Assembly (NCBI GenBank): GCA_035606545.1
Contig: DATNFC010000017.1
Location: 1 to 43,104 of the forward strand
Source: Candidatus Methylomirabilota bacterium
GTDB taxonomy: Bacteria; Eisenbacteria; RBG-16-71-46
Direction of reading: 5' to 3'
DNA length: 43,104 nt
In this document: positions 1-43,104 of the stretch, one piece after another
Layout of the letters: every line of letters starts with the position of its first letter
Numbering within the stretch: the stretch's first letter is position 1
Translations under genes and position numbers: made by a program
Notes under the pieces: model-generated
What the model saw: only the letters and a program-made list of their open reading frames with translations
Told to the model about the DNA's origin: nothing
Databases searched by the model: none

Positions 1-960
1 GACGAGCCGTGCGCGGACCCGGCGGCGGTGCCGGCGCACCTGGTGGCGCGCGCCGCGAGCGAGCACGACATCACAGTCTTGCTCTCGGGCACCGGGGCCG
101 ACGAGCTGTTCGGCGGCTACCGGCGCCACCGGCTCCCGGGACTGCTCGCGAACCTGCGCTGGCTGCCACCGGCGCTCGCGCGGGCGGGCGCACGAGTCCT
201 CGGCGAGCGCGATCAGCATCGCCGCACGCTCTCCGGAGAACGGCTGGTGATGGCGCGCAAGCTGCTCGAGGCGCGCGGGCGTGGGCCGTTCCTCGCCGCC
301 TACCTCTCCACGCTCGAGCCGGTGCGGCCCGCGGCGTGGCGCGAGGCCACCGCGCTCCAGGTGGATCCCGCGTCGGTCGCCCGCGTGCTCGCCGCCGAGA
401 TGGCGCGGGAGTTCCCGACGCCCCCGGGATCGGCCGCGGCGCTGGCGTCGGCCGCGGATCACCTGTGGTACCTTCCCGACGATCTGCTTCTCAAGGAAGA
501 TCGAAGCACGATGGGGGCGTCGGTGGAGGGCCGCGTGCCCTACCTCGACGACGCTCTGGTTCGCTTCGCTGCGGCGCTCCCGATCTCCAGCCGCATCGAA
601 GGCGCGACCGGCAAGCGCATCCTGCGCCGGCTGGCCGAGCGAGTCTTGCCATCCGAGATCGTGACGCGTCGTAAGCATGGTTTCTCCGTTCCGATCGAAG
701 ACTGGCTCCGTGGCCCACTGGACGCCCTGGCCGGCGACACGTTCGCGGGTCGAGGCAGCGGGTTGTTTCACATGGACGTGATTCGACGCTGGCACCAGGA
801 GCACCGCCGTCACCGGGATCGTTCCGGTGCGCTGTGGGCCGCGCTGTGCTTCGAGCTGTGGTGGCGCGAAGTCGCCATGGCCGACACGGCCCGGCTCATC
901 GAGCGCGGACGCCCGCTGCGTCCGTCGCGGCTCGGTCCCGCGGCGGGAGCGCGCACGTGA
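1..960 (+). CDS. asnB: Asparagine synthetase (glutamine-hydrolysing) family amidotransferase, C-terminal synthetase domain; 5' end lies outside the window
   Basis: Frame 1 is open from nt 1. The translation DEPCADPAAVPAHLVARAASEHDITVLLSGTGADELFGGY matches the AsnB PP-loop region. Later blocks KEDRSTMGASVEGRVPYLD and GKRILR are typical of the AsnB C-terminal domain. Stop TGA at 958-960. Confidence 0.9.
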   Translation, partial: DEPCADPAAVPAHLVARAASEHDITVLLSGTGADELFGGYRRHRLPGLLANLRWLPPALARAGARVLGERDQHRRTLSGERLVMARKLLEARGRGPFLAAYLSTLEPVRPAAWREATALQVDPASVARVLAAEMAREFPTPPGSAAALASAADHLWYLPDDLLLKEDRSTMGASVEGRVPYLDDALVRFAAALPISSRIEGATGKRILRRLAERVLPSEIVTRRKHGFSVPIEDWLRGPLDALAGDTFAGRGSGLFHMDVIRRWHQEHRRHRDRSGALWAALCFELWWREVAMADTARLIERGRPLRPSRLGPAAGART

Positions 961-980
961 CCGCGGCCGACCGTGCCGCG

Positions 981-2189
981 ATGGCGACCGCGACCGCGTT
1001 CGCTCCCGCGCACACGCGGGCCGCGCGGCCGTTGCGCGTGCTCCACGTCATCACCCGCATGATGGTCGGCGGCGCGCAGGAGAACACGCTGCTGTCGTGC
1101 GCGCTGATCGACCCGGTGCTCTACCCGAGCACGCTCCTGACCGGACCCGAGACCGGGCAGGAGGGTTCGCTCCACGAGGAGGCCGCCGCCCGCGGCGTGC
1201 ACGTGATCGTGGAGCCGAACTTGGTGCGGCGCATCAGCCCGTGGCACGACCTCGTGGCCACGCTGCGGCTGCTGCGGATCATCCGCGCCGGCCACTACGA
1301 CATCGTGCACACGCACTCGTCGAAGGCGGGCATCCTCGGCCGTATCGCCGCGCGGCTCGCCGGCGTGCCGGTGATCGTGCACACGGCGCACGGCTGGGGT
1401 TTCAACGATCACCAGCCCTGGTACGTCTACTGGCTCTACGTGGTGCTCGAGCGCATGTGCGCGCCGTTCACGGACGCGCTCGTCGTGGTGGGCGCCCCGA
1501 ATCGCGAGAAGGGCCTGGCACTCGGGATCGGTCACGCCGAGCAGTACCGGTTGATCCGCTCCGGGATCGAGGTCCAGGCGTTCCGCGACGTGAGGACGCC
1601 CCGCGACGAGGCGCGGCGACGGCTGGGGCTTCCGCGCGACGCGTTCGTGATCGGCAGCGTCGGCAGGCTCGAGGGGCAGAAGGCGCCGCTCGATCTGCTC
1701 GCCGCGTTCCTGCCCGTGGCGGCGGAGCATCCCGGGGCGCACCTCGTCTACGTGGGCGAAGGCTCGTGGCGCGGCGTGCTGGAAGCGGCGATCGCGCGCG
1801 CGGGGCTCCAAGCGCGCGTCCACCTCGCCGGGCTCCGGCGCGACGTGCCCGAGCTGCTGCGCGCGTTCGACGTGTTCGCGCTCGCCTCGCGCTGGGAGGG
1901 CCTGCCGCGCGTGTTCCCGCAGGCGATGGCGGCGGGGCTGCCGATCGTGGCGACACGCGTGGACGGCGCCCCCGACGCGGTGACGCCGGGCGAGAACGGC
2001 TGGCTGGTCGAGGTCGGCGACATGGCCACGATGGCCAGGTACCTGCGCACGCTCGCGGGTGACCCGGCGATGGCGCGACGGATGGGGGCCGCAGGACGCG
2101 CACGGGTGGACGAGTTCGCGGTCGAGCGCATGGTCGAAGCGCTCGCCGAGCTCTACACCACGCTCAGCGCGGACGGTGGAGGCGCGTGA
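981..2189 (+). CDS. Glycosyltransferase family 4 (GT-B fold)
   Basis: N-terminus LRVLHVITRMMVGGAQENTL. C-terminal donor-binding block RWEGLPRVFPQAMAAGLPIVATRVDGAPDAVTPGENGWLV (E-x7-E region). ATG 981 is chosen as start. GTG 957, overlapping the asnB stop, is an alternative. The ORF-track start at 834 would overlap asnB by more than 120 nt. Confidence 0.85.
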   Translation: MATATAFAPAHTRAARPLRVLHVITRMMVGGAQENTLLSCALIDPVLYPSTLLTGPETGQEGSLHEEAAARGVHVIVEPNLVRRISPWHDLVATLRLLRIIRAGHYDIVHTHSSKAGILGRIAARLAGVPVIVHTAHGWGFNDHQPWYVYWLYVVLERMCAPFTDALVVVGAPNREKGLALGIGHAEQYRLIRSGIEVQAFRDVRTPRDEARRRLGLPRDAFVIGSVGRLEGQKAPLDLLAAFLPVAAEHPGAHLVYVGEGSWRGVLEAAIARAGLQARVHLAGLRRDVPELLRAFDVFALASRWEGLPRVFPQAMAAGLPIVATRVDGAPDAVTPGENGWLVEVGDMATMARYLRTLAGDPAMARRMGAAGRARVDEFAVERMVEALAELYTTLSADGGGA

Positions 2190-3277
2190 CGTCTGCGGTT
2201 CGGGCCGCCGCGGTCGCGGCCCTCGTGCTCACGGGCGCGTGCGCGCTCGGCGCGGCCTCACCGGGCAAGAAGCTCATCGAGTTCGGCTGGGACGAGCCCG
2301 ACACGCGCTTCATGCGCGAGCACATCGCCCAGCTGCAGGCGAGCCCGTTCGACGGCTGCGTGTTCCACGTGAGCTTCCGGTTGGCGAACGGCACGCAGCG
2401 CAACTTCAGCTGGGACCTGTGGGGTCGGAACCGCATCCCGGCCGCGCTGCTCGATTCCGCCCGCGCCGATCTCGTGGCGACGCGGTTCGGACGCTTCCGC
2501 GAGAACTTCCTGCGCGTCAACGTGACCCCGGGGGACCTCGACTGGTTCGAGGATCACAGCGCGCTGATGAGCAACCTCGAGCTGGCCGCACGCCTGGCGA
2601 AGGCGGGCGGCTGCCGGGGGATCCTGCTGGACACCGAGCCGTACCGCGCGCCGCTCTGGGACCTCCGCGAGCAGACGAAGACACACCCGCATGCGACGGA
2701 CAGCCTGTACGCGCAGGTGCGCCACCGCGGCGCCGAGGCCATGGCCGCGCTCGAACGCGGCTACCCGGGACTCACCGTGTTCCTGACGTTCGGTTACTCG
2801 GAGCCGCTGATCCAGAGCGTCGGATATCGGAAGCCGGTGAGCGACACCCGCTACGCGCTGCTCGTGCCGTTCCTGGACGGGATGTTCGGCACCGCGAGCG
2901 ACAGCGTCGTGATCGTGGACGGGCACGAGGGGTCGTATTCCTTTCGCGATCCGGCGCAGTTCGCGGCGAACGCCGATACCATGCGCCGCGCGGTGCGTCG
3001 CCTGGTAGCCCAGCCGGAGCGCTACACGCGCCGGCTCTCGGTGGGCTTCGGGATCTGGCTGGACCTGAACTCGGACCACGTCGCCTGGCACGTGGACCGA
3101 CCCGAGTCGAACTACTTCACGCCGGCGGCGTTCGCCGTCTCGGTGCAGGCGGCGTTGGACCACGCCGATCGCTACGTCTGGATCTACAGCCAGGAACCGC
3201 GGTGGTGGACGGCCGCGGGCGGCCCTCAGAAGCTGCCCGCGGCGTACGATTCCGTACTGCGGGCCGCGCGTCGCTGA
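2186..3277 (+). CDS. Hypothetical secreted protein or lipoprotein, function unknown (possibly glycoside-hydrolase-like)
   Basis: GTG 2186 overlaps the upstream TGA (GTGA). The N-terminus MTSAVRAAAVAALVLTGACALGAASPG looks like a signal peptide with a lipobox-like LTGAC. The frame is clean with non-Arg-biased composition. I recognise no family. The block GILLDTEPY is weakly reminiscent of TIM-barrel glycosidase acid/base strands. Confidence 0.7.
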   Translation: MTSAVRAAAVAALVLTGACALGAASPGKKLIEFGWDEPDTRFMREHIAQLQASPFDGCVFHVSFRLANGTQRNFSWDLWGRNRIPAALLDSARADLVATRFGRFRENFLRVNVTPGDLDWFEDHSALMSNLELAARLAKAGGCRGILLDTEPYRAPLWDLREQTKTHPHATDSLYAQVRHRGAEAMAALERGYPGLTVFLTFGYSEPLIQSVGYRKPVSDTRYALLVPFLDGMFGTASDSVVIVDGHEGSYSFRDPAQFAANADTMRRAVRRLVAQPERYTRRLSVGFGIWLDLNSDHVAWHVDRPESNYFTPAAFAVSVQAALDHADRYVWIYSQEPRWWTAAGGPQKLPAAYDSVLRAARR

Positions 3278-3337
3278 CCGCGCCCAGCGCCTCCTCGCGG
3301 CGTTCCGGTCCCGGGGGCGCACACGGCGGGGCGCCGC

Positions 3338-3904
3338 TCACTTCTCCAGCTCGACCACGATGTTCTCGGCCGGGACAGCCCTGAGGAACGTCCGCTCGTA
3401 CGTGATGCGGGATCTCCGGGAGAGATTGACGAACCACCCGAAGACGGCATGGAGTGCGGTCGAGGGCGTGACTTCGAACGTGATGCGCTCGTCCACGAGA
3501 CGCGCGAAGGTGAAGCCGAAGTAGTAGGGTCGCTCCGCGCGCCTCCGGCTGCCGTTGACGAAGAAGTCGAACCACTCGATCGCGAACCGGTTCTTGTGCG
3601 TGGGATCGATGTAGTTGTTGCGGGAAGTGAAGTGCGGGACCCGGATCGCCAGGTGCCCGCCCCGATCCAGGATCCGATGCAGCTCCCTCAGCGTCGCGAC
3701 GGGGTCAGCGAGATGCTCGAGCACGTCCTGCGCCAGGATGTAGTCGAAGGACCCGTCCGGGAACGGCAACGGGAGGCCATCGAGGTCGTGTACGACGTCA
3801 ACGCCGGGGATCTCACGGCTCGAGTCGAGGTTCACCCATCCGGGGCGGATGTCGGTGCCGCAGCCAAGGTTGAGCTTTCGGCCATCGACCATGCCGGGCA
3901 ACAT
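3338..3904 (-). CDS. Class I SAM-dependent methyltransferase (Methyltransf_11-like)
   Basis: KLNLGCGTDIRPGWVNLD (motif I), FPDGSFDYILAQDVLEHL and LHRILDRGGHLAI are canonical class I methyltransferase motifs. ATG 3904 is preferred as start. GTG 3919 and ATG 3892 are alternatives. Confidence 0.85.
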   Translation of the reverse strand: MLPGMVDGRKLNLGCGTDIRPGWVNLDSSREIPGVDVVHDLDGLPLPFPDGSFDYILAQDVLEHLADPVATLRELHRILDRGGHLAIRVPHFTSRNNYIDPTHKNRFAIEWFDFFVNGSRRRAERPYYFGFTFARLVDERITFEVTPSTALHAVFGWFVNLSRRSRITYERTFLRAVPAENIVVELEK

Positions 3905-3909
3905 AACCC

Positions 3910-5052
3910 GTGACGCCACGCATCGCCATCCTCGCGGACTACCTCGAAGAAGGATGGACGAGCATGGACCACTACGCGGCCATGCTCATGCAGCATCTCG
4001 GCAACGACCGCCGGTTCGAGAGCGTGCTCGTGCGCCCCACGTTCCACCACCGCATGGGGCGCATGCCGTGGCTCTTCGGTCCGCGGCACGGCCGCACGCT
4101 CGATCGCTACATCAATCGCTACCTGGAGTATCCCCGGGCGGCAGCCCGAAGGAGCGACGTCGACCTGTTCCACGTCGTGGACCAGACCTACGCCCATGTC
4201 GCGACGCGACTGCCGGCGAAGCTCACCGTGGTCACCTGCCACGACCTCGACTTCGCCGATCCTCCCCCGGGGACGCGAAAGGCGTGGCTGGTGCGCACGA
4301 CCGGGGCGACGGCGCTCCGCGGATTGCGAACCGCGGCGCGAGTGATCTGTGACAGCGACGCGATCCGCGCGGAGATCCTCCGGCGCGGGCTCGTCGAGCC
4401 GCACCGGCTCTCGGTCATCCCGCTCGGGGTCGAGGAGGTGTTCGGGCCCGATGGACCGCCGGCGCTCTCGCCCGAAACGGAGGCGCTGCTCGCGAGGGCG
4501 GGCTCCGGCCCGATGATCCTCCACGTCGGGGCCATGGTGCCGCGCAAGCGCCTCGACCTGTTGCTGCGCGCGTTCACACTGCTCCGGCGGGATCTCGCCG
4601 GAGCCACGCTGGTGCGCGTCGGCGGCCCGCTGGCGCCCGCGATGCGTGCGCTCGCCGAGCAGCTCGGGATCGCGTCGGCGATCGTCGAGATGCCGTTCCT
4701 GTCCCGCGCGGAGCTGGCCGCGACCTACCGGCGCGCGGACGTCTTCCTGTTGTGCTCTGAAACCGAGGGGTTCGCGCTTCCGGTGCTGGAGGCGATGGCG
4801 TGCGGGCTCCCGGTCGTGGCCCGTGAACTCCCTGCCGTCCGGGAAGTCGCCGGCGACGCGATCCGACATGTGCCCGGCGCGGATCCGGCGGCGTTCGCAG
4901 CTGCGGTGGCCGCGCTGCTCCGCGACCGGAACCTGCACGGCTCGCTGCGTCGGCGCGGACTCGATCGCGCCGCGACGTTCCGCTGGGGACGCACGGCGGA
5001 GATGACGGCACAGGTCTACCAGGAAGTGCTGGGAGAGCAGCGCGATCCGTAG
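3910..5052 (+). CDS. Glycosyltransferase family 4
   Basis: RIAILADYLEEGWTSMDHY at the N-terminus. C-terminal block ADVFLLCSETEGFALPVLEAMACGLPVVARELPAVREVAGDA (E-x7-E). GTG start at 3910. Confidence 0.88.
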   Translation: MTPRIAILADYLEEGWTSMDHYAAMLMQHLGNDRRFESVLVRPTFHHRMGRMPWLFGPRHGRTLDRYINRYLEYPRAAARRSDVDLFHVVDQTYAHVATRLPAKLTVVTCHDLDFADPPPGTRKAWLVRTTGATALRGLRTAARVICDSDAIRAEILRRGLVEPHRLSVIPLGVEEVFGPDGPPALSPETEALLARAGSGPMILHVGAMVPRKRLDLLLRAFTLLRRDLAGATLVRVGGPLAPAMRALAEQLGIASAIVEMPFLSRAELAATYRRADVFLLCSETEGFALPVLEAMACGLPVVARELPAVREVAGDAIRHVPGADPAAFAAAVAALLRDRNLHGSLRRRGLDRAATFRWGRTAEMTAQVYQEVLGEQRDP

Positions 5053-5118
5053 CCAGGCGCCATTCTTCCGCGACGCGGCCGGCCTGCTCGACGGATACCC
5101 ACGACCGCGCTAGGTTGC

Positions 5119-5150
5119 CCGGATGGTTCCGATTCTCGGAACGGGTCCGG
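5119..5150 (+). promoter_or_regulatory. Imperfect hairpin in the 156-bp leader upstream of rfbF
   Basis: In ccggatggttccgattctcggaacgggtccgg, ccgga (5119-5123) pairs with tccgg (5146-5150) and gttccg (5126-5131) pairs with cggaac (5137-5142). The loop is attct. No U-tract follows, so the function is unknown. Confidence 0.2.
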
Positions 5151-5208
5151 GTTCGCGGTCGACCCGGAGAGCCGCGGTGGCGCACCGGATCAGGGAGAGA
5201 GCGGGCGC

Positions 5209-5976
5209 ATGAAGGTGGTCATTCTGGCGGGTGGACTCGGAAGCCGGCTCCAGGAGGAGACGACCGTCCGCCCCAAGCCGATGGTGGAGATCGGCGGCAA
5301 GCCGATCCTGTGGCACATCCTCAACATCTACGCGGCGCACGGCTTCCAGGAGTTCGTGGTCGCGCTCGGCTACAAGGGCGAGTTCATCAAGGACTACTTC
5401 CTCAACTTCTACGCGCTCAACAACGACGTCACCGTGGACCTCGCCTCGGGCGAGGCTCGCATCCACCGCAGCGGCGGGCCGTCGTGGAAGGTGCACCTCG
5501 TGGACACCGGCGCGAGCACGCAGACCGGCGGGCGGCTGAAGCGGCTCGCCCCCCTCCTCGGCGACGGCACGTTCATGCTGACGTACGGCGATGGCGTCGC
5601 CGACGTGCGCGTGAAGGACCTGGTCGCGTTCCATCGCTCGCACGGCAAGTTGGCCACGGTGACCGCGGTGCGACCACCGTCGCGATTCGGGAGCTTCCTG
5701 CTCGACGGCAATCGCATCCGCGAGTTCCAGGAGAAACCCCAGACCGGCGAAGGCTGGATCAACGGTGGCTTCTTCGTGCTGGAGCCGGGCGTCCTCGACC
5801 TGATCGAGGGGGACGAGACCTACTGGGAGCGCGCGCCGATGGAGAAGCTGGCGGCCGATGGCCAGCTGATGGCCTACCGCCACGAGGGTTTCTGGCAGGC
5901 CATGGACACGCTGCGCGAGCGCCGCGTGCTCGACGAGCTGTGGGCCTCGGGCCGCCCGCCGTGGAAGGTCTGGTAG
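5209..5976 (+). CDS. rfbF: Glucose-1-phosphate cytidylyltransferase
   Basis: MKVVILAGGLGSRLQEETTVRPKPMVEIGGKPILWHILNIY, GGRLKRL, TYGDGVADV, INGGFFVL and GFWQAMDTLRE are near-identical in pattern to Salmonella RfbF as I recall it. ATG 5209 is preceded by GGGAGAGAG. Confidence 0.95.
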   Translation: MKVVILAGGLGSRLQEETTVRPKPMVEIGGKPILWHILNIYAAHGFQEFVVALGYKGEFIKDYFLNFYALNNDVTVDLASGEARIHRSGGPSWKVHLVDTGASTQTGGRLKRLAPLLGDGTFMLTYGDGVADVRVKDLVAFHRSHGKLATVTAVRPPSRFGSFLLDGNRIREFQEKPQTGEGWINGGFFVLEPGVLDLIEGDETYWERAPMEKLAADGQLMAYRHEGFWQAMDTLRERRVLDELWASGRPPWKVW

Positions 5977-7224
5977 GTGCGCACCGCCGACTTCGTCGTG
6001 GTGGGCGCCGGCGTCATGGGCGTCAACATCGCGATCGAGCTCAAGCGGCGCCACGGTGGCGCGCGCGTCCGCCTGATCGAGAAGGAACCCGCTCCCGGGC
6101 TGCACGCCAGCGGTCGCAACAGCGGCGTGCTGCATGCGGGCTTCTACTACACCGCCGACAGCCTGAAAGCGAAGTTCACGCGGGTCGGCAACCAGCTCAT
6201 GCAGGAGTACTGCCTGTCCCGCGGGCTGCGCGTGAACCGCTGCGGCAAGCTCGTGGTGACCCGGGACGAATCGGAACTCGGCGCGCTGGACGAGCTGCAC
6301 CGGCGCGGACAGCGAAATGGGGTCGAGCTCCACGAAGTCAGCGAACGCGAGGCGCGAGGCATCGAGCCGCGCGCGCGCACGACCCTGAGGGCGCTCTACT
6401 CCCCGACCACCGCCACGGTGGACCCCAAGGCGGTCATGCACGCCTTCGTCGAGGATGCGCGCGGTCTCGGCGTGGAGCTCGAGTTCGACTGCGCCTACCG
6501 CGGCCGGTCGGACCATGGCGTGCGGACGAGCCGGGGGGACTTCGACTGCGGCTACCTGGTGAACGCGGCCGGGCTCCAGGCGGACAACATCGCCCGGGAT
6601 TTCGGCTTCTCCGAGCACCTCCGGATCCTCCCGTTCAAGGGTCTCTACCTCTACTCGGATGAACCGCCCGGCGCGTTCCGCACCAACATCTACCCGGTCC
6701 CCAACCTCGCGAATCCCTTCCTCGGCGTGCACTTCACGGTCAACGTCGATGGCCACGCCAAGATCGGCCCGACCGCGATCCCCTGCCTGTGGCGGGAACA
6801 GTACGGCGGCGCCTCGGGGTTCAAGCTCGGCGAGCTGGCGCCCACGCTCTGGGCCTGCCTCGGGCTCGCGTTCCACGCCGGCTTCGACTTCCGCGCGCTG
6901 GCGCTCGAGGAGCTGCGAAAACGCGGCCGCAAGCACATGGTGGCGCTGGCGGCGAAACTTGCCGATGGTGTAAGCGTCGAGCAGTATTCGAGGTGGGGTG
7001 CACCGGGCATCCGCGCGCAGCTCATGGATGTCCGGAAGCGCACCCTGGTCCAGGACTTCTGCCTCGAGGGGGATGAACGCTCGCTGCACGTGCTGAACGC
7101 GGTCTCCCCGGGGTGGACCTGCTCCATTCCCTTCAGCCGGTTCGTCTGCGACCAGGTGGAGGTCAGCCAGCAACGGAGTCCATCGACCCCGATCGACCCG
7201 CCGAGTCTCGCGAGCGCCGGGTAG
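5977..7224 (+). CDS. FAD-dependent oxidoreductase of the L-2-hydroxyglutarate oxidase/dehydrogenase (LhgO-like, DAO superfamily) type
   Basis: DFVVVGAGVMGVNIA (dinucleotide-binding GxGxxG). HASGRNSGVLHAGFYYTADSLKAKF matches E. coli LhgO [25 protein letters not shown] as recalled. Also PFKGLYLY, NPFLGVHFT, GIRAQL and HVLNAVSPGWTCSIPF. GTG 5977 directly follows the rfbF stop TAG (5974-5976). Confidence 0.88.
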   Translation: MRTADFVVVGAGVMGVNIAIELKRRHGGARVRLIEKEPAPGLHASGRNSGVLHAGFYYTADSLKAKFTRVGNQLMQEYCLSRGLRVNRCGKLVVTRDESELGALDELHRRGQRNGVELHEVSEREARGIEPRARTTLRALYSPTTATVDPKAVMHAFVEDARGLGVELEFDCAYRGRSDHGVRTSRGDFDCGYLVNAAGLQADNIARDFGFSEHLRILPFKGLYLYSDEPPGAFRTNIYPVPNLANPFLGVHFTVNVDGHAKIGPTAIPCLWREQYGGASGFKLGELAPTLWACLGLAFHAGFDFRALALEELRKRGRKHMVALAAKLADGVSVEQYSRWGAPGIRAQLMDVRKRTLVQDFCLEGDERSLHVLNAVSPGWTCSIPFSRFVCDQVEVSQQRSPSTPIDPPSLASAG

Positions 7225-7265
7225 CGGTCGGGGCAGCAGGCCGCCAAGGAAGGTAAGGCAACGCC

Positions 7266-8309
7266 ATGCGAGTGCTCGTCACAGGGAATCTGGGCTACGT
7301 CGGAACGGTGATGACGCCGCTGCTCGAGCGCGATGGCCATGAGGTCCGCGGCCTCGACACCGGCTATTTCGACCGCTGTGTCATGGGCGACCTGGGTGCG
7401 TCCGGCGTCAGCCAACAGCTGGACCGCGACATCCGCGAGGTCGAGCCCGCCGACGTCGCGGGCGTCGATGCGGTGATCCACCTGGCCGGACTCTCGAACG
7501 ACCCGACCGGCGACCTGGATCCCAGGCTCACCGAGGCCATCAACCTCGAAGGCACCGTGCGCCTCGCCGAGGTCGCCAAGCGCGCCGGCGTATCGCGTTT
7601 CCTGTTCGCCTCGTCCTGCAGCATCTACGGCCAGGGCGATGGCGGTGCGCTCACGGAGGCCGCCGAGTTCAATCCCCTCACCGCGTACGCCCGCTCCAAG
7701 GTGGCGGCCGAGGCGGCGCTCCACCGGCTGGCCGACTCCGGCTTCTCGCCGGTCTACCTGCGGAACGCCACCGCCTACGGATTCTCGCCGCGCCTGCGGT
7801 TCGACATCGTGGTCAACAACCTGACCGGCTGGGCGTTCACGACCGGCGAGGTGAAGCTCCTGAGCGACGGCCGGGCGTGGCGGCCGCTCGTGCACGTGGA
7901 GGACATGTCGCGTGCGTTCGCGGCCACGCTTCGGGCTCCGCGAGATCGCGTGCACGACCAGGCGCTCAACGTCGGGCGCGAACAGGACAACTTCCAGATC
8001 CGCGACATCGCCGAGGCGGTGGCCAGGGAGCTGCCGAGGTGCCGCGTGACGTTCGCCGAGGGCGCCTCGGCCGACAGCCGCAACTACAACGTCTCCTTCG
8101 CCCGCATCCGCGAGCGACTCCCCGAGTTCCAGCCGCAGTGGGACGTCGCCAAGGGCATCCGCCAGCTCCACGCGGCGTTCAAGCGGAACGGGCTCACGTA
8201 CGAGCAGTTCGCCGGCCGCGAGTTCACAAGGCTCAAGCAGCTTCAGCACCTGCTCGAGCGCGAGGCGCTGCGCGGCGACCTGATGTGGAACCCTGTGGCC
8301 AAGGCATGA
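7266..8309 (+). CDS. NAD-dependent epimerase/dehydratase family protein (extended SDR)
   Basis: MRVLVTGNLGYVGTVM (GxxGxxG), ASSCSIYG and YARSK (Ser-Tyr-Lys triad). SD-like aaggaaggtaagg lies upstream of ATG 7266. Confidence 0.88.
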   Translation: MRVLVTGNLGYVGTVMTPLLERDGHEVRGLDTGYFDRCVMGDLGASGVSQQLDRDIREVEPADVAGVDAVIHLAGLSNDPTGDLDPRLTEAINLEGTVRLAEVAKRAGVSRFLFASSCSIYGQGDGGALTEAAEFNPLTAYARSKVAAEAALHRLADSGFSPVYLRNATAYGFSPRLRFDIVVNNLTGWAFTTGEVKLLSDGRAWRPLVHVEDMSRAFAATLRAPRDRVHDQALNVGREQDNFQIRDIAEAVARELPRCRVTFAEGASADSRNYNVSFARIRERLPEFQPQWDVAKGIRQLHAAFKRNGLTYEQFAGREFTRLKQLQHLLEREALRGDLMWNPVAKA

Positions 8310-8836
8310 TCTTCACGGCGCTGCCGCTCGCCGGGGCCCATGTCATCGATCTGGAGCCACGGCGCGACGAGCGCGGCTTCTTCGCGCGGGGTTTCTGTGC
8401 GAACGAGTTCGCGGCGCACGGGCTCAAGACGCAGATCGTGCAGGCGAACCTGTCGCAGAACGTCAAGCGTGGCACCGTGCGGGGCATGCACTACCAGCGT
8501 GCACCGTTCGCCGAGGTGAAGCTCGTGCGCTGCACCCATGGCGCCATCTTCGATGCGATCATCGATCTGCGGCCGGATTCGCCGACGTATCTCAAGTGGA
8601 CGAGCGTCGAGCTGAGCCGGGAGAACCGGCGCATGCTCTACGTGCCCGAGGGCTTCGCGCATGGCTACCAGGCGCTCACCGACGACAGCGAGGTGCTGTA
8701 CCTGGTGACGCAGTTCTACGCCCCCGAGCACGAGGCCGCGATCCGCTGGAACGATCCCCGGTTCGCGATCCGCTGGCCGATCGCGGACGTCGTGCTGTCG
8801 CCCAAGGACGCGGCGCACCCGGACTTCCAGCCGTGA
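8306..8836 (+). CDS. rfbC: dTDP-4-dehydrorhamnose 3,5-epimerase-like cupin (NDP-4-keto-sugar 3,5-epimerase)
   Basis: DERGFFARGF, VRGMHYQ, KLVRCTHGAIFDAIIDLR, LYVPEGFAHGY and FYAPEHEAAIRWNDP parallel RmlC motifs. ATG 8306 overlaps the upstream TGA (ATGA). Confidence 0.92.
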   Translation: MIFTALPLAGAHVIDLEPRRDERGFFARGFCANEFAAHGLKTQIVQANLSQNVKRGTVRGMHYQRAPFAEVKLVRCTHGAIFDAIIDLRPDSPTYLKWTSVELSRENRRMLYVPEGFAHGYQALTDDSEVLYLVTQFYAPEHEAAIRWNDPRFAIRWPIADVVLSPKDAAHPDFQP

Positions 8837-9753
8837 AGGTCCTGCTGACCGGGGCTGGCGGTTTCGTCGGCTCGCACGTGGCCACCGAACTGCTCGCGCG
8901 CGGGCACGAGGTGCGCGCCGTGCGTCGCCCGGGCAAGCCGAGCGAGGCGTTCGCGGGAATCGCCCATCGGGTCGAGTCGGTGGAGCTCGACCTGTTCGCC
9001 GCCGACGCCGCGCGCCTGGACGCGTTGGCGCGCGGCGGGGACCTGTGCATTCACCTCGCCTGGTACGCCGTTCCGGGCAAGTACCTCGCGGCCCCGGAGA
9101 ACGTGGAGTGCGTGTCGGGCAGCCTGCGCCTGTTGCGGGCCCTGGCCCGGAACGGCTGCCGACGCGCCGTGTTCGTGGGCTCGTGCTTCGAGTACGAGTT
9201 CCTCCCCGAGCCGCTCCGCGAGGACGGTCCCGTGCAGCCGCAGAGCCTGTACGCCGCGTCCAAGCTCGCGACCCGGCTCATGGGCGAGCCGCTGGCGCGG
9301 ATCGATGGCATCGAGTTCGCGTGGGCGCGCTTGTTCTACCTGTTCGGTCCGTTCGAAGACCGGCGCCGGCTGGTGCCCTACGTCATCGACACGCTGCTGC
9401 GTGGTGAGCCGGTGGATGTCACCCAGGGCACCCAGGTGCGGGACTTCCTCCACGTGGCGGATGTCGCATCGGCACTCGTGGCGATCGCACTCAGCAAGGC
9501 GACGGGCGTGGTGAACGTGGGCTCGGGGCAACCGGTCACGGTCCGGCAGGTGGTGAGCACACTGGACTCGTTGATCGGTCGACCCGGGCTCGTGCGCTTC
9601 GGGGCCCGGCCCGACAACCCGACGGACCCGCCCCATGTCTCCGCGGACAATCGCAAGCTGGTCGAGGCCACCGGATGGTCGCCCGCCCACGATCTGGAGA
9701 GCGGGCTCAAGCACACGATCGAATGGTCCCGGGCGCATCTCGTGGCGCGATGA
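8833..9753 (+). CDS. NAD(P)-dependent epimerase/reductase (extended SDR), probable NDP-4-keto-sugar reductase
   Basis: VKVLLTGAGGFVGSHVATELLARGHEV (GxxGxxG) and YAASK (YxxxK). GTG 8833 overlaps the rfbC TGA (GTGA). Confidence 0.85.
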   Translation: MKVLLTGAGGFVGSHVATELLARGHEVRAVRRPGKPSEAFAGIAHRVESVELDLFAADAARLDALARGGDLCIHLAWYAVPGKYLAAPENVECVSGSLRLLRALARNGCRRAVFVGSCFEYEFLPEPLREDGPVQPQSLYAASKLATRLMGEPLARIDGIEFAWARLFYLFGPFEDRRRLVPYVIDTLLRGEPVDVTQGTQVRDFLHVADVASALVAIALSKATGVVNVGSGQPVTVRQVVSTLDSLIGRPGLVRFGARPDNPTDPPHVSADNRKLVEATGWSPAHDLESGLKHTIEWSRAHLVAR

Positions 9754-10823
9754 CGCCGGCCCAGCCACCGCGCATCGGTTACTCGACACTCCGCGACGAC
9801 CCCACCGGCCCGGGCGATCGGAGGCGCTTCTGCCGCTATGCCGCCCAGCGTGGGCTGGCATGGGAGATCGCGCGTCCCGACCGGGCGTACGACATCGTGG
9901 TCTCGAGCGTGGGCGGCGACCTGAGCTCGTGGCGCCGGCTGCCGCGGGCGACCAAGTTCGTGTTCGACATGGTGGATTCCTACCTGACGGCGCCCGGGGC
10001 CGACCCGCGCGCCCCGTTGCGCGGGCTGTTCAAGTTCCTCACCGGGCACACGCGTCATCTCCATCTCGACTTCCGCCAGCTCATCATCGACTGCCTGCGA
10101 CGCGCCGACAGCGTGATCTGCAGCACCGAGGAGCAGCGCGAGAGCATCCGTCCCTACTGCGCGAACGTCCACGAGATCCTGGACATCCAGAGCGAAGCCG
10201 TGCGGCACGTGAAGCGGGACTACGCGCGGGGCGAGCGATTCCAACTCGTGTGGGAGGGTCTGGCGCTCAACCTGCACACGTTCCGCGCCATCGCGGCGCC
10301 GCTCCGCTCCCTCGCCGCGCGGCACCCGATCGCGTTGCACCTGGTCACCGACCTCGAATGCCCGCGCGGCTCCACGTACCTGTGGAAGCGGCCCACGCGC
10401 GACGTCGTGCGCGAAGTGATCGGCATGGATCATGTCTTCGTGCACGAGTGGAGCGTCGACCGGGTGTCTGCCGTTGCCATGGAATGCGACCTGGCCGTGA
10501 TCCCGATCCCGCTCGATGTCCCGTTCCTTCGCGGCAAGCCGGAGAACAAGCTGGTGTTGTTCTGGCGCATGGGCATGCCGGTCGTGACCTCGGCCACGCC
10601 CGCCTACGAGCGCGCGATGCGCGCCGCCGGGCTGAGCCTGACGTGCCGGACCGAGGACGAGTGGCTCACGACGCTCGAACGCCTCATGCTCGACGAGAAC
10701 CCGAGACGCGAGGCTGGACGCCTGGGAGCGGCGCACGCGGAGGCCGCGTACAGCGAGTCGGGCCTGCTCGCCAAGTGGGACGACGTGTTCCGGTCGGTGG
10801 GGCTGAGCCCACGAGCTCAGTAG
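9750..10823 (+). CDS. Hypothetical protein, divergent GT-B-fold glycosyltransferase-like
   Basis: ATG 9750 overlaps the upstream TGA (ATGA). The C-terminal half, CDLAVIPIPLDVPFLRGKPENKLVLFWRMGMPVVTSATPAYERAM, resembles a GT-B donor-binding domain. I see no clear E-x7-E. Confidence 0.7.
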   Translation: MTPAQPPRIGYSTLRDDPTGPGDRRRFCRYAAQRGLAWEIARPDRAYDIVVSSVGGDLSSWRRLPRATKFVFDMVDSYLTAPGADPRAPLRGLFKFLTGHTRHLHLDFRQLIIDCLRRADSVICSTEEQRESIRPYCANVHEILDIQSEAVRHVKRDYARGERFQLVWEGLALNLHTFRAIAAPLRSLAARHPIALHLVTDLECPRGSTYLWKRPTRDVVREVIGMDHVFVHEWSVDRVSAVAMECDLAVIPIPLDVPFLRGKPENKLVLFWRMGMPVVTSATPAYERAMRAAGLSLTCRTEDEWLTTLERLMLDENPRREAGRLGAAHAEAAYSESGLLAKWDDVFRSVGLSPRAQ

Positions 10824-12331
10824 CGGGGATCGAGCGCGGCTCTCAAGGCGCGACGCTCTTCCGCGAGGCCCGGCCCGGCCGCCCAGATCGCGAACGGCAC
10901 CAGCACGGCGGCAAGGATCGCGAGTCGGATCGGAAGACCCAGCGACCGGATCGCGAACGCCCCGCCCAGAACCGCGAGCGTTCCGAGCGCGGGCAGGGCC
11001 GCCCGCCGGATCACCGCACGGCCATCCGGCATCGACGGGGCAGCCATGATCATGAGCACGATCAGGTCCACGAGTGCCCTGACCGACCAGACGAGCGCCG
11101 CTCCCGCCGTCCCCGCCCAACGGACTCCCCACCACAGGCCGAGCAGGAACAACGGCATCTCGGCGATGAGCAGCACGCCCACCTTGCGCGGCTGGCCGAC
11201 GGCCTGGATGAGGGCTGATGGAATGAACGAGAGCCCGGTGAAGAACGCGCCGACGGCCAGGAGCTGCATCACGGTCTGCCCGTTCTGCCGGAACGCGGCT
11301 CCGAGCCAGATACCCAGGATGTCCCCGCCGACCACGATCAGGATCATCGTCAGCGGAAACAGCGCGCAGTAGACCTGGCTGAGCCCACGCCGGAACAGCA
11401 TCTGCAGGCGGTCCGGATGCGCCCGCGTGCTCGTCGCGAACGCGGGAAAGAGGACGCTCACCAATGTCCCCGGCAGGATCCACAGCTTGGTGGCGATCTC
11501 CTGCGGCGGCACGTAGAACGCGATCGCACCGACCGATGTCAACGCGCCGATCAGCAGGCGGTCGAGCGAGACGAACAGCGGCATGATGAGGTTGATCACC
11601 GCGAGCCATCCGCCGCTCCTGAGCAGCGAAGCCGCCACCGCGGAGACCCAGCGGAACCGCCCGCGCAGCTCGGGCATCACCGCGACGCAGACCAGCAGGT
11701 GGGCGAACGTGCCCACGAATCGGACCGCCACCAGCGTGCTCACGATCGCCGCAAGCCCGTGCGTGAACGGCAGCACCGCCATGGGCAGGACGAACGACAG
11801 CAGGCTCATGGGGATGCGGATGAGGTTCAGCGCCTTGAAGCGCTGGTAGGCCGCGAGCACGCCGCCCAAGCCGGCGGTCACCAGGACCGCCGGCAGCGAC
11901 ATGGCCAGCAGGTAGAACGCCCCGCGCGTGTCCTGCTCCAGCGCCACCGGAACGTGAAGCGCGTGCTGGACCACCCACGGCGTGGCGATCCCGAGGACCA
12001 GCGCTCCGAGCACGCCCAGCGCGAGCAGCATGATGAGCGCCGTTCCCACGAGGCCCGGCAGCTCCGCCGTGTCCCCGCCGCCGAGACCCTCCGCGACCAC
12101 GCGCGTGAGCGCACGACCGAGGCCGAAGTCGAACAGGGTGAAGTAGCCGATCACGGTCCACGCGAGTGTCAGCACGCCGAATGCCTCGGTGCCGAGCGCG
12201 TGCAGGAGGATGGGCACCGCCACCGCGGCCGCGACCATGGGGATCGCCTGACCGAGGAGGCTCCAGAGCGTGTTGCGCGCGAGCAGCCCCCGGCCCGTCA
12301 GTGCGCCGGCTGAGGGCCTCTGCGGGCTCAT
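10817..12331 (-). CDS. wzx: Polysaccharide flippase, MOP superfamily (Wzx-like)
   Basis: About 12-14 hydrophobic segments. The N-terminus LLARNTLWSLLGQAIPMVAAAVAVPILLHALGTEAFGVLTLAWTVIGYF is typical of Wzx/polysaccharide biosynthesis proteins. ATG 12331 overlaps the stop of the upstream GT (ATGA). The 3' end overlaps the convergent gene by 7 nt. Confidence 0.85.
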   Translation of the reverse strand: MSPQRPSAGALTGRGLLARNTLWSLLGQAIPMVAAAVAVPILLHALGTEAFGVLTLAWTVIGYFTLFDFGLGRALTRVVAEGLGGGDTAELPGLVGTALIMLLALGVLGALVLGIATPWVVQHALHVPVALEQDTRGAFYLLAMSLPAVLVTAGLGGVLAAYQRFKALNLIRIPMSLLSFVLPMAVLPFTHGLAAIVSTLVAVRFVGTFAHLLVCVAVMPELRGRFRWVSAVAASLLRSGGWLAVINLIMPLFVSLDRLLIGALTSVGAIAFYVPPQEIATKLWILPGTLVSVLFPAFATSTRAHPDRLQMLFRRGLSQVYCALFPLTMILIVVGGDILGIWLGAAFRQNGQTVMQLLAVGAFFTGLSFIPSALIQAVGQPRKVGVLLIAEMPLFLLGLWWGVRWAGTAGAALVWSVRALVDLIVLMIMAAPSMPDGRAVIRRAALPALGTLAVLGGAFAIRSLGLPIRLAILAAVLVPFAIWAAGPGLAEERRALRAALDPRY

Positions 12332-13578
12332 CGAAGATCCCGTCTCGCCGCGGTGCCACGCACGGTCGGACTCACGGGCGCGCGCGCATGCACGAGCTCC
12401 CCGTAGACGTCGTCCATGCTCGCGACGATCGAGGGCCACGAGTACCGCGAACGGACCGACTCCACGCCCTGGGCACCCAGCACGCTTCTTCGCGCAGGGT
12501 CGCGAAGCAACGCCTCGAGACGCGCGGCCAGGCCGTCCGGGTCTGCAGGCACGAGCAACACCGGGTCGATGGGCCGGAGGATCTCGGGGCTGGCGCCGCT
12601 GTCGGTCGCGAGCACGGGCGTGCCGGAGGCGAGGCCCTCGATCGTCGAGATCCCGAAGCCCTCCATCGAGCGCGACGGGACCGCGATCAGGTCCGCGGCA
12701 CGGAGCAGCTCGGGCAGATCGGCATCCGGAACACGACCGAGGAAGAGCACGCGCTCATCGAGACCCAGCTCGCTGCGGAGCGCCTCGAGCGCCTGCCGCT
12801 CCGGTCCTGCGCCGCCGATGGCCACGACGAACGGGAGGCCGCGGGCGGCCAGCTTCGCGGCGGCGCGGATCAGGATGTCGATCCCCATCCGCCGCACCAG
12901 CCGGCGCACGCTGACGATCAGGAACCCCTCCTGCGGGACGCTGAGGTGCTGCCGCGCGGCGATGCGGTCCCCCGGCGCGAACCGCGTCAAGTCCAGGCCC
13001 GGCGGGATGATGCGCACCTTCCCGCGCGCGCCCGGCTCGATCGCCTCGACCTGACCGAGGACGAACTGCGTGTGCACGACGACGCGCTCGGCGCGCTGCA
13101 GGCACTGGCGATCCAGCAGCCCGATCGCCCCCGACTTGAGCCGGTCGCCGAGCCCGAGGGGTCGATGCTCTCCCGCGGGAGCGCCGTCCAGTCGTTCGGC
13201 CTCGAACTCGAGGCGATACGCGGCGTGAAAGCTCAGCACCCGCCGCGCGGGAAACGATCCGTTCAAGGCCGGGACGGCGCTCGCGATCTGGTGGGCGTGG
13301 ATGATGTCGAACCGCTCCCCGGCCAGCTCGCGCAGCGCCCGCGCGACGCCCTCGCGAACGGCGAGGAAGAATCGCAGCCCGCGCGCCTTCGCCAGCGGGT
13401 AGCGGCGGATCCGGAAGCCATCGAGCCGCTCCTCGACGGGGAATCCGCCGGTGTCCCCGGCCAGCACCGTCACCTCGTGGCCCGATGCGGCCTGCGCGCG
13501 AGCCATCCCGTGGATGAAGCGTTCCGCGCCCCCGAACACGTCCGGGAACACGAACGTCGCCACGTGGAGGATCCTCAC
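12328..13578 (-). CDS. Glycosyltransferase family 4
   Basis: VRILHVATFVFPDVFGGAERFIHGMA. C-terminal block ADLIAVPSRSMEGFGISTIEGLASGTPVLATDSGASPEIL. GTG 13578 overlaps the upstream TGA (GTGA). The 115-codon upstream extension in the ORF track is Arg/Ala-rich and lies inside the preceding gene. Confidence 0.88.
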   Translation of the reverse strand: MRILHVATFVFPDVFGGAERFIHGMARAQAASGHEVTVLAGDTGGFPVEERLDGFRIRRYPLAKARGLRFFLAVREGVARALRELAGERFDIIHAHQIASAVPALNGSFPARRVLSFHAAYRLEFEAERLDGAPAGEHRPLGLGDRLKSGAIGLLDRQCLQRAERVVVHTQFVLGQVEAIEPGARGKVRIIPPGLDLTRFAPGDRIAARQHLSVPQEGFLIVSVRRLVRRMGIDILIRAAAKLAARGLPFVVAIGGAGPERQALEALRSELGLDERVLFLGRVPDADLPELLRAADLIAVPSRSMEGFGISTIEGLASGTPVLATDSGASPEILRPIDPVLLVPADPDGLAARLEALLRDPARRSVLGAQGVESVRSRYSWPSIVASMDDVYGELVHARAPVSPTVRGTAARRDLR

Positions 13579-16500
13579 GGCACCTGCCCGAGCTTGACCA
13601 GCGCGGCCGCGAGCTCCTGCGCGCCGGGCGACGCCGCGAGCCCGCGGCGGAGCGCGGCGACGGTGGCGTCCTTGTCGCCGGCCTGGAGGTGCACCTGCGC
13701 CTCGAACAGGTAGGCGCGCGCGTTGCCCGGCACGAGCTTCTGCGCGGCCGTGAACGCCGCGAGCGCGCCCGCGGGATCCTGCTTCGCGAGCGCCAGCATG
13801 CCCGCCATCATCTCGGCGTCGCTCCGCACCTGCACGTCGCTCGACCGGCGTGCGCGCTCGATCGCCGCGGCCGAGCCCGGGAGGTCGCCGTCCACGCGCC
13901 GCCGCTCGGCGAGCACCACCCACGCCCGCGCGTTCTCCGGGTCGAACTCCACCGCGCGCTCGAGCGCGGCGCGCGCCTCGGCCTTCAGGCCCTGTCCCAG
14001 CAGTCGAGTGGCCTCGTCGAACGCGGCGCGGCTCCTCGCCCGCGCGGCGCTCGTGGCGATGAGCGCTTCGAGCGCGGCAGCCTCTCCCGGCACGGCGTCG
14101 CGCGCCGCCAGCACGGTGCGCGCAGCATGCGCCGAGTCGTCCTGCTCGAGCAGCCAGCGCGCACGCGCGCCGTACCAGTCGGCGGTCGGCCAGGCCGCGA
14201 ACAACGGTCCCGGTGGCTCTGACGCCACGAACGGCAGCCGCCCGACCACGCCCGGGTGGCCGCTCAACTGCGCGCGGCCCACGTCCACGAGATCCTGCGG
14301 CGCGCGGTACTCCACCACCGGCCGGTCATCGCGGTTGAGCGGCGCGTTGCCGGCGATCGCCTGGAGCGAATCGAGCGGTGCCGCCCAGTACGCCGCGATC
14401 ATCGCCGGGTCCGGGATGCGCGCGCGGTCCAGCGCCTCGCGCGCCGCGGGGGTCCGGAGCCGCGGGAGGTCGAGCGTGCGGCCGGGCGGCGCCGCGACGA
14501 GCAGCAGGTCCACGTTACGCCACACGCAGAACACCTGGCCCTGCGGGAACACGTCGAGGAACGAGTGCAGCAGCGTCGCGAACGTCTCCGGCGACAGCTC
14601 GTAGAGCTGGAGCCACTGGCAGAACACGCCATCGGGCTCGAGCCGCGCGCGCACACGGCGGTAGAAGTCCACGGTGAAGAGGTTGTTGACGCCCGCGATC
14701 CAGGGGTTCGAAGGCTCGGAGACGATGAGCCCGTAGCGGCCCGTTCCGTACAGCAGATGGGTGCGCGCATCGCCCAGGATGAGTCGCGTGCGTGGGTCAT
14801 CCAAAGGGTCCTCCCCTTTCGCGTGGAACCAGCGCGAGGCGGCGATGACGCCGGGCTCGAGCTCGACGACGTCGGTACTGCCCGCGCCGCCCGCGAGCAC
14901 GCTCGCCGTGGTGACGCCCGAGCCGTGGCCGATCACCAGCGCGCGCGCGCCGGAGTCGGCGAGCACCGCGGGCAGGAGCCCGAGCAGCACCTGCGTCTCC
15001 ATGTCGAGCGTGCTCGCGTCCACCTTGCCGCCGACGCGCAGCCACAGCTCGCGGTTCTCGGCGTCGGTGCAGAGGATGACCGAGGCGTTGATGCCCTCGT
15101 GGTAGTAGAGCACGCGATCATTGGAAGTGGCGCGGCGCACGGCGTCCGCCGCGCCGCCGGCGAACGCGTTCACCTTCACCGCCTGCGACGGTCGGTAGAC
15201 GCCGGACGTCATCAGCGTGGGCTCCCACGCCGGCGCGATCACCACGAACAGCACGGTCGCGAACGCCGCGAGCCCGCCGATCATGAGCGGCATGCCCTTC
15301 AACTCGCGGCGGCGCCACGCCGTCAGCAGCGCGATCACGCCGATCACGCCCGCGAGCGCCACGCCGGTCACGTGCGTGCCCTGGATGCCGAGCGAGGGCA
15401 CGAGCACGAAGCCCGCGACCAGCGAGCCCGCGATCGTGCCGGCGGTGTTGACGGCGTAGGCCAGGCCCGCGGCGTGGCCGCCGTCGCGGCTCTGGAGCAG
15501 GCGCGTCGCGACCGGGAAGATCGCGCCCAGCAGCACGCACGGCGCGCCGATCATCAGCGCCACGGTGCCCACCTCGGCGAGCAACAGTCCGCGCCAGTCG
15601 GCGCCGGCGCTCGTGCCCATGTCGAGCATGCGCTGCGGTAGCCCCGGGAACGCCTGGATCGCGAGCGCCGCGGTGGCGGCGAGCACGAGCTGGAGCGCGC
15701 CGAAGCCGGCGAGCGTGCCGACGCGCGCGATGCGCGCGCCCACGAGTGCCGCACCCACCGCGATCCCGAGCAGGTAGATGCCGAGCACCGCGGAGAACGA
15801 ATAGACCGACGAGCCGAACACGAGACCGAAGAGCCGCACCCACGCCATCTGGAACGCGAGCGCGCCGAATCCCGAGAGCGCGAACAATGCGGCCATGATG
15901 CGGCGCGTGGCGGGGTCGAGCGGCGCGGGTGCGGGCGTCGCGGCGGGCGTTTCCGCCGCGGCGACGCCTGCGGCCGGCGAGCCGCGTCCCGCGCTCCACG
16001 CCACCGCCGCCACGCCGGCGTTGAGCGCAGCGGCGACGAACGTGGTGGCGGCGAGCCCTACACCCGGCAATAGTACGAAGCCCGCGGCGAGCGAGCCCGC
16101 GACCGCGCCCAACGTGTTGAGCGCGTAGAGCCGGGCCAGCCCCGCCCCGACCCGGTCGCGCTCGACGTGTGCCACCAGCACCGGCAGCGTGGCGCCCATC
16201 AGCGCCGCGGGCGGCAGCAGCGCCAGCATCACCAGCACGAGCCGCGCGCTCGCGAACGCCACGCCCTCGCCGCCGAAGCTGCGGTACAGCTGCCCGATCA
16301 GCGGATCGCTCGCGCGTAGCGCCGGCAGGATCAGGAGCCCGATGAGCCCCACGCCCAGCTCGAGCGCCGCGTAGGTACGAGCCCCATTCCCCCGCCGTGC
16401 GAGCGGCACGCCGAGCAGCCGCGCGCCGAGTGCGAGGCCCAGCAGGAACGACGCCACCACCGCGGCCACGGCGTGAAGCGAGCCACCGAGCAGGTAGGCC

Positions 16501-16607
16501 AGCTCCTTGGACCACACGATCTCGTAGAGCAGGCCCGCGGCGCCCGAGAAGAAGAAGCACAACGTCGCCCAGGCCGGCAGCGTCGACGCGCGTGGGGATG
16601 TTGCCAT
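13575..16607 (-). CDS. Fused polytopic membrane domain / spermidine-synthase-like (class I MTase fold) domain / C-terminal TPR repeats
   Basis: The N-terminal ~480 aa has many TM helices (AWATLCFFFSGAAGLLYEIVWSKEL...). The central region, VLYYHEGINASV...ALVIGHGSGVTTASVL...VVELEPGV...LIVSEPSNPW...FCQWLQLYE, matches the fused MFS/spermidine synthase family pattern. The C-terminus has TPR-like repeats (AEARAALERAVEFDPENARAWVVLAE, AQKLVPGNARAYLFEAQVHLQAGD). ATG 16607 shares 1 nt with the upstream TGA. Confidence 0.85.
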   Translation of the reverse strand: MATSPRASTLPAWATLCFFFSGAAGLLYEIVWSKELAYLLGGSLHAVAAVVASFLLGLALGARLLGVPLARRGNGARTYAALELGVGLIGLLILPALRASDPLIGQLYRSFGGEGVAFASARLVLVMLALLPPAALMGATLPVLVAHVERDRVGAGLARLYALNTLGAVAGSLAAGFVLLPGVGLAATTFVAAALNAGVAAVAWSAGRGSPAAGVAAAETPAATPAPAPLDPATRRIMAALFALSGFGALAFQMAWVRLFGLVFGSSVYSFSAVLGIYLLGIAVGAALVGARIARVGTLAGFGALQLVLAATAALAIQAFPGLPQRMLDMGTSAGADWRGLLLAEVGTVALMIGAPCVLLGAIFPVATRLLQSRDGGHAAGLAYAVNTAGTIAGSLVAGFVLVPSLGIQGTHVTGVALAGVIGVIALLTAWRRRELKGMPLMIGGLAAFATVLFVVIAPAWEPTLMTSGVYRPSQAVKVNAFAGGAADAVRRATSNDRVLYYHEGINASVILCTDAENRELWLRVGGKVDASTLDMETQVLLGLLPAVLADSGARALVIGHGSGVTTASVLAGGAGSTDVVELEPGVIAASRWFHAKGEDPLDDPRTRLILGDARTHLLYGTGRYGLIVSEPSNPWIAGVNNLFTVDFYRRVRARLEPDGVFCQWLQLYELSPETFATLLHSFLDVFPQGQVFCVWRNVDLLLVAAPPGRTLDLPRLRTPAAREALDRARIPDPAMIAAYWAAPLDSLQAIAGNAPLNRDDRPVVEYRAPQDLVDVGRAQLSGHPGVVGRLPFVASEPPGPLFAAWPTADWYGARARWLLEQDDSAHAARTVLAARDAVPGEAAALEALIATSAARARSRAAFDEATRLLGQGLKAEARAALERAVEFDPENARAWVVLAERRRVDGDLPGSAAAIERARRSSDVQVRSDAEMMAGMLALAKQDPAGALAAFTAAQKLVPGNARAYLFEAQVHLQAGDKDATVAALRRGLAASPGAQELAAALVKLGQVP

Positions 16608-17302
16608 CACACCTTCCGGAACACCGCCGAGCCCCAGGTGTCGGGCAGCTCGATCACGCGCTCGGTCCTGCCCGCGAGGAACTCGGTGAGCGCCCGCCGG
16701 CAGGCGCCATTCGACTCGGGGTTGTTGAAGTCGTGGACGAAGCAATAACCGCCGCTCGCGAGCCGCGGGTAGAAGAATTCCAAGCCCGCGAGGGTGGGTG
16801 CAAAGACGTCGAGGTCGAGCAGCACGAACGCGAACGTGCGCTCCTCGAGCCCCGCGGTCGTGGCCGGGAAATAGCCGGCGTGGATGATCGCGTTCGCGCC
16901 GGCGCCCACCGCCTGCTTCACCGTCGCCTCGCTCGTGGCCTGGAAGCGCGCATCGTTCGCATTCTCCGGCTCGCGGTCGTGCGCGGCGAAGCCCGTGAAC
17001 GTGTCGAACAGGTGGAGCGTGCGCTCGGGCGCGCAGGCGGCGAGGAACCGACTCGTGGCCCCGCGGTAGACGCCCACCTCGGCGAAATCGCCCTGGATCC
17101 CGTCCTGCTGCAGCGTGCGCACGGCGAGCGCCAGGCTCGCGTAGCGTGCCGGGTCACCGGAATCCCTTACCAACTTCGCGATCTCGCCGCCGTAGGTCGG
17201 GAAGCGCAGCGTCTCGCGATCGGGGAACAGTCGCCGCCGCACGTGACGCCCGGCCACGAGCAGGCCCATGCGGTCGAGCCACAGCGCCACGCGCGAGCTC
17301 AC
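16607..17302 (-). CDS. TylF/MycF-family (macrocin-type) SAM-dependent O-methyltransferase
   Basis: GDFAEVGVYRGATSRFL (SAM motif I) and VLLDLDVFAPTLAGLEFFYPRLASGGYCFVHDFN match the TylF-family metal/SAM-binding blocks. Confidence 0.85.
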   Translation of the reverse strand: MSSRVALWLDRMGLLVAGRHVRRRLFPDRETLRFPTYGGEIAKLVRDSGDPARYASLALAVRTLQQDGIQGDFAEVGVYRGATSRFLAACAPERTLHLFDTFTGFAAHDREPENANDARFQATSEATVKQAVGAGANAIIHAGYFPATTAGLEERTFAFVLLDLDVFAPTLAGLEFFYPRLASGGYCFVHDFNNPESNGACRRALTEFLAGRTERVIELPDTWGSAVFRKV

Positions 17303-17441
17303 GCCGGCCTCGTCGTGCGGGCCGCGAGGGCCTGTTCGCCCGGGGCGGGGAGTGGGTGTCGCGGCCGGCGGCCGGTGAATGGAGGGCTGGGCACGGGGCG
17401 GCCACGATAGAGGCGCGTGGTCGATTCCGCTACCGCGCGCG

Positions 17442-20400
17442 CTAGGCCCCGTCGCTGTCGCCGCTCGGCACGAGGTCGAAGTCGCCGGCGAGCACGCGCT
17501 CGAACCGGCCCGTGCGCCAGCCGCGTACGGCGTCGCGCACGAGCGGCGACGGCGTGCCGCGGTAGCGACGCACGATCGTGGGCGCGGGCGACGGCGCGCC
17601 CGCGAGCGCTTCCGCCGCCTGACGGGTCAGTCCGGCCTCGCCATCCGGGGACCCGCCGGAGGCGGGTGCGGGCACGAGCGGCTGCGGCAGCACGCGCACG
17701 CGCACGCTCGCGCGCTTGATGCCGCCGTCGGCGTTGCTCCCCCACTCGAGCACGTGCAATCCGTCTTCTTGCATGAGCACGATGTAGGACGAGAACCCAG
17801 AAATCGCAAGCCATACCGTGTCGCCGGAATGGCGCATGCTGGGTTTCAAGACGGCGATGCGCATGCCGCGCTGGCGCGCCCAGGCCTCGTACATGGCGGC
17901 GATGCGGCGCGAGAACTCCTGCTCGCCGCTGCGGTCGGGGCCGTCCGGGCCGGCCTGCACGTAGAGGAACGCATCGCGCGGGCCCGTGGTCATGGCCTCG
18001 TGGGCGGCGGCCTCGAGCAGCAGCATCTGCTGGGCAAGCCGCGCCACCATGTTGCGCGGCCACACCTGGCGCTGCGCGGCGCCGTCGCCGTCGAGCCGGG
18101 CGAGCAGCGAGCGGGCCGAGCGGGCGCCGGCCTCGATGCGGTCCATGTACTCGGCACGGCCCAGCACCTCGAAGCGGTCGCTCCGCTGCCAGAAGCCGTC
18201 GGTCGCGGGCATGGCGAGCCAGCGCGCCTTCGCCTCGCTCCACTCCGGCCCGTCGACACGCGCGCCGAAGCGCTGGAGGCTCGCGCGCAGCTCCTGCATC
18301 TCGGCCGCGGTGCCGTGCGCGTCCCAGGCGATCGCGCGCAGGTCCGCGCCGGGTCGCGCCGCGATGCCGGCCGCGGTGAGCACGCTCGCGGCACTCGGCG
18401 GCGCGTCGGGGTCCACGAACTCCACCGCCAGCGCGTCGCCGTCGGTGCGCACGAACAGGAACTGGTCGCCCTCGGGAACGCGGCGCTCGACGATCGTGCG
18501 TGCGAGCGGCGCGAGCAGGTAGCGCTCGAGGCTGCGCTTCAACGGCCGCGCGCCCAGGTCGGTGGTGAAGCCGCGGTCGAGCAGGAAGTCGATGGCTCCC
18601 TCTTCGATCTCCACCGCCCACTCGCGCCGGCGCAGGCCGCGGCGCGCGGAGGCGTCCGCGATCTCCTTCTGCAGGATCTTGCGCATGACGTCGCGCGTGA
18701 ACGGCCGGAACACCACGACGCGATCGAGGCGGTTCCGCAGCTCGGGCGCGAACGTGCGGCTCACCGAGCGCTCCACCATGGCGGCGCTGAAGCCGGCTTC
18801 CGAGCCTTCGGCGAAGCCCAGCCGCTCGCCCGAGGCGAGCATCGCGCCCAGGTTCGAGGTCAGGATGATGATGCTGTTGCGGAAATCCGCCGTCTCGCCC
18901 GCGGCGTCGGTCAGCCGGCCGTCGTCGAACACCGACAGGAACAGGTTCCAGATCCGCGGGTGCGCCTTCTCGAACTCGTCGAGCAGCACCACGGAAAACG
19001 GCTGGCGGCGGATCGCCGCCGCGAGCGAGCCCGCACCGGTGCCGCCCAGGTTCGCCGCGCCGGTCACGCGCTCCAACCCCAGCCCGTCGGCCAGCTCGCT
19101 CATGTCCAGCCGCAGCAGGCGATCTTCGGAGCCGAAGAGCCAGGTCGCGAGCGCTTTGGCGAGCTCGGTCTTGCCGGTTCCCGTGGGGCCCGCGAACAGG
19201 AACACGCCGTAGGGGCGCGCCGGGTCGGTGACGCCGGCCTTCAGCAGTGCCACGCGCTCGACGAGCGCGCTCACCGCGTCCGGCTGGCCGATGACGCGCT
19301 CCTCGAGCTTCGCGCGCAGCGCCTCGAGATCGAGCGCGCGCTTCTCGTCCAGCAGCTCCTCGGGAAGCCCGGTGAGGGACGACACCGCCGTCAACAGATC
19401 CGCGTGCTGCAGCTTCACCTCCGAGGCCTCGGGGCCCGCGGGCGCGACCGCGGTGACGGCGAGGTCGAGCATGCGCAGCACGCCGCCCGGCGCGCGCATG
19501 CTCGAGAGGTACTGGCGCGAGAGCTGCGCGGCCTCGTCCTGGAGCCACGGCTCGACGCCGACGCGGCGCTCGCGCGCGGTGCGTTCCGCCCACTGCTTCA
19601 AGAGCGCAGCCACGTCGGCGTCGCGCCACGGCGCCACGCGCACGATCTCGAACAGCCGGCCGATCTCGGGCCGCTCCGCGAGCAGGCGGTCGAGCGTGCC
19701 CGGCCGGGTCTCGCCCAGCGCGAGGATCTCACCCGACTCGAACGCCGGCATCAGCTGCTCGAGCGCGCCCGTGGGCGACTGCATCGCGCGGCCGCTCCAC
19801 AGCAGCTGGTGGAAGTCGGGCACGAGCCACAGCGACCGGGGCTCGGCGGCGAGCTGCTTGCGCACCTCGAGCAGGCGCCGCTCGAGCATGCCGACGAACG
19901 ACATGCCGGCGTTGAGCTGCGACGCCCCGGCCTCGAACACGCGCCAGCCGTCGCGCGAGAGGTGCGCGGCGACGCTGCGCGCGAGCGCGGTCTTGCCGAC
20001 GCCGGACTCGCCCACCACGAGCACCGGTCGCGGCGGCTGCGACGTGAGCGCCTTCATCACCTTGTCGAAGCACTCGGCGAGCGCTCCGGTCGTGAACACG
20101 GGCGGCTCGGGCATCTTGCCGCGCTCGTGCCACTGGCCGATGCCCTTCAGGTCGCCGAGGCTCTCGAGATCGGGCGGGGTCATGCCGGTGCGCGGGGGCA
20201 CACGCGGGCCCGACTGTTGCGCCGCCTTGAGGGTGCTGACGAACGGCTCGACGAGCGCGGGGTCCTGCTCCTGGAGCACGGCCTCGAGCAGCTCCTCGAT
20301 CCGCCCGGGCGACGGCAGCTCCACCCCCTCGAGCGTCAGCGGGAAGCGCGCCGCGCGCCGGCGCAGGAAGCGCTCCAACGAGACCGCGTGGCCGGTGCTC

Positions 20401-20915
20401 GCCCACTGCCGGTCGAGGCGCACGAGCAGACGGCCCGCGAGCGTGGGGTCGTCCGCGTGCCAGGCCTCGAGCACGCGCAGCACGCCGTCGCCGTTCCACG
20501 GGTGGAAGCGGTTGAGCTGCGCCCAGAGCTGCGGCTCGAGCGCCTCGTCACGCGGCCGCACGCACAGCGCGTCCAGCGCCGCGATCGCCGGGTAGAGCCG
20601 CTCGCCCTGCACCAGTCCCAGCAGCAGCTCGCCGGGCACGTTGGCATCGGTGAGCAGCTTCACCGCCTCGCGATAGCCGGGCAGCGCCACCAGGTGCTCG
20701 GGGCGCGTGACCTCCGGCGAGACCTGCGTGATCTCGAACAGCAGCATGTAGAGCTGCCGGAGCAGCGGGTCTGTCATGCCGCGGTCGGGGCCCTCGGCCT
20801 GCGGCTGGCGGACCGGCAGCGCCGGACCGGGCTGGCCCTGGTTGCGCCGGCGGTTGTACCACGCGAGCGCCAGGATCGCGGCGAGCGCGACGAGAATGCC
20901 GAGGCTGCTGTTCAT
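17442..20915 (-). CDS. Membrane-anchored Clp/Hsp100-type double AAA+ ATPase with a C-terminal GGQ-less release-factor-2-like module
   Basis: ATG 20915. The TM helix is SLGILVALAAILALAWY. D1 Walker A is GESGVGKT. D2 has GPTGTGKTELAKALA, VVLLDEFEKAHP, IIILTSNLG and GARPLKRSLERYL. The C-terminal blocks FWQRSDRFEVLGRAE, FLYVQAGPDG, AAMYEAWARQRGMRIAVL, DGLHVLEW and IVRRY...LVRD...RTGRFERVLAGDFD parallel RF2. The 3474-nt frame is uninterrupted. Confidence 0.9.
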   Translation of the reverse strand: MNSSLGILVALAAILALAWYNRRRNQGQPGPALPVRQPQAEGPDRGMTDPLLRQLYMLLFEITQVSPEVTRPEHLVALPGYREAVKLLTDANVPGELLLGLVQGERLYPAIAALDALCVRPRDEALEPQLWAQLNRFHPWNGDGVLRVLEAWHADDPTLAGRLLVRLDRQWASTGHAVSLERFLRRRAARFPLTLEGVELPSPGRIEELLEAVLQEQDPALVEPFVSTLKAAQQSGPRVPPRTGMTPPDLESLGDLKGIGQWHERGKMPEPPVFTTGALAECFDKVMKALTSQPPRPVLVVGESGVGKTALARSVAAHLSRDGWRVFEAGASQLNAGMSFVGMLERRLLEVRKQLAAEPRSLWLVPDFHQLLWSGRAMQSPTGALEQLMPAFESGEILALGETRPGTLDRLLAERPEIGRLFEIVRVAPWRDADVAALLKQWAERTARERRVGVEPWLQDEAAQLSRQYLSSMRAPGGVLRMLDLAVTAVAPAGPEASEVKLQHADLLTAVSSLTGLPEELLDEKRALDLEALRAKLEERVIGQPDAVSALVERVALLKAGVTDPARPYGVFLFAGPTGTGKTELAKALATWLFGSEDRLLRLDMSELADGLGLERVTGAANLGGTGAGSLAAAIRRQPFSVVLLDEFEKAHPRIWNLFLSVFDDGRLTDAAGETADFRNSIIILTSNLGAMLASGERLGFAEGSEAGFSAAMVERSVSRTFAPELRNRLDRVVVFRPFTRDVMRKILQKEIADASARRGLRRREWAVEIEEGAIDFLLDRGFTTDLGARPLKRSLERYLLAPLARTIVERRVPEGDQFLFVRTDGDALAVEFVDPDAPPSAASVLTAAGIAARPGADLRAIAWDAHGTAAEMQELRASLQRFGARVDGPEWSEAKARWLAMPATDGFWQRSDRFEVLGRAEYMDRIEAGARSARSLLARLDGDGAAQRQVWPRNMVARLAQQMLLLEAAAHEAMTTGPRDAFLYVQAGPDGPDRSGEQEFSRRIAAMYEAWARQRGMRIAVLKPSMRHSGDTVWLAISGFSSYIVLMQEDGLHVLEWGSNADGGIKRASVRVRVLPQPLVPAPASGGSPDGEAGLTRQAAEALAGAPSPAPTIVRRYRGTPSPLVRDAVRGWRTGRFERVLAGDFDLVPSGDSDGA

Positions 20916-20981
20916 GAAAGGCGGCCCGTCCTCGAGGGTCCATACGCTGCCGGGGGCGCAGTGGGAATGGCGAGTGTGTCA

Positions 20982-21018
20982 GAGACGCGGCTGCGGAGCG
21001 AGTGCGGAATTCCGTCTC
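20982..21018 (-). terminator. Candidate stem-loop at the rmd stop codon (possible terminator or insulator before the AAA+ gene)
   Basis: On the minus-strand RNA, GAGACGG pairs with CCGCGUCUC with one bulge (about 7-8 bp) and a loop of about 20 nt containing the palindrome cggaattccg (21005-21014). No U-tract. Confidence 0.2.
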
Positions 21019-21970
21019 AGGCGCTCGCCGCCCGCCACTCGGCCAGGACGTCGCCGAGCGTCGAGGCGAACGGGAGTTGCACGCTCCAGCCCACCTCGGC
21101 CGTGGTGAGCGAGGGATCGCCCACGAGCCACGGTGTGTCGGCGGGACGCAGGCGCGCGGGGTCCACCTCGACGGTGAGCTTCACGCGCGACATTCTCACG
21201 AGCTCCTTTAGCAGGTCGGCGAGCAGCACGCCCTCGCCGCGGCAGAGGTTGTAGACGGCGCCCGCGCGCCCGCGCTCGAGCAGAGCGCAGTAGCCCGCGA
21301 CGATGTCGCGGACGTCACTGAGGTCGCGCGTCACCTCGAGGTTCCCGACGCGCAGCACCGGCTCGGCCTTCCCCGCCTCGATCGCCGCGACCTGCTGGGC
21401 GAACGCAGGCACCACGAAACGCGGCGTCTGCCCGGGCCCGGTGTGGCCGAACGGTCGCGCGCGCACCACGTCGAGCCGGTGCGTGGCTGCGTACTCCGCC
21501 GCGATCTGCTCGGCGGCCGCCTTGCTCACGGCGTACGGGCTCACGGGCGCGAACGCGTGCGTTTCGGCGGCGCGCGTGCCCGGCGCGATCGGGCCATAGA
21601 CCTCGCTCGTGCTCACGACCACGACGCGCGCCGCAGGCGCGTGCGCGCGCACGGCCTCGAGCAGCGTCCACGTGCCGGTGACGTTGGCGCGGAACGTGGC
21701 CTCGGGCGCCTCGAACGACTTGGCGGCGCTGCTCTGGCCCGCGAGGTGGACGACCGCGTCGAGCGGCGCGGCCGCCAGCGCCGCCTCGGCTTGAGCCGGC
21801 AGTGAAAAGTCGGCCTCGTGCCAGTCCGCGAGCGGCGTGGCTTTCGCAGGCGCACCCAGCCCCGCGCCGCGAACGGTCGCGCCCCGCGCGACGAGCGCAC
21901 GCACGAGGTGCGGGCCGACGAAGCCGCCGGCGCCGGTGACGAGCACGCGCGCGGACCTGAGAGCGGTCAC
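21017..21970 (-). CDS. rmd: GDP-4-dehydro-6-deoxy-D-mannose reductase-like SDR (Rmd type)
   Basis: RVLVTGAGGFVGPHL, VSTSEVYG, SPYAVSKAAAE, ARPFGHTGPGQ, VGNLEVTRDLSDVRD, GAVYNLCRG and VDPARLRPAD follow the P. aeruginosa Rmd pattern as I recall it (ARPFNHIGPGQ, DPARMRRAE). GTG 21970 overlaps the upstream TGA (GTGA). Confidence 0.82.
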   Translation of the reverse strand: MTALRSARVLVTGAGGFVGPHLVRALVARGATVRGAGLGAPAKATPLADWHEADFSLPAQAEAALAAAPLDAVVHLAGQSSAAKSFEAPEATFRANVTGTWTLLEAVRAHAPAARVVVVSTSEVYGPIAPGTRAAETHAFAPVSPYAVSKAAAEQIAAEYAATHRLDVVRARPFGHTGPGQTPRFVVPAFAQQVAAIEAGKAEPVLRVGNLEVTRDLSDVRDIVAGYCALLERGRAGAVYNLCRGEGVLLADLLKELVRMSRVKLTVEVDPARLRPADTPWLVGDPSLTTAEVGWSVQLPFASTLGDVLAEWRAASA

Positions 21971-23520
21971 GGCGCCACCCCGCGACGGGCGAGCCGCGTG
22001 AGCTCGCCCCAGGCGACGTGGCGCGTGGCGAGCAGCACCACGAGCGCCACGACGCCCGCGACGCCGCTCGACGCGACCAGCGCGACCCAGGGCGAATGCA
22101 GCGCGCGTTCGACCGACGCGCCAGCGGCGAAACCCGCCGCGATCGCGAGCGCCGGGAACACGAACGGCTCCCACAGCGCGTGCGCTGCCGGCCAGTGCTG
22201 GTCGCGCGTCAACCGCAGCGCGAGCCACAGCGCCCCGACCAGGTTCGCGACCGTGATCGCGGCGAGCGCGCCGGCCAGCCCGAGCCGCGGCACGAGCAGC
22301 ACGCCGAGCCCCGCGTGGAGCGCGAGCGCCAGCGCCGACCACTCGAGCTCGATCGACGTGCGCCCGACGCCGCGCGCGATCGCGCTCGAGACGCCGCCCG
22401 CCACCGCGGCGAACGCCGCGAGCGCGAGCCCGCGCAGCGCCAGCGCTGCGTCCGGCTCAGGATGCCCGAGCCAGGCCGCGAACAGCGATGGCGCCGACCC
22501 GACGAGTGCGGCGGTGACAACGGCGGCGAGGCCGGTCACGAACCGGCCGGCGCGGCGGTGCAGCTCGCGCAGGCGGTCCGCGGCCGCCTGCGCGTGGAGC
22601 GCCGAGGCCTCGGGGATCATCGCCACGAGCAGCAGCTGCGAGAACGTGCTGCACGCGGTCGACACCCGGAGTCCCAGCTCGTACGGCACCACGGACGCCA
22701 GCGACAGCATGCGCACGAGCAGCACCTTCCCGAGCTGCTGGTGCATGACCGCGATCCCGTTGGCCAGCTGGAGCGGCATGCCGAAGCCCATCGCCTCGGG
22801 AAGGCGCGAGCGCGCCTGGCTCACCGTGCCCCAGCGCAGGCCCGGCGCGCCGCGCGCCACGAGCACGAGGCCCAACGCGAGTGCGACGAGCCAGCCCACG
22901 ATCACGGCGAGCAGACAGGCGGCGAACGTTTCGGGCTGGCGGAGCGCCACGAGCAACGCCGCCACCTGCACCAGCGACACCGTCAGCGTGACCACGTTCG
23001 CGAGGTCGAAGCGATCCCAGGCCTGGAGCAGGGCCGCCGTGGTGTTGGTGACGCCCGAGAGCAGGAACACTGGCGCCCCGGCGAGGAACGCGAGGCGGGC
23101 CCATGCGCGGGCGTCACCGTGGATATGCAGGATGTCGAGCACCGGCTCGCGCAGCGCCAGCACCAGCAGCAGCCAGACGATCCCGAGCGCCCCGTAACCC
23201 AGCACCGCGAGCGTCGCGTACTCGCCGGCCTCGTTCCCGGCGCCGCGCGCGCGCGCCGCGGCGCCGTAGCGCAGCGCCACCTGCGCGAAGCCGAGATCCA
23301 GCGACCCCATCCAGCCCGCGAGCGCGTAGAACAGCGACCACACGCCGAAGCCCTCGGGCCCGAGCGCGCGCACGAGCGACGGCGTGAGCAGCAGCCAGGC
23401 GAGGATCGCGACGACGCGGCCGCTCGCCGAGTGGAACGAGTTGCGCGCCAGGCGCACGCCCATCCCACGCGGCGGGGTACCCGCACGCTTGCGTGCGGGT
23501 CCGGCGGCCGATTCGTTCAT
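21967..23520 (-). CDS. Polysaccharide flippase / MOP-superfamily membrane protein (second Wzx-like)
   Basis: Multiple TM segments. LARNSFHSASGRVVAILAWLLLTPSLVRALGPEGFGVWSLFYALAGWMGSLDLGF is typical of polysaccharide biosynthesis (PST) proteins. ATG 23520. Confidence 0.82.
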   Translation of the reverse strand: MNESAAGPARKRAGTPPRGMGVRLARNSFHSASGRVVAILAWLLLTPSLVRALGPEGFGVWSLFYALAGWMGSLDLGFAQVALRYGAAARARGAGNEAGEYATLAVLGYGALGIVWLLLVLALREPVLDILHIHGDARAWARLAFLAGAPVFLLSGVTNTTAALLQAWDRFDLANVVTLTVSLVQVAALLVALRQPETFAACLLAVIVGWLVALALGLVLVARGAPGLRWGTVSQARSRLPEAMGFGMPLQLANGIAVMHQQLGKVLLVRMLSLASVVPYELGLRVSTACSTFSQLLLVAMIPEASALHAQAAADRLRELHRRAGRFVTGLAAVVTAALVGSAPSLFAAWLGHPEPDAALALRGLALAAFAAVAGGVSSAIARGVGRTSIELEWSALALALHAGLGVLLVPRLGLAGALAAITVANLVGALWLALRLTRDQHWPAAHALWEPFVFPALAIAAGFAAGASVERALHSPWVALVASSGVAGVVALVVLLATRHVAWGELTRLARRGVAP

Positions 23521-23526
23521 CCGCCG

Positions 23527-24297
23527 CTAGATGAACCGCCGGCCGCGCGTGCGGAACTCGCGCACTGCGGCCGCGTCGGGATAGGTGAAGTAGCTCGCGC
23601 GCGTCATGTCCATGGGCTCGCGCGGGGCGTCGCCGCGCTCGATGCGCTCCAGGGCCTCGAGCAGCGCGTGCCGGCCCACGTCCACCTTCGAGCGCAGCAC
23701 GAGCCGGTGCACGGTGTCGCGCGGCTCGATCGTGACGCGGCGCTGGAGCAGCACGTCGCCGTGGTCCAGCTGCTCGTCCATCCAGTGCACGGTGACGCCG
23801 GTCTCGGGCTCGCCCTTCGCCAGGACCCAGAACGAGGGGAAGATGCCCTGGTAGCGCGGCAGCAGCGCGCCGTGCAGGTTGATGGCGCCCTTCACCGGCA
23901 CGGCGAGCAACGCGCCCGAGAGCTTCTGCGGGCAGGCGAGCGACACCAGCAGGTCGACGCCGCGCGCACGCAGCGCGGCGATGAACTCGGGCGCGTTCAC
24001 CTTCTCCACGTGCTCGACGGGAACGCGGGCGCGGCGCGCCGCGGATGCGACCGAGTGGCTCGAGCGTAGCGGCAGCACGCGCGAGAGCAGGTCGAGAGCG
24101 CGGTACCACGTCAGGTTCACGACCTGGAACGCGAAGTCGCGCGCGCCCATCATGCGCAGGAAACGCAGCGCGCGGCCGGCCTGCATCTCACCCGGCACGA
24201 TCGCAACGCCCACCACGTCGCGGCGCTGCTCGAGCAGCAGGTCCAGGATCCGCGGGATGTAGAAGGCGTCCTCCTGCGTGAGGACCTGGATGCGCAC
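23527..24297 (-). CDS. Formyltransferase (Fmt/ArnA N-terminal-domain-like)
   Basis: INLHGALLPRYQGIFPSFW (Asn/His of the formyltransferase catalytic site) and GVTVHWMDEQLDHGDVLLQ (catalytic Asp). GTG 24297. Confidence 0.85.
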   Translation of the reverse strand: MRIQVLTQEDAFYIPRILDLLLEQRRDVVGVAIVPGEMQAGRALRFLRMMGARDFAFQVVNLTWYRALDLLSRVLPLRSSHSVASAARRARVPVEHVEKVNAPEFIAALRARGVDLLVSLACPQKLSGALLAVPVKGAINLHGALLPRYQGIFPSFWVLAKGEPETGVTVHWMDEQLDHGDVLLQRRVTIEPRDTVHRLVLRSKVDVGRHALLEALERIERGDAPREPMDMTRASYFTYPDAAAVREFRTRGRRFI

Positions 24298-24307
24298 GCG
24301 CGGTGGC

Positions 24308-25177
24308 CTAGAGTCCTGCGCGGGTGAACTCTTCGGCGAACGCCTCGCGCATGGGCACGAACGCGAAGTCCGCCAGCAGCTGTCGCGTCTTTTCCGCAGT
24401 GGAATCCAGCCGGTGGTAGTGCGTGAACCCGGCGAGCCGGCGCGGCACCTTGATCCGCGGCTGGGCGGTGTCGAACTCCCACGGGTGGACGTAGAACACG
24501 AGCCCGTGCGACTCGTGGCTCAGCAGGTGGCGTCCGAGCGCGCGCGTGACGCTGTAGGGATAGAGCCGGAAGTAGCCGCCACCGCCCAACGGCAGGTTCA
24601 CGCCCAGCGCGCTCTCCGGGCCCGGAACGCGCACCGTCGAGAGCGGCACCTCGAACACCTTCATACCCGACGGCGTGCGCATCCAGCCCGGACGGCGTAC
24701 CGCCTCGGGGATGCCGTAGCGGTAGTTGTGCGTCGGGAACACGCTCGAGTCGTAGATGAAGCCCTCGTCGAGAAGGATGTCGAGCGCCCACAGCGCGTCC
24801 TGCGTGATCGAGAAGAACGGCGCGCGGTAGCCGAGCACCGTCGTGCCGGACTGGTCCTCGAGGATCTGCTTCGAGCGCCGGAGCTCGTCGCGGAACTGCT
24901 CGGGGCCCTGGCGGTAGACGAACCGGTGCGAGTAGCCGTGCGACGCGATCTCGTGGCCCATCGCCGCGAGCCTCGGCACCAGGTGCGGCGAGCGCTCGGC
25001 CTGCCAGCCGAGCACGAAGAACGTGGCGCGCACGCCGGCCCGGTCGAGCAGCTCGAGCAGCACCTCGAGCCCCTTCTCGATCCGCGACGGGTAGCGGCCC
25101 CACTGGTCCATGTCGATCTCGAGGCCCTGGTACCAATCCTCGAGGTCGACGCTGAACACGTTCCGCACCACGCGCAC
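24308..25177 (-). CDS. Polysaccharide deacetylase family protein with DUF3473-type C-terminal region (EPS-locus type)
   Basis: FSVDLEDWYQ, ATFFVLGW, GHEIASHGYSH, GYRAPFFS and LPLGGGGYFRLYPY are hallmarks of the NodB-fold deacetylases found in exosortase/EPS loci. GTG 25177 is preceded by GAGG. Confidence 0.88.
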   Translation of the reverse strand: MRVVRNVFSVDLEDWYQGLEIDMDQWGRYPSRIEKGLEVLLELLDRAGVRATFFVLGWQAERSPHLVPRLAAMGHEIASHGYSHRFVYRQGPEQFRDELRRSKQILEDQSGTTVLGYRAPFFSITQDALWALDILLDEGFIYDSSVFPTHNYRYGIPEAVRRPGWMRTPSGMKVFEVPLSTVRVPGPESALGVNLPLGGGGYFRLYPYSVTRALGRHLLSHESHGLVFYVHPWEFDTAQPRIKVPRRLAGFTHYHRLDSTAEKTRQLLADFAFVPMREAFAEEFTRAGL

Positions 25178-25239
25178 GGCCGCCTCGGGCGCGCTCCACG
25201 CCGGGGCGAGCGGGCGGCGGGCGAGCGAGTCAGGAAGCG

Positions 25240-25264
25240 GCGACTCCGCGGGAATCGCGGTCGC
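25240..25264 (-). terminator. Candidate hairpin downstream of gmd
   Basis: Minus-strand gcga-ccgcg-attcc-cgcgg-ag-tcgc forms 9 bp with a 2-nt bulge. It lies in the 127-bp gap between gmd and the deacetylase gene. No U-tract. Confidence 0.2.
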
Positions 25265-25304
25265 GCCCTCGCTCTGGATCCCGAGGCCGGTCCCTATGCC
25301 CGTG

Positions 25305-26261
25305 TCACCGCGAACGCCAGTACTCCAGCATGTCCCGCAGCGTCTGCTCGAACGGGATCGTGGGCTGCCAGCCGGTCGCGGCGACGAACTTCGAGTTGTC
25401 GCCGAGCAGGATCGGAACGTCGGAAGGGCGCAGTCGCGCCGGGTCCTGTTTCACCTCGATCTTCACTTTCGTCAGGGCGAGGAGCATGTCGAGGGTCTCA
25501 CGAATGGTCCAGCAGCGGCCCCGGCACAGATTGTAAACCTCGCCGGGCTCGCATTTCTCGAGCGCCAGCACGTAACCGCGCACCATGTCGCGCACATCGG
25601 TGAAATCCCGCTTCGCGTCGAGGTTGCCGACGCTCAGGACCGGAGCCTTCTTCCCCGCCTCGATGTCAGCGATCTGTTTGGCGAAATCGCTGGCGACGAA
25701 CACGGGGCCGCGCCGGGGCCCCTCATGATTGAACCCGCGCGTGCGCACGCTGTCCACCTTCCAGCTCATCCAATATTGGTACCCCAGCATGTCCTGCGCC
25801 ACCTTGCTGACTGCGTAGGGCGACAGCGGCCGGAGCGGATTGGTCTCGCGGATCGGCGTCTCGTCCGGCAGGACCATGCCGTACTCCTCGGACGAACACG
25901 CGAGCTGGATCCGGGTCCCGAGCCCCAGCCGGCGGACGGCCTCGAAGATGTTCACCTGGGCGAGGATGTTCGTCATGAGCGACTCGGTCGGGGCCACCCA
26001 GGACGTGGGCACGAACGACTGCGCCGCGAGGTGGAAGATCCAGTCCGGCTTGACCTTGGCGACGGTGTCGAACGTCGAGGTGGCGTCCCTCAGGTCGCAC
26101 TCGTGGAGCGCGATCTGGCCCGGCTTCAGGTGCTCGATGTTCTCGGTACGACTACGCCAGCGCCAGATCCCGTGGAGCTCGCAGTCGCCGCGGGTGAGGA
26201 GGTAGTCCACGAGGTGGCTGCCGGCGAACCCGGTGACGCCGGTGATCAACACCCTGCGCAT
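25305..26261 (-). CDS. gmd: GDP-mannose 4,6-dehydratase (short form)
   Basis: RVLITGVTGFAGSHL, LAAQSFVPTSW, ACSSEEYG (Ser-Glu dehydratase signature), SPYAVSK, GFNHEGPRRG, GNLDAKRDFTDVRD and DPARLRPSD. ATG 26261 is preceded by GGAGAG. Confidence 0.88.
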   Translation of the reverse strand: MRRVLITGVTGFAGSHLVDYLLTRGDCELHGIWRWRSRTENIEHLKPGQIALHECDLRDATSTFDTVAKVKPDWIFHLAAQSFVPTSWVAPTESLMTNILAQVNIFEAVRRLGLGTRIQLACSSEEYGMVLPDETPIRETNPLRPLSPYAVSKVAQDMLGYQYWMSWKVDSVRTRGFNHEGPRRGPVFVASDFAKQIADIEAGKKAPVLSVGNLDAKRDFTDVRDMVRGYVLALEKCEPGEVYNLCRGRCWTIRETLDMLLALTKVKIEVKQDPARLRPSDVPILLGDNSKFVAATGWQPTIPFEQTLRDMLEYWRSR

Positions 26262-26280
26262 CGTGCTCTCCTGGAGGGAG

Positions 26281-26336
26281 GGGGGTCGAAAGCCGCGGCA
26301 GCCTAGGGGTTCAGCCGGGGGTCGTCAAAGCCGCGG
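26281..26336. repeat. Two direct repeats in the gmd leader/promoter region
   Basis: gggggtcgaaagccgcgg (26281-26298) and gggggtcgtcaaagccgcgg (26317-26336) are identical except for a 2-nt indel. Start-to-start spacing is 36 nt. The proximal copy ends about 20 nt from the gmd start. Confidence 0.6.
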
Positions 26337-26466
26337 GAATTCACCGGAGCATGAACTGCCGCAAGGCGATGCCGGCGAAACGCAGCCCCGACGACCAGCG
26401 TCCGGCTGGCTCCGGTCGACCCTCGGCGATGGCGCGCTCAGGCAGGCGTGCGCGCTCCCGGCCGTG

Positions 26467-28509
26467 TCACTTGCCCGCCGTTTGTGACAGCACCACGGTG
26501 GCGAGCGCCAGGATCACGCCCATCAGTGATTCGCCGGCGATGAGGCCGGACGACACCGGGATCGTGTACTGCTCGTGGAGCTTCGGCTTCGCCTTCGAGA
26601 GCCACAGCGCGATGCACGCCCCGATGAACATCGAGATCGAGTTGAAGCCGTTGATCGTGAACGCCAGGCCCAACCCGGTGGCCGAGGGGATGAACTTCTT
26701 CTGCTTCGGGAACTTCATCTCCAGCAGCGGGATGATGATACCGAGCGTGGCGCCGATCAGGAGCCCGATCCGCGCCGAGGGCGGCAGCGCGTTGACGCCC
26801 TTCGCCAGCAGCTCGGCCACGCCGCGCCAGACGAGCGCCGCCGGCGCCGGCCACTTCTCGCCGCCCAGAAGGTCTGTGGACGGGATGAGGATGAAGAACA
26901 CCGGCACCACGATGAGCGCGCCCGCGAACACGCCGAACAGCTGGGCGATGAACTGCTGGCGCGGCCGCGCGCCGAGCAGGTAGCCGCTCTTCAAGTCCTG
27001 CAGCAGCTCACCGGCGGCCGACGTGGCGCCGGCGGTGATGTTGGCCGTCATGAGATTCGTGGGGATGTTGCCGGGCGCCAGCGCGCCGAACGTGAGCTGC
27101 GTGATCTTGGACAGGGGCCCGACCGGAGTGATGTCGGTCTCACCGGTGGCGCGAGCGGAGACCACGACGAGGAAGAACGTGGCGAGCACGGCGACCGCAC
27201 CCATCCAGTACTGGATGTGGAACAACGCGTGGCCGAGGACGATCGCGACGAGGCCGAGGATCGCGTAGCCGGTGATGAACCACGAGCCCGGTACCTCGAT
27301 GCGCTCCATCGGGTCTTCCGTGTCGCGCTTCTGGCCGAGGAAGCTCGTGAGCGTGCCGAACGCGCGCGCCACGGCCTTCCAGTTCATGAAGAACAGCAGC
27401 AGGCCGGAAGTGACCATCATCGGCACTCCGATCCACAGCGACCACGCCGAGATCTTGCGGAAGCTCGGCGCCTCGATGACGCCGGCGCGCAGGAAGTGCG
27501 GGGCGAGAATGACGTAGTTGATGAACGCGCCCAGCATCAGGCTCCACGCCTGGCGGAAGCCCATGATCGCGCCGGCGGCGATGAACAGCAGCGAGCCCTC
27601 GAGCGACATCGTCACCTGGTTCAGGCCCAGCGGCTGGTCTTTGTAGTTCCCGAGCTTGATCCACGCCGTGCCCCAGACGCTCTCGATGCGTGGGAGCTTC
27701 AACCACGGCGCGCTCGAGGGCCAGAACCAGCTCTTGATCGGCGACCACGCCGGCGCATTCGCGATCTCCTGGACCTTCATGATCACCGGCAGGTCGCCGG
27801 CGTCGCGGAACCAGGTGATCACCGCGCCGAGCAATCCCGCGAACGTGAGCGCGCGCGCCTGACGCGCGGCCTCGCCGCCCTTCTCGTGCAGCGCGCGCAG
27901 CGTGGCGGCCGCCGCGGTGCCGGTCGGGAAGCGCAGGCCCTCGATGTTGATCATCTGCCGCTTCGTGGGGACAGCGAGGAACACGCCCATGGCGCAGATC
28001 ACCATGACCCACGGGATCAACCACAGGCAGCGGGTGCCGAAGTCGGCGGGGATCGACGCCGCGCTCAGCATCATCAGCGCCGGAATGGCGTTCACGAGCC
28101 CGCCGCTCGTCATCGAGCCCGCGGCGCCGGCCGTCGACTGGAGGCAGTTGTTCTCGAGGATCGAGTAGTGGTTCTCGGGCCACAGCCACTGGAAGAAGGG
28201 GCCGATCACCGGCACCTTGTGCGCCTTCACCATCAGCGGGCCGAACGTGCCCGAGATGAACTGGAAGATCGTGAACGCGAGCACGGCGGAGGTGATCGTG
28301 ACGCCCATGCTCCAGCCGGCCTTCAACCCGATGTAGACGTTCGAGCACGCCATGATCATGCCGAGGAACATGCCCATGATCACCGCGCGCGCCGTCAGCT
28401 GCTTGACGTGGTCACCCTGGTAGACTTTCTCGAACCACTCGCGCTCGATCTGTTCCGGTGTGCGCGGGACGGCGTCTTCGGTGGCGGCGGGAACCGTGAC
28501 GGTGGCCAC
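26467..28509 (-). CDS. OPT-family oligopeptide transporter
   Basis: LTARAVIMGMFLGMIMACSNVYIGLKAGWSMG plus about 16 TM segments fit the OPT pattern. GTG 28509 is preferred as start (GAGGG lies 6 nt upstream). The ORF-track start at 28584 sits 7 nt from a terminator-like hairpin and is less likely. Confidence 0.88.
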   Translation of the reverse strand: MATVTVPAATEDAVPRTPEQIEREWFEKVYQGDHVKQLTARAVIMGMFLGMIMACSNVYIGLKAGWSMGVTITSAVLAFTIFQFISGTFGPLMVKAHKVPVIGPFFQWLWPENHYSILENNCLQSTAGAAGSMTSGGLVNAIPALMMLSAASIPADFGTRCLWLIPWVMVICAMGVFLAVPTKRQMINIEGLRFPTGTAAAATLRALHEKGGEAARQARALTFAGLLGAVITWFRDAGDLPVIMKVQEIANAPAWSPIKSWFWPSSAPWLKLPRIESVWGTAWIKLGNYKDQPLGLNQVTMSLEGSLLFIAAGAIMGFRQAWSLMLGAFINYVILAPHFLRAGVIEAPSFRKISAWSLWIGVPMMVTSGLLLFFMNWKAVARAFGTLTSFLGQKRDTEDPMERIEVPGSWFITGYAILGLVAIVLGHALFHIQYWMGAVAVLATFFLVVVSARATGETDITPVGPLSKITQLTFGALAPGNIPTNLMTANITAGATSAAGELLQDLKSGYLLGARPRQQFIAQLFGVFAGALIVVPVFFILIPSTDLLGGEKWPAPAALVWRGVAELLAKGVNALPPSARIGLLIGATLGIIIPLLEMKFPKQKKFIPSATGLGLAFTINGFNSISMFIGACIALWLSKAKPKLHEQYTIPVSSGLIAGESLMGVILALATVVLSQTAGK

Positions 28510-28590
28510 AGCGGACCCTCGGGGTGGGACATAGGGGAGCACGACGGCCGAACCCACAGAGGTTGCGCGACGCGGCCCGCGCACTCAAGC

Positions 28591-28618
28591 CAAAAGTCGC
28601 CGGTGCGGGGCCGGTCGA
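28591..28618 (-). terminator. Candidate intrinsic terminator after the ECF sigma/anti-sigma operon
   Basis: The minus-strand RNA UCGACCGG-CCCCGCA-CCGGCGA forms 7 bp with one bulged A. It is followed by CUUUUGGCUU, just downstream of the anti-sigma stop (28629). Confidence 0.35.
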
Positions 28619-28628
28619 GAGCCGGCTT

Positions 28629-30308
28629 TCAGCGGCCGCTGGCGCCGTTCAGCTCCGCCTCCCAGCGCGTCACCGTTGCACGCTCGGGCAGGGTGGCCGG
28701 GGCCAGGGCGAGGAACGCGGTGATCGCCGAGCGGAACCTCGCCTCCCGGTCGCGGGTCGGCTCCAAGTGATACGCCTCGCGCAACGCCGAGACGTACTGG
28801 AACCGGGCATCGTCGGCCGGCGCGCCCTTCACCTGACCGAGCACGGCGGCCCACTGCTTCGCCGCCTGCTCGAATCGGGGCGCGGTGCGCTCGCGCCGCG
28901 CGACCGACGTCACGTCCCGGGCGTCGCGAACGAGCTGGCGGACGCCGAACGACTGCCCGGAGTAGACGTCGGGCGACGGTGCGCGCAACGACTCAGATGG
29001 CGCAGCGGTGTGCGTACCCGCCGCGTCGCTGAACAACGATCGCTGCTTGCCCATGAGCATCGTGGAGTTGGGCCCGAGCGTGCCCACGGGCTCGAGCGTG
29101 ATCGCGAGCGATGTCGACGGCGTGACCACGACGGTGTAAGGATCGAAGCCCACGTGCATCACGCTGAGCGTGTCGCCGGCCTTCAGGCCATCGATGCAGA
29201 ACGATCCCTCGGCATCGGTGCGCGTCGTGCGCACGCCGTTCTGGACCGCGGTCACCTGCACGCCCGCGAGCGCGCGACCGCGCGAGTCGTGCACCTTGCC
29301 GCAGTGCGGCCCGAGACCGGAGAGGTTGAGCTTCGCCCCGTCGGCGCGGCCACCCAGGACCAGCGACTTCGCAGTGCCCCAGGCGCGGAGGCTCTGGCCG
29401 CGTGCCGTGTCCTGGCTGAGCGCGGCAGCCGGCCGCGGCGCGTTCGCGGCCGGCGGCGCCGTCTTCATGGCCGGCGCCGGCGCGGCGGCAGCCTCGCTCG
29501 ACGCCTGCAACTCCTCCTTCTCGTCCTTGTCGCGCGCCGGTGCTCCCGACGGCGCGGCAAAGGGCACCGGCGCTCCCGCCTCGGCCGCGGGCGTCACGGA
29601 CTTCTTCTTCATCTGGGCGATCGCGGACCCGGTCGCGGGTGCTGCGAACCCCTGGGCGCTCGGCTCCTGGCGGGAATCCGCGTTCGCGCCCGGCGCTGAC
29701 CGATCCACCGGAACCTGCCGGCCATCGGGAAGGGTCCTCACCTCGTGCATGCGCGTGAGCTGCGAGCCCGCCGCGGCTGGGTTCGGCGTGGCATTGCGCG
29801 CGCGCTCTTCAGCCGCGGTCGGAGCCGGGGCGGTCGATGCGGTCGGCGCCTGCGCCGGCGGCTCCGCCTGCGCCCCGTCGCTCTCGCGCGGCGTCACCTG
29901 CTCGCGAAGCTGCGTCATCGGCCGCGGCGCAACCGCGCGCACGACGTTCTGCTCGTTGTGGAACTGCATCCACGCCAGGCCCGCGGTAACGAGCAGCGCG
30001 GCCGTGCTGCCCGCGAACATCCAGCCGCGCGGCGTGAACAGCCACGGCTTCTTGGGCGCCTCTGGCGCCACATCGAGGCGGCGGTCGGCGATCCGCTTCG
30101 CGACGCGCTCGGCGAAATCCGCGAAGTAACCCTCGCCCGGGTCGTGCGTGAGCGCCTTCCCGAGCGAGCCCTCGAGCGCCGACGCCTCGGCGAGACGCGT
30201 GCGGCACGCCTCGCAGTCGGCGAGGTGGGCGTCGCACGCGGCGCGCTCACCCGCCGCCAGCGCGTCGTCCAGCAGCGCCGAGAGCTGTTCGTCGGTCAGG
30301 TGCTTCAC
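28629..30308 (-). CDS. Anti-sigma factor: zf-HC2 N-terminal domain, one TM helix, extracytoplasmic CarboxypepD_reg-like beta-sandwich
   Basis: HLADCEACRTRL (H-x3-C-x2-C) and the TM helix GWMFAGSTAALLVTAGLAWM. HCGKVHDSRGRALAGVQVTAVQNGVRTTRTDAEGSFCIDGLKAGDTLSV resembles a carboxypeptidase-regulatory-like domain. GTG 30308 overlaps the sigma-gene TGA (GTGA). Confidence 0.85.
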   Translation of the reverse strand: MKHLTDEQLSALLDDALAAGERAACDAHLADCEACRTRLAEASALEGSLGKALTHDPGEGYFADFAERVAKRIADRRLDVAPEAPKKPWLFTPRGWMFAGSTAALLVTAGLAWMQFHNEQNVVRAVAPRPMTQLREQVTPRESDGAQAEPPAQAPTASTAPAPTAAEERARNATPNPAAAGSQLTRMHEVRTLPDGRQVPVDRSAPGANADSRQEPSAQGFAAPATGSAIAQMKKKSVTPAAEAGAPVPFAAPSGAPARDKDEKEELQASSEAAAAPAPAMKTAPPAANAPRPAAALSQDTARGQSLRAWGTAKSLVLGGRADGAKLNLSGLGPHCGKVHDSRGRALAGVQVTAVQNGVRTTRTDAEGSFCIDGLKAGDTLSVMHVGFDPYTVVVTPSTSLAITLEPVGTLGPNSTMLMGKQRSLFSDAAGTHTAAPSESLRAPSPDVYSGQSFGVRQLVRDARDVTSVARRERTAPRFEQAAKQWAAVLGQVKGAPADDARFQYVSALREAYHLEPTRDREARFRSAITAFLALAPATLPERATVTRWEAELNGASGR

Positions 30309-30898
30309 GTGATCTCCCCACTGCGCCCGGCCAGGCGCCGCTTGAGCTCGCCGCGCGCCCGCGACAGGCGCGACATCACGGTGCCGATCGGGATGCTCAA
30401 TGCGTTCGCGATCTCGTCATAGCTCAGGTCCTGCACCGCGCGCAGCGCCAGCACTGCCTGGTGCTCGGGCGCCAGCTCGCCGAAGCAGGCCCGCAGGCGC
30501 GCGTCGCGCTCGGCGTCGGCCGTGTGCTGGGCCGGATCGTCTTCCACTCCCCATTGCTGCCCCGCCTCCACGAGCGGCTCGATCGACGTCTCCGGGCGCC
30601 GCCTGCGGTGGCGGAACAGCGAGAACGCCTGGTTGGTCACGATGCGCGCCAGCCACGGGTAGAGCGGTTGTCCCAGTTCGAACCTCCCGATCGCGCCCCA
30701 GGCCCTGACGAACGTCTCCTGCGCGAGGTCGTCCGCATCGCTGTCGTTGCGCGTGAGCGACCACGCCAGCCGGTGCACCGCGCGCTGATAGCGGCGCACC
30801 AGCTCGCCGAACGCCTTCTCGTCGCCCGTCTGGCTCGCGGCGATCAGCGCCACGTCTTCCGGATGGGCATCTGAGGTACGCAGCGCGGGCGGATTCAT
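30305..30898 (-). CDS. ECF-type RNA polymerase sigma-70 factor
   Basis: Region 2 is FGELVRRYQRAVHRLAWSLTRNDSDADDLAQETFVRAW. Region 4 is LSYDEIANALSIPIGTVMSRLSRARGELKRRL. Confidence 0.92.
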   Translation of the reverse strand: MNPPALRTSDAHPEDVALIAASQTGDEKAFGELVRRYQRAVHRLAWSLTRNDSDADDLAQETFVRAWGAIGRFELGQPLYPWLARIVTNQAFSLFRHRRRRPETSIEPLVEAGQQWGVEDDPAQHTADAERDARLRACFGELAPEHQAVLALRAVQDLSYDEIANALSIPIGTVMSRLSRARGELKRRLAGRSGEIT

Positions 30899-30983
30899 TC
30901 CGGGCAGGGAACCGCGCCTGGGTCGGGAGCGTCAAGCCACCTTCGGCCAGCAAGTTGCCGTGTTGCAGCAGGTCCGCTGCAGG

Positions 30984-31631
30984 TCAGACGCGCTGGCGGT
31001 CGTGGCCCAGGACCACCCAGCCGCCATCCGGCGACAGGTGCTCGAGCGTGACGGTCAGTACCTGGCGCTGCTTCGAGACCCAGCCGGAGCTGCCCCCTCC
31101 GGAACCGGCACCACCGTAGAGGCTCACCCTCGGGACGTAGACCCGCGTGCGCTCGCTCACGCGCTCGATCTCGACGATCACGCGGAGCGTCGGGTCCTGT
31201 GTGGTGCGGATCTCCGCGCCCATCCGCTGCGTCGCGGTCCGGGCATAGATCGGGTACGGATCGTCGTAATCCGCGTCGCCGAAGCGGACCCGGCCGGAGT
31301 GGAAGTCGAGGCGCCGTCCGCGGTACTCGACGTGACCCACGAACGTGAATCGCGTGAGGTCGAGACGGGGCTCGCCGTCGCGGACGCCCAATCGCAGGCG
31401 ATGCCAACCGACGGAGTACAGGCCCACGACCTGGACCGGCGAAGACTCATCCGCTGACTTCAGCTCGCCGTCCACGCCCGCCAATTGGTCGCTCACGATG
31501 AACAGCGCCAGCGCCGCAAGTGAGAGCGTGATCAGGCCTGCGGAGAGCACGCTGAAGAGGACCTCACGGATCTCCGGCGGTTCATTGGTTCGGGGATGGA
31601 ACGGGTGCGCGCTCGAGCCGTCTGCGGCCAT
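30984..31631 (-). CDS. Hypothetical single-pass membrane protein
   Basis: The TM helix VLFSVLSAGLITLSLAALALFIV is followed by a beta-rich region and a GAGSGGGSSG linker. I recognise no family. ATG 31631 is preferred as start. GTG 31694 is an alternative. Confidence 0.6.
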   Translation of the reverse strand: MAADGSSAHPFHPRTNEPPEIREVLFSVLSAGLITLSLAALALFIVSDQLAGVDGELKSADESSPVQVVGLYSVGWHRLRLGVRDGEPRLDLTRFTFVGHVEYRGRRLDFHSGRVRFGDADYDDPYPIYARTATQRMGAEIRTTQDPTLRVIVEIERVSERTRVYVPRVSLYGGAGSGGGSSGWVSKQRQVLTVTLEHLSPDGGWVVLGHDRQRV

Positions 31632-31770
31632 ATGCCGGGCAGCGAACCGCGCTCGTCCGGGGGAGTCAAGCCGTTCGCCCGGAGTGGCTTTCACGCCGCT
31701 CGAAGCGCAGGCATAGTCCCGGGCGAATGCCCCGACCCGGTGCTTCGACCACGATTGTCCCGCCCCGCGT

Positions 31771-32685
31771 GTGCTCGCGGGAGGCCGCTTGAGTTATGCC
31801 GGCGAGTTCGCCGCCCTGGGGACGGCACTCTGCTTTGCGAGCGCGTCGAACCTGTTCGCCTCCGCGGCCGGGCGGATGGGCTCGCTGACGCTGAACCGCC
31901 TGCGGATCACCGCGGCGTGGGTGTTCCTGAGCATGACGATGGTGCTCGCGCACCACGCGCTGTGGCCCACGTGGGCGAGCGCGCCGGCGACGCTGGCGCT
32001 CGCGCTCTCCGGCATGATCGGGTTCATCTTCGGGGACACGTTCCAGTTCCGCTCCCTCGTCATCCTCGGCCCGGGCCGGGCGTCGCTGCTGGCCGCGACG
32101 GCGCCGCTCTTCACCACCGCGCTCGCGTGGCTGCTGCTCCACCAGGTTCCGAAGCCGCTGGCGTTCGTCGGCATGGCGCTCACGATCTCGGGCACCGCGT
32201 TCGCGTTCACGGCGCCGTCGCGGCCACGGCCCGACCACGCCGAGGGCGGGATCGGCATGGGGATCGCCTCCGGACTGCTGGGCGCGATCGGCCAGGCCGG
32301 CGGCTACGTGCTCTCGAAGGCCGCGTTGCGCACCGGCCTCGACCCGCTCTCGGGCACGGTGATCCGGGTCGGCTGCGCCTGCGTGACGCTCTGGATCATG
32401 ACCGGCGTGGCGCGCCAGATCGGGCCCACGCTCGCGGCGCTGCGCGATGCGCGCTCGACGCTGTTCATGCTCGTCGGCGCGCTGCTCGGACCCTGCCTCG
32501 GCGTGCTGCTGTCGCTCACGTCGCTGCACCTGATCGAGGCCGGCGTCGCCGCCTCGATCACGGCGGTGTCGCCGCTCTTCGCCATGCTGATCGCGGCGCG
32601 CTTCCACAACGAGCGGCTGACGTGGCGCGCGCTCGTGGGCAGCGCGCTCGCCGTGCTCGGAATCGTGGTCCTGTTCCGACGCTAG
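31771..32685 (+). CDS. DMT-superfamily (EamA-like) transporter
   Basis: Ten hydrophobic segments in two similar halves. FAALGTALCFASASNLFASAAGRMGS and GGYVLSKAAL are EamA-like. GTG 31771. Confidence 0.85.
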   Translation: MLAGGRLSYAGEFAALGTALCFASASNLFASAAGRMGSLTLNRLRITAAWVFLSMTMVLAHHALWPTWASAPATLALALSGMIGFIFGDTFQFRSLVILGPGRASLLAATAPLFTTALAWLLLHQVPKPLAFVGMALTISGTAFAFTAPSRPRPDHAEGGIGMGIASGLLGAIGQAGGYVLSKAALRTGLDPLSGTVIRVGCACVTLWIMTGVARQIGPTLAALRDARSTLFMLVGALLGPCLGVLLSLTSLHLIEAGVAASITAVSPLFAMLIAARFHNERLTWRALVGSALAVLGIVVLFRR

Positions 32686-32712
32686 AGCGCGACGGCCGTG
32701 GGTGACGCCGCG

Positions 32713-33333
32713 CTACCGCCGGGTGGAATCCGCCGGCGCCTGCGTGCCCGTGGAATCCATGTCGTCGTGCACGCCCTGGTTCGGGTCCTCCGGCACGGAC
32801 TCGACTTTCTCCTTGAGGCGCTTCATGTCGTCGAACATCTTGCGCATCGCGTCGGGCGTGAGCAGCGGCTCGAGCAGCGACACGAGCTTGCTCGCGTACG
32901 TGAATCGGCCGTCCTGCTCGACGCGCGTCGTGCCGTTGCCGAGGTCGGTGAGCGTGTAGAGCACGTCACCATCGAACTGCCCGGGCACCTCCACGTGCAC
33001 GCCGACCTGGTCCGGCGGCTCCCACAGCGTGACCGTGCCCGGCACGAGCAGCTGGGTCTTGGCCCGCGGGTCGTCCATGACCCACGTCTCGCGGTGGCCG
33101 ATGCCCTCGGCCGGCGACGTGGTGTCGGGTTTCACCTCCGCGAGCCAGCCCACCCACTGCGGGAGCTGCTCGGGCTCGGTGATCCACGGCCAGATCTCCT
33201 CCGGGGCGCGCTCGATCTCGACGCTCGCGCGCATGCGGCCCGCGTCCCTGCGGTTCGAGGCGATCCACAGCCCGAGGATGCCGACCACCAGCAGTGCGGC
33301 GATCGTCCCCACGATGCGGATGGCCCATTTCAT
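32713..33333 (-). CDS. Membrane-anchored SRPBCC (START/polyketide-cyclase-like) family protein
   Basis: MKWAIRIVGTIAALLVVGILGLWIA is a TM anchor. IERAPEEIWPWITEPEQLPQWVGW is the typical N-terminal SRPBCC strand-helix pattern. ATG 33333 has GGAGG 9 nt upstream. The ORF-track start at 33375 is less likely. Confidence 0.7.
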   Translation of the reverse strand: MKWAIRIVGTIAALLVVGILGLWIASNRRDAGRMRASVEIERAPEEIWPWITEPEQLPQWVGWLAEVKPDTTSPAEGIGHRETWVMDDPRAKTQLLVPGTVTLWEPPDQVGVHVEVPGQFDGDVLYTLTDLGNGTTRVEQDGRFTYASKLVSLLEPLLTPDAMRKMFDDMKRLKEKVESVPEDPNQGVHDDMDSTGTQAPADSTRR

Positions 33334-33395
33334 CGCTCGCGACCTCCCTGTTCCGCCCTGCGGCGGTGCATGCACGCCGCGTTCGGGGCGGGATA

Positions 33396-33563
33396 CTAGC
33401 CCGGGTTATTCATGAACCGCTAGCCGCTCCATCCTGCGTCGCGGAGCCCGCCGGCTCCTCGACGTGTCGTTCAGACACGCCTGCGTCGCCGGCGGGCTGC
33501 GCTCCTTGTCTGAAGCGGCTGTGACCCGTTCTCGTGACGCGGTTCATGAATGACTCGGGCTGG
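33396..33563. repeat. 168-bp nested palindromic element (rod-like structured RNA, MITE-like element or complex terminator)
   Basis: Outer arms 33396-33420 and 33539-33563 match at 22/25, with all three mismatches G-U compatible on the plus strand. The second stem is 33422-33428 with 33514-33520 (7/7). The third stem is 33441-33455 with 33488-33502 (14/15). The apical hairpin is cgtgtc-gttca-gacacg (33463-33479). Confidence 0.7.
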
Positions 33564-33582
33564 CGGGGCGCGCTGCGGGCCG

Positions 33583-34308
33583 CTACCTCGACGCCCGCGT
33601 CATCAAAGCCCGGTCGCGCTGCGCGCGCGCGGCGGCCAGCGCGGCCCCGGGGTCGCTCGCGCCGGTGATGGCGCGGCCGAGCACGAGCAGGCTCGCGCCG
33701 TCGCGCACGGCGCTCTCGATCGTGGCCACGCGCTTCTGGTCGTGCGCGTCCGCACCTGCGGGGCGGATACCGGGGGTCACGGCAAAGAACTCGCGGCCCA
33801 GCTTCGCGCGTACGCCCTCGAGATCCGCCGGCGAGCAGACCACGCCCAACGCGCCGGCCTTCTCGGCCTGGTCGATGAGCGCGGCGGCCACGGCGTGCAG
33901 GTCGAACGGCGTTGCGAACCCGGGCGGCATGGCGGCGGGGTCGAGGCTCGTGAGCAGCGTCACCGCGACCACGCGCGTCTTCCCGCCCGCCGCGCGGATG
34001 CCCTCGACCGCGGCGGCCACCATTGCCGCGCCGCCGGTGGCATGAACGGTGAGCAGGTCGGCGCCCAGCCGCGCGACCGCCGCGCCGGCGCCCTTCACCG
34101 TGTTGGGGATGTCGTGCAGCTTCAAGTCCAGGAACACGCGGCGCCCGCGCGCCTGCAGCGCCCTCACCGCCTCCGGCCCGGCCGCGGCGAAGAGCTCGAG
34201 CCCGATCTTGGCCAGCTCGGGCCCGGGCCCGAGCTGAGTATCGAGCGCGACCGCCGCCTCGAGCGTCGCGACGTCGAACGCGATCGCGAACTCCGGCGCG
34301 GGCTTCAC
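33583..34308 (-). CDS. pyrF: Orotidine-5'-phosphate decarboxylase
   Basis: FLDLKLHDIPNTV (active-site Lys), LLTVHATGG, VTLLTS and VTPGIRP. GTG 34308 overlaps the pyrD TGA (GTGA). Confidence 0.92.
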   Translation of the reverse strand: MKPAPEFAIAFDVATLEAAVALDTQLGPGPELAKIGLELFAAAGPEAVRALQARGRRVFLDLKLHDIPNTVKGAGAAVARLGADLLTVHATGGAAMVAAAVEGIRAAGGKTRVVAVTLLTSLDPAAMPPGFATPFDLHAVAAALIDQAEKAGALGVVCSPADLEGVRAKLGREFFAVTPGIRPAGADAHDQKRVATIESAVRDGASLLVLGRAITGASDPGAALAAARAQRDRALMTRASR

Positions 34309-35312
34309 GCGCGCTCCCCGTTGCGGGCGGGGGCGGTCGCGCGCTCCCCTTGCGCCGGCTCGGCGCGGAACGCGCCGACGAGGTCCCCGACGCGCGCCAT
34401 GCCGTTCGCCGCGAGCCACGTGCGCATCTCCGCGAGCACGCGGGTGCTGGCCTCGGGCTCGACGAACGTGGCCGTGCCCACCTGCACCGCGGCGGCGCCG
34501 GCGGCGATGAACTCGAGCGCGTCGCGGCCCGACGAGATGCCGCCGGAGCCCAACACGGGGATGCGCACGACGCCCGCGGCTTCCCAGCAGCGCGCGAGCG
34601 CCAGCGGCTTGATCGCGGGTCCGGAAAGTCCGCCGGTCGCCTTGCCCAGCCTGCTGCGCATGCCGTCCAGGTCGATCGCCATGGCGACGAACGTGTTGAC
34701 CGCGGTGAGCGCGTCGGCGCCGCCGCGCTCGCAGGCGCGCGCGGTGTCGCGAATGTCGGTCACGTCGGGCGACAGCTTGGCGATCAGCGGCTTGTCGGTG
34801 AGCGGCTTCAATTGCGCCAGCGTGCGCTCGAGCCTCTCGGGGTCCGCCCAATAGCGGGCTCCTCCAGCCGCGACATTGGGACACGAGAAGTTCACTTCGA
34901 ACGCGCCCACCCCGGCCTCGCGACCGAGTGCCCGCAGCAGCGTCTCCAGTTCCTCGGGCGTCTCGCCGCCGATGCTCGCGATCACCGTGGCCGCGAGCGC
35001 GCGCAGCCGCGGCAGCTTCTCATCGCGGAAGCGCTCGAGCCCGACGTTCTCCAGCCCGATCGAGTTGAGCATGCCGCCCACGGTCTCGGCCACGCGCTGG
35101 GGCGCGTTCCCGGCACGCGGCTTCACGGTGACCGTCTTCGTCACCACGCCGCCGATCGTGGACAGGTCCACGACGTGCGCGTACTCGTCGCCGTAACCGA
35201 ACGTGCCCGATGCGGTGAGGATCGGGTTGCGGAGCACGAGCGAGCCGATGCGGACCGAGAGATCGACCTTCTCGGGAGCGACCGGCGCGCGCTTCGTCGT
35301 GACGTGGCTCAT
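34305..35312 (-). CDS. pyrD: Dihydroorotate dehydrogenase, class 1B catalytic subunit
   Basis: LRNPILTASGTFGYG, MLNSIGLEN, FEVNFSCPN, GGLSGPAIKPLAL and PVLGSGGISSGRDALEF. ATG 35312 overlaps the pyrK TGA (ATGA). Confidence 0.93.
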   Translation of the reverse strand: MSHVTTKRAPVAPEKVDLSVRIGSLVLRNPILTASGTFGYGDEYAHVVDLSTIGGVVTKTVTVKPRAGNAPQRVAETVGGMLNSIGLENVGLERFRDEKLPRLRALAATVIASIGGETPEELETLLRALGREAGVGAFEVNFSCPNVAAGGARYWADPERLERTLAQLKPLTDKPLIAKLSPDVTDIRDTARACERGGADALTAVNTFVAMAIDLDGMRSRLGKATGGLSGPAIKPLALARCWEAAGVVRIPVLGSGGISSGRDALEFIAAGAAAVQVGTATFVEPEASTRVLAEMRTWLAANGMARVGDLVGAFRAEPAQGERATAPARNGERA

Positions 35313-36214
35313 TCCACGCGCTCCCAGTCGAGATCGCGCGCCTCGAACACGGGGCCATCGGTGCAGCACATCGCCCACTCGGGGTTGCCCTTGAGCGCGG
35401 CAGCTGGACCCGACTCCGTCGGGTGCCCGCCCTCGGCGAGCACGCGGGCGCGCGCCTCGCTCGAACGCGGCAGCGGACAGCCGCGGCAGACGCCGGTGCC
35501 GCACGCCATCACGCTCTCCATGGCGAGGTGTGCACGCGCGCCGTTCGCGATGGCCCAGCGCGCCACCGCGGCGAGCATGCGGTGCGGGCCGCAGGCGTGG
35601 ATCACGAGCGGTGGCTCGAGCTTCGGCGCGAGCTTCGTGAGCAGCGCCACGACGTCGCCGTGGAAGCCGCGGCTGCCGTCGTCGGTCGCGAGGTGCAGCC
35701 GGCCGCGCGCTCGCGCGAGCTGCGCCCGCGCCTCGGCGAGCCCCACCAGCAGCCCCGCCGTACGTGCGCCGAACACGAACTCGCAGCGCCGGCGCGAGCG
35801 CGCGAGCGACTCGGCGGCCATGAGCAGCGGTGCAACGCCACGCCCGCCGGCGATGAGCACGGGCGTGCCCGTCTCATGCAAGGGATAGCCGCGGCCCAGC
35901 GGCCCGGTGACGCTCACGCCCGCACCGGGCGGCAGCCCGGCGAGTGCCCGCGTGCCCGCGCCCACCGCGGCATAGAGGAAGCCGACGCGCAGCTTCCCGC
36001 GCACGCGCCGCATGCTTGCCACGCTCATCGGTCGCGGCAGCAGCACGGGCGATGGGAACTCGAGCAGGAGCTGGACGAACTGGCCCGCGATCGGGGCGAC
36101 GAAGCCTGCCGGCAGCTCGAGCTCGAGCCAGCGGAAGCCGGCGCCGTACTCGCGCTGCTGAACCACGCGCGCGCGCGACTGTCGCCACGTGCGCCGGAGC
36201 ACGCCCGGAGACAC
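35309..36214 (-). CDS. pyrK: Dihydroorotate dehydrogenase electron-transfer subunit (FAD / 2Fe-2S)
   Basis: GQFVQLL, RPMSV, VTGPLGRGY, LIAGGRGVAPL and MACGTGVCRGC...CCTDGPVF. The start is uncertain. GTG 36214 is chosen. TTG 36304, overlapping the upstream TGA, is an alternative. Confidence 0.85.
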   Translation of the reverse strand: MSPGVLRRTWRQSRARVVQQREYGAGFRWLELELPAGFVAPIAGQFVQLLLEFPSPVLLPRPMSVASMRRVRGKLRVGFLYAAVGAGTRALAGLPPGAGVSVTGPLGRGYPLHETGTPVLIAGGRGVAPLLMAAESLARSRRRCEFVFGARTAGLLVGLAEARAQLARARGRLHLATDDGSRGFHGDVVALLTKLAPKLEPPLVIHACGPHRMLAAVARWAIANGARAHLAMESVMACGTGVCRGCPLPRSSEARARVLAEGGHPTESGPAAALKGNPEWAMCCTDGPVFEARDLDWERVE

Positions 36215-36300
36215 GCCGTCCGGCGTCGCGCCCGTGGTCGACGTCCGCGCCCGTCGCGGCCGCGTGCGGCCACGGCTGGCGGCGGCCCGCTCGCGCGTGA

Positions 36301-38751
36301 TCAACGCTTGCCGGCCTTCGCGGAGTCCGCCGCGGCCTGCTTCTGGGCCTTCGCCGCCGCCTTCTCGGCTTCCTGCTGCGCCTTCTTCGCCGCCTTGTCG
36401 GCCTTCTTCGTCGAGTCCTCGACGGCCTTCGCGTGCTTGACCGAGTCGCGCTCGGCCTTCGTCTGCGTGACCCACAGCGAGCTGATCGGCCCGCCCTGCG
36501 CCTTGGGGGGCTTGGGCGCCACCGCCGCCTGGGTGGCCGGTGCGTGCGTGGCGGTTGCGGATGCGGACGAGGGCGACGTCGTCGTCGTCGTCGACTTCAC
36601 CGCCGTGGCGCCCACGGCCGCGGTCGCGGCTGCGGCACCTGGTGAGAGCCCGCGTTGCGTCGTGTCGGCGGTCGCGCCGCGCGTGCTGTCCGGCTGCACA
36701 GCGGCTCCGCCCTCGATCGCGAGCGCCCCCGGCAGTACCGCGGACTTGGCCGGGGCGTTCGCCTGTGTCGACATGCTCGACGGCGAACGCACGGCGCCCT
36801 CGGTCCCGCTCGCGAGGTTCGGAGCGCTGCCGCCGCCGGGGGCCATCACGACGCCGGCCGCGGCCGGCACGCTCCGCTGGATCGCGGCCATCTGCGCCGC
36901 CCGGCCGGCCGTGTCGGCCTGCGCGTAGGCGCGCCGCAGCGAGTCCGCATGCGCCTTGCCGGCGGCCGAGGTGTCCTGCGCCGCGACGCGCAGCACCGAG
37001 TCGCGCGTCGCCATCGCCTGCCGCACCGAGTCGGGAAGCTGGGCGTAGCGATAGGACTGCGGCGTGCCCGAGTGCAGGCTCGCCGAGCCGGCGGTGGTGG
37101 CGGCTCCCAGTGCGGCCGCGGACGAGTTCGGTCCCAGTTGTCCGCCGGCTTCGACCGGCGCGCTCCCGAGCGCCGGCGTGCTCGCGGGCGGCTGCGTCAG
37201 CGGCTCCTCCTCCGCGACCGGCGGCGGCAGGACCAACCCCTTGGGCGGCACGATCAACTTCTCGTCCACCTTCTGCCCCTCCGCCTCCAGGTAGTCGCGC
37301 GCGGCGAGCTGCGCCTCGGTCTCGGGGAAGTCGCGCACCACCTTCCAGAACAACGAGTCCGCCGACTCCTTGCGCTTGAGCTTGCGCGACAGCACCCAGG
37401 CCTCGGCGTTCATCGCCCGTGCCTTCACCGCCGGCGTGCTGCTCGACTCCGCGATCGCCCGGTACTGCTCCACCGCGCGGTCCGGTCGCTCGAGGTTGAA
37501 GAGATAGTGCTCGGCCACGAGGAAGCTCGCCTCGGACTGCTTCTCGGACGAATCCGCGCCGGTCGCGGTGCGGTACTTCTGGATGCGATCCAGGTTGTCC
37601 ATGCGCTGCTGCGCCTGCTGCGAGAACTGGGACGTGCCCGTCTGCTCCTTCACCTTGGCGTACTCGGTGGTGGCGCGCGCGAAGTCGTCGGCGCCGGTCT
37701 CGTACGCGTAGCCGATCCGGTATTGCGCTTCGGCCGCGAGCGGCGAGCGTGGGTAGTCCTGGAGCACGGTCTGGTAGAGATCGACCGCCTCGCTCGTGTG
37801 CCCGGCGAGCAGCTCCACGCCGCCCATGCGCAGCGTCAGCCGGCCGTAGCGATCGGCGCCGGGCTGGTTCGCGACGTAGGTCTGGGCCGGCGGCGGTGTC
37901 CCGGCCCCCGTGCTGCCCGTGCGCATCGCCTGCGGCACCGGCGGCGGCGGCGGGACGTGCGAGCGGGCGTCAGCGAGGAGCTGGCGGGCCGCGTCGTAGT
38001 CACGGCTCGCCTCGAGGCAGTCCACCTCGCGCAGCAGATAGAGCAGCCGATCGTCGTCGTTCAGCGCCCGCGCGCCGATGGCCTGGAAGTCCTCGCGCGC
38101 CTGCTGCCAGGCGTGCTGCTGGAAGCGCGCCTCGGCGCGCTGGCGGAGCGCGCGATCGGCGAGCACGTGCCCGGGCCAGCGCTGCAGCACCTGTCCCGCC
38201 GACGCGGCCGCCTCCTGGTAGCGCTCGAGCGACATCAGCGCCTTCGCGCGCTCGTAGTAGGCATACGGCGTCAGGTCGTCCTTCGGCCTCATGTTCAGGA
38301 ACGCTTCGAAGTGCTCCACCGACTGCTCGTGCTTGCGCGCCGCGCGGCAGGCGAGCCCGAGGAAGAACTCCGCATCGGGTCTCAGTTCGCTCTTCGGGAA
38401 GCGGACCTGGAACTCCTCGAGCATCGCGATCGCCTTCAGCGGATCGTCGGTGCCGACCAGCGCGGCCGCCCACAACATCCAGGCGTCGTCCACCCACTTG
38501 GACTTGGGATACACGCCGAGCAGCTTCTTCGAGTAGTCGGCCGACTTGTTGTAGTTCGGCCGCTGGGTCGTGCCCTCGCGGTCCACCTCGTAGGGCATGC
38601 CGTTGGTGGCCTTGAAGTAGTACTTCCGCGCCAGGTAGAACGTGTTGTAGTAGGCGCACGACGACAGCAGCGTGACGGCGAGGCCCAGCGTCACGCCGAG
38701 TCGGGCGAGTCTCATGCCGCGGCCACGGCGAGCACGGGTATCAACGTCCAT
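36301..38751 (-). CDS. Large TPR-repeat lipoprotein (BamD/YbgF-like TPRs) with a low-complexity Ala/Ser/Thr/Pro-rich C-terminal half and a Lys/Ala-rich tail
   Basis: MRLARLGVTLGLAVTLLSSC is a signal peptide plus lipobox. Repeated TPR-like helices are present (YPKSKWVDDAWMLWAAAL, FPKSELRPDAEFFLGLA, WPGHVLADRALRQRAEA, YPRSPLAAEAQYRIGYAY). The tail is KKADKAAKKAQQEAEKAAAKAQKQAAADSAKAGKR. ATG 38751 lies 3 nt after the carB stop. ATG 38715 is an alternative. Confidence 0.82.
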   Translation of the reverse strand: MDVDTRARRGRGMRLARLGVTLGLAVTLLSSCAYYNTFYLARKYYFKATNGMPYEVDREGTTQRPNYNKSADYSKKLLGVYPKSKWVDDAWMLWAAALVGTDDPLKAIAMLEEFQVRFPKSELRPDAEFFLGLACRAARKHEQSVEHFEAFLNMRPKDDLTPYAYYERAKALMSLERYQEAAASAGQVLQRWPGHVLADRALRQRAEARFQQHAWQQAREDFQAIGARALNDDDRLLYLLREVDCLEASRDYDAARQLLADARSHVPPPPPVPQAMRTGSTGAGTPPPAQTYVANQPGADRYGRLTLRMGGVELLAGHTSEAVDLYQTVLQDYPRSPLAAEAQYRIGYAYETGADDFARATTEYAKVKEQTGTSQFSQQAQQRMDNLDRIQKYRTATGADSSEKQSEASFLVAEHYLFNLERPDRAVEQYRAIAESSSTPAVKARAMNAEAWVLSRKLKRKESADSLFWKVVRDFPETEAQLAARDYLEAEGQKVDEKLIVPPKGLVLPPPVAEEEPLTQPPASTPALGSAPVEAGGQLGPNSSAAALGAATTAGSASLHSGTPQSYRYAQLPDSVRQAMATRDSVLRVAAQDTSAAGKAHADSLRRAYAQADTAGRAAQMAAIQRSVPAAAGVVMAPGGGSAPNLASGTEGAVRSPSSMSTQANAPAKSAVLPGALAIEGGAAVQPDSTRGATADTTQRGLSPGAAAATAAVGATAVKSTTTTTSPSSASATATHAPATQAAVAPKPPKAQGGPISSLWVTQTKAERDSVKHAKAVEDSTKKADKAAKKAQQEAEKAAAKAQKQAAADSAKAGKR

Positions 38752-38754
38752 CGT

Positions 38755-41700
38755 TCACAGCATCTCCTGCAGGCTCGTCACCTCGAGCGGGCCGCCGCGC
38801 ACGGCCTCGAGCCCGGCCACCGTGACCTGCGCGCCGGCCAGCGTCGTGACCACGGGCACGCCCATGGCCACCGCGCGCTCGCGGATGGCCTGCTCATCGT
38901 ATTCCGATGCGCGCCCGAGGGGCGTGTTGATCACGAGCTGGATCTCCCCGTTGTCGATCAGGTCGGCCACGTGCGGGCGGCCCTCGTGGACCTTGAACAC
39001 CTCGCGGGCCGGGATGGCATTCCGATGCAGGAACCGGGCCGTACCCCGGGTGGCCACCAGTCCATACCCCAGTTCCACCAACTTCTTCGCCATAAACGTG
39101 ATGGCGCGCTTGTCATCGTCCCTTACCGAGAGCAGGACGTTGCCCGAGGAAGGCAAGGCCTCGCCCGCCCCCAGGTGGGCCTTGGCCAGCGCCCGGCCGA
39201 AGTCCATGTCGCGGCCCATGACCTCGCCCGTGGACTTCATCTCCGGGCCCAGCAGCGCGTCCTCGCCCGGGAACCTGCTGAACGGCAGCACTGGCTTCTT
39301 GACGCTGATCATGCGCGGATCGGTCTCGGCCGGGCGGATGTCCGCGAGTCGTTCACCCGCCATGACGCGCGCCGCGAGCCGCGCGAGCGGGATGCCCACC
39401 GCCTTGGACACGAACGGCACGGTTCGCGACGCACGTGGATTGGCTTCGAGGACGTAGATCTCGCCGAGCCGCACCGCGTACTGGACATTCAAGAGCCCGC
39501 GCACGCCAAGCGCACGCGCGAGCGTGGCGGTGAGCGCGCGCACCTCGGCCACCGTCGACTCGCCGAGCGTGAACGGCGGGATCACGCACGTGGAATCGCC
39601 CGAGTGGATGCCCGCTTCCTCGATGTGCTCCATCACCGCGCCCACGAGCACGGTGTCGCCGTCGGCCACGGCGTCCACGTCGACCTCGAGCGCGCCCTCG
39701 AGGAACTTGTCGAGCAGCACCGGCTCGTCCACCGAGACCAGCGCCTCGCGCGCGAGCCAGTCCTCGAGCTCGTGGCGCTCGTAGACGATGCGCATGCCGC
39801 GGCCGCCGAGCACGTACGATGGCCGCACCAGCACCGGGTAGCCGAGCTTCTCCGCCACCCCCAGCGCCTCGTCGCGCGTCGAGGCGATGCCGGACTCGGG
39901 CTGCTTCAAGCCCAGCGAGTTCACGAGATCGCGCCAGCGCGAACGGTTCTCGGCCAGGTCCAGGCCGTCGAACGACGTCCCGAGCAGCGGCACGCCCGCC
40001 TCGTGGAGCGCCCGCGCGAGCTTCAACGGCGTCTGGCCGCCGAGCTGCACGATGACGCCCGAGGGCTTCTCGCGGTCGACGATGTTCAGCACGTCCTCGG
40101 CGGTGAGCGGCTCGAAGTAGAGCCGGCTCGAGACGTCGTAGTCGGTGCTCACGGTCTCGGGGTTCGAGTTCACGAGCAGCACGTCGAAGCCGCGCGACTT
40201 CAACTCGAGCGCCGCCTGAACGCAGCAGTAATCGAACTCCAGCCCCTGGCCGATGCGGTTCGGCCCCGAGCCGATGATGAGCACGCGCGGCTTCGTGGTT
40301 TCCGGCACCTCGCACTCGTCCTCGTACGTCGAGTAGAAGTACGGCGTCTCCGCCTGGAACTCGGCGCCGCAGGTGTCGACCGCCTTCATCACCGGGCGGA
40401 TGCCGGCGTTCAACCGATGCCGGCGCACCTCGGTCTCCTTGAGCCCCAACCGCGAGGCGAGGTGACGGTCGGAGAAGCCGAAGCGCTTGGCCTCGCGCAC
40501 GAGGTCGTCGTCCCAGCGCGCGCCCTTCAGGCGCTTGTCGAACTCGGTGATGCGCCGCATCTGGTGCAGGAACCACGGGTCGATGCCCGTCAGCTCGGCG
40601 ATCTCCGCGGGCTGCTGGCCCGCGGCCAGCACCCTGAAGATGTCGCGGAGCCGGTCCGGCGACGGCTCGCGCAGCGCGACCTGCAGCGGCTCCAGCTCCT
40701 CCGGCTGCGCGGGCTCGGGCAGCGTGTCCCCGCCGGTCTCCAGCGCGCGCCAGCCTTTCAGCAGCGCTTCGGGGAACGTGCGGCCGATCGCCATCACCTC
40801 GCCCACCGACTTCATGCGCGTGCCCAGGCGGCGGTCGGTGACGCGGAACTTCTCGAACGCCCAGCGCGGGATCTTGACCACGCAGTAGTCGAGCGACGGC
40901 TCGAAGCACGCCGGCGTCTTCTTCGTGATGTCGTTCGGGATCTCGTCCAGCGTCAGCCCCACGGCGAGCATCGTCGAGATCTTGGCGATCGGGAACCCGG
41001 TCGCCTTGCTCGCCAGCGCGGAGCTGCGCGAGACGCGCGGGTTCATTTCAATGACTCTCATCTCGCCCGTGCGGGGGTGGACGGCGAACTGGATGTTGCA
41101 GCCCCCGGCCTCGATGCGGATGGCGCGGATGATGCGGAGGGCGGCGTCGCGCATGTCCTGGTAGCACTTGTCGGAGAGCGTCTGCGCCGGCGCCACGGTG
41201 ATCGAGTCGCCGGTGTGGACCCCCATCGGGTCGAAGTTCTCGATCGAGCACACGATCACCACGTTGTCGTGGCGGTCGCGCATCACCTCCAGCTCGAACT
41301 CCTTCCAGCCGAGCAGGCATTCCTCGATGAGGATGCTGCTGTTGGGGCTCGCCGCGATGCCGATGCGCGCGGCCTCGCGCAGGTGGCGGCGATCGTGGAC
41401 GAGGCCCGAGCCCTGGCCACCGAGCGTGAACGACGAGCGGATGACGAGCGGGTAGCCCAGCTGCTCGCCCAACGCGACCGCGTCGGCGACGGTCGTGGCG
41501 TAGCCGCTCTTCGGCAGCAGCATCCCGGCCTGCTGCATCGCGGTCTTGAACCGGTCCCGGTCCTCGGCGGTCTCGATCGCGGCGAGCGAGGCGCCGATCA
41601 GCTGGACTTTGTACTTGTCCAGCGTTCCCCGGTGCGCCAATGCCACCGCGAGGTTCAGCGCCGTCTGGCCGCCGAGCGTGGGCAGCAGCGCGTCGGGCCG

Positions 41701-41943
41701 CTCCTTGGCGATGATGCGCTCGGCGATCTCGGGGATGAGCGGCTCGACGTACGTGCGGTCGGCGAACTCCGGGTCGGTCATGATCGTGGCCGGATTGGAG
41801 TTCAAGAGGACGACCTCGTAGCCCAACGCCTTCAGCGCGCGGCATCCCTGCGTCCCGGAGTAATCGAACTCGCAGGCCTGTCCGATCACGATGGGCCCGG
41901 CGCCGAGCACGAGAATGCGGCGGATGTCGGTGCGGCGCGGCAT
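38755..41943 (-). CDS. carB: Carbamoyl-phosphate synthase large subunit
   Basis: The N-terminus [60 protein letters not shown] second ATP-grasp half starts with [24 protein letters not shown]-terminal MGS-like domain is present. The protein is 1062 aa. Confidence 0.97.
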
Positions 41944-43104
41944 CAGCGCACGTCCTTTGCCGGGCGCGCGCCGGCGGCGCCGGTCGCATCGCCGCGGGTG
42001 CGTCCGCCGGTCGCCGCCGCGCGGGCCCGCGCGCCGCTCGCGGCCGGCTCCGCGGCCCGGCGCGCGCCGGCGGCGCGACCGTTACGCGCGATCGCGTCGG
42101 CGAACGCCTTGAACCACGGGCGCGAATCGTGCGGGCCCGGGCTCGCCTCGGGGTGGTACTGGCAGGCGAGCACCGGGAGCTTGCGGTGCACCATGCCCTC
42201 GAGCGTGCCGTCGTTGCCGCTCCAGTGCGTGAGCTCGAACTCGCCCGCCGGCAGCGTGTCGCCGTCCACCGTGAAGCCGTGGTTCTGGCTCGTCACCTCG
42301 ACCACGCCCGTGCGCCGGTCGATCACCGGGTGGTTGCTGCCGCGGTGGCCGAACTTGAGCTTCCGGGTCCTGGCGCCGAACGCCAATCCCAGGAGCTGGT
42401 GGCCGAGGCAGATGCCGAACGTCGGCAACTGGTGCGCCACCTCACGTGCCGCCTCGATCGCGAAATCCAGCGGTTCCGGGTCCCCCGGGCCGTTCGAGAG
42501 CAGCACGCCGGCCGCCTCGAGCGCGAGGATCTCGCTCGCGGGGGTGCGCGCGGGGAACACGCGCACGCGGAAGCCCTGCGCGCGCAGCCGGCGCAGGATG
42601 TTGTACTTGACGCCGAAGTCGTAGACCGCGACCAGCGGCCGCGTGCGCTCGGCGGTGGGCTCGCTCGGCGACGGCCCCGTGGCCGTCCACCAGTAGGGCT
42701 CGACGCACGTCACCACGTCGGCGAGCGCCAGGCCTTCCATCCTCGGGCTCTTCCGCGCCTTCTCCACCAGCTCGTCGGCGTTCGTGCTCTGGGTCGACAG
42801 GCAGCCGCGCATCGTGCCCTTGTCGCGCAGGTGGCGCGTGAGCGCGCGCGTGTCGATGCCGGAGATCCCCGGCAGCCCCTTCTCCGCGAGCAGCGCGTCG
42901 AGCGTGCCCGTCGAGCGCCAGTTGCTCGGGATCTCGCACAGGTCGCGGCACACCATGCCCTGCGCGCGCAGGTCGGCGCTCTCCATGTCCTCGGCGTTGA
43001 CACCGTAGTTGCCGATGAGGGGGTACGTGAACGTGAGGATCTGGCCGCAGTACGAGGGATCCGACATGACTTCCTGGTAGCCGGTCATCGCGGTGTTGAA
43101 CACC
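41943..43104 (-). CDS. carA: Carbamoyl-phosphate synthase small (glutaminase) subunit; N-terminus lies outside the window
   Basis: [43 protein letters not shown] (Cys nucleophile), NHGF and [13 protein letters not shown]. The stop TGA (41943-41945) shares 1 nt with the carB ATG. Confidence 0.95.

Follow-up and report, generated by a model that had tools for sequence, protein, structure and literature searches.

The window analyzed here (the whole 43,104-nucleotide stretch of DNA) carries on its minus strand an uninterrupted open reading frame (ORF) of 1157 codons with an ATG start at 17442..20915, exactly where the original prediction had placed it. The gaps, 101 nt on the upstream side (to an epimerase ORF ending at 21017) and 139 nt on the downstream side (to an ORF for a TylF-type methyltransferase, starting at 17302), are likewise of the predicted size, and the motifs that had been named (a hydrophobic helix followed by NRRRNQ, GESGVGKT in D1, and those of D2) all occur in the translation. 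In order, the 1157-aa product comprises one N-terminal membrane helix, a domain of HEAT-like helices, a double AAA+ core (D1 and D2), a flexible linker, and a C-terminal pseudo-RF2 module homologous to release factor 2 (RF2). All features described below lie on the minus strand.

Membrane anchor and N-terminal domain

The transmembrane helix spans aa 4 to 20 (20856..20906; SLGILVALAAILALAWY, then NRRRNQ) and is modeled by AlphaFold2 as a helix of residues 2 to 24. By the positive-inside rule, the basic residues past the helix imply an N-out/C-in topology, with the remainder of the protein in the cytoplasm. A similar hydrophobic helix with basic residues is found in about 35 to 38 of the 49 family members that possess the N-domain. 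Actinobacterial members lack this domain, and membrane tethering is therefore not universal in the family.

The N-domain itself (aa 46 to 240; 20196..20780) occupies the position of Clp_N in ClpA/ClpC. As had been suggested, it is helical and unlike Clp_N: the confident AlphaFold2 model is all-helical here, and Pfam gives no Clp_N match anywhere in the protein. The family profile weakly matched designed HEAT-like alpha-Rep proteins (E = 2e-4) as well as the HEAT repeats of AP-1/AP-2 beta, and Pfam HEAT_2 scores 47 bits in one planctomycete family member.

AAA+ core

The NCBIfam ClpA model aligns to the core as a single unbroken stretch (protein residues 284 to 815, model positions 195 to 726), whereas NCBIfam ClpB models align only as two separate pieces. 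The protein thus has no ClpB-length M-domain, in agreement with the ClpA/ClpC-like D1-D2 junction that had been proposed. D1 (aa 286 to 540; 19296..20060) was delimited by the ClpA alignment and by motif statistics over 76 species. The Gly and Lys of its Walker A motif, GESGVGKT (19989..20012), are conserved in 69 to 73 of these species, and its pore loop, AGMSFVG (19890..19910; family consensus AGQx[YFW][IV]G), carries an aromatic residue in 73. The Walker B motif LWLVPDF (19812..19832) is degenerate, with Phe at the position of the catalytic Glu; across the 76 species this position holds Phe (58), Leu (8), Ile (6), Met (2), or Val (2) and never Glu, and the Walker B Asp is retained in only 31. 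D1 is predicted to bind nucleotide and not to hydrolyze it.

D2 (aa 541 to 835; 18411..19295) matches Pfam AAA_2 (residues 567 to 732; 1.9e-42) and ClpB_D2-small (aa 740 to 818). The translation contains the Walker A motif GPTGTGKT (19167..19190) and the Walker B motif VLLDEFEK (18966..18989), whose D and E are invariant in 93/93 species. Walker B (LLDEFEK), sensor-1 (TSN), the Arg finger (NRxD), and sensor-2 (GARPLKR) are all invariant in this set; judged from its motifs, D2 is catalytically intact. The pore-loop-1 region (GAANLGGTGAGS; 19026..19061), which stands where ClpA/B/C have their GYVG loop, conserves no aromatic residue: NLGG aligns on GYVG against both T. thermophilus ClpB and an actinobacterial ClpC, and the loop is of variable length across the 93 species and abounds in Gly, Ser, and acidic residues. 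With the D1 Walker B Glu missing in every species surveyed and no pore-loop tyrosine in D2, the ordinary threading unfoldase first envisaged is doubtful. An LGF tripeptide (aa 699 to 701; 18813..18821) aligns by BLASTP with the VGF/LGF ClpP-docking loop of ClpC, a marker of ClpP partnership (PMC10149685). Its Gly and Phe are invariant in all 93 species, and the low AlphaFold2 pLDDT of the region is consistent with a flexible loop.

A release factor module without its catalytic domain

A flexible linker (aa 836 to 855; 18351..18410), whose pLDDT stays under 50 in each of the two AlphaFold2 models, joins D2 to the RF2-like module. The tail had been described as following RF2 block by block, which holds for domains 1, 2, and 4 but not for domain 3 (the GGQ domain), which is absent. 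The domain-1-like helical bundle (aa 856 to 976; 17988..18350) was placed by profile alignment to residues 10 to 120 of RF2 in the PDB and by Foldseek; its conserved residues include GFW, R914, D925-R926, and R940. The domain-2-like alpha/beta domain (aa 977 to 1079; 17679..17987) was identified by Pfam PCRF and by phmmer and profile alignment to RF2 residues 123 to 214, and both its SPF loop and its AGxGGxE tip are degenerate and unconserved in the family. At the position of domain 3 lies a 34-aa linker (17577..17678), which Pfam RF-1 does not match. Within the module, conservation is highest in the C-terminal strands IVRRYRGTPSPLVRDAVRGWRTGRFERVLAGDFDL (17472..17576); this conservation is firm, and their likeness to domain 4 (RF2 residues 338 to 369, IRSYVLDDSRIKDLRTG...VLDGSLD) is seen only in a sub-threshold HMMER stretch and an alignment by eye.

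The resemblance of the tail to RF2 is real and far above chance. Of the Pfam release factor models, PCRF exceeds its cut-off of 24 bits for the isolated tail (27.9 bits) and for the whole protein (24.7 bits), but RF-1 has no match in the tail. NCBIfam prfB is the top match of the tail, and the module scores 26 bits against TIGR00020 (cut-off, 370). Searched against the PDB, the family profile finds RF2 with E = 6.8e-15 over RF2 residues 10 to 206 and RF1 with about 1e-8. The predicted structural kinship was also recovered: with the tail as modeled by AlphaFold2 (pLDDT, 84; pTM, 0.83), the top 50 Foldseek matches are all RF2 or RF1, the best being 1gqe (E = 4e-12).

The module scores 200 to 440 bits in 105 species. 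GGQ is present at the domain-3 position in none of them (one stray GGQ near the start of one module is a chance occurrence), and the linker replacing domain 3 is 10 to 42 aa long. The position of RF2 His215 is unconserved, and the switch loop is replaced by the short linker. One relative, P0071, aligns to RF2 residues 17 to 299, domain 3 included, with FGS at the GGQ position; to judge from this remnant, the module derives from a complete RF2. Tail conservation equals that of D1. The near-invariant motifs RRYR..PSPLVRD..GWRTG, GLHVLE, and MY..W, with arginines frequent among the conserved residues, point across the 105 species to selection on the module. It is no working release factor by these sequence criteria: because the GGQ domain has been excised and the stop-codon-reading motifs (SPF loop, AGxGGxE helix tip) have decayed, the module is predicted to be unable to release peptides or read codons.

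Distribution and gene neighborhoods

The fusion of a membrane-anchored, stand-alone Clp/Hsp100 double AAA+ ATPase with an RF2 module proved genuine, the same architecture being present in at least 120 species representatives of several phyla, cultured isolates included. The family forms 414 clusters at 50% identity and has about 68 near-full-length metagenomic homologues. Closest relatives belong to the same phylum in 33 of 42 cases, a pattern that suits a housekeeping or stress role. The gene is consistently stand-alone and is syntenic inside lineages, in neighborhoods that are housekeeping or metabolic and not defense islands. Mapping extended the fusion over several phyla but found no neighbor conserved across phyla among the neighborhoods compared; ribosome-rescue, ClpP, Sec, and tmRNA genes were not conserved neighbors. 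The suspicion that the fusion was previously undescribed also stood, as we found no curated family for it in Pfam, NCBIfam, or PADLOC and our literature search found no paper describing it.

We read this family, with a probability of about 0.9, as widespread and undescribed, its members being built from a single-pass membrane helix as anchor, a HEAT-like domain, a double AAA+ core of the ClpA/ClpC type, and a flexibly tethered RF2-derived module lacking the GGQ domain; in the core, on this reading, D1 is an ATP-binding pseudo-ATPase with an aromatic pore loop and D2 is the sole active ATPase, with an invariant ClpP-type x-G-F loop and no aromatic pore loop.

Possible functions of the fusion

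What we infer for the fusion protein concerns ribosome binding, ClpP docking, substrates, and outcome. In our best model, put forward tentatively, docking of the membrane-tethered motor on ribosomes would be mediated by the dead RF2 module and would not depend on the codon. The equivalents of RF2 domains 1, 2, and 4 would occupy the A site and the L11-stalk region, with neither codon reading nor peptide release, so that the module would act as a docking or sensing device that brings the membrane-tethered hexamer to paused or vacant ribosomes beside the membrane. ATP hydrolysis by D2 might then remodel the ribosome complex, either pulling a nascent chain, or one inserted in the membrane, through the collar of D1 to a docked ClpP or dislodging the ribosome, in a scheme akin to eukaryotic Pelota-ABCE1 or Vms1-Cdc48. 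If true, the fusion would link an ATP-driven motor to ribosomes. Such docking and nascent-chain hand-off are plausible. RF2 can bind without engaging domain 3: domains 2/4 sit in the A site and domain 1 contacts the L11 stalk with domain 3 undocked, and SPF mutations leave ArfA-dependent RF2 action unblocked (PMC5378476). In the unrelated aeRF1 fold, relatives that lack GGQ, namely Balon (PMC10901736) and Dom34 (PMC6514570), also occupy the A site in an mRNA-independent manner.

Counting for ribosome docking are the RF2 homology, the ancestry clue from P0071, selection on the module, its flexible tether, the membrane anchor, an active D2 with an invariant G-F loop, and conservation of the fusion in at least 120 species. 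Against it, all known stop-codon-contacting elements of RF2 and its switch-loop/domain-3 region are lost, the conserved residues could be mere fold core, six bulky C-terminal modules would crowd the ring face of putative ClpP docking, no ribosome-rescue, ClpP, Sec, or tmRNA gene is a conserved neighbor, and actinobacterial members lack the N-domain. The motor also looks ill-suited to processive threading, because D1 is predicted not to hydrolyze ATP and D2 lacks the pore-loop aromatic, and the extraction-and-feeding-to-ClpP step is weakened as a result. The loss of the decoding motifs and the catalytic domain also fits exaptation of the RF2 fold off the ribosome as an adaptor or substrate-binding, autoregulatory, or oligomerization domain, a possibility that we rank second and rate as nearly as likely as docking. 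The protein would then perform membrane-anchored Clp-type quality control like FtsH or Msp1, choosing clients via the HEAT domain and D1 collar, perhaps with ClpP. A membrane protease adaptor would accord with the anchor, the HEAT domain, and the invariant G-F loop, translation genes are not conserved neighbors, and the module is much less acidic than E. coli RF2, the net charge of the domain-1-like part being about -3 versus about -19, which points to an altered surface. Yet RF2 domains 1, 2, and 4 are kept together in an RF2-like arrangement and are highly conserved across phyla, which exceeds the needs of a generic scaffold; intermediates retain even a dead domain 3, suggesting gradual loss of catalysis with binding kept; and our literature search found no bacterial RF fold used off the ribosome, although this is absence of evidence only.

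A motor with non-threading features is more in keeping with a release switch than with an unfoldase, and codon-independent A-site binders without GGQ exist as hibernation factors (PMC10901736). With its flexibly tethered module, the protein might occlude idle ribosomes at the A site, like Balon, and hold them at the membrane until D2 ATP hydrolysis frees them when energy returns, no proteolysis being involved. We consider this unlikely, since the invariant ClpP-type G-F loop and the conserved aromatic D1 pore loop would go unexplained, stress or hibernation operons are not associated with the gene, and a 1150-aa hexameric ATPase is a costly tether. Still less probable is an anti-phage or conflict effector, in which an RF-like A-site blocker and an AAA+ switch would halt translation on infection. 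RF-like domains do recur in conflict systems (PMC6514570), and in PADLOC D2 comes out as similar to DolB and PDC-M37B, two ClpB-like ATPases, but that match is limited to the generic D2 ATPase (tail and N-domain have none), and this is a single gene with no partner, syntenic inside lineages, with mostly same-phylum closest relatives and housekeeping or metabolic neighborhoods. The barely sufficient single-sequence PCRF score for the whole protein might raise suspicion of an assembly chimera, of a hidden frameshift where the AAA+ and RF parts meet, or of an ordinary ClpC matching PCRF by chance. Any such artefact is refuted, at next to no residual probability, by the uninterrupted architecture in at least 120 independent genomes, isolates among them, and in about 68 metagenomic homologues; profile and fold searches are moreover highly significant, and the tail is conserved like D1.

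Comparison with known systems

The structures closest to the whole-protein model are ClpC, ClpC1, ClpA, and ClpB. With ClpA/ClpC the fusion protein shares tandem AAA+ modules without a ClpB-length M-domain, AAA_2 plus ClpB_D2-small, an intact set of D2 Walker A/B motifs, sensors, and Arg finger, and an x-G-F loop where the ClpP-docking loop lies. It differs in having a membrane helix and HEAT-like domain in place of Clp_N, in lacking the D1 Walker B glutamate and the D2 GYVG pore-loop tyrosine, in its added 320-aa RF2-like extension, and in scoring far under NCBIfam equivalog cut-offs (312 versus 993 bits). The tail is homologous to domains 1, 2, and 4 of RF2 (prfB) in sequence and fold and is nearer to RF2 than to RF1; unlike RF2, it is fused to an ATPase, lacks domain 3 and GGQ, does not conserve SPF, the AGxGGxE tip, or His215, and has a short linker for a switch loop.

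Dom34/Pelota with ABCE1, Vms1 with Cdc48, and Balon offer an analogy only, each combining a GGQ-inactive, RF-shaped A-site factor on stalled or idle ribosomes with an ATPase or GTPase (PMC6514570, PMC10901736). Dom34/Pelota, Vms1, and Balon, however, have the unrelated aeRF1 fold and unfused partners, none is membrane-anchored, and their ribosome binding has been demonstrated, whereas the fusion family is known here from sequences and models. As in FtsH and Msp1/ATAD1, an N-terminal anchor brings the AAA+ ring close to the membrane by its entry side; those proteins have a single classical-clade ring and no RF-like module, and FtsH is protease-fused, whereas the fusion family belongs to the Clp/Hsp100 clade. 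ClpI, a third class of double-ring Clp unfoldases that was defined bioinformatically in Actinomycetota, differs in that it keeps an M-domain of ClpC length and has intact motifs in each ring, and no C-terminal extension, RF module, or membrane anchor has been described for it; like the present family, it is a non-canonical ClpB/ClpC-like family recognized from sequence, in which LGF served as the marker of a ClpP partner (PMC10149685).

A Clp/Hsp100 ATPase ending in an RF2-derived module

The minus-strand open reading frame (ORF) at 17442..20915 begins with ATG and encodes 1,157 amino acids, in agreement with the original prediction, and the intergenic gaps noted there are also present: 101 nt to the upstream epimerase-like ORF (ending at 21017) and 139 nt to the downstream TylF-type methyltransferase ORF (starting at 17302). 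The reality of the ORF rests on homology, because the ~73% G+C content of the window yields long ORFs in many frames. A DNA pattern back-translated from RRYRxxPxPLVRD matched in at least 120 species genomes, and nearly all ORFs built from these matches carry the full order of a HEAT-like helical N-domain, two AAA+ modules (D1 and D2), and a release factor (RF)-like module. The architecture is intact in at least 120 genomes, which rules out both a chimeric assembly and a frameshift where the AAA+ and RF parts join, and we exclude an artifactual origin.

The C-terminal module (residues 856 to 1157; here, the tail) matches release factors in profile and structure searches, the comparisons that had been proposed as a check on its identity. 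Pfam PCRF aligns to residues 926 to 1056 at 24.7 bits in the whole protein and 27.9 bits in the isolated tail (gathering cutoff, 24 bits), and the best NCBIfam match of the tail is prfB (TIGR00020; 26 bits, below the equivalog cutoff of 370). Among Protein Data Bank (PDB) sequences, a single-sequence search with the tail retrieved RF2 at an E value of 2.8e-4, and a profile of 17 family tails aligned to RF2 residues 10 to 206, covering domains 1 and 2, at 6.8e-15 and to RF1 at ~1e-8. AlphaFold2 modeled the tail with confidence (pLDDT, 84.4; pTM, 0.83); the 50 best Foldseek matches to this model among PDB structures all belong to RF2 or RF1, headed by free Escherichia coli RF2 (1gqe; E = 4e-12), and the Foldseek alignment covers the entire chain. 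As a HMMER stretch below threshold, the final 35 residues (IVRRYRGTPSPLVRDAVRGWRTGRFERVLAGDFDL) align to the end of RF2 domain 4 (IRSYVLDDSRIKDLRTG...VLDGSLD), and the correspondence of RRYR..PSPLVRD..GWRTG..VL.GDFDL in the tail to RF2 338-369 (IRSY...KDLRTG...VLDG.LD) is likewise subthreshold in HMMER and otherwise drawn by eye. The resemblance of the tail to RF2 is homology, not chance.

The tail had been described as following RF2 block by block, which holds for the PCRF region (domains 1 and 2) and fails for the GGQ-bearing domain 3. RF2 domain 3 comprises ~100 residues; in its place, after the domain-2-like sheet (…VRVRVLPQP), the tail has a 34-aa linker that leads to the domain-4-like strands, and across 105 species this linker measures 10 to 42 aa, usually 25 to 28 aa. 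The fusion protein has no Pfam match to the RF-1 domain (PF00472), which carries GGQ, and GGQ occurs at the domain-3 position in none of the 105 species, a single chance GGQ tripeptide lying near the start of one module. RF2 reads stop codons through its SPF loop, the tip of helix alpha-5 (AGxGGxE), and His215; at the corresponding columns, both sequence and length vary across the family. With neither GGQ nor an RF-1 domain, the tail is ruled out as an active release factor.

One homolog appears to record how domain 3 was lost. P0071 (941 aa; locus L127, 1531-4356) is without the membrane/HEAT N terminus and aligns to RF2 residues 17 to 299, domain 3 included. FGS stands at its GGQ position, in a shortened loop, and its TLQNDRSPTEN corresponds to RF2 TQCQNDRSQHKN. 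P0071 looks like an evolutionary intermediate with a domain-3 remnant, which argues that the fusion ancestral to the family carried RF2 in complete form and that catalysis was lost later.

An unusual predicted division of labor between the two AAA+ modules

Pfam places the P-loop region of D1 at ~290-390, AAA_2 at 567-732 (1.9e-42), and ClpB_D2-small at 740-818. As originally described, the core is a double AAA+ unit of the ClpA/ClpC type with no ClpB-length M-domain, because the NCBIfam ClpA model gives one continuous alignment (residues 284-815 to model positions 195-726), whereas the ClpB models align in two pieces only. The reported absence of Clp_N also stands, there being no PF02861 match. 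NCBIfam scores are all far below the equivalog cutoffs (ClpA, 312 of 993 bits; ClpB, 310 of 1,232; TssH, 259 of 885), and the fusion protein reaches none of those for ClpA, ClpB, ClpV, ClpK, or ClpG. For the whole protein, AlphaFold2 gave a model that is confident (mean pLDDT, 84.2) except in three segments, namely the linker that follows the membrane helix, residues 240 to 254, and residues 836 to 855 between D2 and the tail. The best Foldseek matches of this model are ClpC, ClpC1, ClpA, and ClpB.

Motif statistics from species representatives (76 for D1 and 93 for D2) set the family apart. In D1, Walker A is kept and the pore loop AGQx[YFW][IV]G has its aromatic residue in 73 of 76 members; the Walker B Asp is found in 31/76 and the Walker B Glu in 0/76, its position being taken by Phe (58), Leu (8), Ile (6), Met (2), or Val (2). 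D2 has invariant LLDEFEK, TSN, NRxD, and GARPLKR motifs, and its pore-loop-1 is variable, rich in Gly, Ser, and acidic residues, and has no conserved aromatic; NLGG of the fusion protein aligns with GYVG of ClpB and ClpC. From these motif states, we infer that D1 keeps its grip but cannot hydrolyze ATP and that D2 hydrolyzes ATP without a canonical grip. Gly and Phe of an x-G-F tripeptide in D2 are invariant (93/93), and LGF of the fusion protein aligns with VGF in the loop through which an actinobacterial ClpC docks ClpP. Loops of the LGF type are an accepted marker of ClpP partners (PMC10149685), and the fusion protein carries, at the level of a sequence motif, a predicted (I/L/V)-G-(F/L) ClpP-docking loop. 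Relative to ClpA/ClpC-type class I Clp/Hsp100 proteins, the family thus shares tandem AAA+ modules, the ClpB_D2-small lid, and the x-G-F loop and is without the D1 Walker B Glu, the D2 GYVG aromatic, and Clp_N.

The expected N-terminal anchor is present as a 17-residue hydrophobic helix (residues 4 to 20) followed by NRRRNQ, and ~35 to 38 of 49 N-domain-bearing members have such a helix with basic residues. The positive-inside rule would place most of the protein in the cytoplasm. An anchor ahead of the ATPase is a feature that the protein appears, from its sequence, to have in common with FtsH/Msp1-like membrane AAA+ machines, a functional class rather than a homology family. Residues 46 to 240 are helical throughout; the family N-domain profile shows weak similarity to proteins with HEAT-like repeats (alpha-Rep, E = 2e-4; AP-1/AP-2 beta), a planctomycete member matches Pfam HEAT_2 at 47 bits, and actinobacterial members do not have the HEAT-like N-domain. 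A family gene in a Planctomycetota metagenome-assembled genome (MAG) (L005, 296-4114, minus strand) encodes a clear HEAT_2 match in the N-domain, a stronger PCRF match (46 bits), and a ~40-aa insertion within the RF-like module.

A widespread family of stand-alone genes

Protein searches returned ~68 near-full-length homologs (1,116 to 1,195 aa; 38 to 91% identity), many with a precomputed PCRF match and annotated at source just as “AAA family ATPase” or “ClpC”; the nearest relatives are labeled Candidatus Eisenbacteria. When 1.84 billion representatives were searched with a family profile, 414 clusters at 50% identity matched (E ≤ 1e-30), mostly of 1,050 to 1,290 aa. Host groups among the DNA pattern matches listed include Eisenbacteria, Planctomycetota, Gemmatimonadota, Burkholderiales, Acidobacteriota (Pyrinomonadaceae, Blastocatellia, and Thermoanaerobaculia), Actinomycetota (Gaiellaceae and Solirubrobacteraceae), Alphaproteobacteria (Hyphomicrobium and Labrys okinawensis), and Gammaproteobacteria (Lysobacter brunescens, Lysobacter spp., and Luteimonas salinisoli); Labrys okinawensis and the named gammaproteobacteria are cultured isolates. 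The closest relative by D2 identity is in the same phylum or class in 33 of 42 cases, which points to mainly vertical descent.

Several sequences depart from this pattern. Two ~1,100-aa Clp-like proteins of Acidobacteriota (P0072 and P0084; Pyrinomonadaceae and Sulfidibacter corallicola) were left out of the family (hhalign probability, 4.8%); they have a different N terminus and a ~330-aa C-terminal extension with faint traces only of the RF-like tail (AEFLDRIED; PPVVRIYAEP...LDLRT) and could represent a sister family that has diverged further. A 1,067-aa ORF of an uncultured actinomycete MAG (L019, 1168-4368, minus strand) has the RF-like module at residues 749 to 997, and upstream of it neither an AAA+ module nor any Pfam domain is detectable; either the architecture differs here or the long-read assembly is riddled with errors. 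At L115 2633-6029 and L050 2-2311, no single reading frame holds the N-domain, D1, D2, and RF modules, which are scattered over several, and these copies are pseudogenes or products of indel errors in long-read MAG assemblies. Several proteins of 282 to 294 aa that consist of the RF-like module only (P0122, P0123, P0145, P0156, P0208, and P0236) have their first residue, V or M, right where the first strand of the module begins and could be genuine stand-alone RF2-derived proteins or pieces of the fusion split off by gene calling. Finally, three copies from MAGs named “uncultured Heliomicrobium sp.” (L036, L056, and L061) have D2 sequences 95 to 99% identical to those of Acidobacteriota MAGs, which suggests a taxonomic mislabel or mis-binning.

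The surroundings of the fusion gene in the window, a polysaccharide-biosynthesis cluster, are common only to a 91%-identical relative. This polysaccharide/O-antigen-like cluster (13575-24297, minus strand) encloses the gene, is syntenic with 4679-17315 of locus L002, and includes a formyltransferase, a Wzx-type flippase, an NAD-dependent epimerase, a TylF-type methyltransferase, and a spermidine-synthase-like membrane protein of 1,000 aa with TPR repeats. Five further annotated contexts are unlike that of the window and unlike one another, and neither these six contexts nor all-against-all clustering of flanking ORFs from 120 loci revealed a conserved operon partner. Synteny is lineage specific only: Pyrinomonadaceae loci share an M48-like peptidase ORF and Lysobacteraceae loci a KatG-like ORF, identities assigned by eye from sequence. 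The gene stands alone, as first proposed, and no partner is conserved with it. No tRNA or transfer-messenger RNA (tmRNA) genes and no Rfam families at gathering score were found across window positions 1-43104; a scan around the gene for sigma-70-like promoter and intrinsic-terminator consensus found none, which is uninformative given a genomic GC content of 73%.

Pfam, NCBIfam, and PADLOC hold no model for the architecture, and full-text searches, which reached mainly non-subscription literature, returned no paper on a Clp/AAA+-RF fusion, in keeping with the initial impression that none had been described. The release factor survey of Burroughs and Aravind mentions no Clp/AAA+ fusion of a bacterial RF; it tracks the GGQ-bearing domain, which is absent from this family. 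ClpI (PMC10149685) was considered as a prior description and ruled out, as its architecture differs.

Possible modes of action

We hold the identity and architecture of the fusion protein with high confidence; its mode of action is drawn from comparison. Even with domain 3 unengaged, RF2 domains 2 and 4 occupy the A site and domain 1 the L11 stalk, and RF2 recruited by ArfA acts without SPF-mediated codon reading (PMC5378476). Dom34/Pelota and Balon, which have the unrelated aeRF1 fold and no GGQ, bind the A site independently of the codon and work with NTPases (PMC6514570, PMC10901736). Because the RF2 parts retained are those that bind the A site and L11 stalk, and because of these GGQ-less precedents, we prefer a model, at a probability of roughly 35%, in which the tethered pseudo-RF2 would dock a membrane-anchored hexamer on paused or vacant ribosomes, whereupon ATP hydrolysis by D2 would power remodeling, possibly together with ClpP. 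Every codon-contacting element has been lost, the motor seems ill-suited to threading, and translation-related neighbors are absent; these points count against the docking model. Its main rival, which we consider nearly as probable, is that the RF fold was exapted and would serve a membrane quality-control machine as a nonribosomal adaptor or regulator.

Weaker than either is the proposal that the protein is a hibernation tether, which we consider improbable. A role in defense is very improbable: the generic D2 core matches PADLOC models (DolB and PDC-M37B), the similarity is limited to that core, and PADLOC matches to the tail or N-domain are absent.

Implications

The family belongs to Clp/Hsp100, and there is a substantial chance that it marks a new kind of ribosome-associated system. 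Known bacterial routes for dealing with problem ribosomes include tmRNA, ArfA/ArfB, RqcH, HflX, and MutS2. Should the dead RF2 module have kept its affinity for ribosomes, the family would add a new way for bacteria to deal with stalled, membrane-engaged, or idle ribosomes and, to our knowledge, would be the first known case of a bacterial release factor fold stripped of catalysis and wired to an AAA+ motor. If it has not, a release factor fold would have been exapted to another job, which would itself be unusual. Regardless of ribosome binding, grip without hydrolysis in D1 and hydrolysis without grip in D2 depart from the standard Hsp100 threading model. With its 414 clusters, spread over several phyla and present in cultured isolates, the family is open to testing. 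That several phyla hold an unrecognized ribosome quality-control machine, a membrane-tethered, ClpP-compatible AAA+ hexamer with a dead RF2 as codon-independent A-site sensor, is a reading we regard as rather unlikely. At the membrane, such a hexamer would locate ribosomes that have stalled or sit idle and would remodel, strip, or degrade them or their nascent chains, and the family would then be a fused, bacterial counterpart of Pelota-ABCE1 and Vms1-Cdc48.

Follow-up and report, generated by a model that had tools for sequence, protein, structure and literature searches.

The gene at positions 17442-20915 on the minus strand of the window, as we call the whole stretch of 43,104 nucleotides analyzed here, consists of a single ORF with a GC3 of 0.95 throughout and encodes a protein of 1157 aa. 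Domain assignment by Pfam and NCBIfam matches identified the product as a ClpA/ClpC-like double-ring AAA+ protein of a family whose members are mostly membrane-anchored. From the N- to the C-terminus the protein is composed of a TM helix, an alpha-solenoid, the AAA+ rings D1 and D2, a D2-small domain, a flexible linker and a release factor (RF) 2-like module. In the original prediction, positions 17445-18305 (minus strand), which encode aa 871-1157 and hence the C-terminal 287 aa of the ORF, had been described as RF2-like. While this resemblance holds, the module begins slightly upstream at approximately aa 857 (nt 18347) and includes RF domain 1 as well. Furthermore, unlike RF1 and RF2, it is not free-standing but joined to the C-terminal end of an AAA+ ATPase of the Clp type that the prediction had not mentioned. 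All features described below are located on the minus strand.

N-terminal region and AAA+ motor

The N-terminus carries a hydrophobic, TM-like helix at aa 4-20 (20856..20906; SLGILVALAAILALAWY, followed by RRRN) with a Kyte-Doolittle score of 1.93 in a 19-residue window, and this heuristic predicted such a helix for 67 of the 85 full-length family representatives. The subsequent N-domain (aa ~50-235, 20211..20768) was modeled by AlphaFold2 as an all-alpha helical-repeat structure of the armadillo/HEAT/TPR type (pLDDT 88.2) and had no Pfam match. Assignment to a specific fold was rejected, as the PDB matches were weak and of a generic solenoid nature (best E 0.28). A word-index search with the N-region retrieved only 15 close relatives.

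AAA+ domain D1 (aa ~283-500, 19416..20069) was recognized by Pfam AAA_16 and its collinearity with NCBIfam ClpA. It contains a Walker A motif (GESGVGKT, 19989-20012), a pore loop with its aromatic residue kept (AGMSFVGMLERR, 19875-19910) and a degenerate Walker B motif (LWLVPDFH, 19809-19832). Comparison of the family table with E. coli ClpA and ClpB revealed that 61 of 63 members have Pro-[Asn/Asp] instead of the Asp-Glu pair of Walker B, the family motif being V-P-[N/D]-F-H with Pro at the Asp position, and that the pore-loop aromatic is Y or F in 60 of the 63 (Y 45, F 15). D2 (aa 567-732, 18720..19217; Pfam AAA_2, E 1.9e-42) matched D2 of T. thermophilus ClpB (E 1e-71) as well as ClpC (E 1e-62). 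Its Walker A (GPTGTGKT, 19167-19190) and Walker B (VVLLDEFEK, 18966-18992; LLDEFEK across the family) motifs are family-invariant, as are TSN, NRLDRVVVFRP and GARPLKR. The D2 pore loop (GAANLGGTGAGSLA, 19020-19061), on the other hand, is shortened and without the GYVG tyrosine, and an aromatic residue was found at this site in no family member. Judged by these motifs, the hydrolysis motif of D1 is lost and D2 is catalytically intact with no pore-loop aromatic. Such a motor would be atypical, with D1 binding nucleotide without the Walker B acidic pair and keeping its pore aromatic, and D2 displaying the reverse.

A putative ClpP-docking loop follows sensor 1 of D2 (GERLGF, aa 696-701, 18813..18830; motif G-x-x-[I/V/L]-G-F). 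Among 63 members the three characteristic positions are occupied by I (28), V (21) or L (14), by G in all 63 and by F (61) or L (2), respectively. This [ILV]-G-F aligns to the IGL of the E. coli ClpA docking loop, the position of VGF in ClpC, whereas ClpB contains GEL. In PDB, the consensus segment matched best to 5ofo, a ClpB chimera with the ClpP loop of ClpA, where it aligned to ERKSIGLIHQD, and the segment aligns to ClpC as well. A ClpB_D2-small domain (aa 740-818, 18462..18698; Pfam PF10431, E 4.7e-14) follows D2.

With ClpA and ClpC the protein shares the two AAA+ rings, the D2 catalytic motifs and the D2-small domain; the AAA+ region is collinear with residues 195-726 of TIGR02639 (ClpA) and has neither an M-domain nor a coiled-coil insertion between D1 and D2. 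It differs from both in the TM helix and alpha-solenoid that take the place of the Clp_N domain (PF02861, no match in the 1157-aa protein), in the altered D1 Walker B and D2 pore loop of the family, and in the extra RF-like C-terminal domain of 300 aa. Its score of ~310 bits is far below the NCBIfam cutoffs for ClpA/ClpB (993-1232 bits). FtsH offers a further parallel as a hexameric AAA+ machine with an N-terminal TM anchor and coupling to proteolysis, but it combines a single AAA ring with a fused M41 metalloprotease, whereas the family described here has two rings, no protease domain (Peptidase_M41 did not match the 1157-aa protein), the putative ClpP loop and the RF-like domain. Membership in a defence system was rejected, since the PADLOC matches (DolB, PDC-M37B) span the generic AAA_2 core only.

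A diverged RF2 homologue with domains 1, 2 and 4

The C-terminal module is homologous to RF2, though diverged, with RF domains 1, 2 and 4 retained. Pfam PCRF matched it with 27.9 bits (E 2.4e-6; gathering cutoff 24) and was found in 84 of 87 family members. A phmmer search of PDB with the module identified RF2 (E 3e-4, RF2 123-214 aligned), and the family profile extended this match to RF2 residues 11-203 (E 6e-17). HHalign of the module family against RF1 and RF2 yielded a probability of 98.3% (E 2e-14) over 281 collinear columns. The AlphaFold2 model (pLDDT 89.2, pTM 0.84) retrieved exclusively RF2, RF1 and mtRF1 structures among its top 50 Foldseek matches in PDB (best E 5.6e-13), in line with homologous domains of the same fold. 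The module is nearer to RF2 than to RF1 (64 vs 46 bits; profile E 6e-17 vs 7e-12). With PCRF above its cutoff, the HHalign probability and the Foldseek matches, the similarity proposed in the original prediction is real, and all five of its RF2 alignment blocks proved to be in register in a profile-profile alignment with authentic E. coli RF2, whose sequence was translated from NC_000913. The scaffold residues shared with RF2 and RF1 comprise F..V, F-A, M-Y..W-A, L..E.G.H, R, V.V.P, R.Y, V.D and V-L.G..D.

The module is connected to the ATPase by a variable, disordered and flexible tether of ~20 aa (aa ~836-856, 18348..18410; AlphaFold pLDDT ~50, low family conservation). Domain 1 (aa ~857-974, 17994..18347), a helical bundle delineated by HHalign, AlphaFold helices and conservation, aligns to RF1 2-98 and RF2 11-119 and contains the near-invariant motif GFWxSxxRFxVLGxAEYMDRIExG. 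Domain 2 (aa 975-1082, 17670..17993), defined by Pfam PCRF and the alignment to RF2 123-214, includes a degenerate alpha5 tip (QAGPDGPDRSGEQE, 17916-17957) and a degenerate SPF/PxT loop (WGSNADGGIKR, 17712-17744). According to the HHalign gap map, the place of RF domain 3 with GGQ, helix alpha7 and the switch loop is occupied by a Pro/Ala/Gly linker with a short helix (LTRQAAEALAGA, 17577..17669), the latter at residues 276-289 of the AlphaFold model. The replacement of domain 3 by such a stretch had been predicted correctly, and the linker of 31 aa matches the predicted stretch of ~34 aa at ~17580-17681. The domain 4 tail (aa 1114-1150, 17466..17576; IVRRYRGTPSPLVRDAVRGWRTGRFERVLAGDFDLVP) is in register with RF1 306-340 and RF2 322-356, has R1116, Y1118, V1126, D1128, V1141, G1144 and D1147 in common with the RFs, and its strands and helix were modeled at pLDDT above 90. 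Identical in 62-63 of 63 sequences at most positions, it is among the best-conserved segments of the protein and displays ~8 conserved basic residues in 25 aa. The module is also much less acidic than the RFs, with a net charge of ~+2 vs -13/-16 for RF domain 1. This charge shift and the basic tail are consistent with nucleic-acid binding.

The GGQ motif of class-I RF domain 3 is universally conserved. Neither the GGQ core (RF1 224-267, RF2 241-284) nor distal alpha7 (RF1 278-298, RF2 295-315) has a counterpart in the HHalign gap map of the module, and Pfam RF-1 (PF00472) matched neither the module nor any of the 87 family members. The HVLE and VRRYR anchors are 32-64 aa apart in 228 members vs 120-121 aa in E. 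coli RF1 and RF2. All 228 homologues examined have the domain-3 deletion in common, a check that the original prediction had suggested. A single GGQ among these 228 sequences is incidental and located in a domain-2 loop, and the module in the window contains none, as claimed. As the GGQ domain is missing in its entirety, the module cannot hydrolyse peptidyl-tRNA and release peptides, in agreement with what had been proposed. PrfH and ArfB/ICT1 are likewise RF-family members with an incomplete four-domain layout and a function outside normal termination, but they keep the GGQ hydrolase and are devoid of domain 1 or of domains 1, 2 and 4, the opposite of the family described here.

The elements that read stop codons are affected as well. 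At the alpha5 tip, GGxE is not conserved, the GG position being D/E plus A/S/T with a 3-aa insertion in the family table. The PxT/SPF position, which reads WGSNADGG as predicted, varies between members, 45 of 63 sequences being one residue shorter there, and in the RxHTS strand (I/R)-H-T, including the histidine, is deleted in the per-column family table against RF1 and RF2. The switch loop is gone: the positions aligned to RF2 316-321 are variable, with no Trp at the Trp319 position. The roles of the stop-codon-reading elements and of the switch loop in RF2 have been described, the latter (aa 315-323) connecting domain 3 to domain 4 and stacking on A1492 through Trp319 (PMC5378476). Since all stop-codon-reading motifs are lost, the module almost certainly cannot decode stop codons, a more extensive loss than the original prediction had relied on when it considered such reading improbable. 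The codon-recognition scaffold retained together with the loss of domain 3 and SPF, as first noticed in the window, is common to every homologue.

Family distribution, conservation and gene context

The homologue search returned at least 266 matches, and the architecture was found to be fixed in at least 297 species genomes and 722 clusters at 50% identity, in which the proteins measure 1050-1290 aa and the module is always C-terminal. Carriers include Eisenbacteria, Acidobacteriota, Gemmatimonadota, Calditrichota and others, mostly uncultured soil bacteria. Full-length, one-frame homologues are present at ~60 genome loci from several phyla. The module is under strong purifying selection and possesses its own invariant, arginine-rich motifs, with the invariant arginines of RRYR and WRTGR among them.

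Clustering of the flanking ORFs of 80 genome loci revealed no conserved operon partner and no ribosome- or ClpP-related neighbour. The most widely shared neighbour occurred at 16 of these loci and was confined to one lineage, and the neighbours within the window are polysaccharide and envelope genes. The first three contexts had suggested a two-gene system of a D1 protein and a D2-RF protein, which was rejected because these cases derive from long-read MAG contigs and ~60 other genomes contain one continuous frame. Candidate stand-alone PCRF-only proteins were dismissed as well, one (P0022) with an overlapping AAA gene upstream on a long-read contig and the other (P0015) at a contig edge. HisG as another fusion partner (P0023) was encountered once on a 1.6-kb contig, which is probably a chimera. 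The searchable literature yielded no account of either a Clp/AAA+-PCRF fusion or a bacterial RF without GGQ, and the family is absent from a survey of RF evolution that is built around the GGQ domain (PMC6514570).

Possible roles of the RF-like module

By analogy with RF2, the module may plausibly occupy an A-site-like surface. RF2 domain 1 binds the L11 stalk, and RF2 can occupy an empty A site without using SPF (PMC5378476). The dead RF module could serve to target or dock the protein to a partner that contains RNA, most likely the ribosomal factor-binding or A site, with domain 1 oriented toward the L11 stalk and domains 2 and 4 toward the 30S decoding region as in RF2. The ATPase, along with ClpP via the [ILV]-G-F loop, would be brought to ribosomes without terminating translation. 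Given the N-terminal membrane helix of most members, likely clients would be membrane-associated ribosomes that are stalled or whose A site is empty, or else proteins attached to such ribosomes. That the module is an arginine-rich docking domain bringing a ClpP-coupled unfoldase to ribosomes has, in our estimate, a little less than an even chance. The RF2 homology and fold, the defined deletions and motif losses, the fixed architecture, the conserved domain 1 and tail, the shifted net charge, the flexible tether, the ClpP-type loop and the membrane helix argue for it. Evidence against docking comes from the alpha5 tip and SPF loop, which would face the decoding centre and show the lowest conservation within the module, as well as from the absent switch loop, the anchor of RFs to A1492/A1913. 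Because these loops are variable and the switch loop is missing, any docking would have to use a geometry other than that of an RF. Furthermore, the attachment point of the module is the D2/ClpP-proximal end of the ATPase, at a distance from the D1 entry pore. ClpP coupling is weakened by the missing pore-loop tyrosine of D2, which a translocase that feeds ClpP processively would be expected to have, and the gene neighbourhoods show no tie to translation or ClpP.

The ribosome-docking reading can be extended to a bacterial machine for ribosome quality control that has so far gone unrecognised, in which an AAA+ unfoldase anchored in the membrane and coupled to ClpP would sense stalled or empty-A-site ribosomes through its Pelota-like dead RF domain. 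These ribosomes would probably be membrane-engaged, and nascent chains, trapped factors or ribosomal components may be extracted or degraded. We regard this extended version as rather unlikely. Its likeness to Pelota/Dom34-ABCE1 and Vms1/ANKZF1-Cdc48 is one of concept only, an RF-derived protein acting with an ATPase on ribosomes; Dom34, too, is without the catalytic Gln (PMC6514570). The Pelota and Vms1 pairs are separate proteins, whereas both functions would reside in one polypeptide here. They also have the aeRF1-superfamily fold, which is unrelated to bacterial RFs, employ other ATPases and are not members of this family, and they are experimentally established, whereas we infer ribosome binding for the family described here.

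Alternatively, the RF-like fold could have been exapted for a non-ribosomal task, with RF ancestry being only history. It might bind substrates or adaptors, be they protein or free RNA, or act as an autoregulatory or assembly domain that packs on the AAA+ ring or gates ClpP docking. Accessory domains that bind adaptors or substrates are common in Clp ATPases, all known codon- and rRNA-anchoring elements of RFs are lost or variable, the module adjoins the putative ClpP-docking face, and its neighbours are not translation-related. However, the complete three-domain scaffold including domain 1 is kept at high model confidence, the module sits on a flexible and variable tether instead of a fixed interface, and its best-conserved surface is arginine-rich with a more basic charge, which fits RNA binding better than an intramolecular contact. 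Exaptation is a serious contender, albeit a doubtful one. RF domain 1 is the RF3/L11-facing domain, and its unusually good conservation would also fit an RF2 mimic that catches RF-binding proteins, such as RF3, ArfA/BrfA-type rescue adaptors, or toxins or phage proteins targeting RFs, and hands them to the unfoldase or ClpP for removal. Such a decoy is improbable: the RF2 213-217 strand that pairs with ArfA is partly deleted, the ArfA contact Trp319 is without counterpart, GGQ as the target of PrmC is absent, no partner gene is linked, and domain 1 is no faithful mimic with a charge ~15 units off that of RFs.

A non-functional module, be it the decaying remnant of an RF gene that was fused accidentally, a pseudogene or an artefact of assembly or frameshifting, could be suspected from the homologues that look split into two genes and from the HisG-module junction on one contig. 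The split versions, however, stem from long-read MAG contigs or contig edges, and the one-frame fusion recurs in ~60 independent genomes of several phyla as well as 85 full-length cluster representatives. Together with many invariant columns and a GC3 of 0.95 over the whole ORF, this conservation effectively refutes such a reading, which we consider to have next to no probability.

To our knowledge, the GGQ hydrolase is present in every bacterial RF relative described so far (RF1, RF2, PrfH and ArfB/ICT1). An RF2 derivative that is conserved in hundreds of species but neither contains GGQ nor decodes would correspond in bacteria to Dom34/Pelota, and its permanent fusion to an unfoldase that is membrane-anchored and probably coupled to ClpP suggests that ribosome and protease are connected by a direct physical route, of which we know none in bacteria. 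If the quality-control reading were true, the family would provide a single-polypeptide bacterial counterpart of the eukaryotic rescue pairs of RF-like proteins and AAA+ ATPases. The ATPase itself is unusual in the apparent division of labour between its two rings. Should the module not bind ribosomes, it would still represent a clear case of a Clp ATPase with a re-used translation-factor fold as its accessory domain.

A Clp-type ATPase with a release factor-like C-terminal module

The RF-like module (17445-18305) was found to constitute the final 287 codons of a 1157-aa ORF on the minus strand (17442-20915). Even though the high GC content of the window (70-74%) gives rise to numerous spurious ORFs, this frame exhibited the coding signature common to the other real genes in the window (GC3 0.95, GC2 0.50). 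Pfam matches to AAA_16/P-loop families (aa ~283-390), AAA_2 (aa 567-732), ClpB_D2-small (aa 740-818) and PCRF (aa 926-1056) were distributed along the protein, and residues 284-815 were collinear with residues 195-726 of the NCBIfam ClpA model at ~310 bits, far under the equivalog cutoffs. The order of the AAA+ matches and the collinearity with ClpA identify the module as the C-terminal domain of a Clp/Hsp100-type ATPase, encoded by a stand-alone chromosomal gene (Clp-RF).

Several independent measures established that the RF similarity of this segment is real. Analyzed alone against Pfam, it matched PCRF and no other family (27.9 bits, E 2.4e-6, gathering cutoff 24), while phmmer against PDB sequences retrieved RF2 chains only (residues 123-214, E 3e-4). 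The profile of 87 homologues matched RF1 (E 7e-12) and, more strongly, RF2 residues 11-203 (E 6e-17), and HHalign against the authentic E. coli RF1 and RF2 sequences translated from NC_000913 produced a single collinear alignment spanning 281 columns with 98.3% probability (E 2e-14). All five sequence blocks on which the RF2-like character had originally been proposed were in register in this alignment. The last 340 aa, modeled with AlphaFold2 (mean pLDDT 89.2, pTM 0.84), returned RF2, RF1 or mtRF1 without exception among their top 50 Foldseek matches in the PDB, led by free E. coli RF2 (1gqe, E 5.6e-13).

Retained and deleted parts of the release factor scaffold

The HHalign map assigned counterparts to RF domain 1 (family aa 878-974), domain 2 (aa 975-1082) and the C-terminal strands and helix of domain 4 (aa 1114-1150). 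No family counterpart was present for the domain 3 core that bears GGQ (RF1 224-267/RF2 241-284) or for distal alpha7 into the switch loop (RF1 278-298/RF2 295-315), both of which are replaced by a Pro/Ala/Gly stretch of 31 aa that contains a single short helix (nt 17577-17669, minus strand). Column-by-column comparison of 63 full-length family members with RF1 and RF2 revealed that the alpha5-tip motif (RAGTGGDEA in RF1, QAGSGGTEA in RF2) shows no conservation and is lengthened by a 3-residue insertion, that the position of PxT/SPF, the latter being the codon-reading tripeptide of RF2 (PMC5378476), is variable and shorter by one residue in 45 of the 63, and that the I/R-H-T following a conserved Arg is deleted. 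Neither a conserved residue nor a tryptophan was detected at the positions of the RF2 switch loop (aa 315-323), the Trp319 of which stacks on A1492 (PMC5378476). (Near-)invariant scaffold residues shared with release factors were F983, F1001, A1002, M1008, Y1009, W1012, L1047, E1050, G1052, H1054, R1068, V1073 and V1075, as well as R1116, Y1118, V1126, D1128, V1141, G1144 and D1147 in the tail. The module thus lacks the hydrolase domain and the decoding elements; the loss of domain 3 and of the SPF tripeptide advanced in the original prediction was borne out, and the degenerate or deleted loops agree with its view that the module probably does not read stop codons.

The original prediction had also called for homologues to be examined for the domain 3 deletion, which proved to be present without exception. 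Searching with the C-terminal 340 aa yielded >266 proteins, nearly all with AAA_2, D2-small and PCRF matches and annotated at source as 'ClpC', 'AAA family ATPase' or 'PCRF domain-containing protein'. When 1.84 billion cluster representatives were scanned exhaustively with phmmer, 722 matched at E<=1e-3 (467 at E<=1e-10), and every full-length match was 1050-1290 aa long and ended in the module. Among 228 members with both anchors, the span from HVLE to VRRYR was 32-64 aa (median 50) compared to 120-121 aa in RF1/RF2. PCRF was matched by 84 of 87 members and Pfam RF-1 by none; the sole GGQ (protein P0229) resided in a variable domain-2 loop.

Distribution and genomic context

Relatives were detected in at least 297 species by scanning one genome per GTDB species, a lower bound since exact peptide patterns were used. 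The best 80 loci listed were all MAGs, the closest among them being Candidatus Eisenbacteria (75-87% identity), to which the window therefore probably belongs. Other carriers belonged to Acidobacteriota (Pyrinomonadaceae, Blastocatellia, Terriglobia), Gemmatimonadota, Calditrichota, Planctomycetota and Krumholzibacteriia, with single bins of Acidimicrobiia, Thermodesulfobacteriota, 'Deltaproteobacteria' and Verrucomicrobiia. The entire architecture was encoded in a single frame at ~60 of these loci (tblastn, whole 1157-aa protein).

Two or more overlapping genes or in-gene frame changes were observed at loci L001 (=L062), L003, L005, L093, L048 and L026. Such homologues came from long-read MAG contigs (ERZ250395xx-ERZ250396xx, 'MFD' bins), while short-read genomes carried one frame; the splits are probably indel errors. 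We rejected a two-gene arrangement: the contexts pointing to it, like protein P0022, lie on long-read MAG contigs and are probably frameshift artefacts, and ~60 other genomes carry the gene in one frame. Protein P0023 (JGI contig, 1581 nt) joins a truncated HisG (ATP phosphoribosyltransferase) directly to the module without the AAA+ part; having been seen only once, this junction probably reflects chimeric assembly, though a genuine if infrequent fusion of this kind is possible. In one Pyrinomonadaceae MAG, the final ~39 codons recur in isolation ~1 kb downstream of the complete gene (L054:3287-3403, 72% identical to aa 1111-1149), either through partial duplication or through an error of assembly.

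Clustering of flanking ORFs across loci revealed no neighbor in common beyond one lineage and none tied to translation or ClpP. The gene is surrounded by a large polysaccharide/envelope biosynthesis region (1-12439 and 21967-26261) encoding two Wzx-like flippases, GT4 glycosyltransferases, sugar-nucleotide epimerases/dehydratases, a formyltransferase and a polysaccharide deacetylase/DUF3473 protein, with no apparent functional link to Clp-RF. Directly downstream on the minus strand are a 231-aa TylF-type O-methyltransferase (16607-17302) and a 1056-aa protein (13575-16745) that crosses the membrane several times and combines a spermidine-synthase-like domain with C-terminal TPRs. As listed, these ORFs overlap by ~140 nt, so that the start codon of one of them is probably misplaced. 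Among Eisenbacteria relatives, some downstream ORFs form a lineage-restricted cluster (L010-L022).

ATPase rings and possible roles of the module

Ring motifs were compared with E. coli ClpA and ClpB. The first AAA+ ring (D1) keeps Walker A (GESGVGKT) and the aromatic pore loop (AG-x-x-[Y/F]-[I/V]-G), while its Walker B (19809-19832, minus strand) reads V-P-[N/D]-F-H, with Asp-Glu replaced by Pro-[Asn/Asp] in 61/63 members; by established AAA+ knowledge, D1 should bind nucleotide without hydrolyzing it. In the second ring (D2), Walker A/B, sensor 1, Arg finger and sensor 2 are all invariant, and the GYVG pore loop (19020-19061, minus strand) is shortened with an aromatic residue in no member, which is odd for a presumed ClpP-feeding translocase. 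As read from these motifs, the division of labor between the rings is unusual and family-wide. Positions 699-701 after D2 sensor 1 are [I/V/L]-G-F (Gly 63/63, Phe 61/63), exactly aligned to the ClpA ClpP-docking tripeptide IGL, where ClpB has GEL. The consensus of this segment had as its top PDB match 5ofo, an engineered ClpB chimera with ClpA's ClpP loop; ClpC aligned across the loop, native ClpB chains only after it. These alignments point to a putative ClpA/ClpC-like ClpP partner.

Heuristic prediction placed a hydrophobic helix at aa 4-20, followed by RRRN, and such a helix at the very N-terminus in 67/85 full-length representatives. Residues ~50-235 were confidently modeled as an all-alpha helical repeat (pLDDT 88) with generic armadillo/HEAT/TPR-like structural matches only. 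Divergence is much faster in the N-terminal ~290 aa (20046-20915, minus strand), which are ~20% identical from phylum to phylum, than in the RF-like tail, where most positions are identical in 62-63 of 63 members; a word-indexed protein search with the N-terminal region found only 15 relatives.

Members are already automatically annotated as 'PCRF domain-containing protein', and the PCRF match itself is therefore not new. NCBIfam contained no model specific for the family, our full-text literature search found neither a Clp/AAA+-PCRF fusion nor a bacterial RF lacking GGQ described, and the family goes unmentioned in a survey devoted to RF evolution (PMC6514570). In defining features the protein differs from release factors (GGQ, decoding motifs and switch loop) and from canonical ClpA/ClpC (Clp_N, D1 Walker B and D2 pore loop).

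The tether between ATPase and module is variable in the family and has a pLDDT of about 50, so the module is flexibly tethered; selection on it is strong. Conservation is highest in domain 1 (GFWxSxxRFxVLGxAEYMDRIExG) and the domain-4 tail (IVRRYRExPSPLVRDSVRGWRTG[KR]LERVLxGDFDL), the latter with ~8 invariant basic residues in 25 positions. Domain 1 has a net charge of ~+2 compared to -13 in E. coli RF1 and -16 in RF2, and the module is far less acidic than RFs. Because this surface of the RF scaffold is so well conserved and rich in arginine, we infer a conserved, RNA-containing partner, the ribosomal factor-binding or A site being the obvious candidate. Such conservation effectively excludes a non-functional remnant or artefact, and a decoy that captures RF-binding proteins appears improbable. 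Docking onto ribosomes has to contend with low conservation of the loops due to enter the decoding center, which vary more than any other part of the module, with the missing switch loop, attachment at the ClpP-proximal end of the ATPase, a D2 without the gripping tyrosine and a genomic context without any tie to translation. Exaptation of the RF fold as a non-ribosomal binding or autoregulatory domain is a possible, somewhat less likely alternative.

Ribosome docking is tentatively favored, since domain 1 of RF2 contacts the L11 stalk and RF2 occupies the empty A site in ArfA complexes without any contact of its SPF motif (PMC5378476). Its likeness to Pelota-ABCE1 and Vms1-Cdc48 is conceptual and implies no membership (PMC6514570 and general knowledge). 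The dead RF module may dock onto ribosomes without triggering termination of translation, and would bring a membrane-anchored, probably ClpP-coupled ATPase to them.
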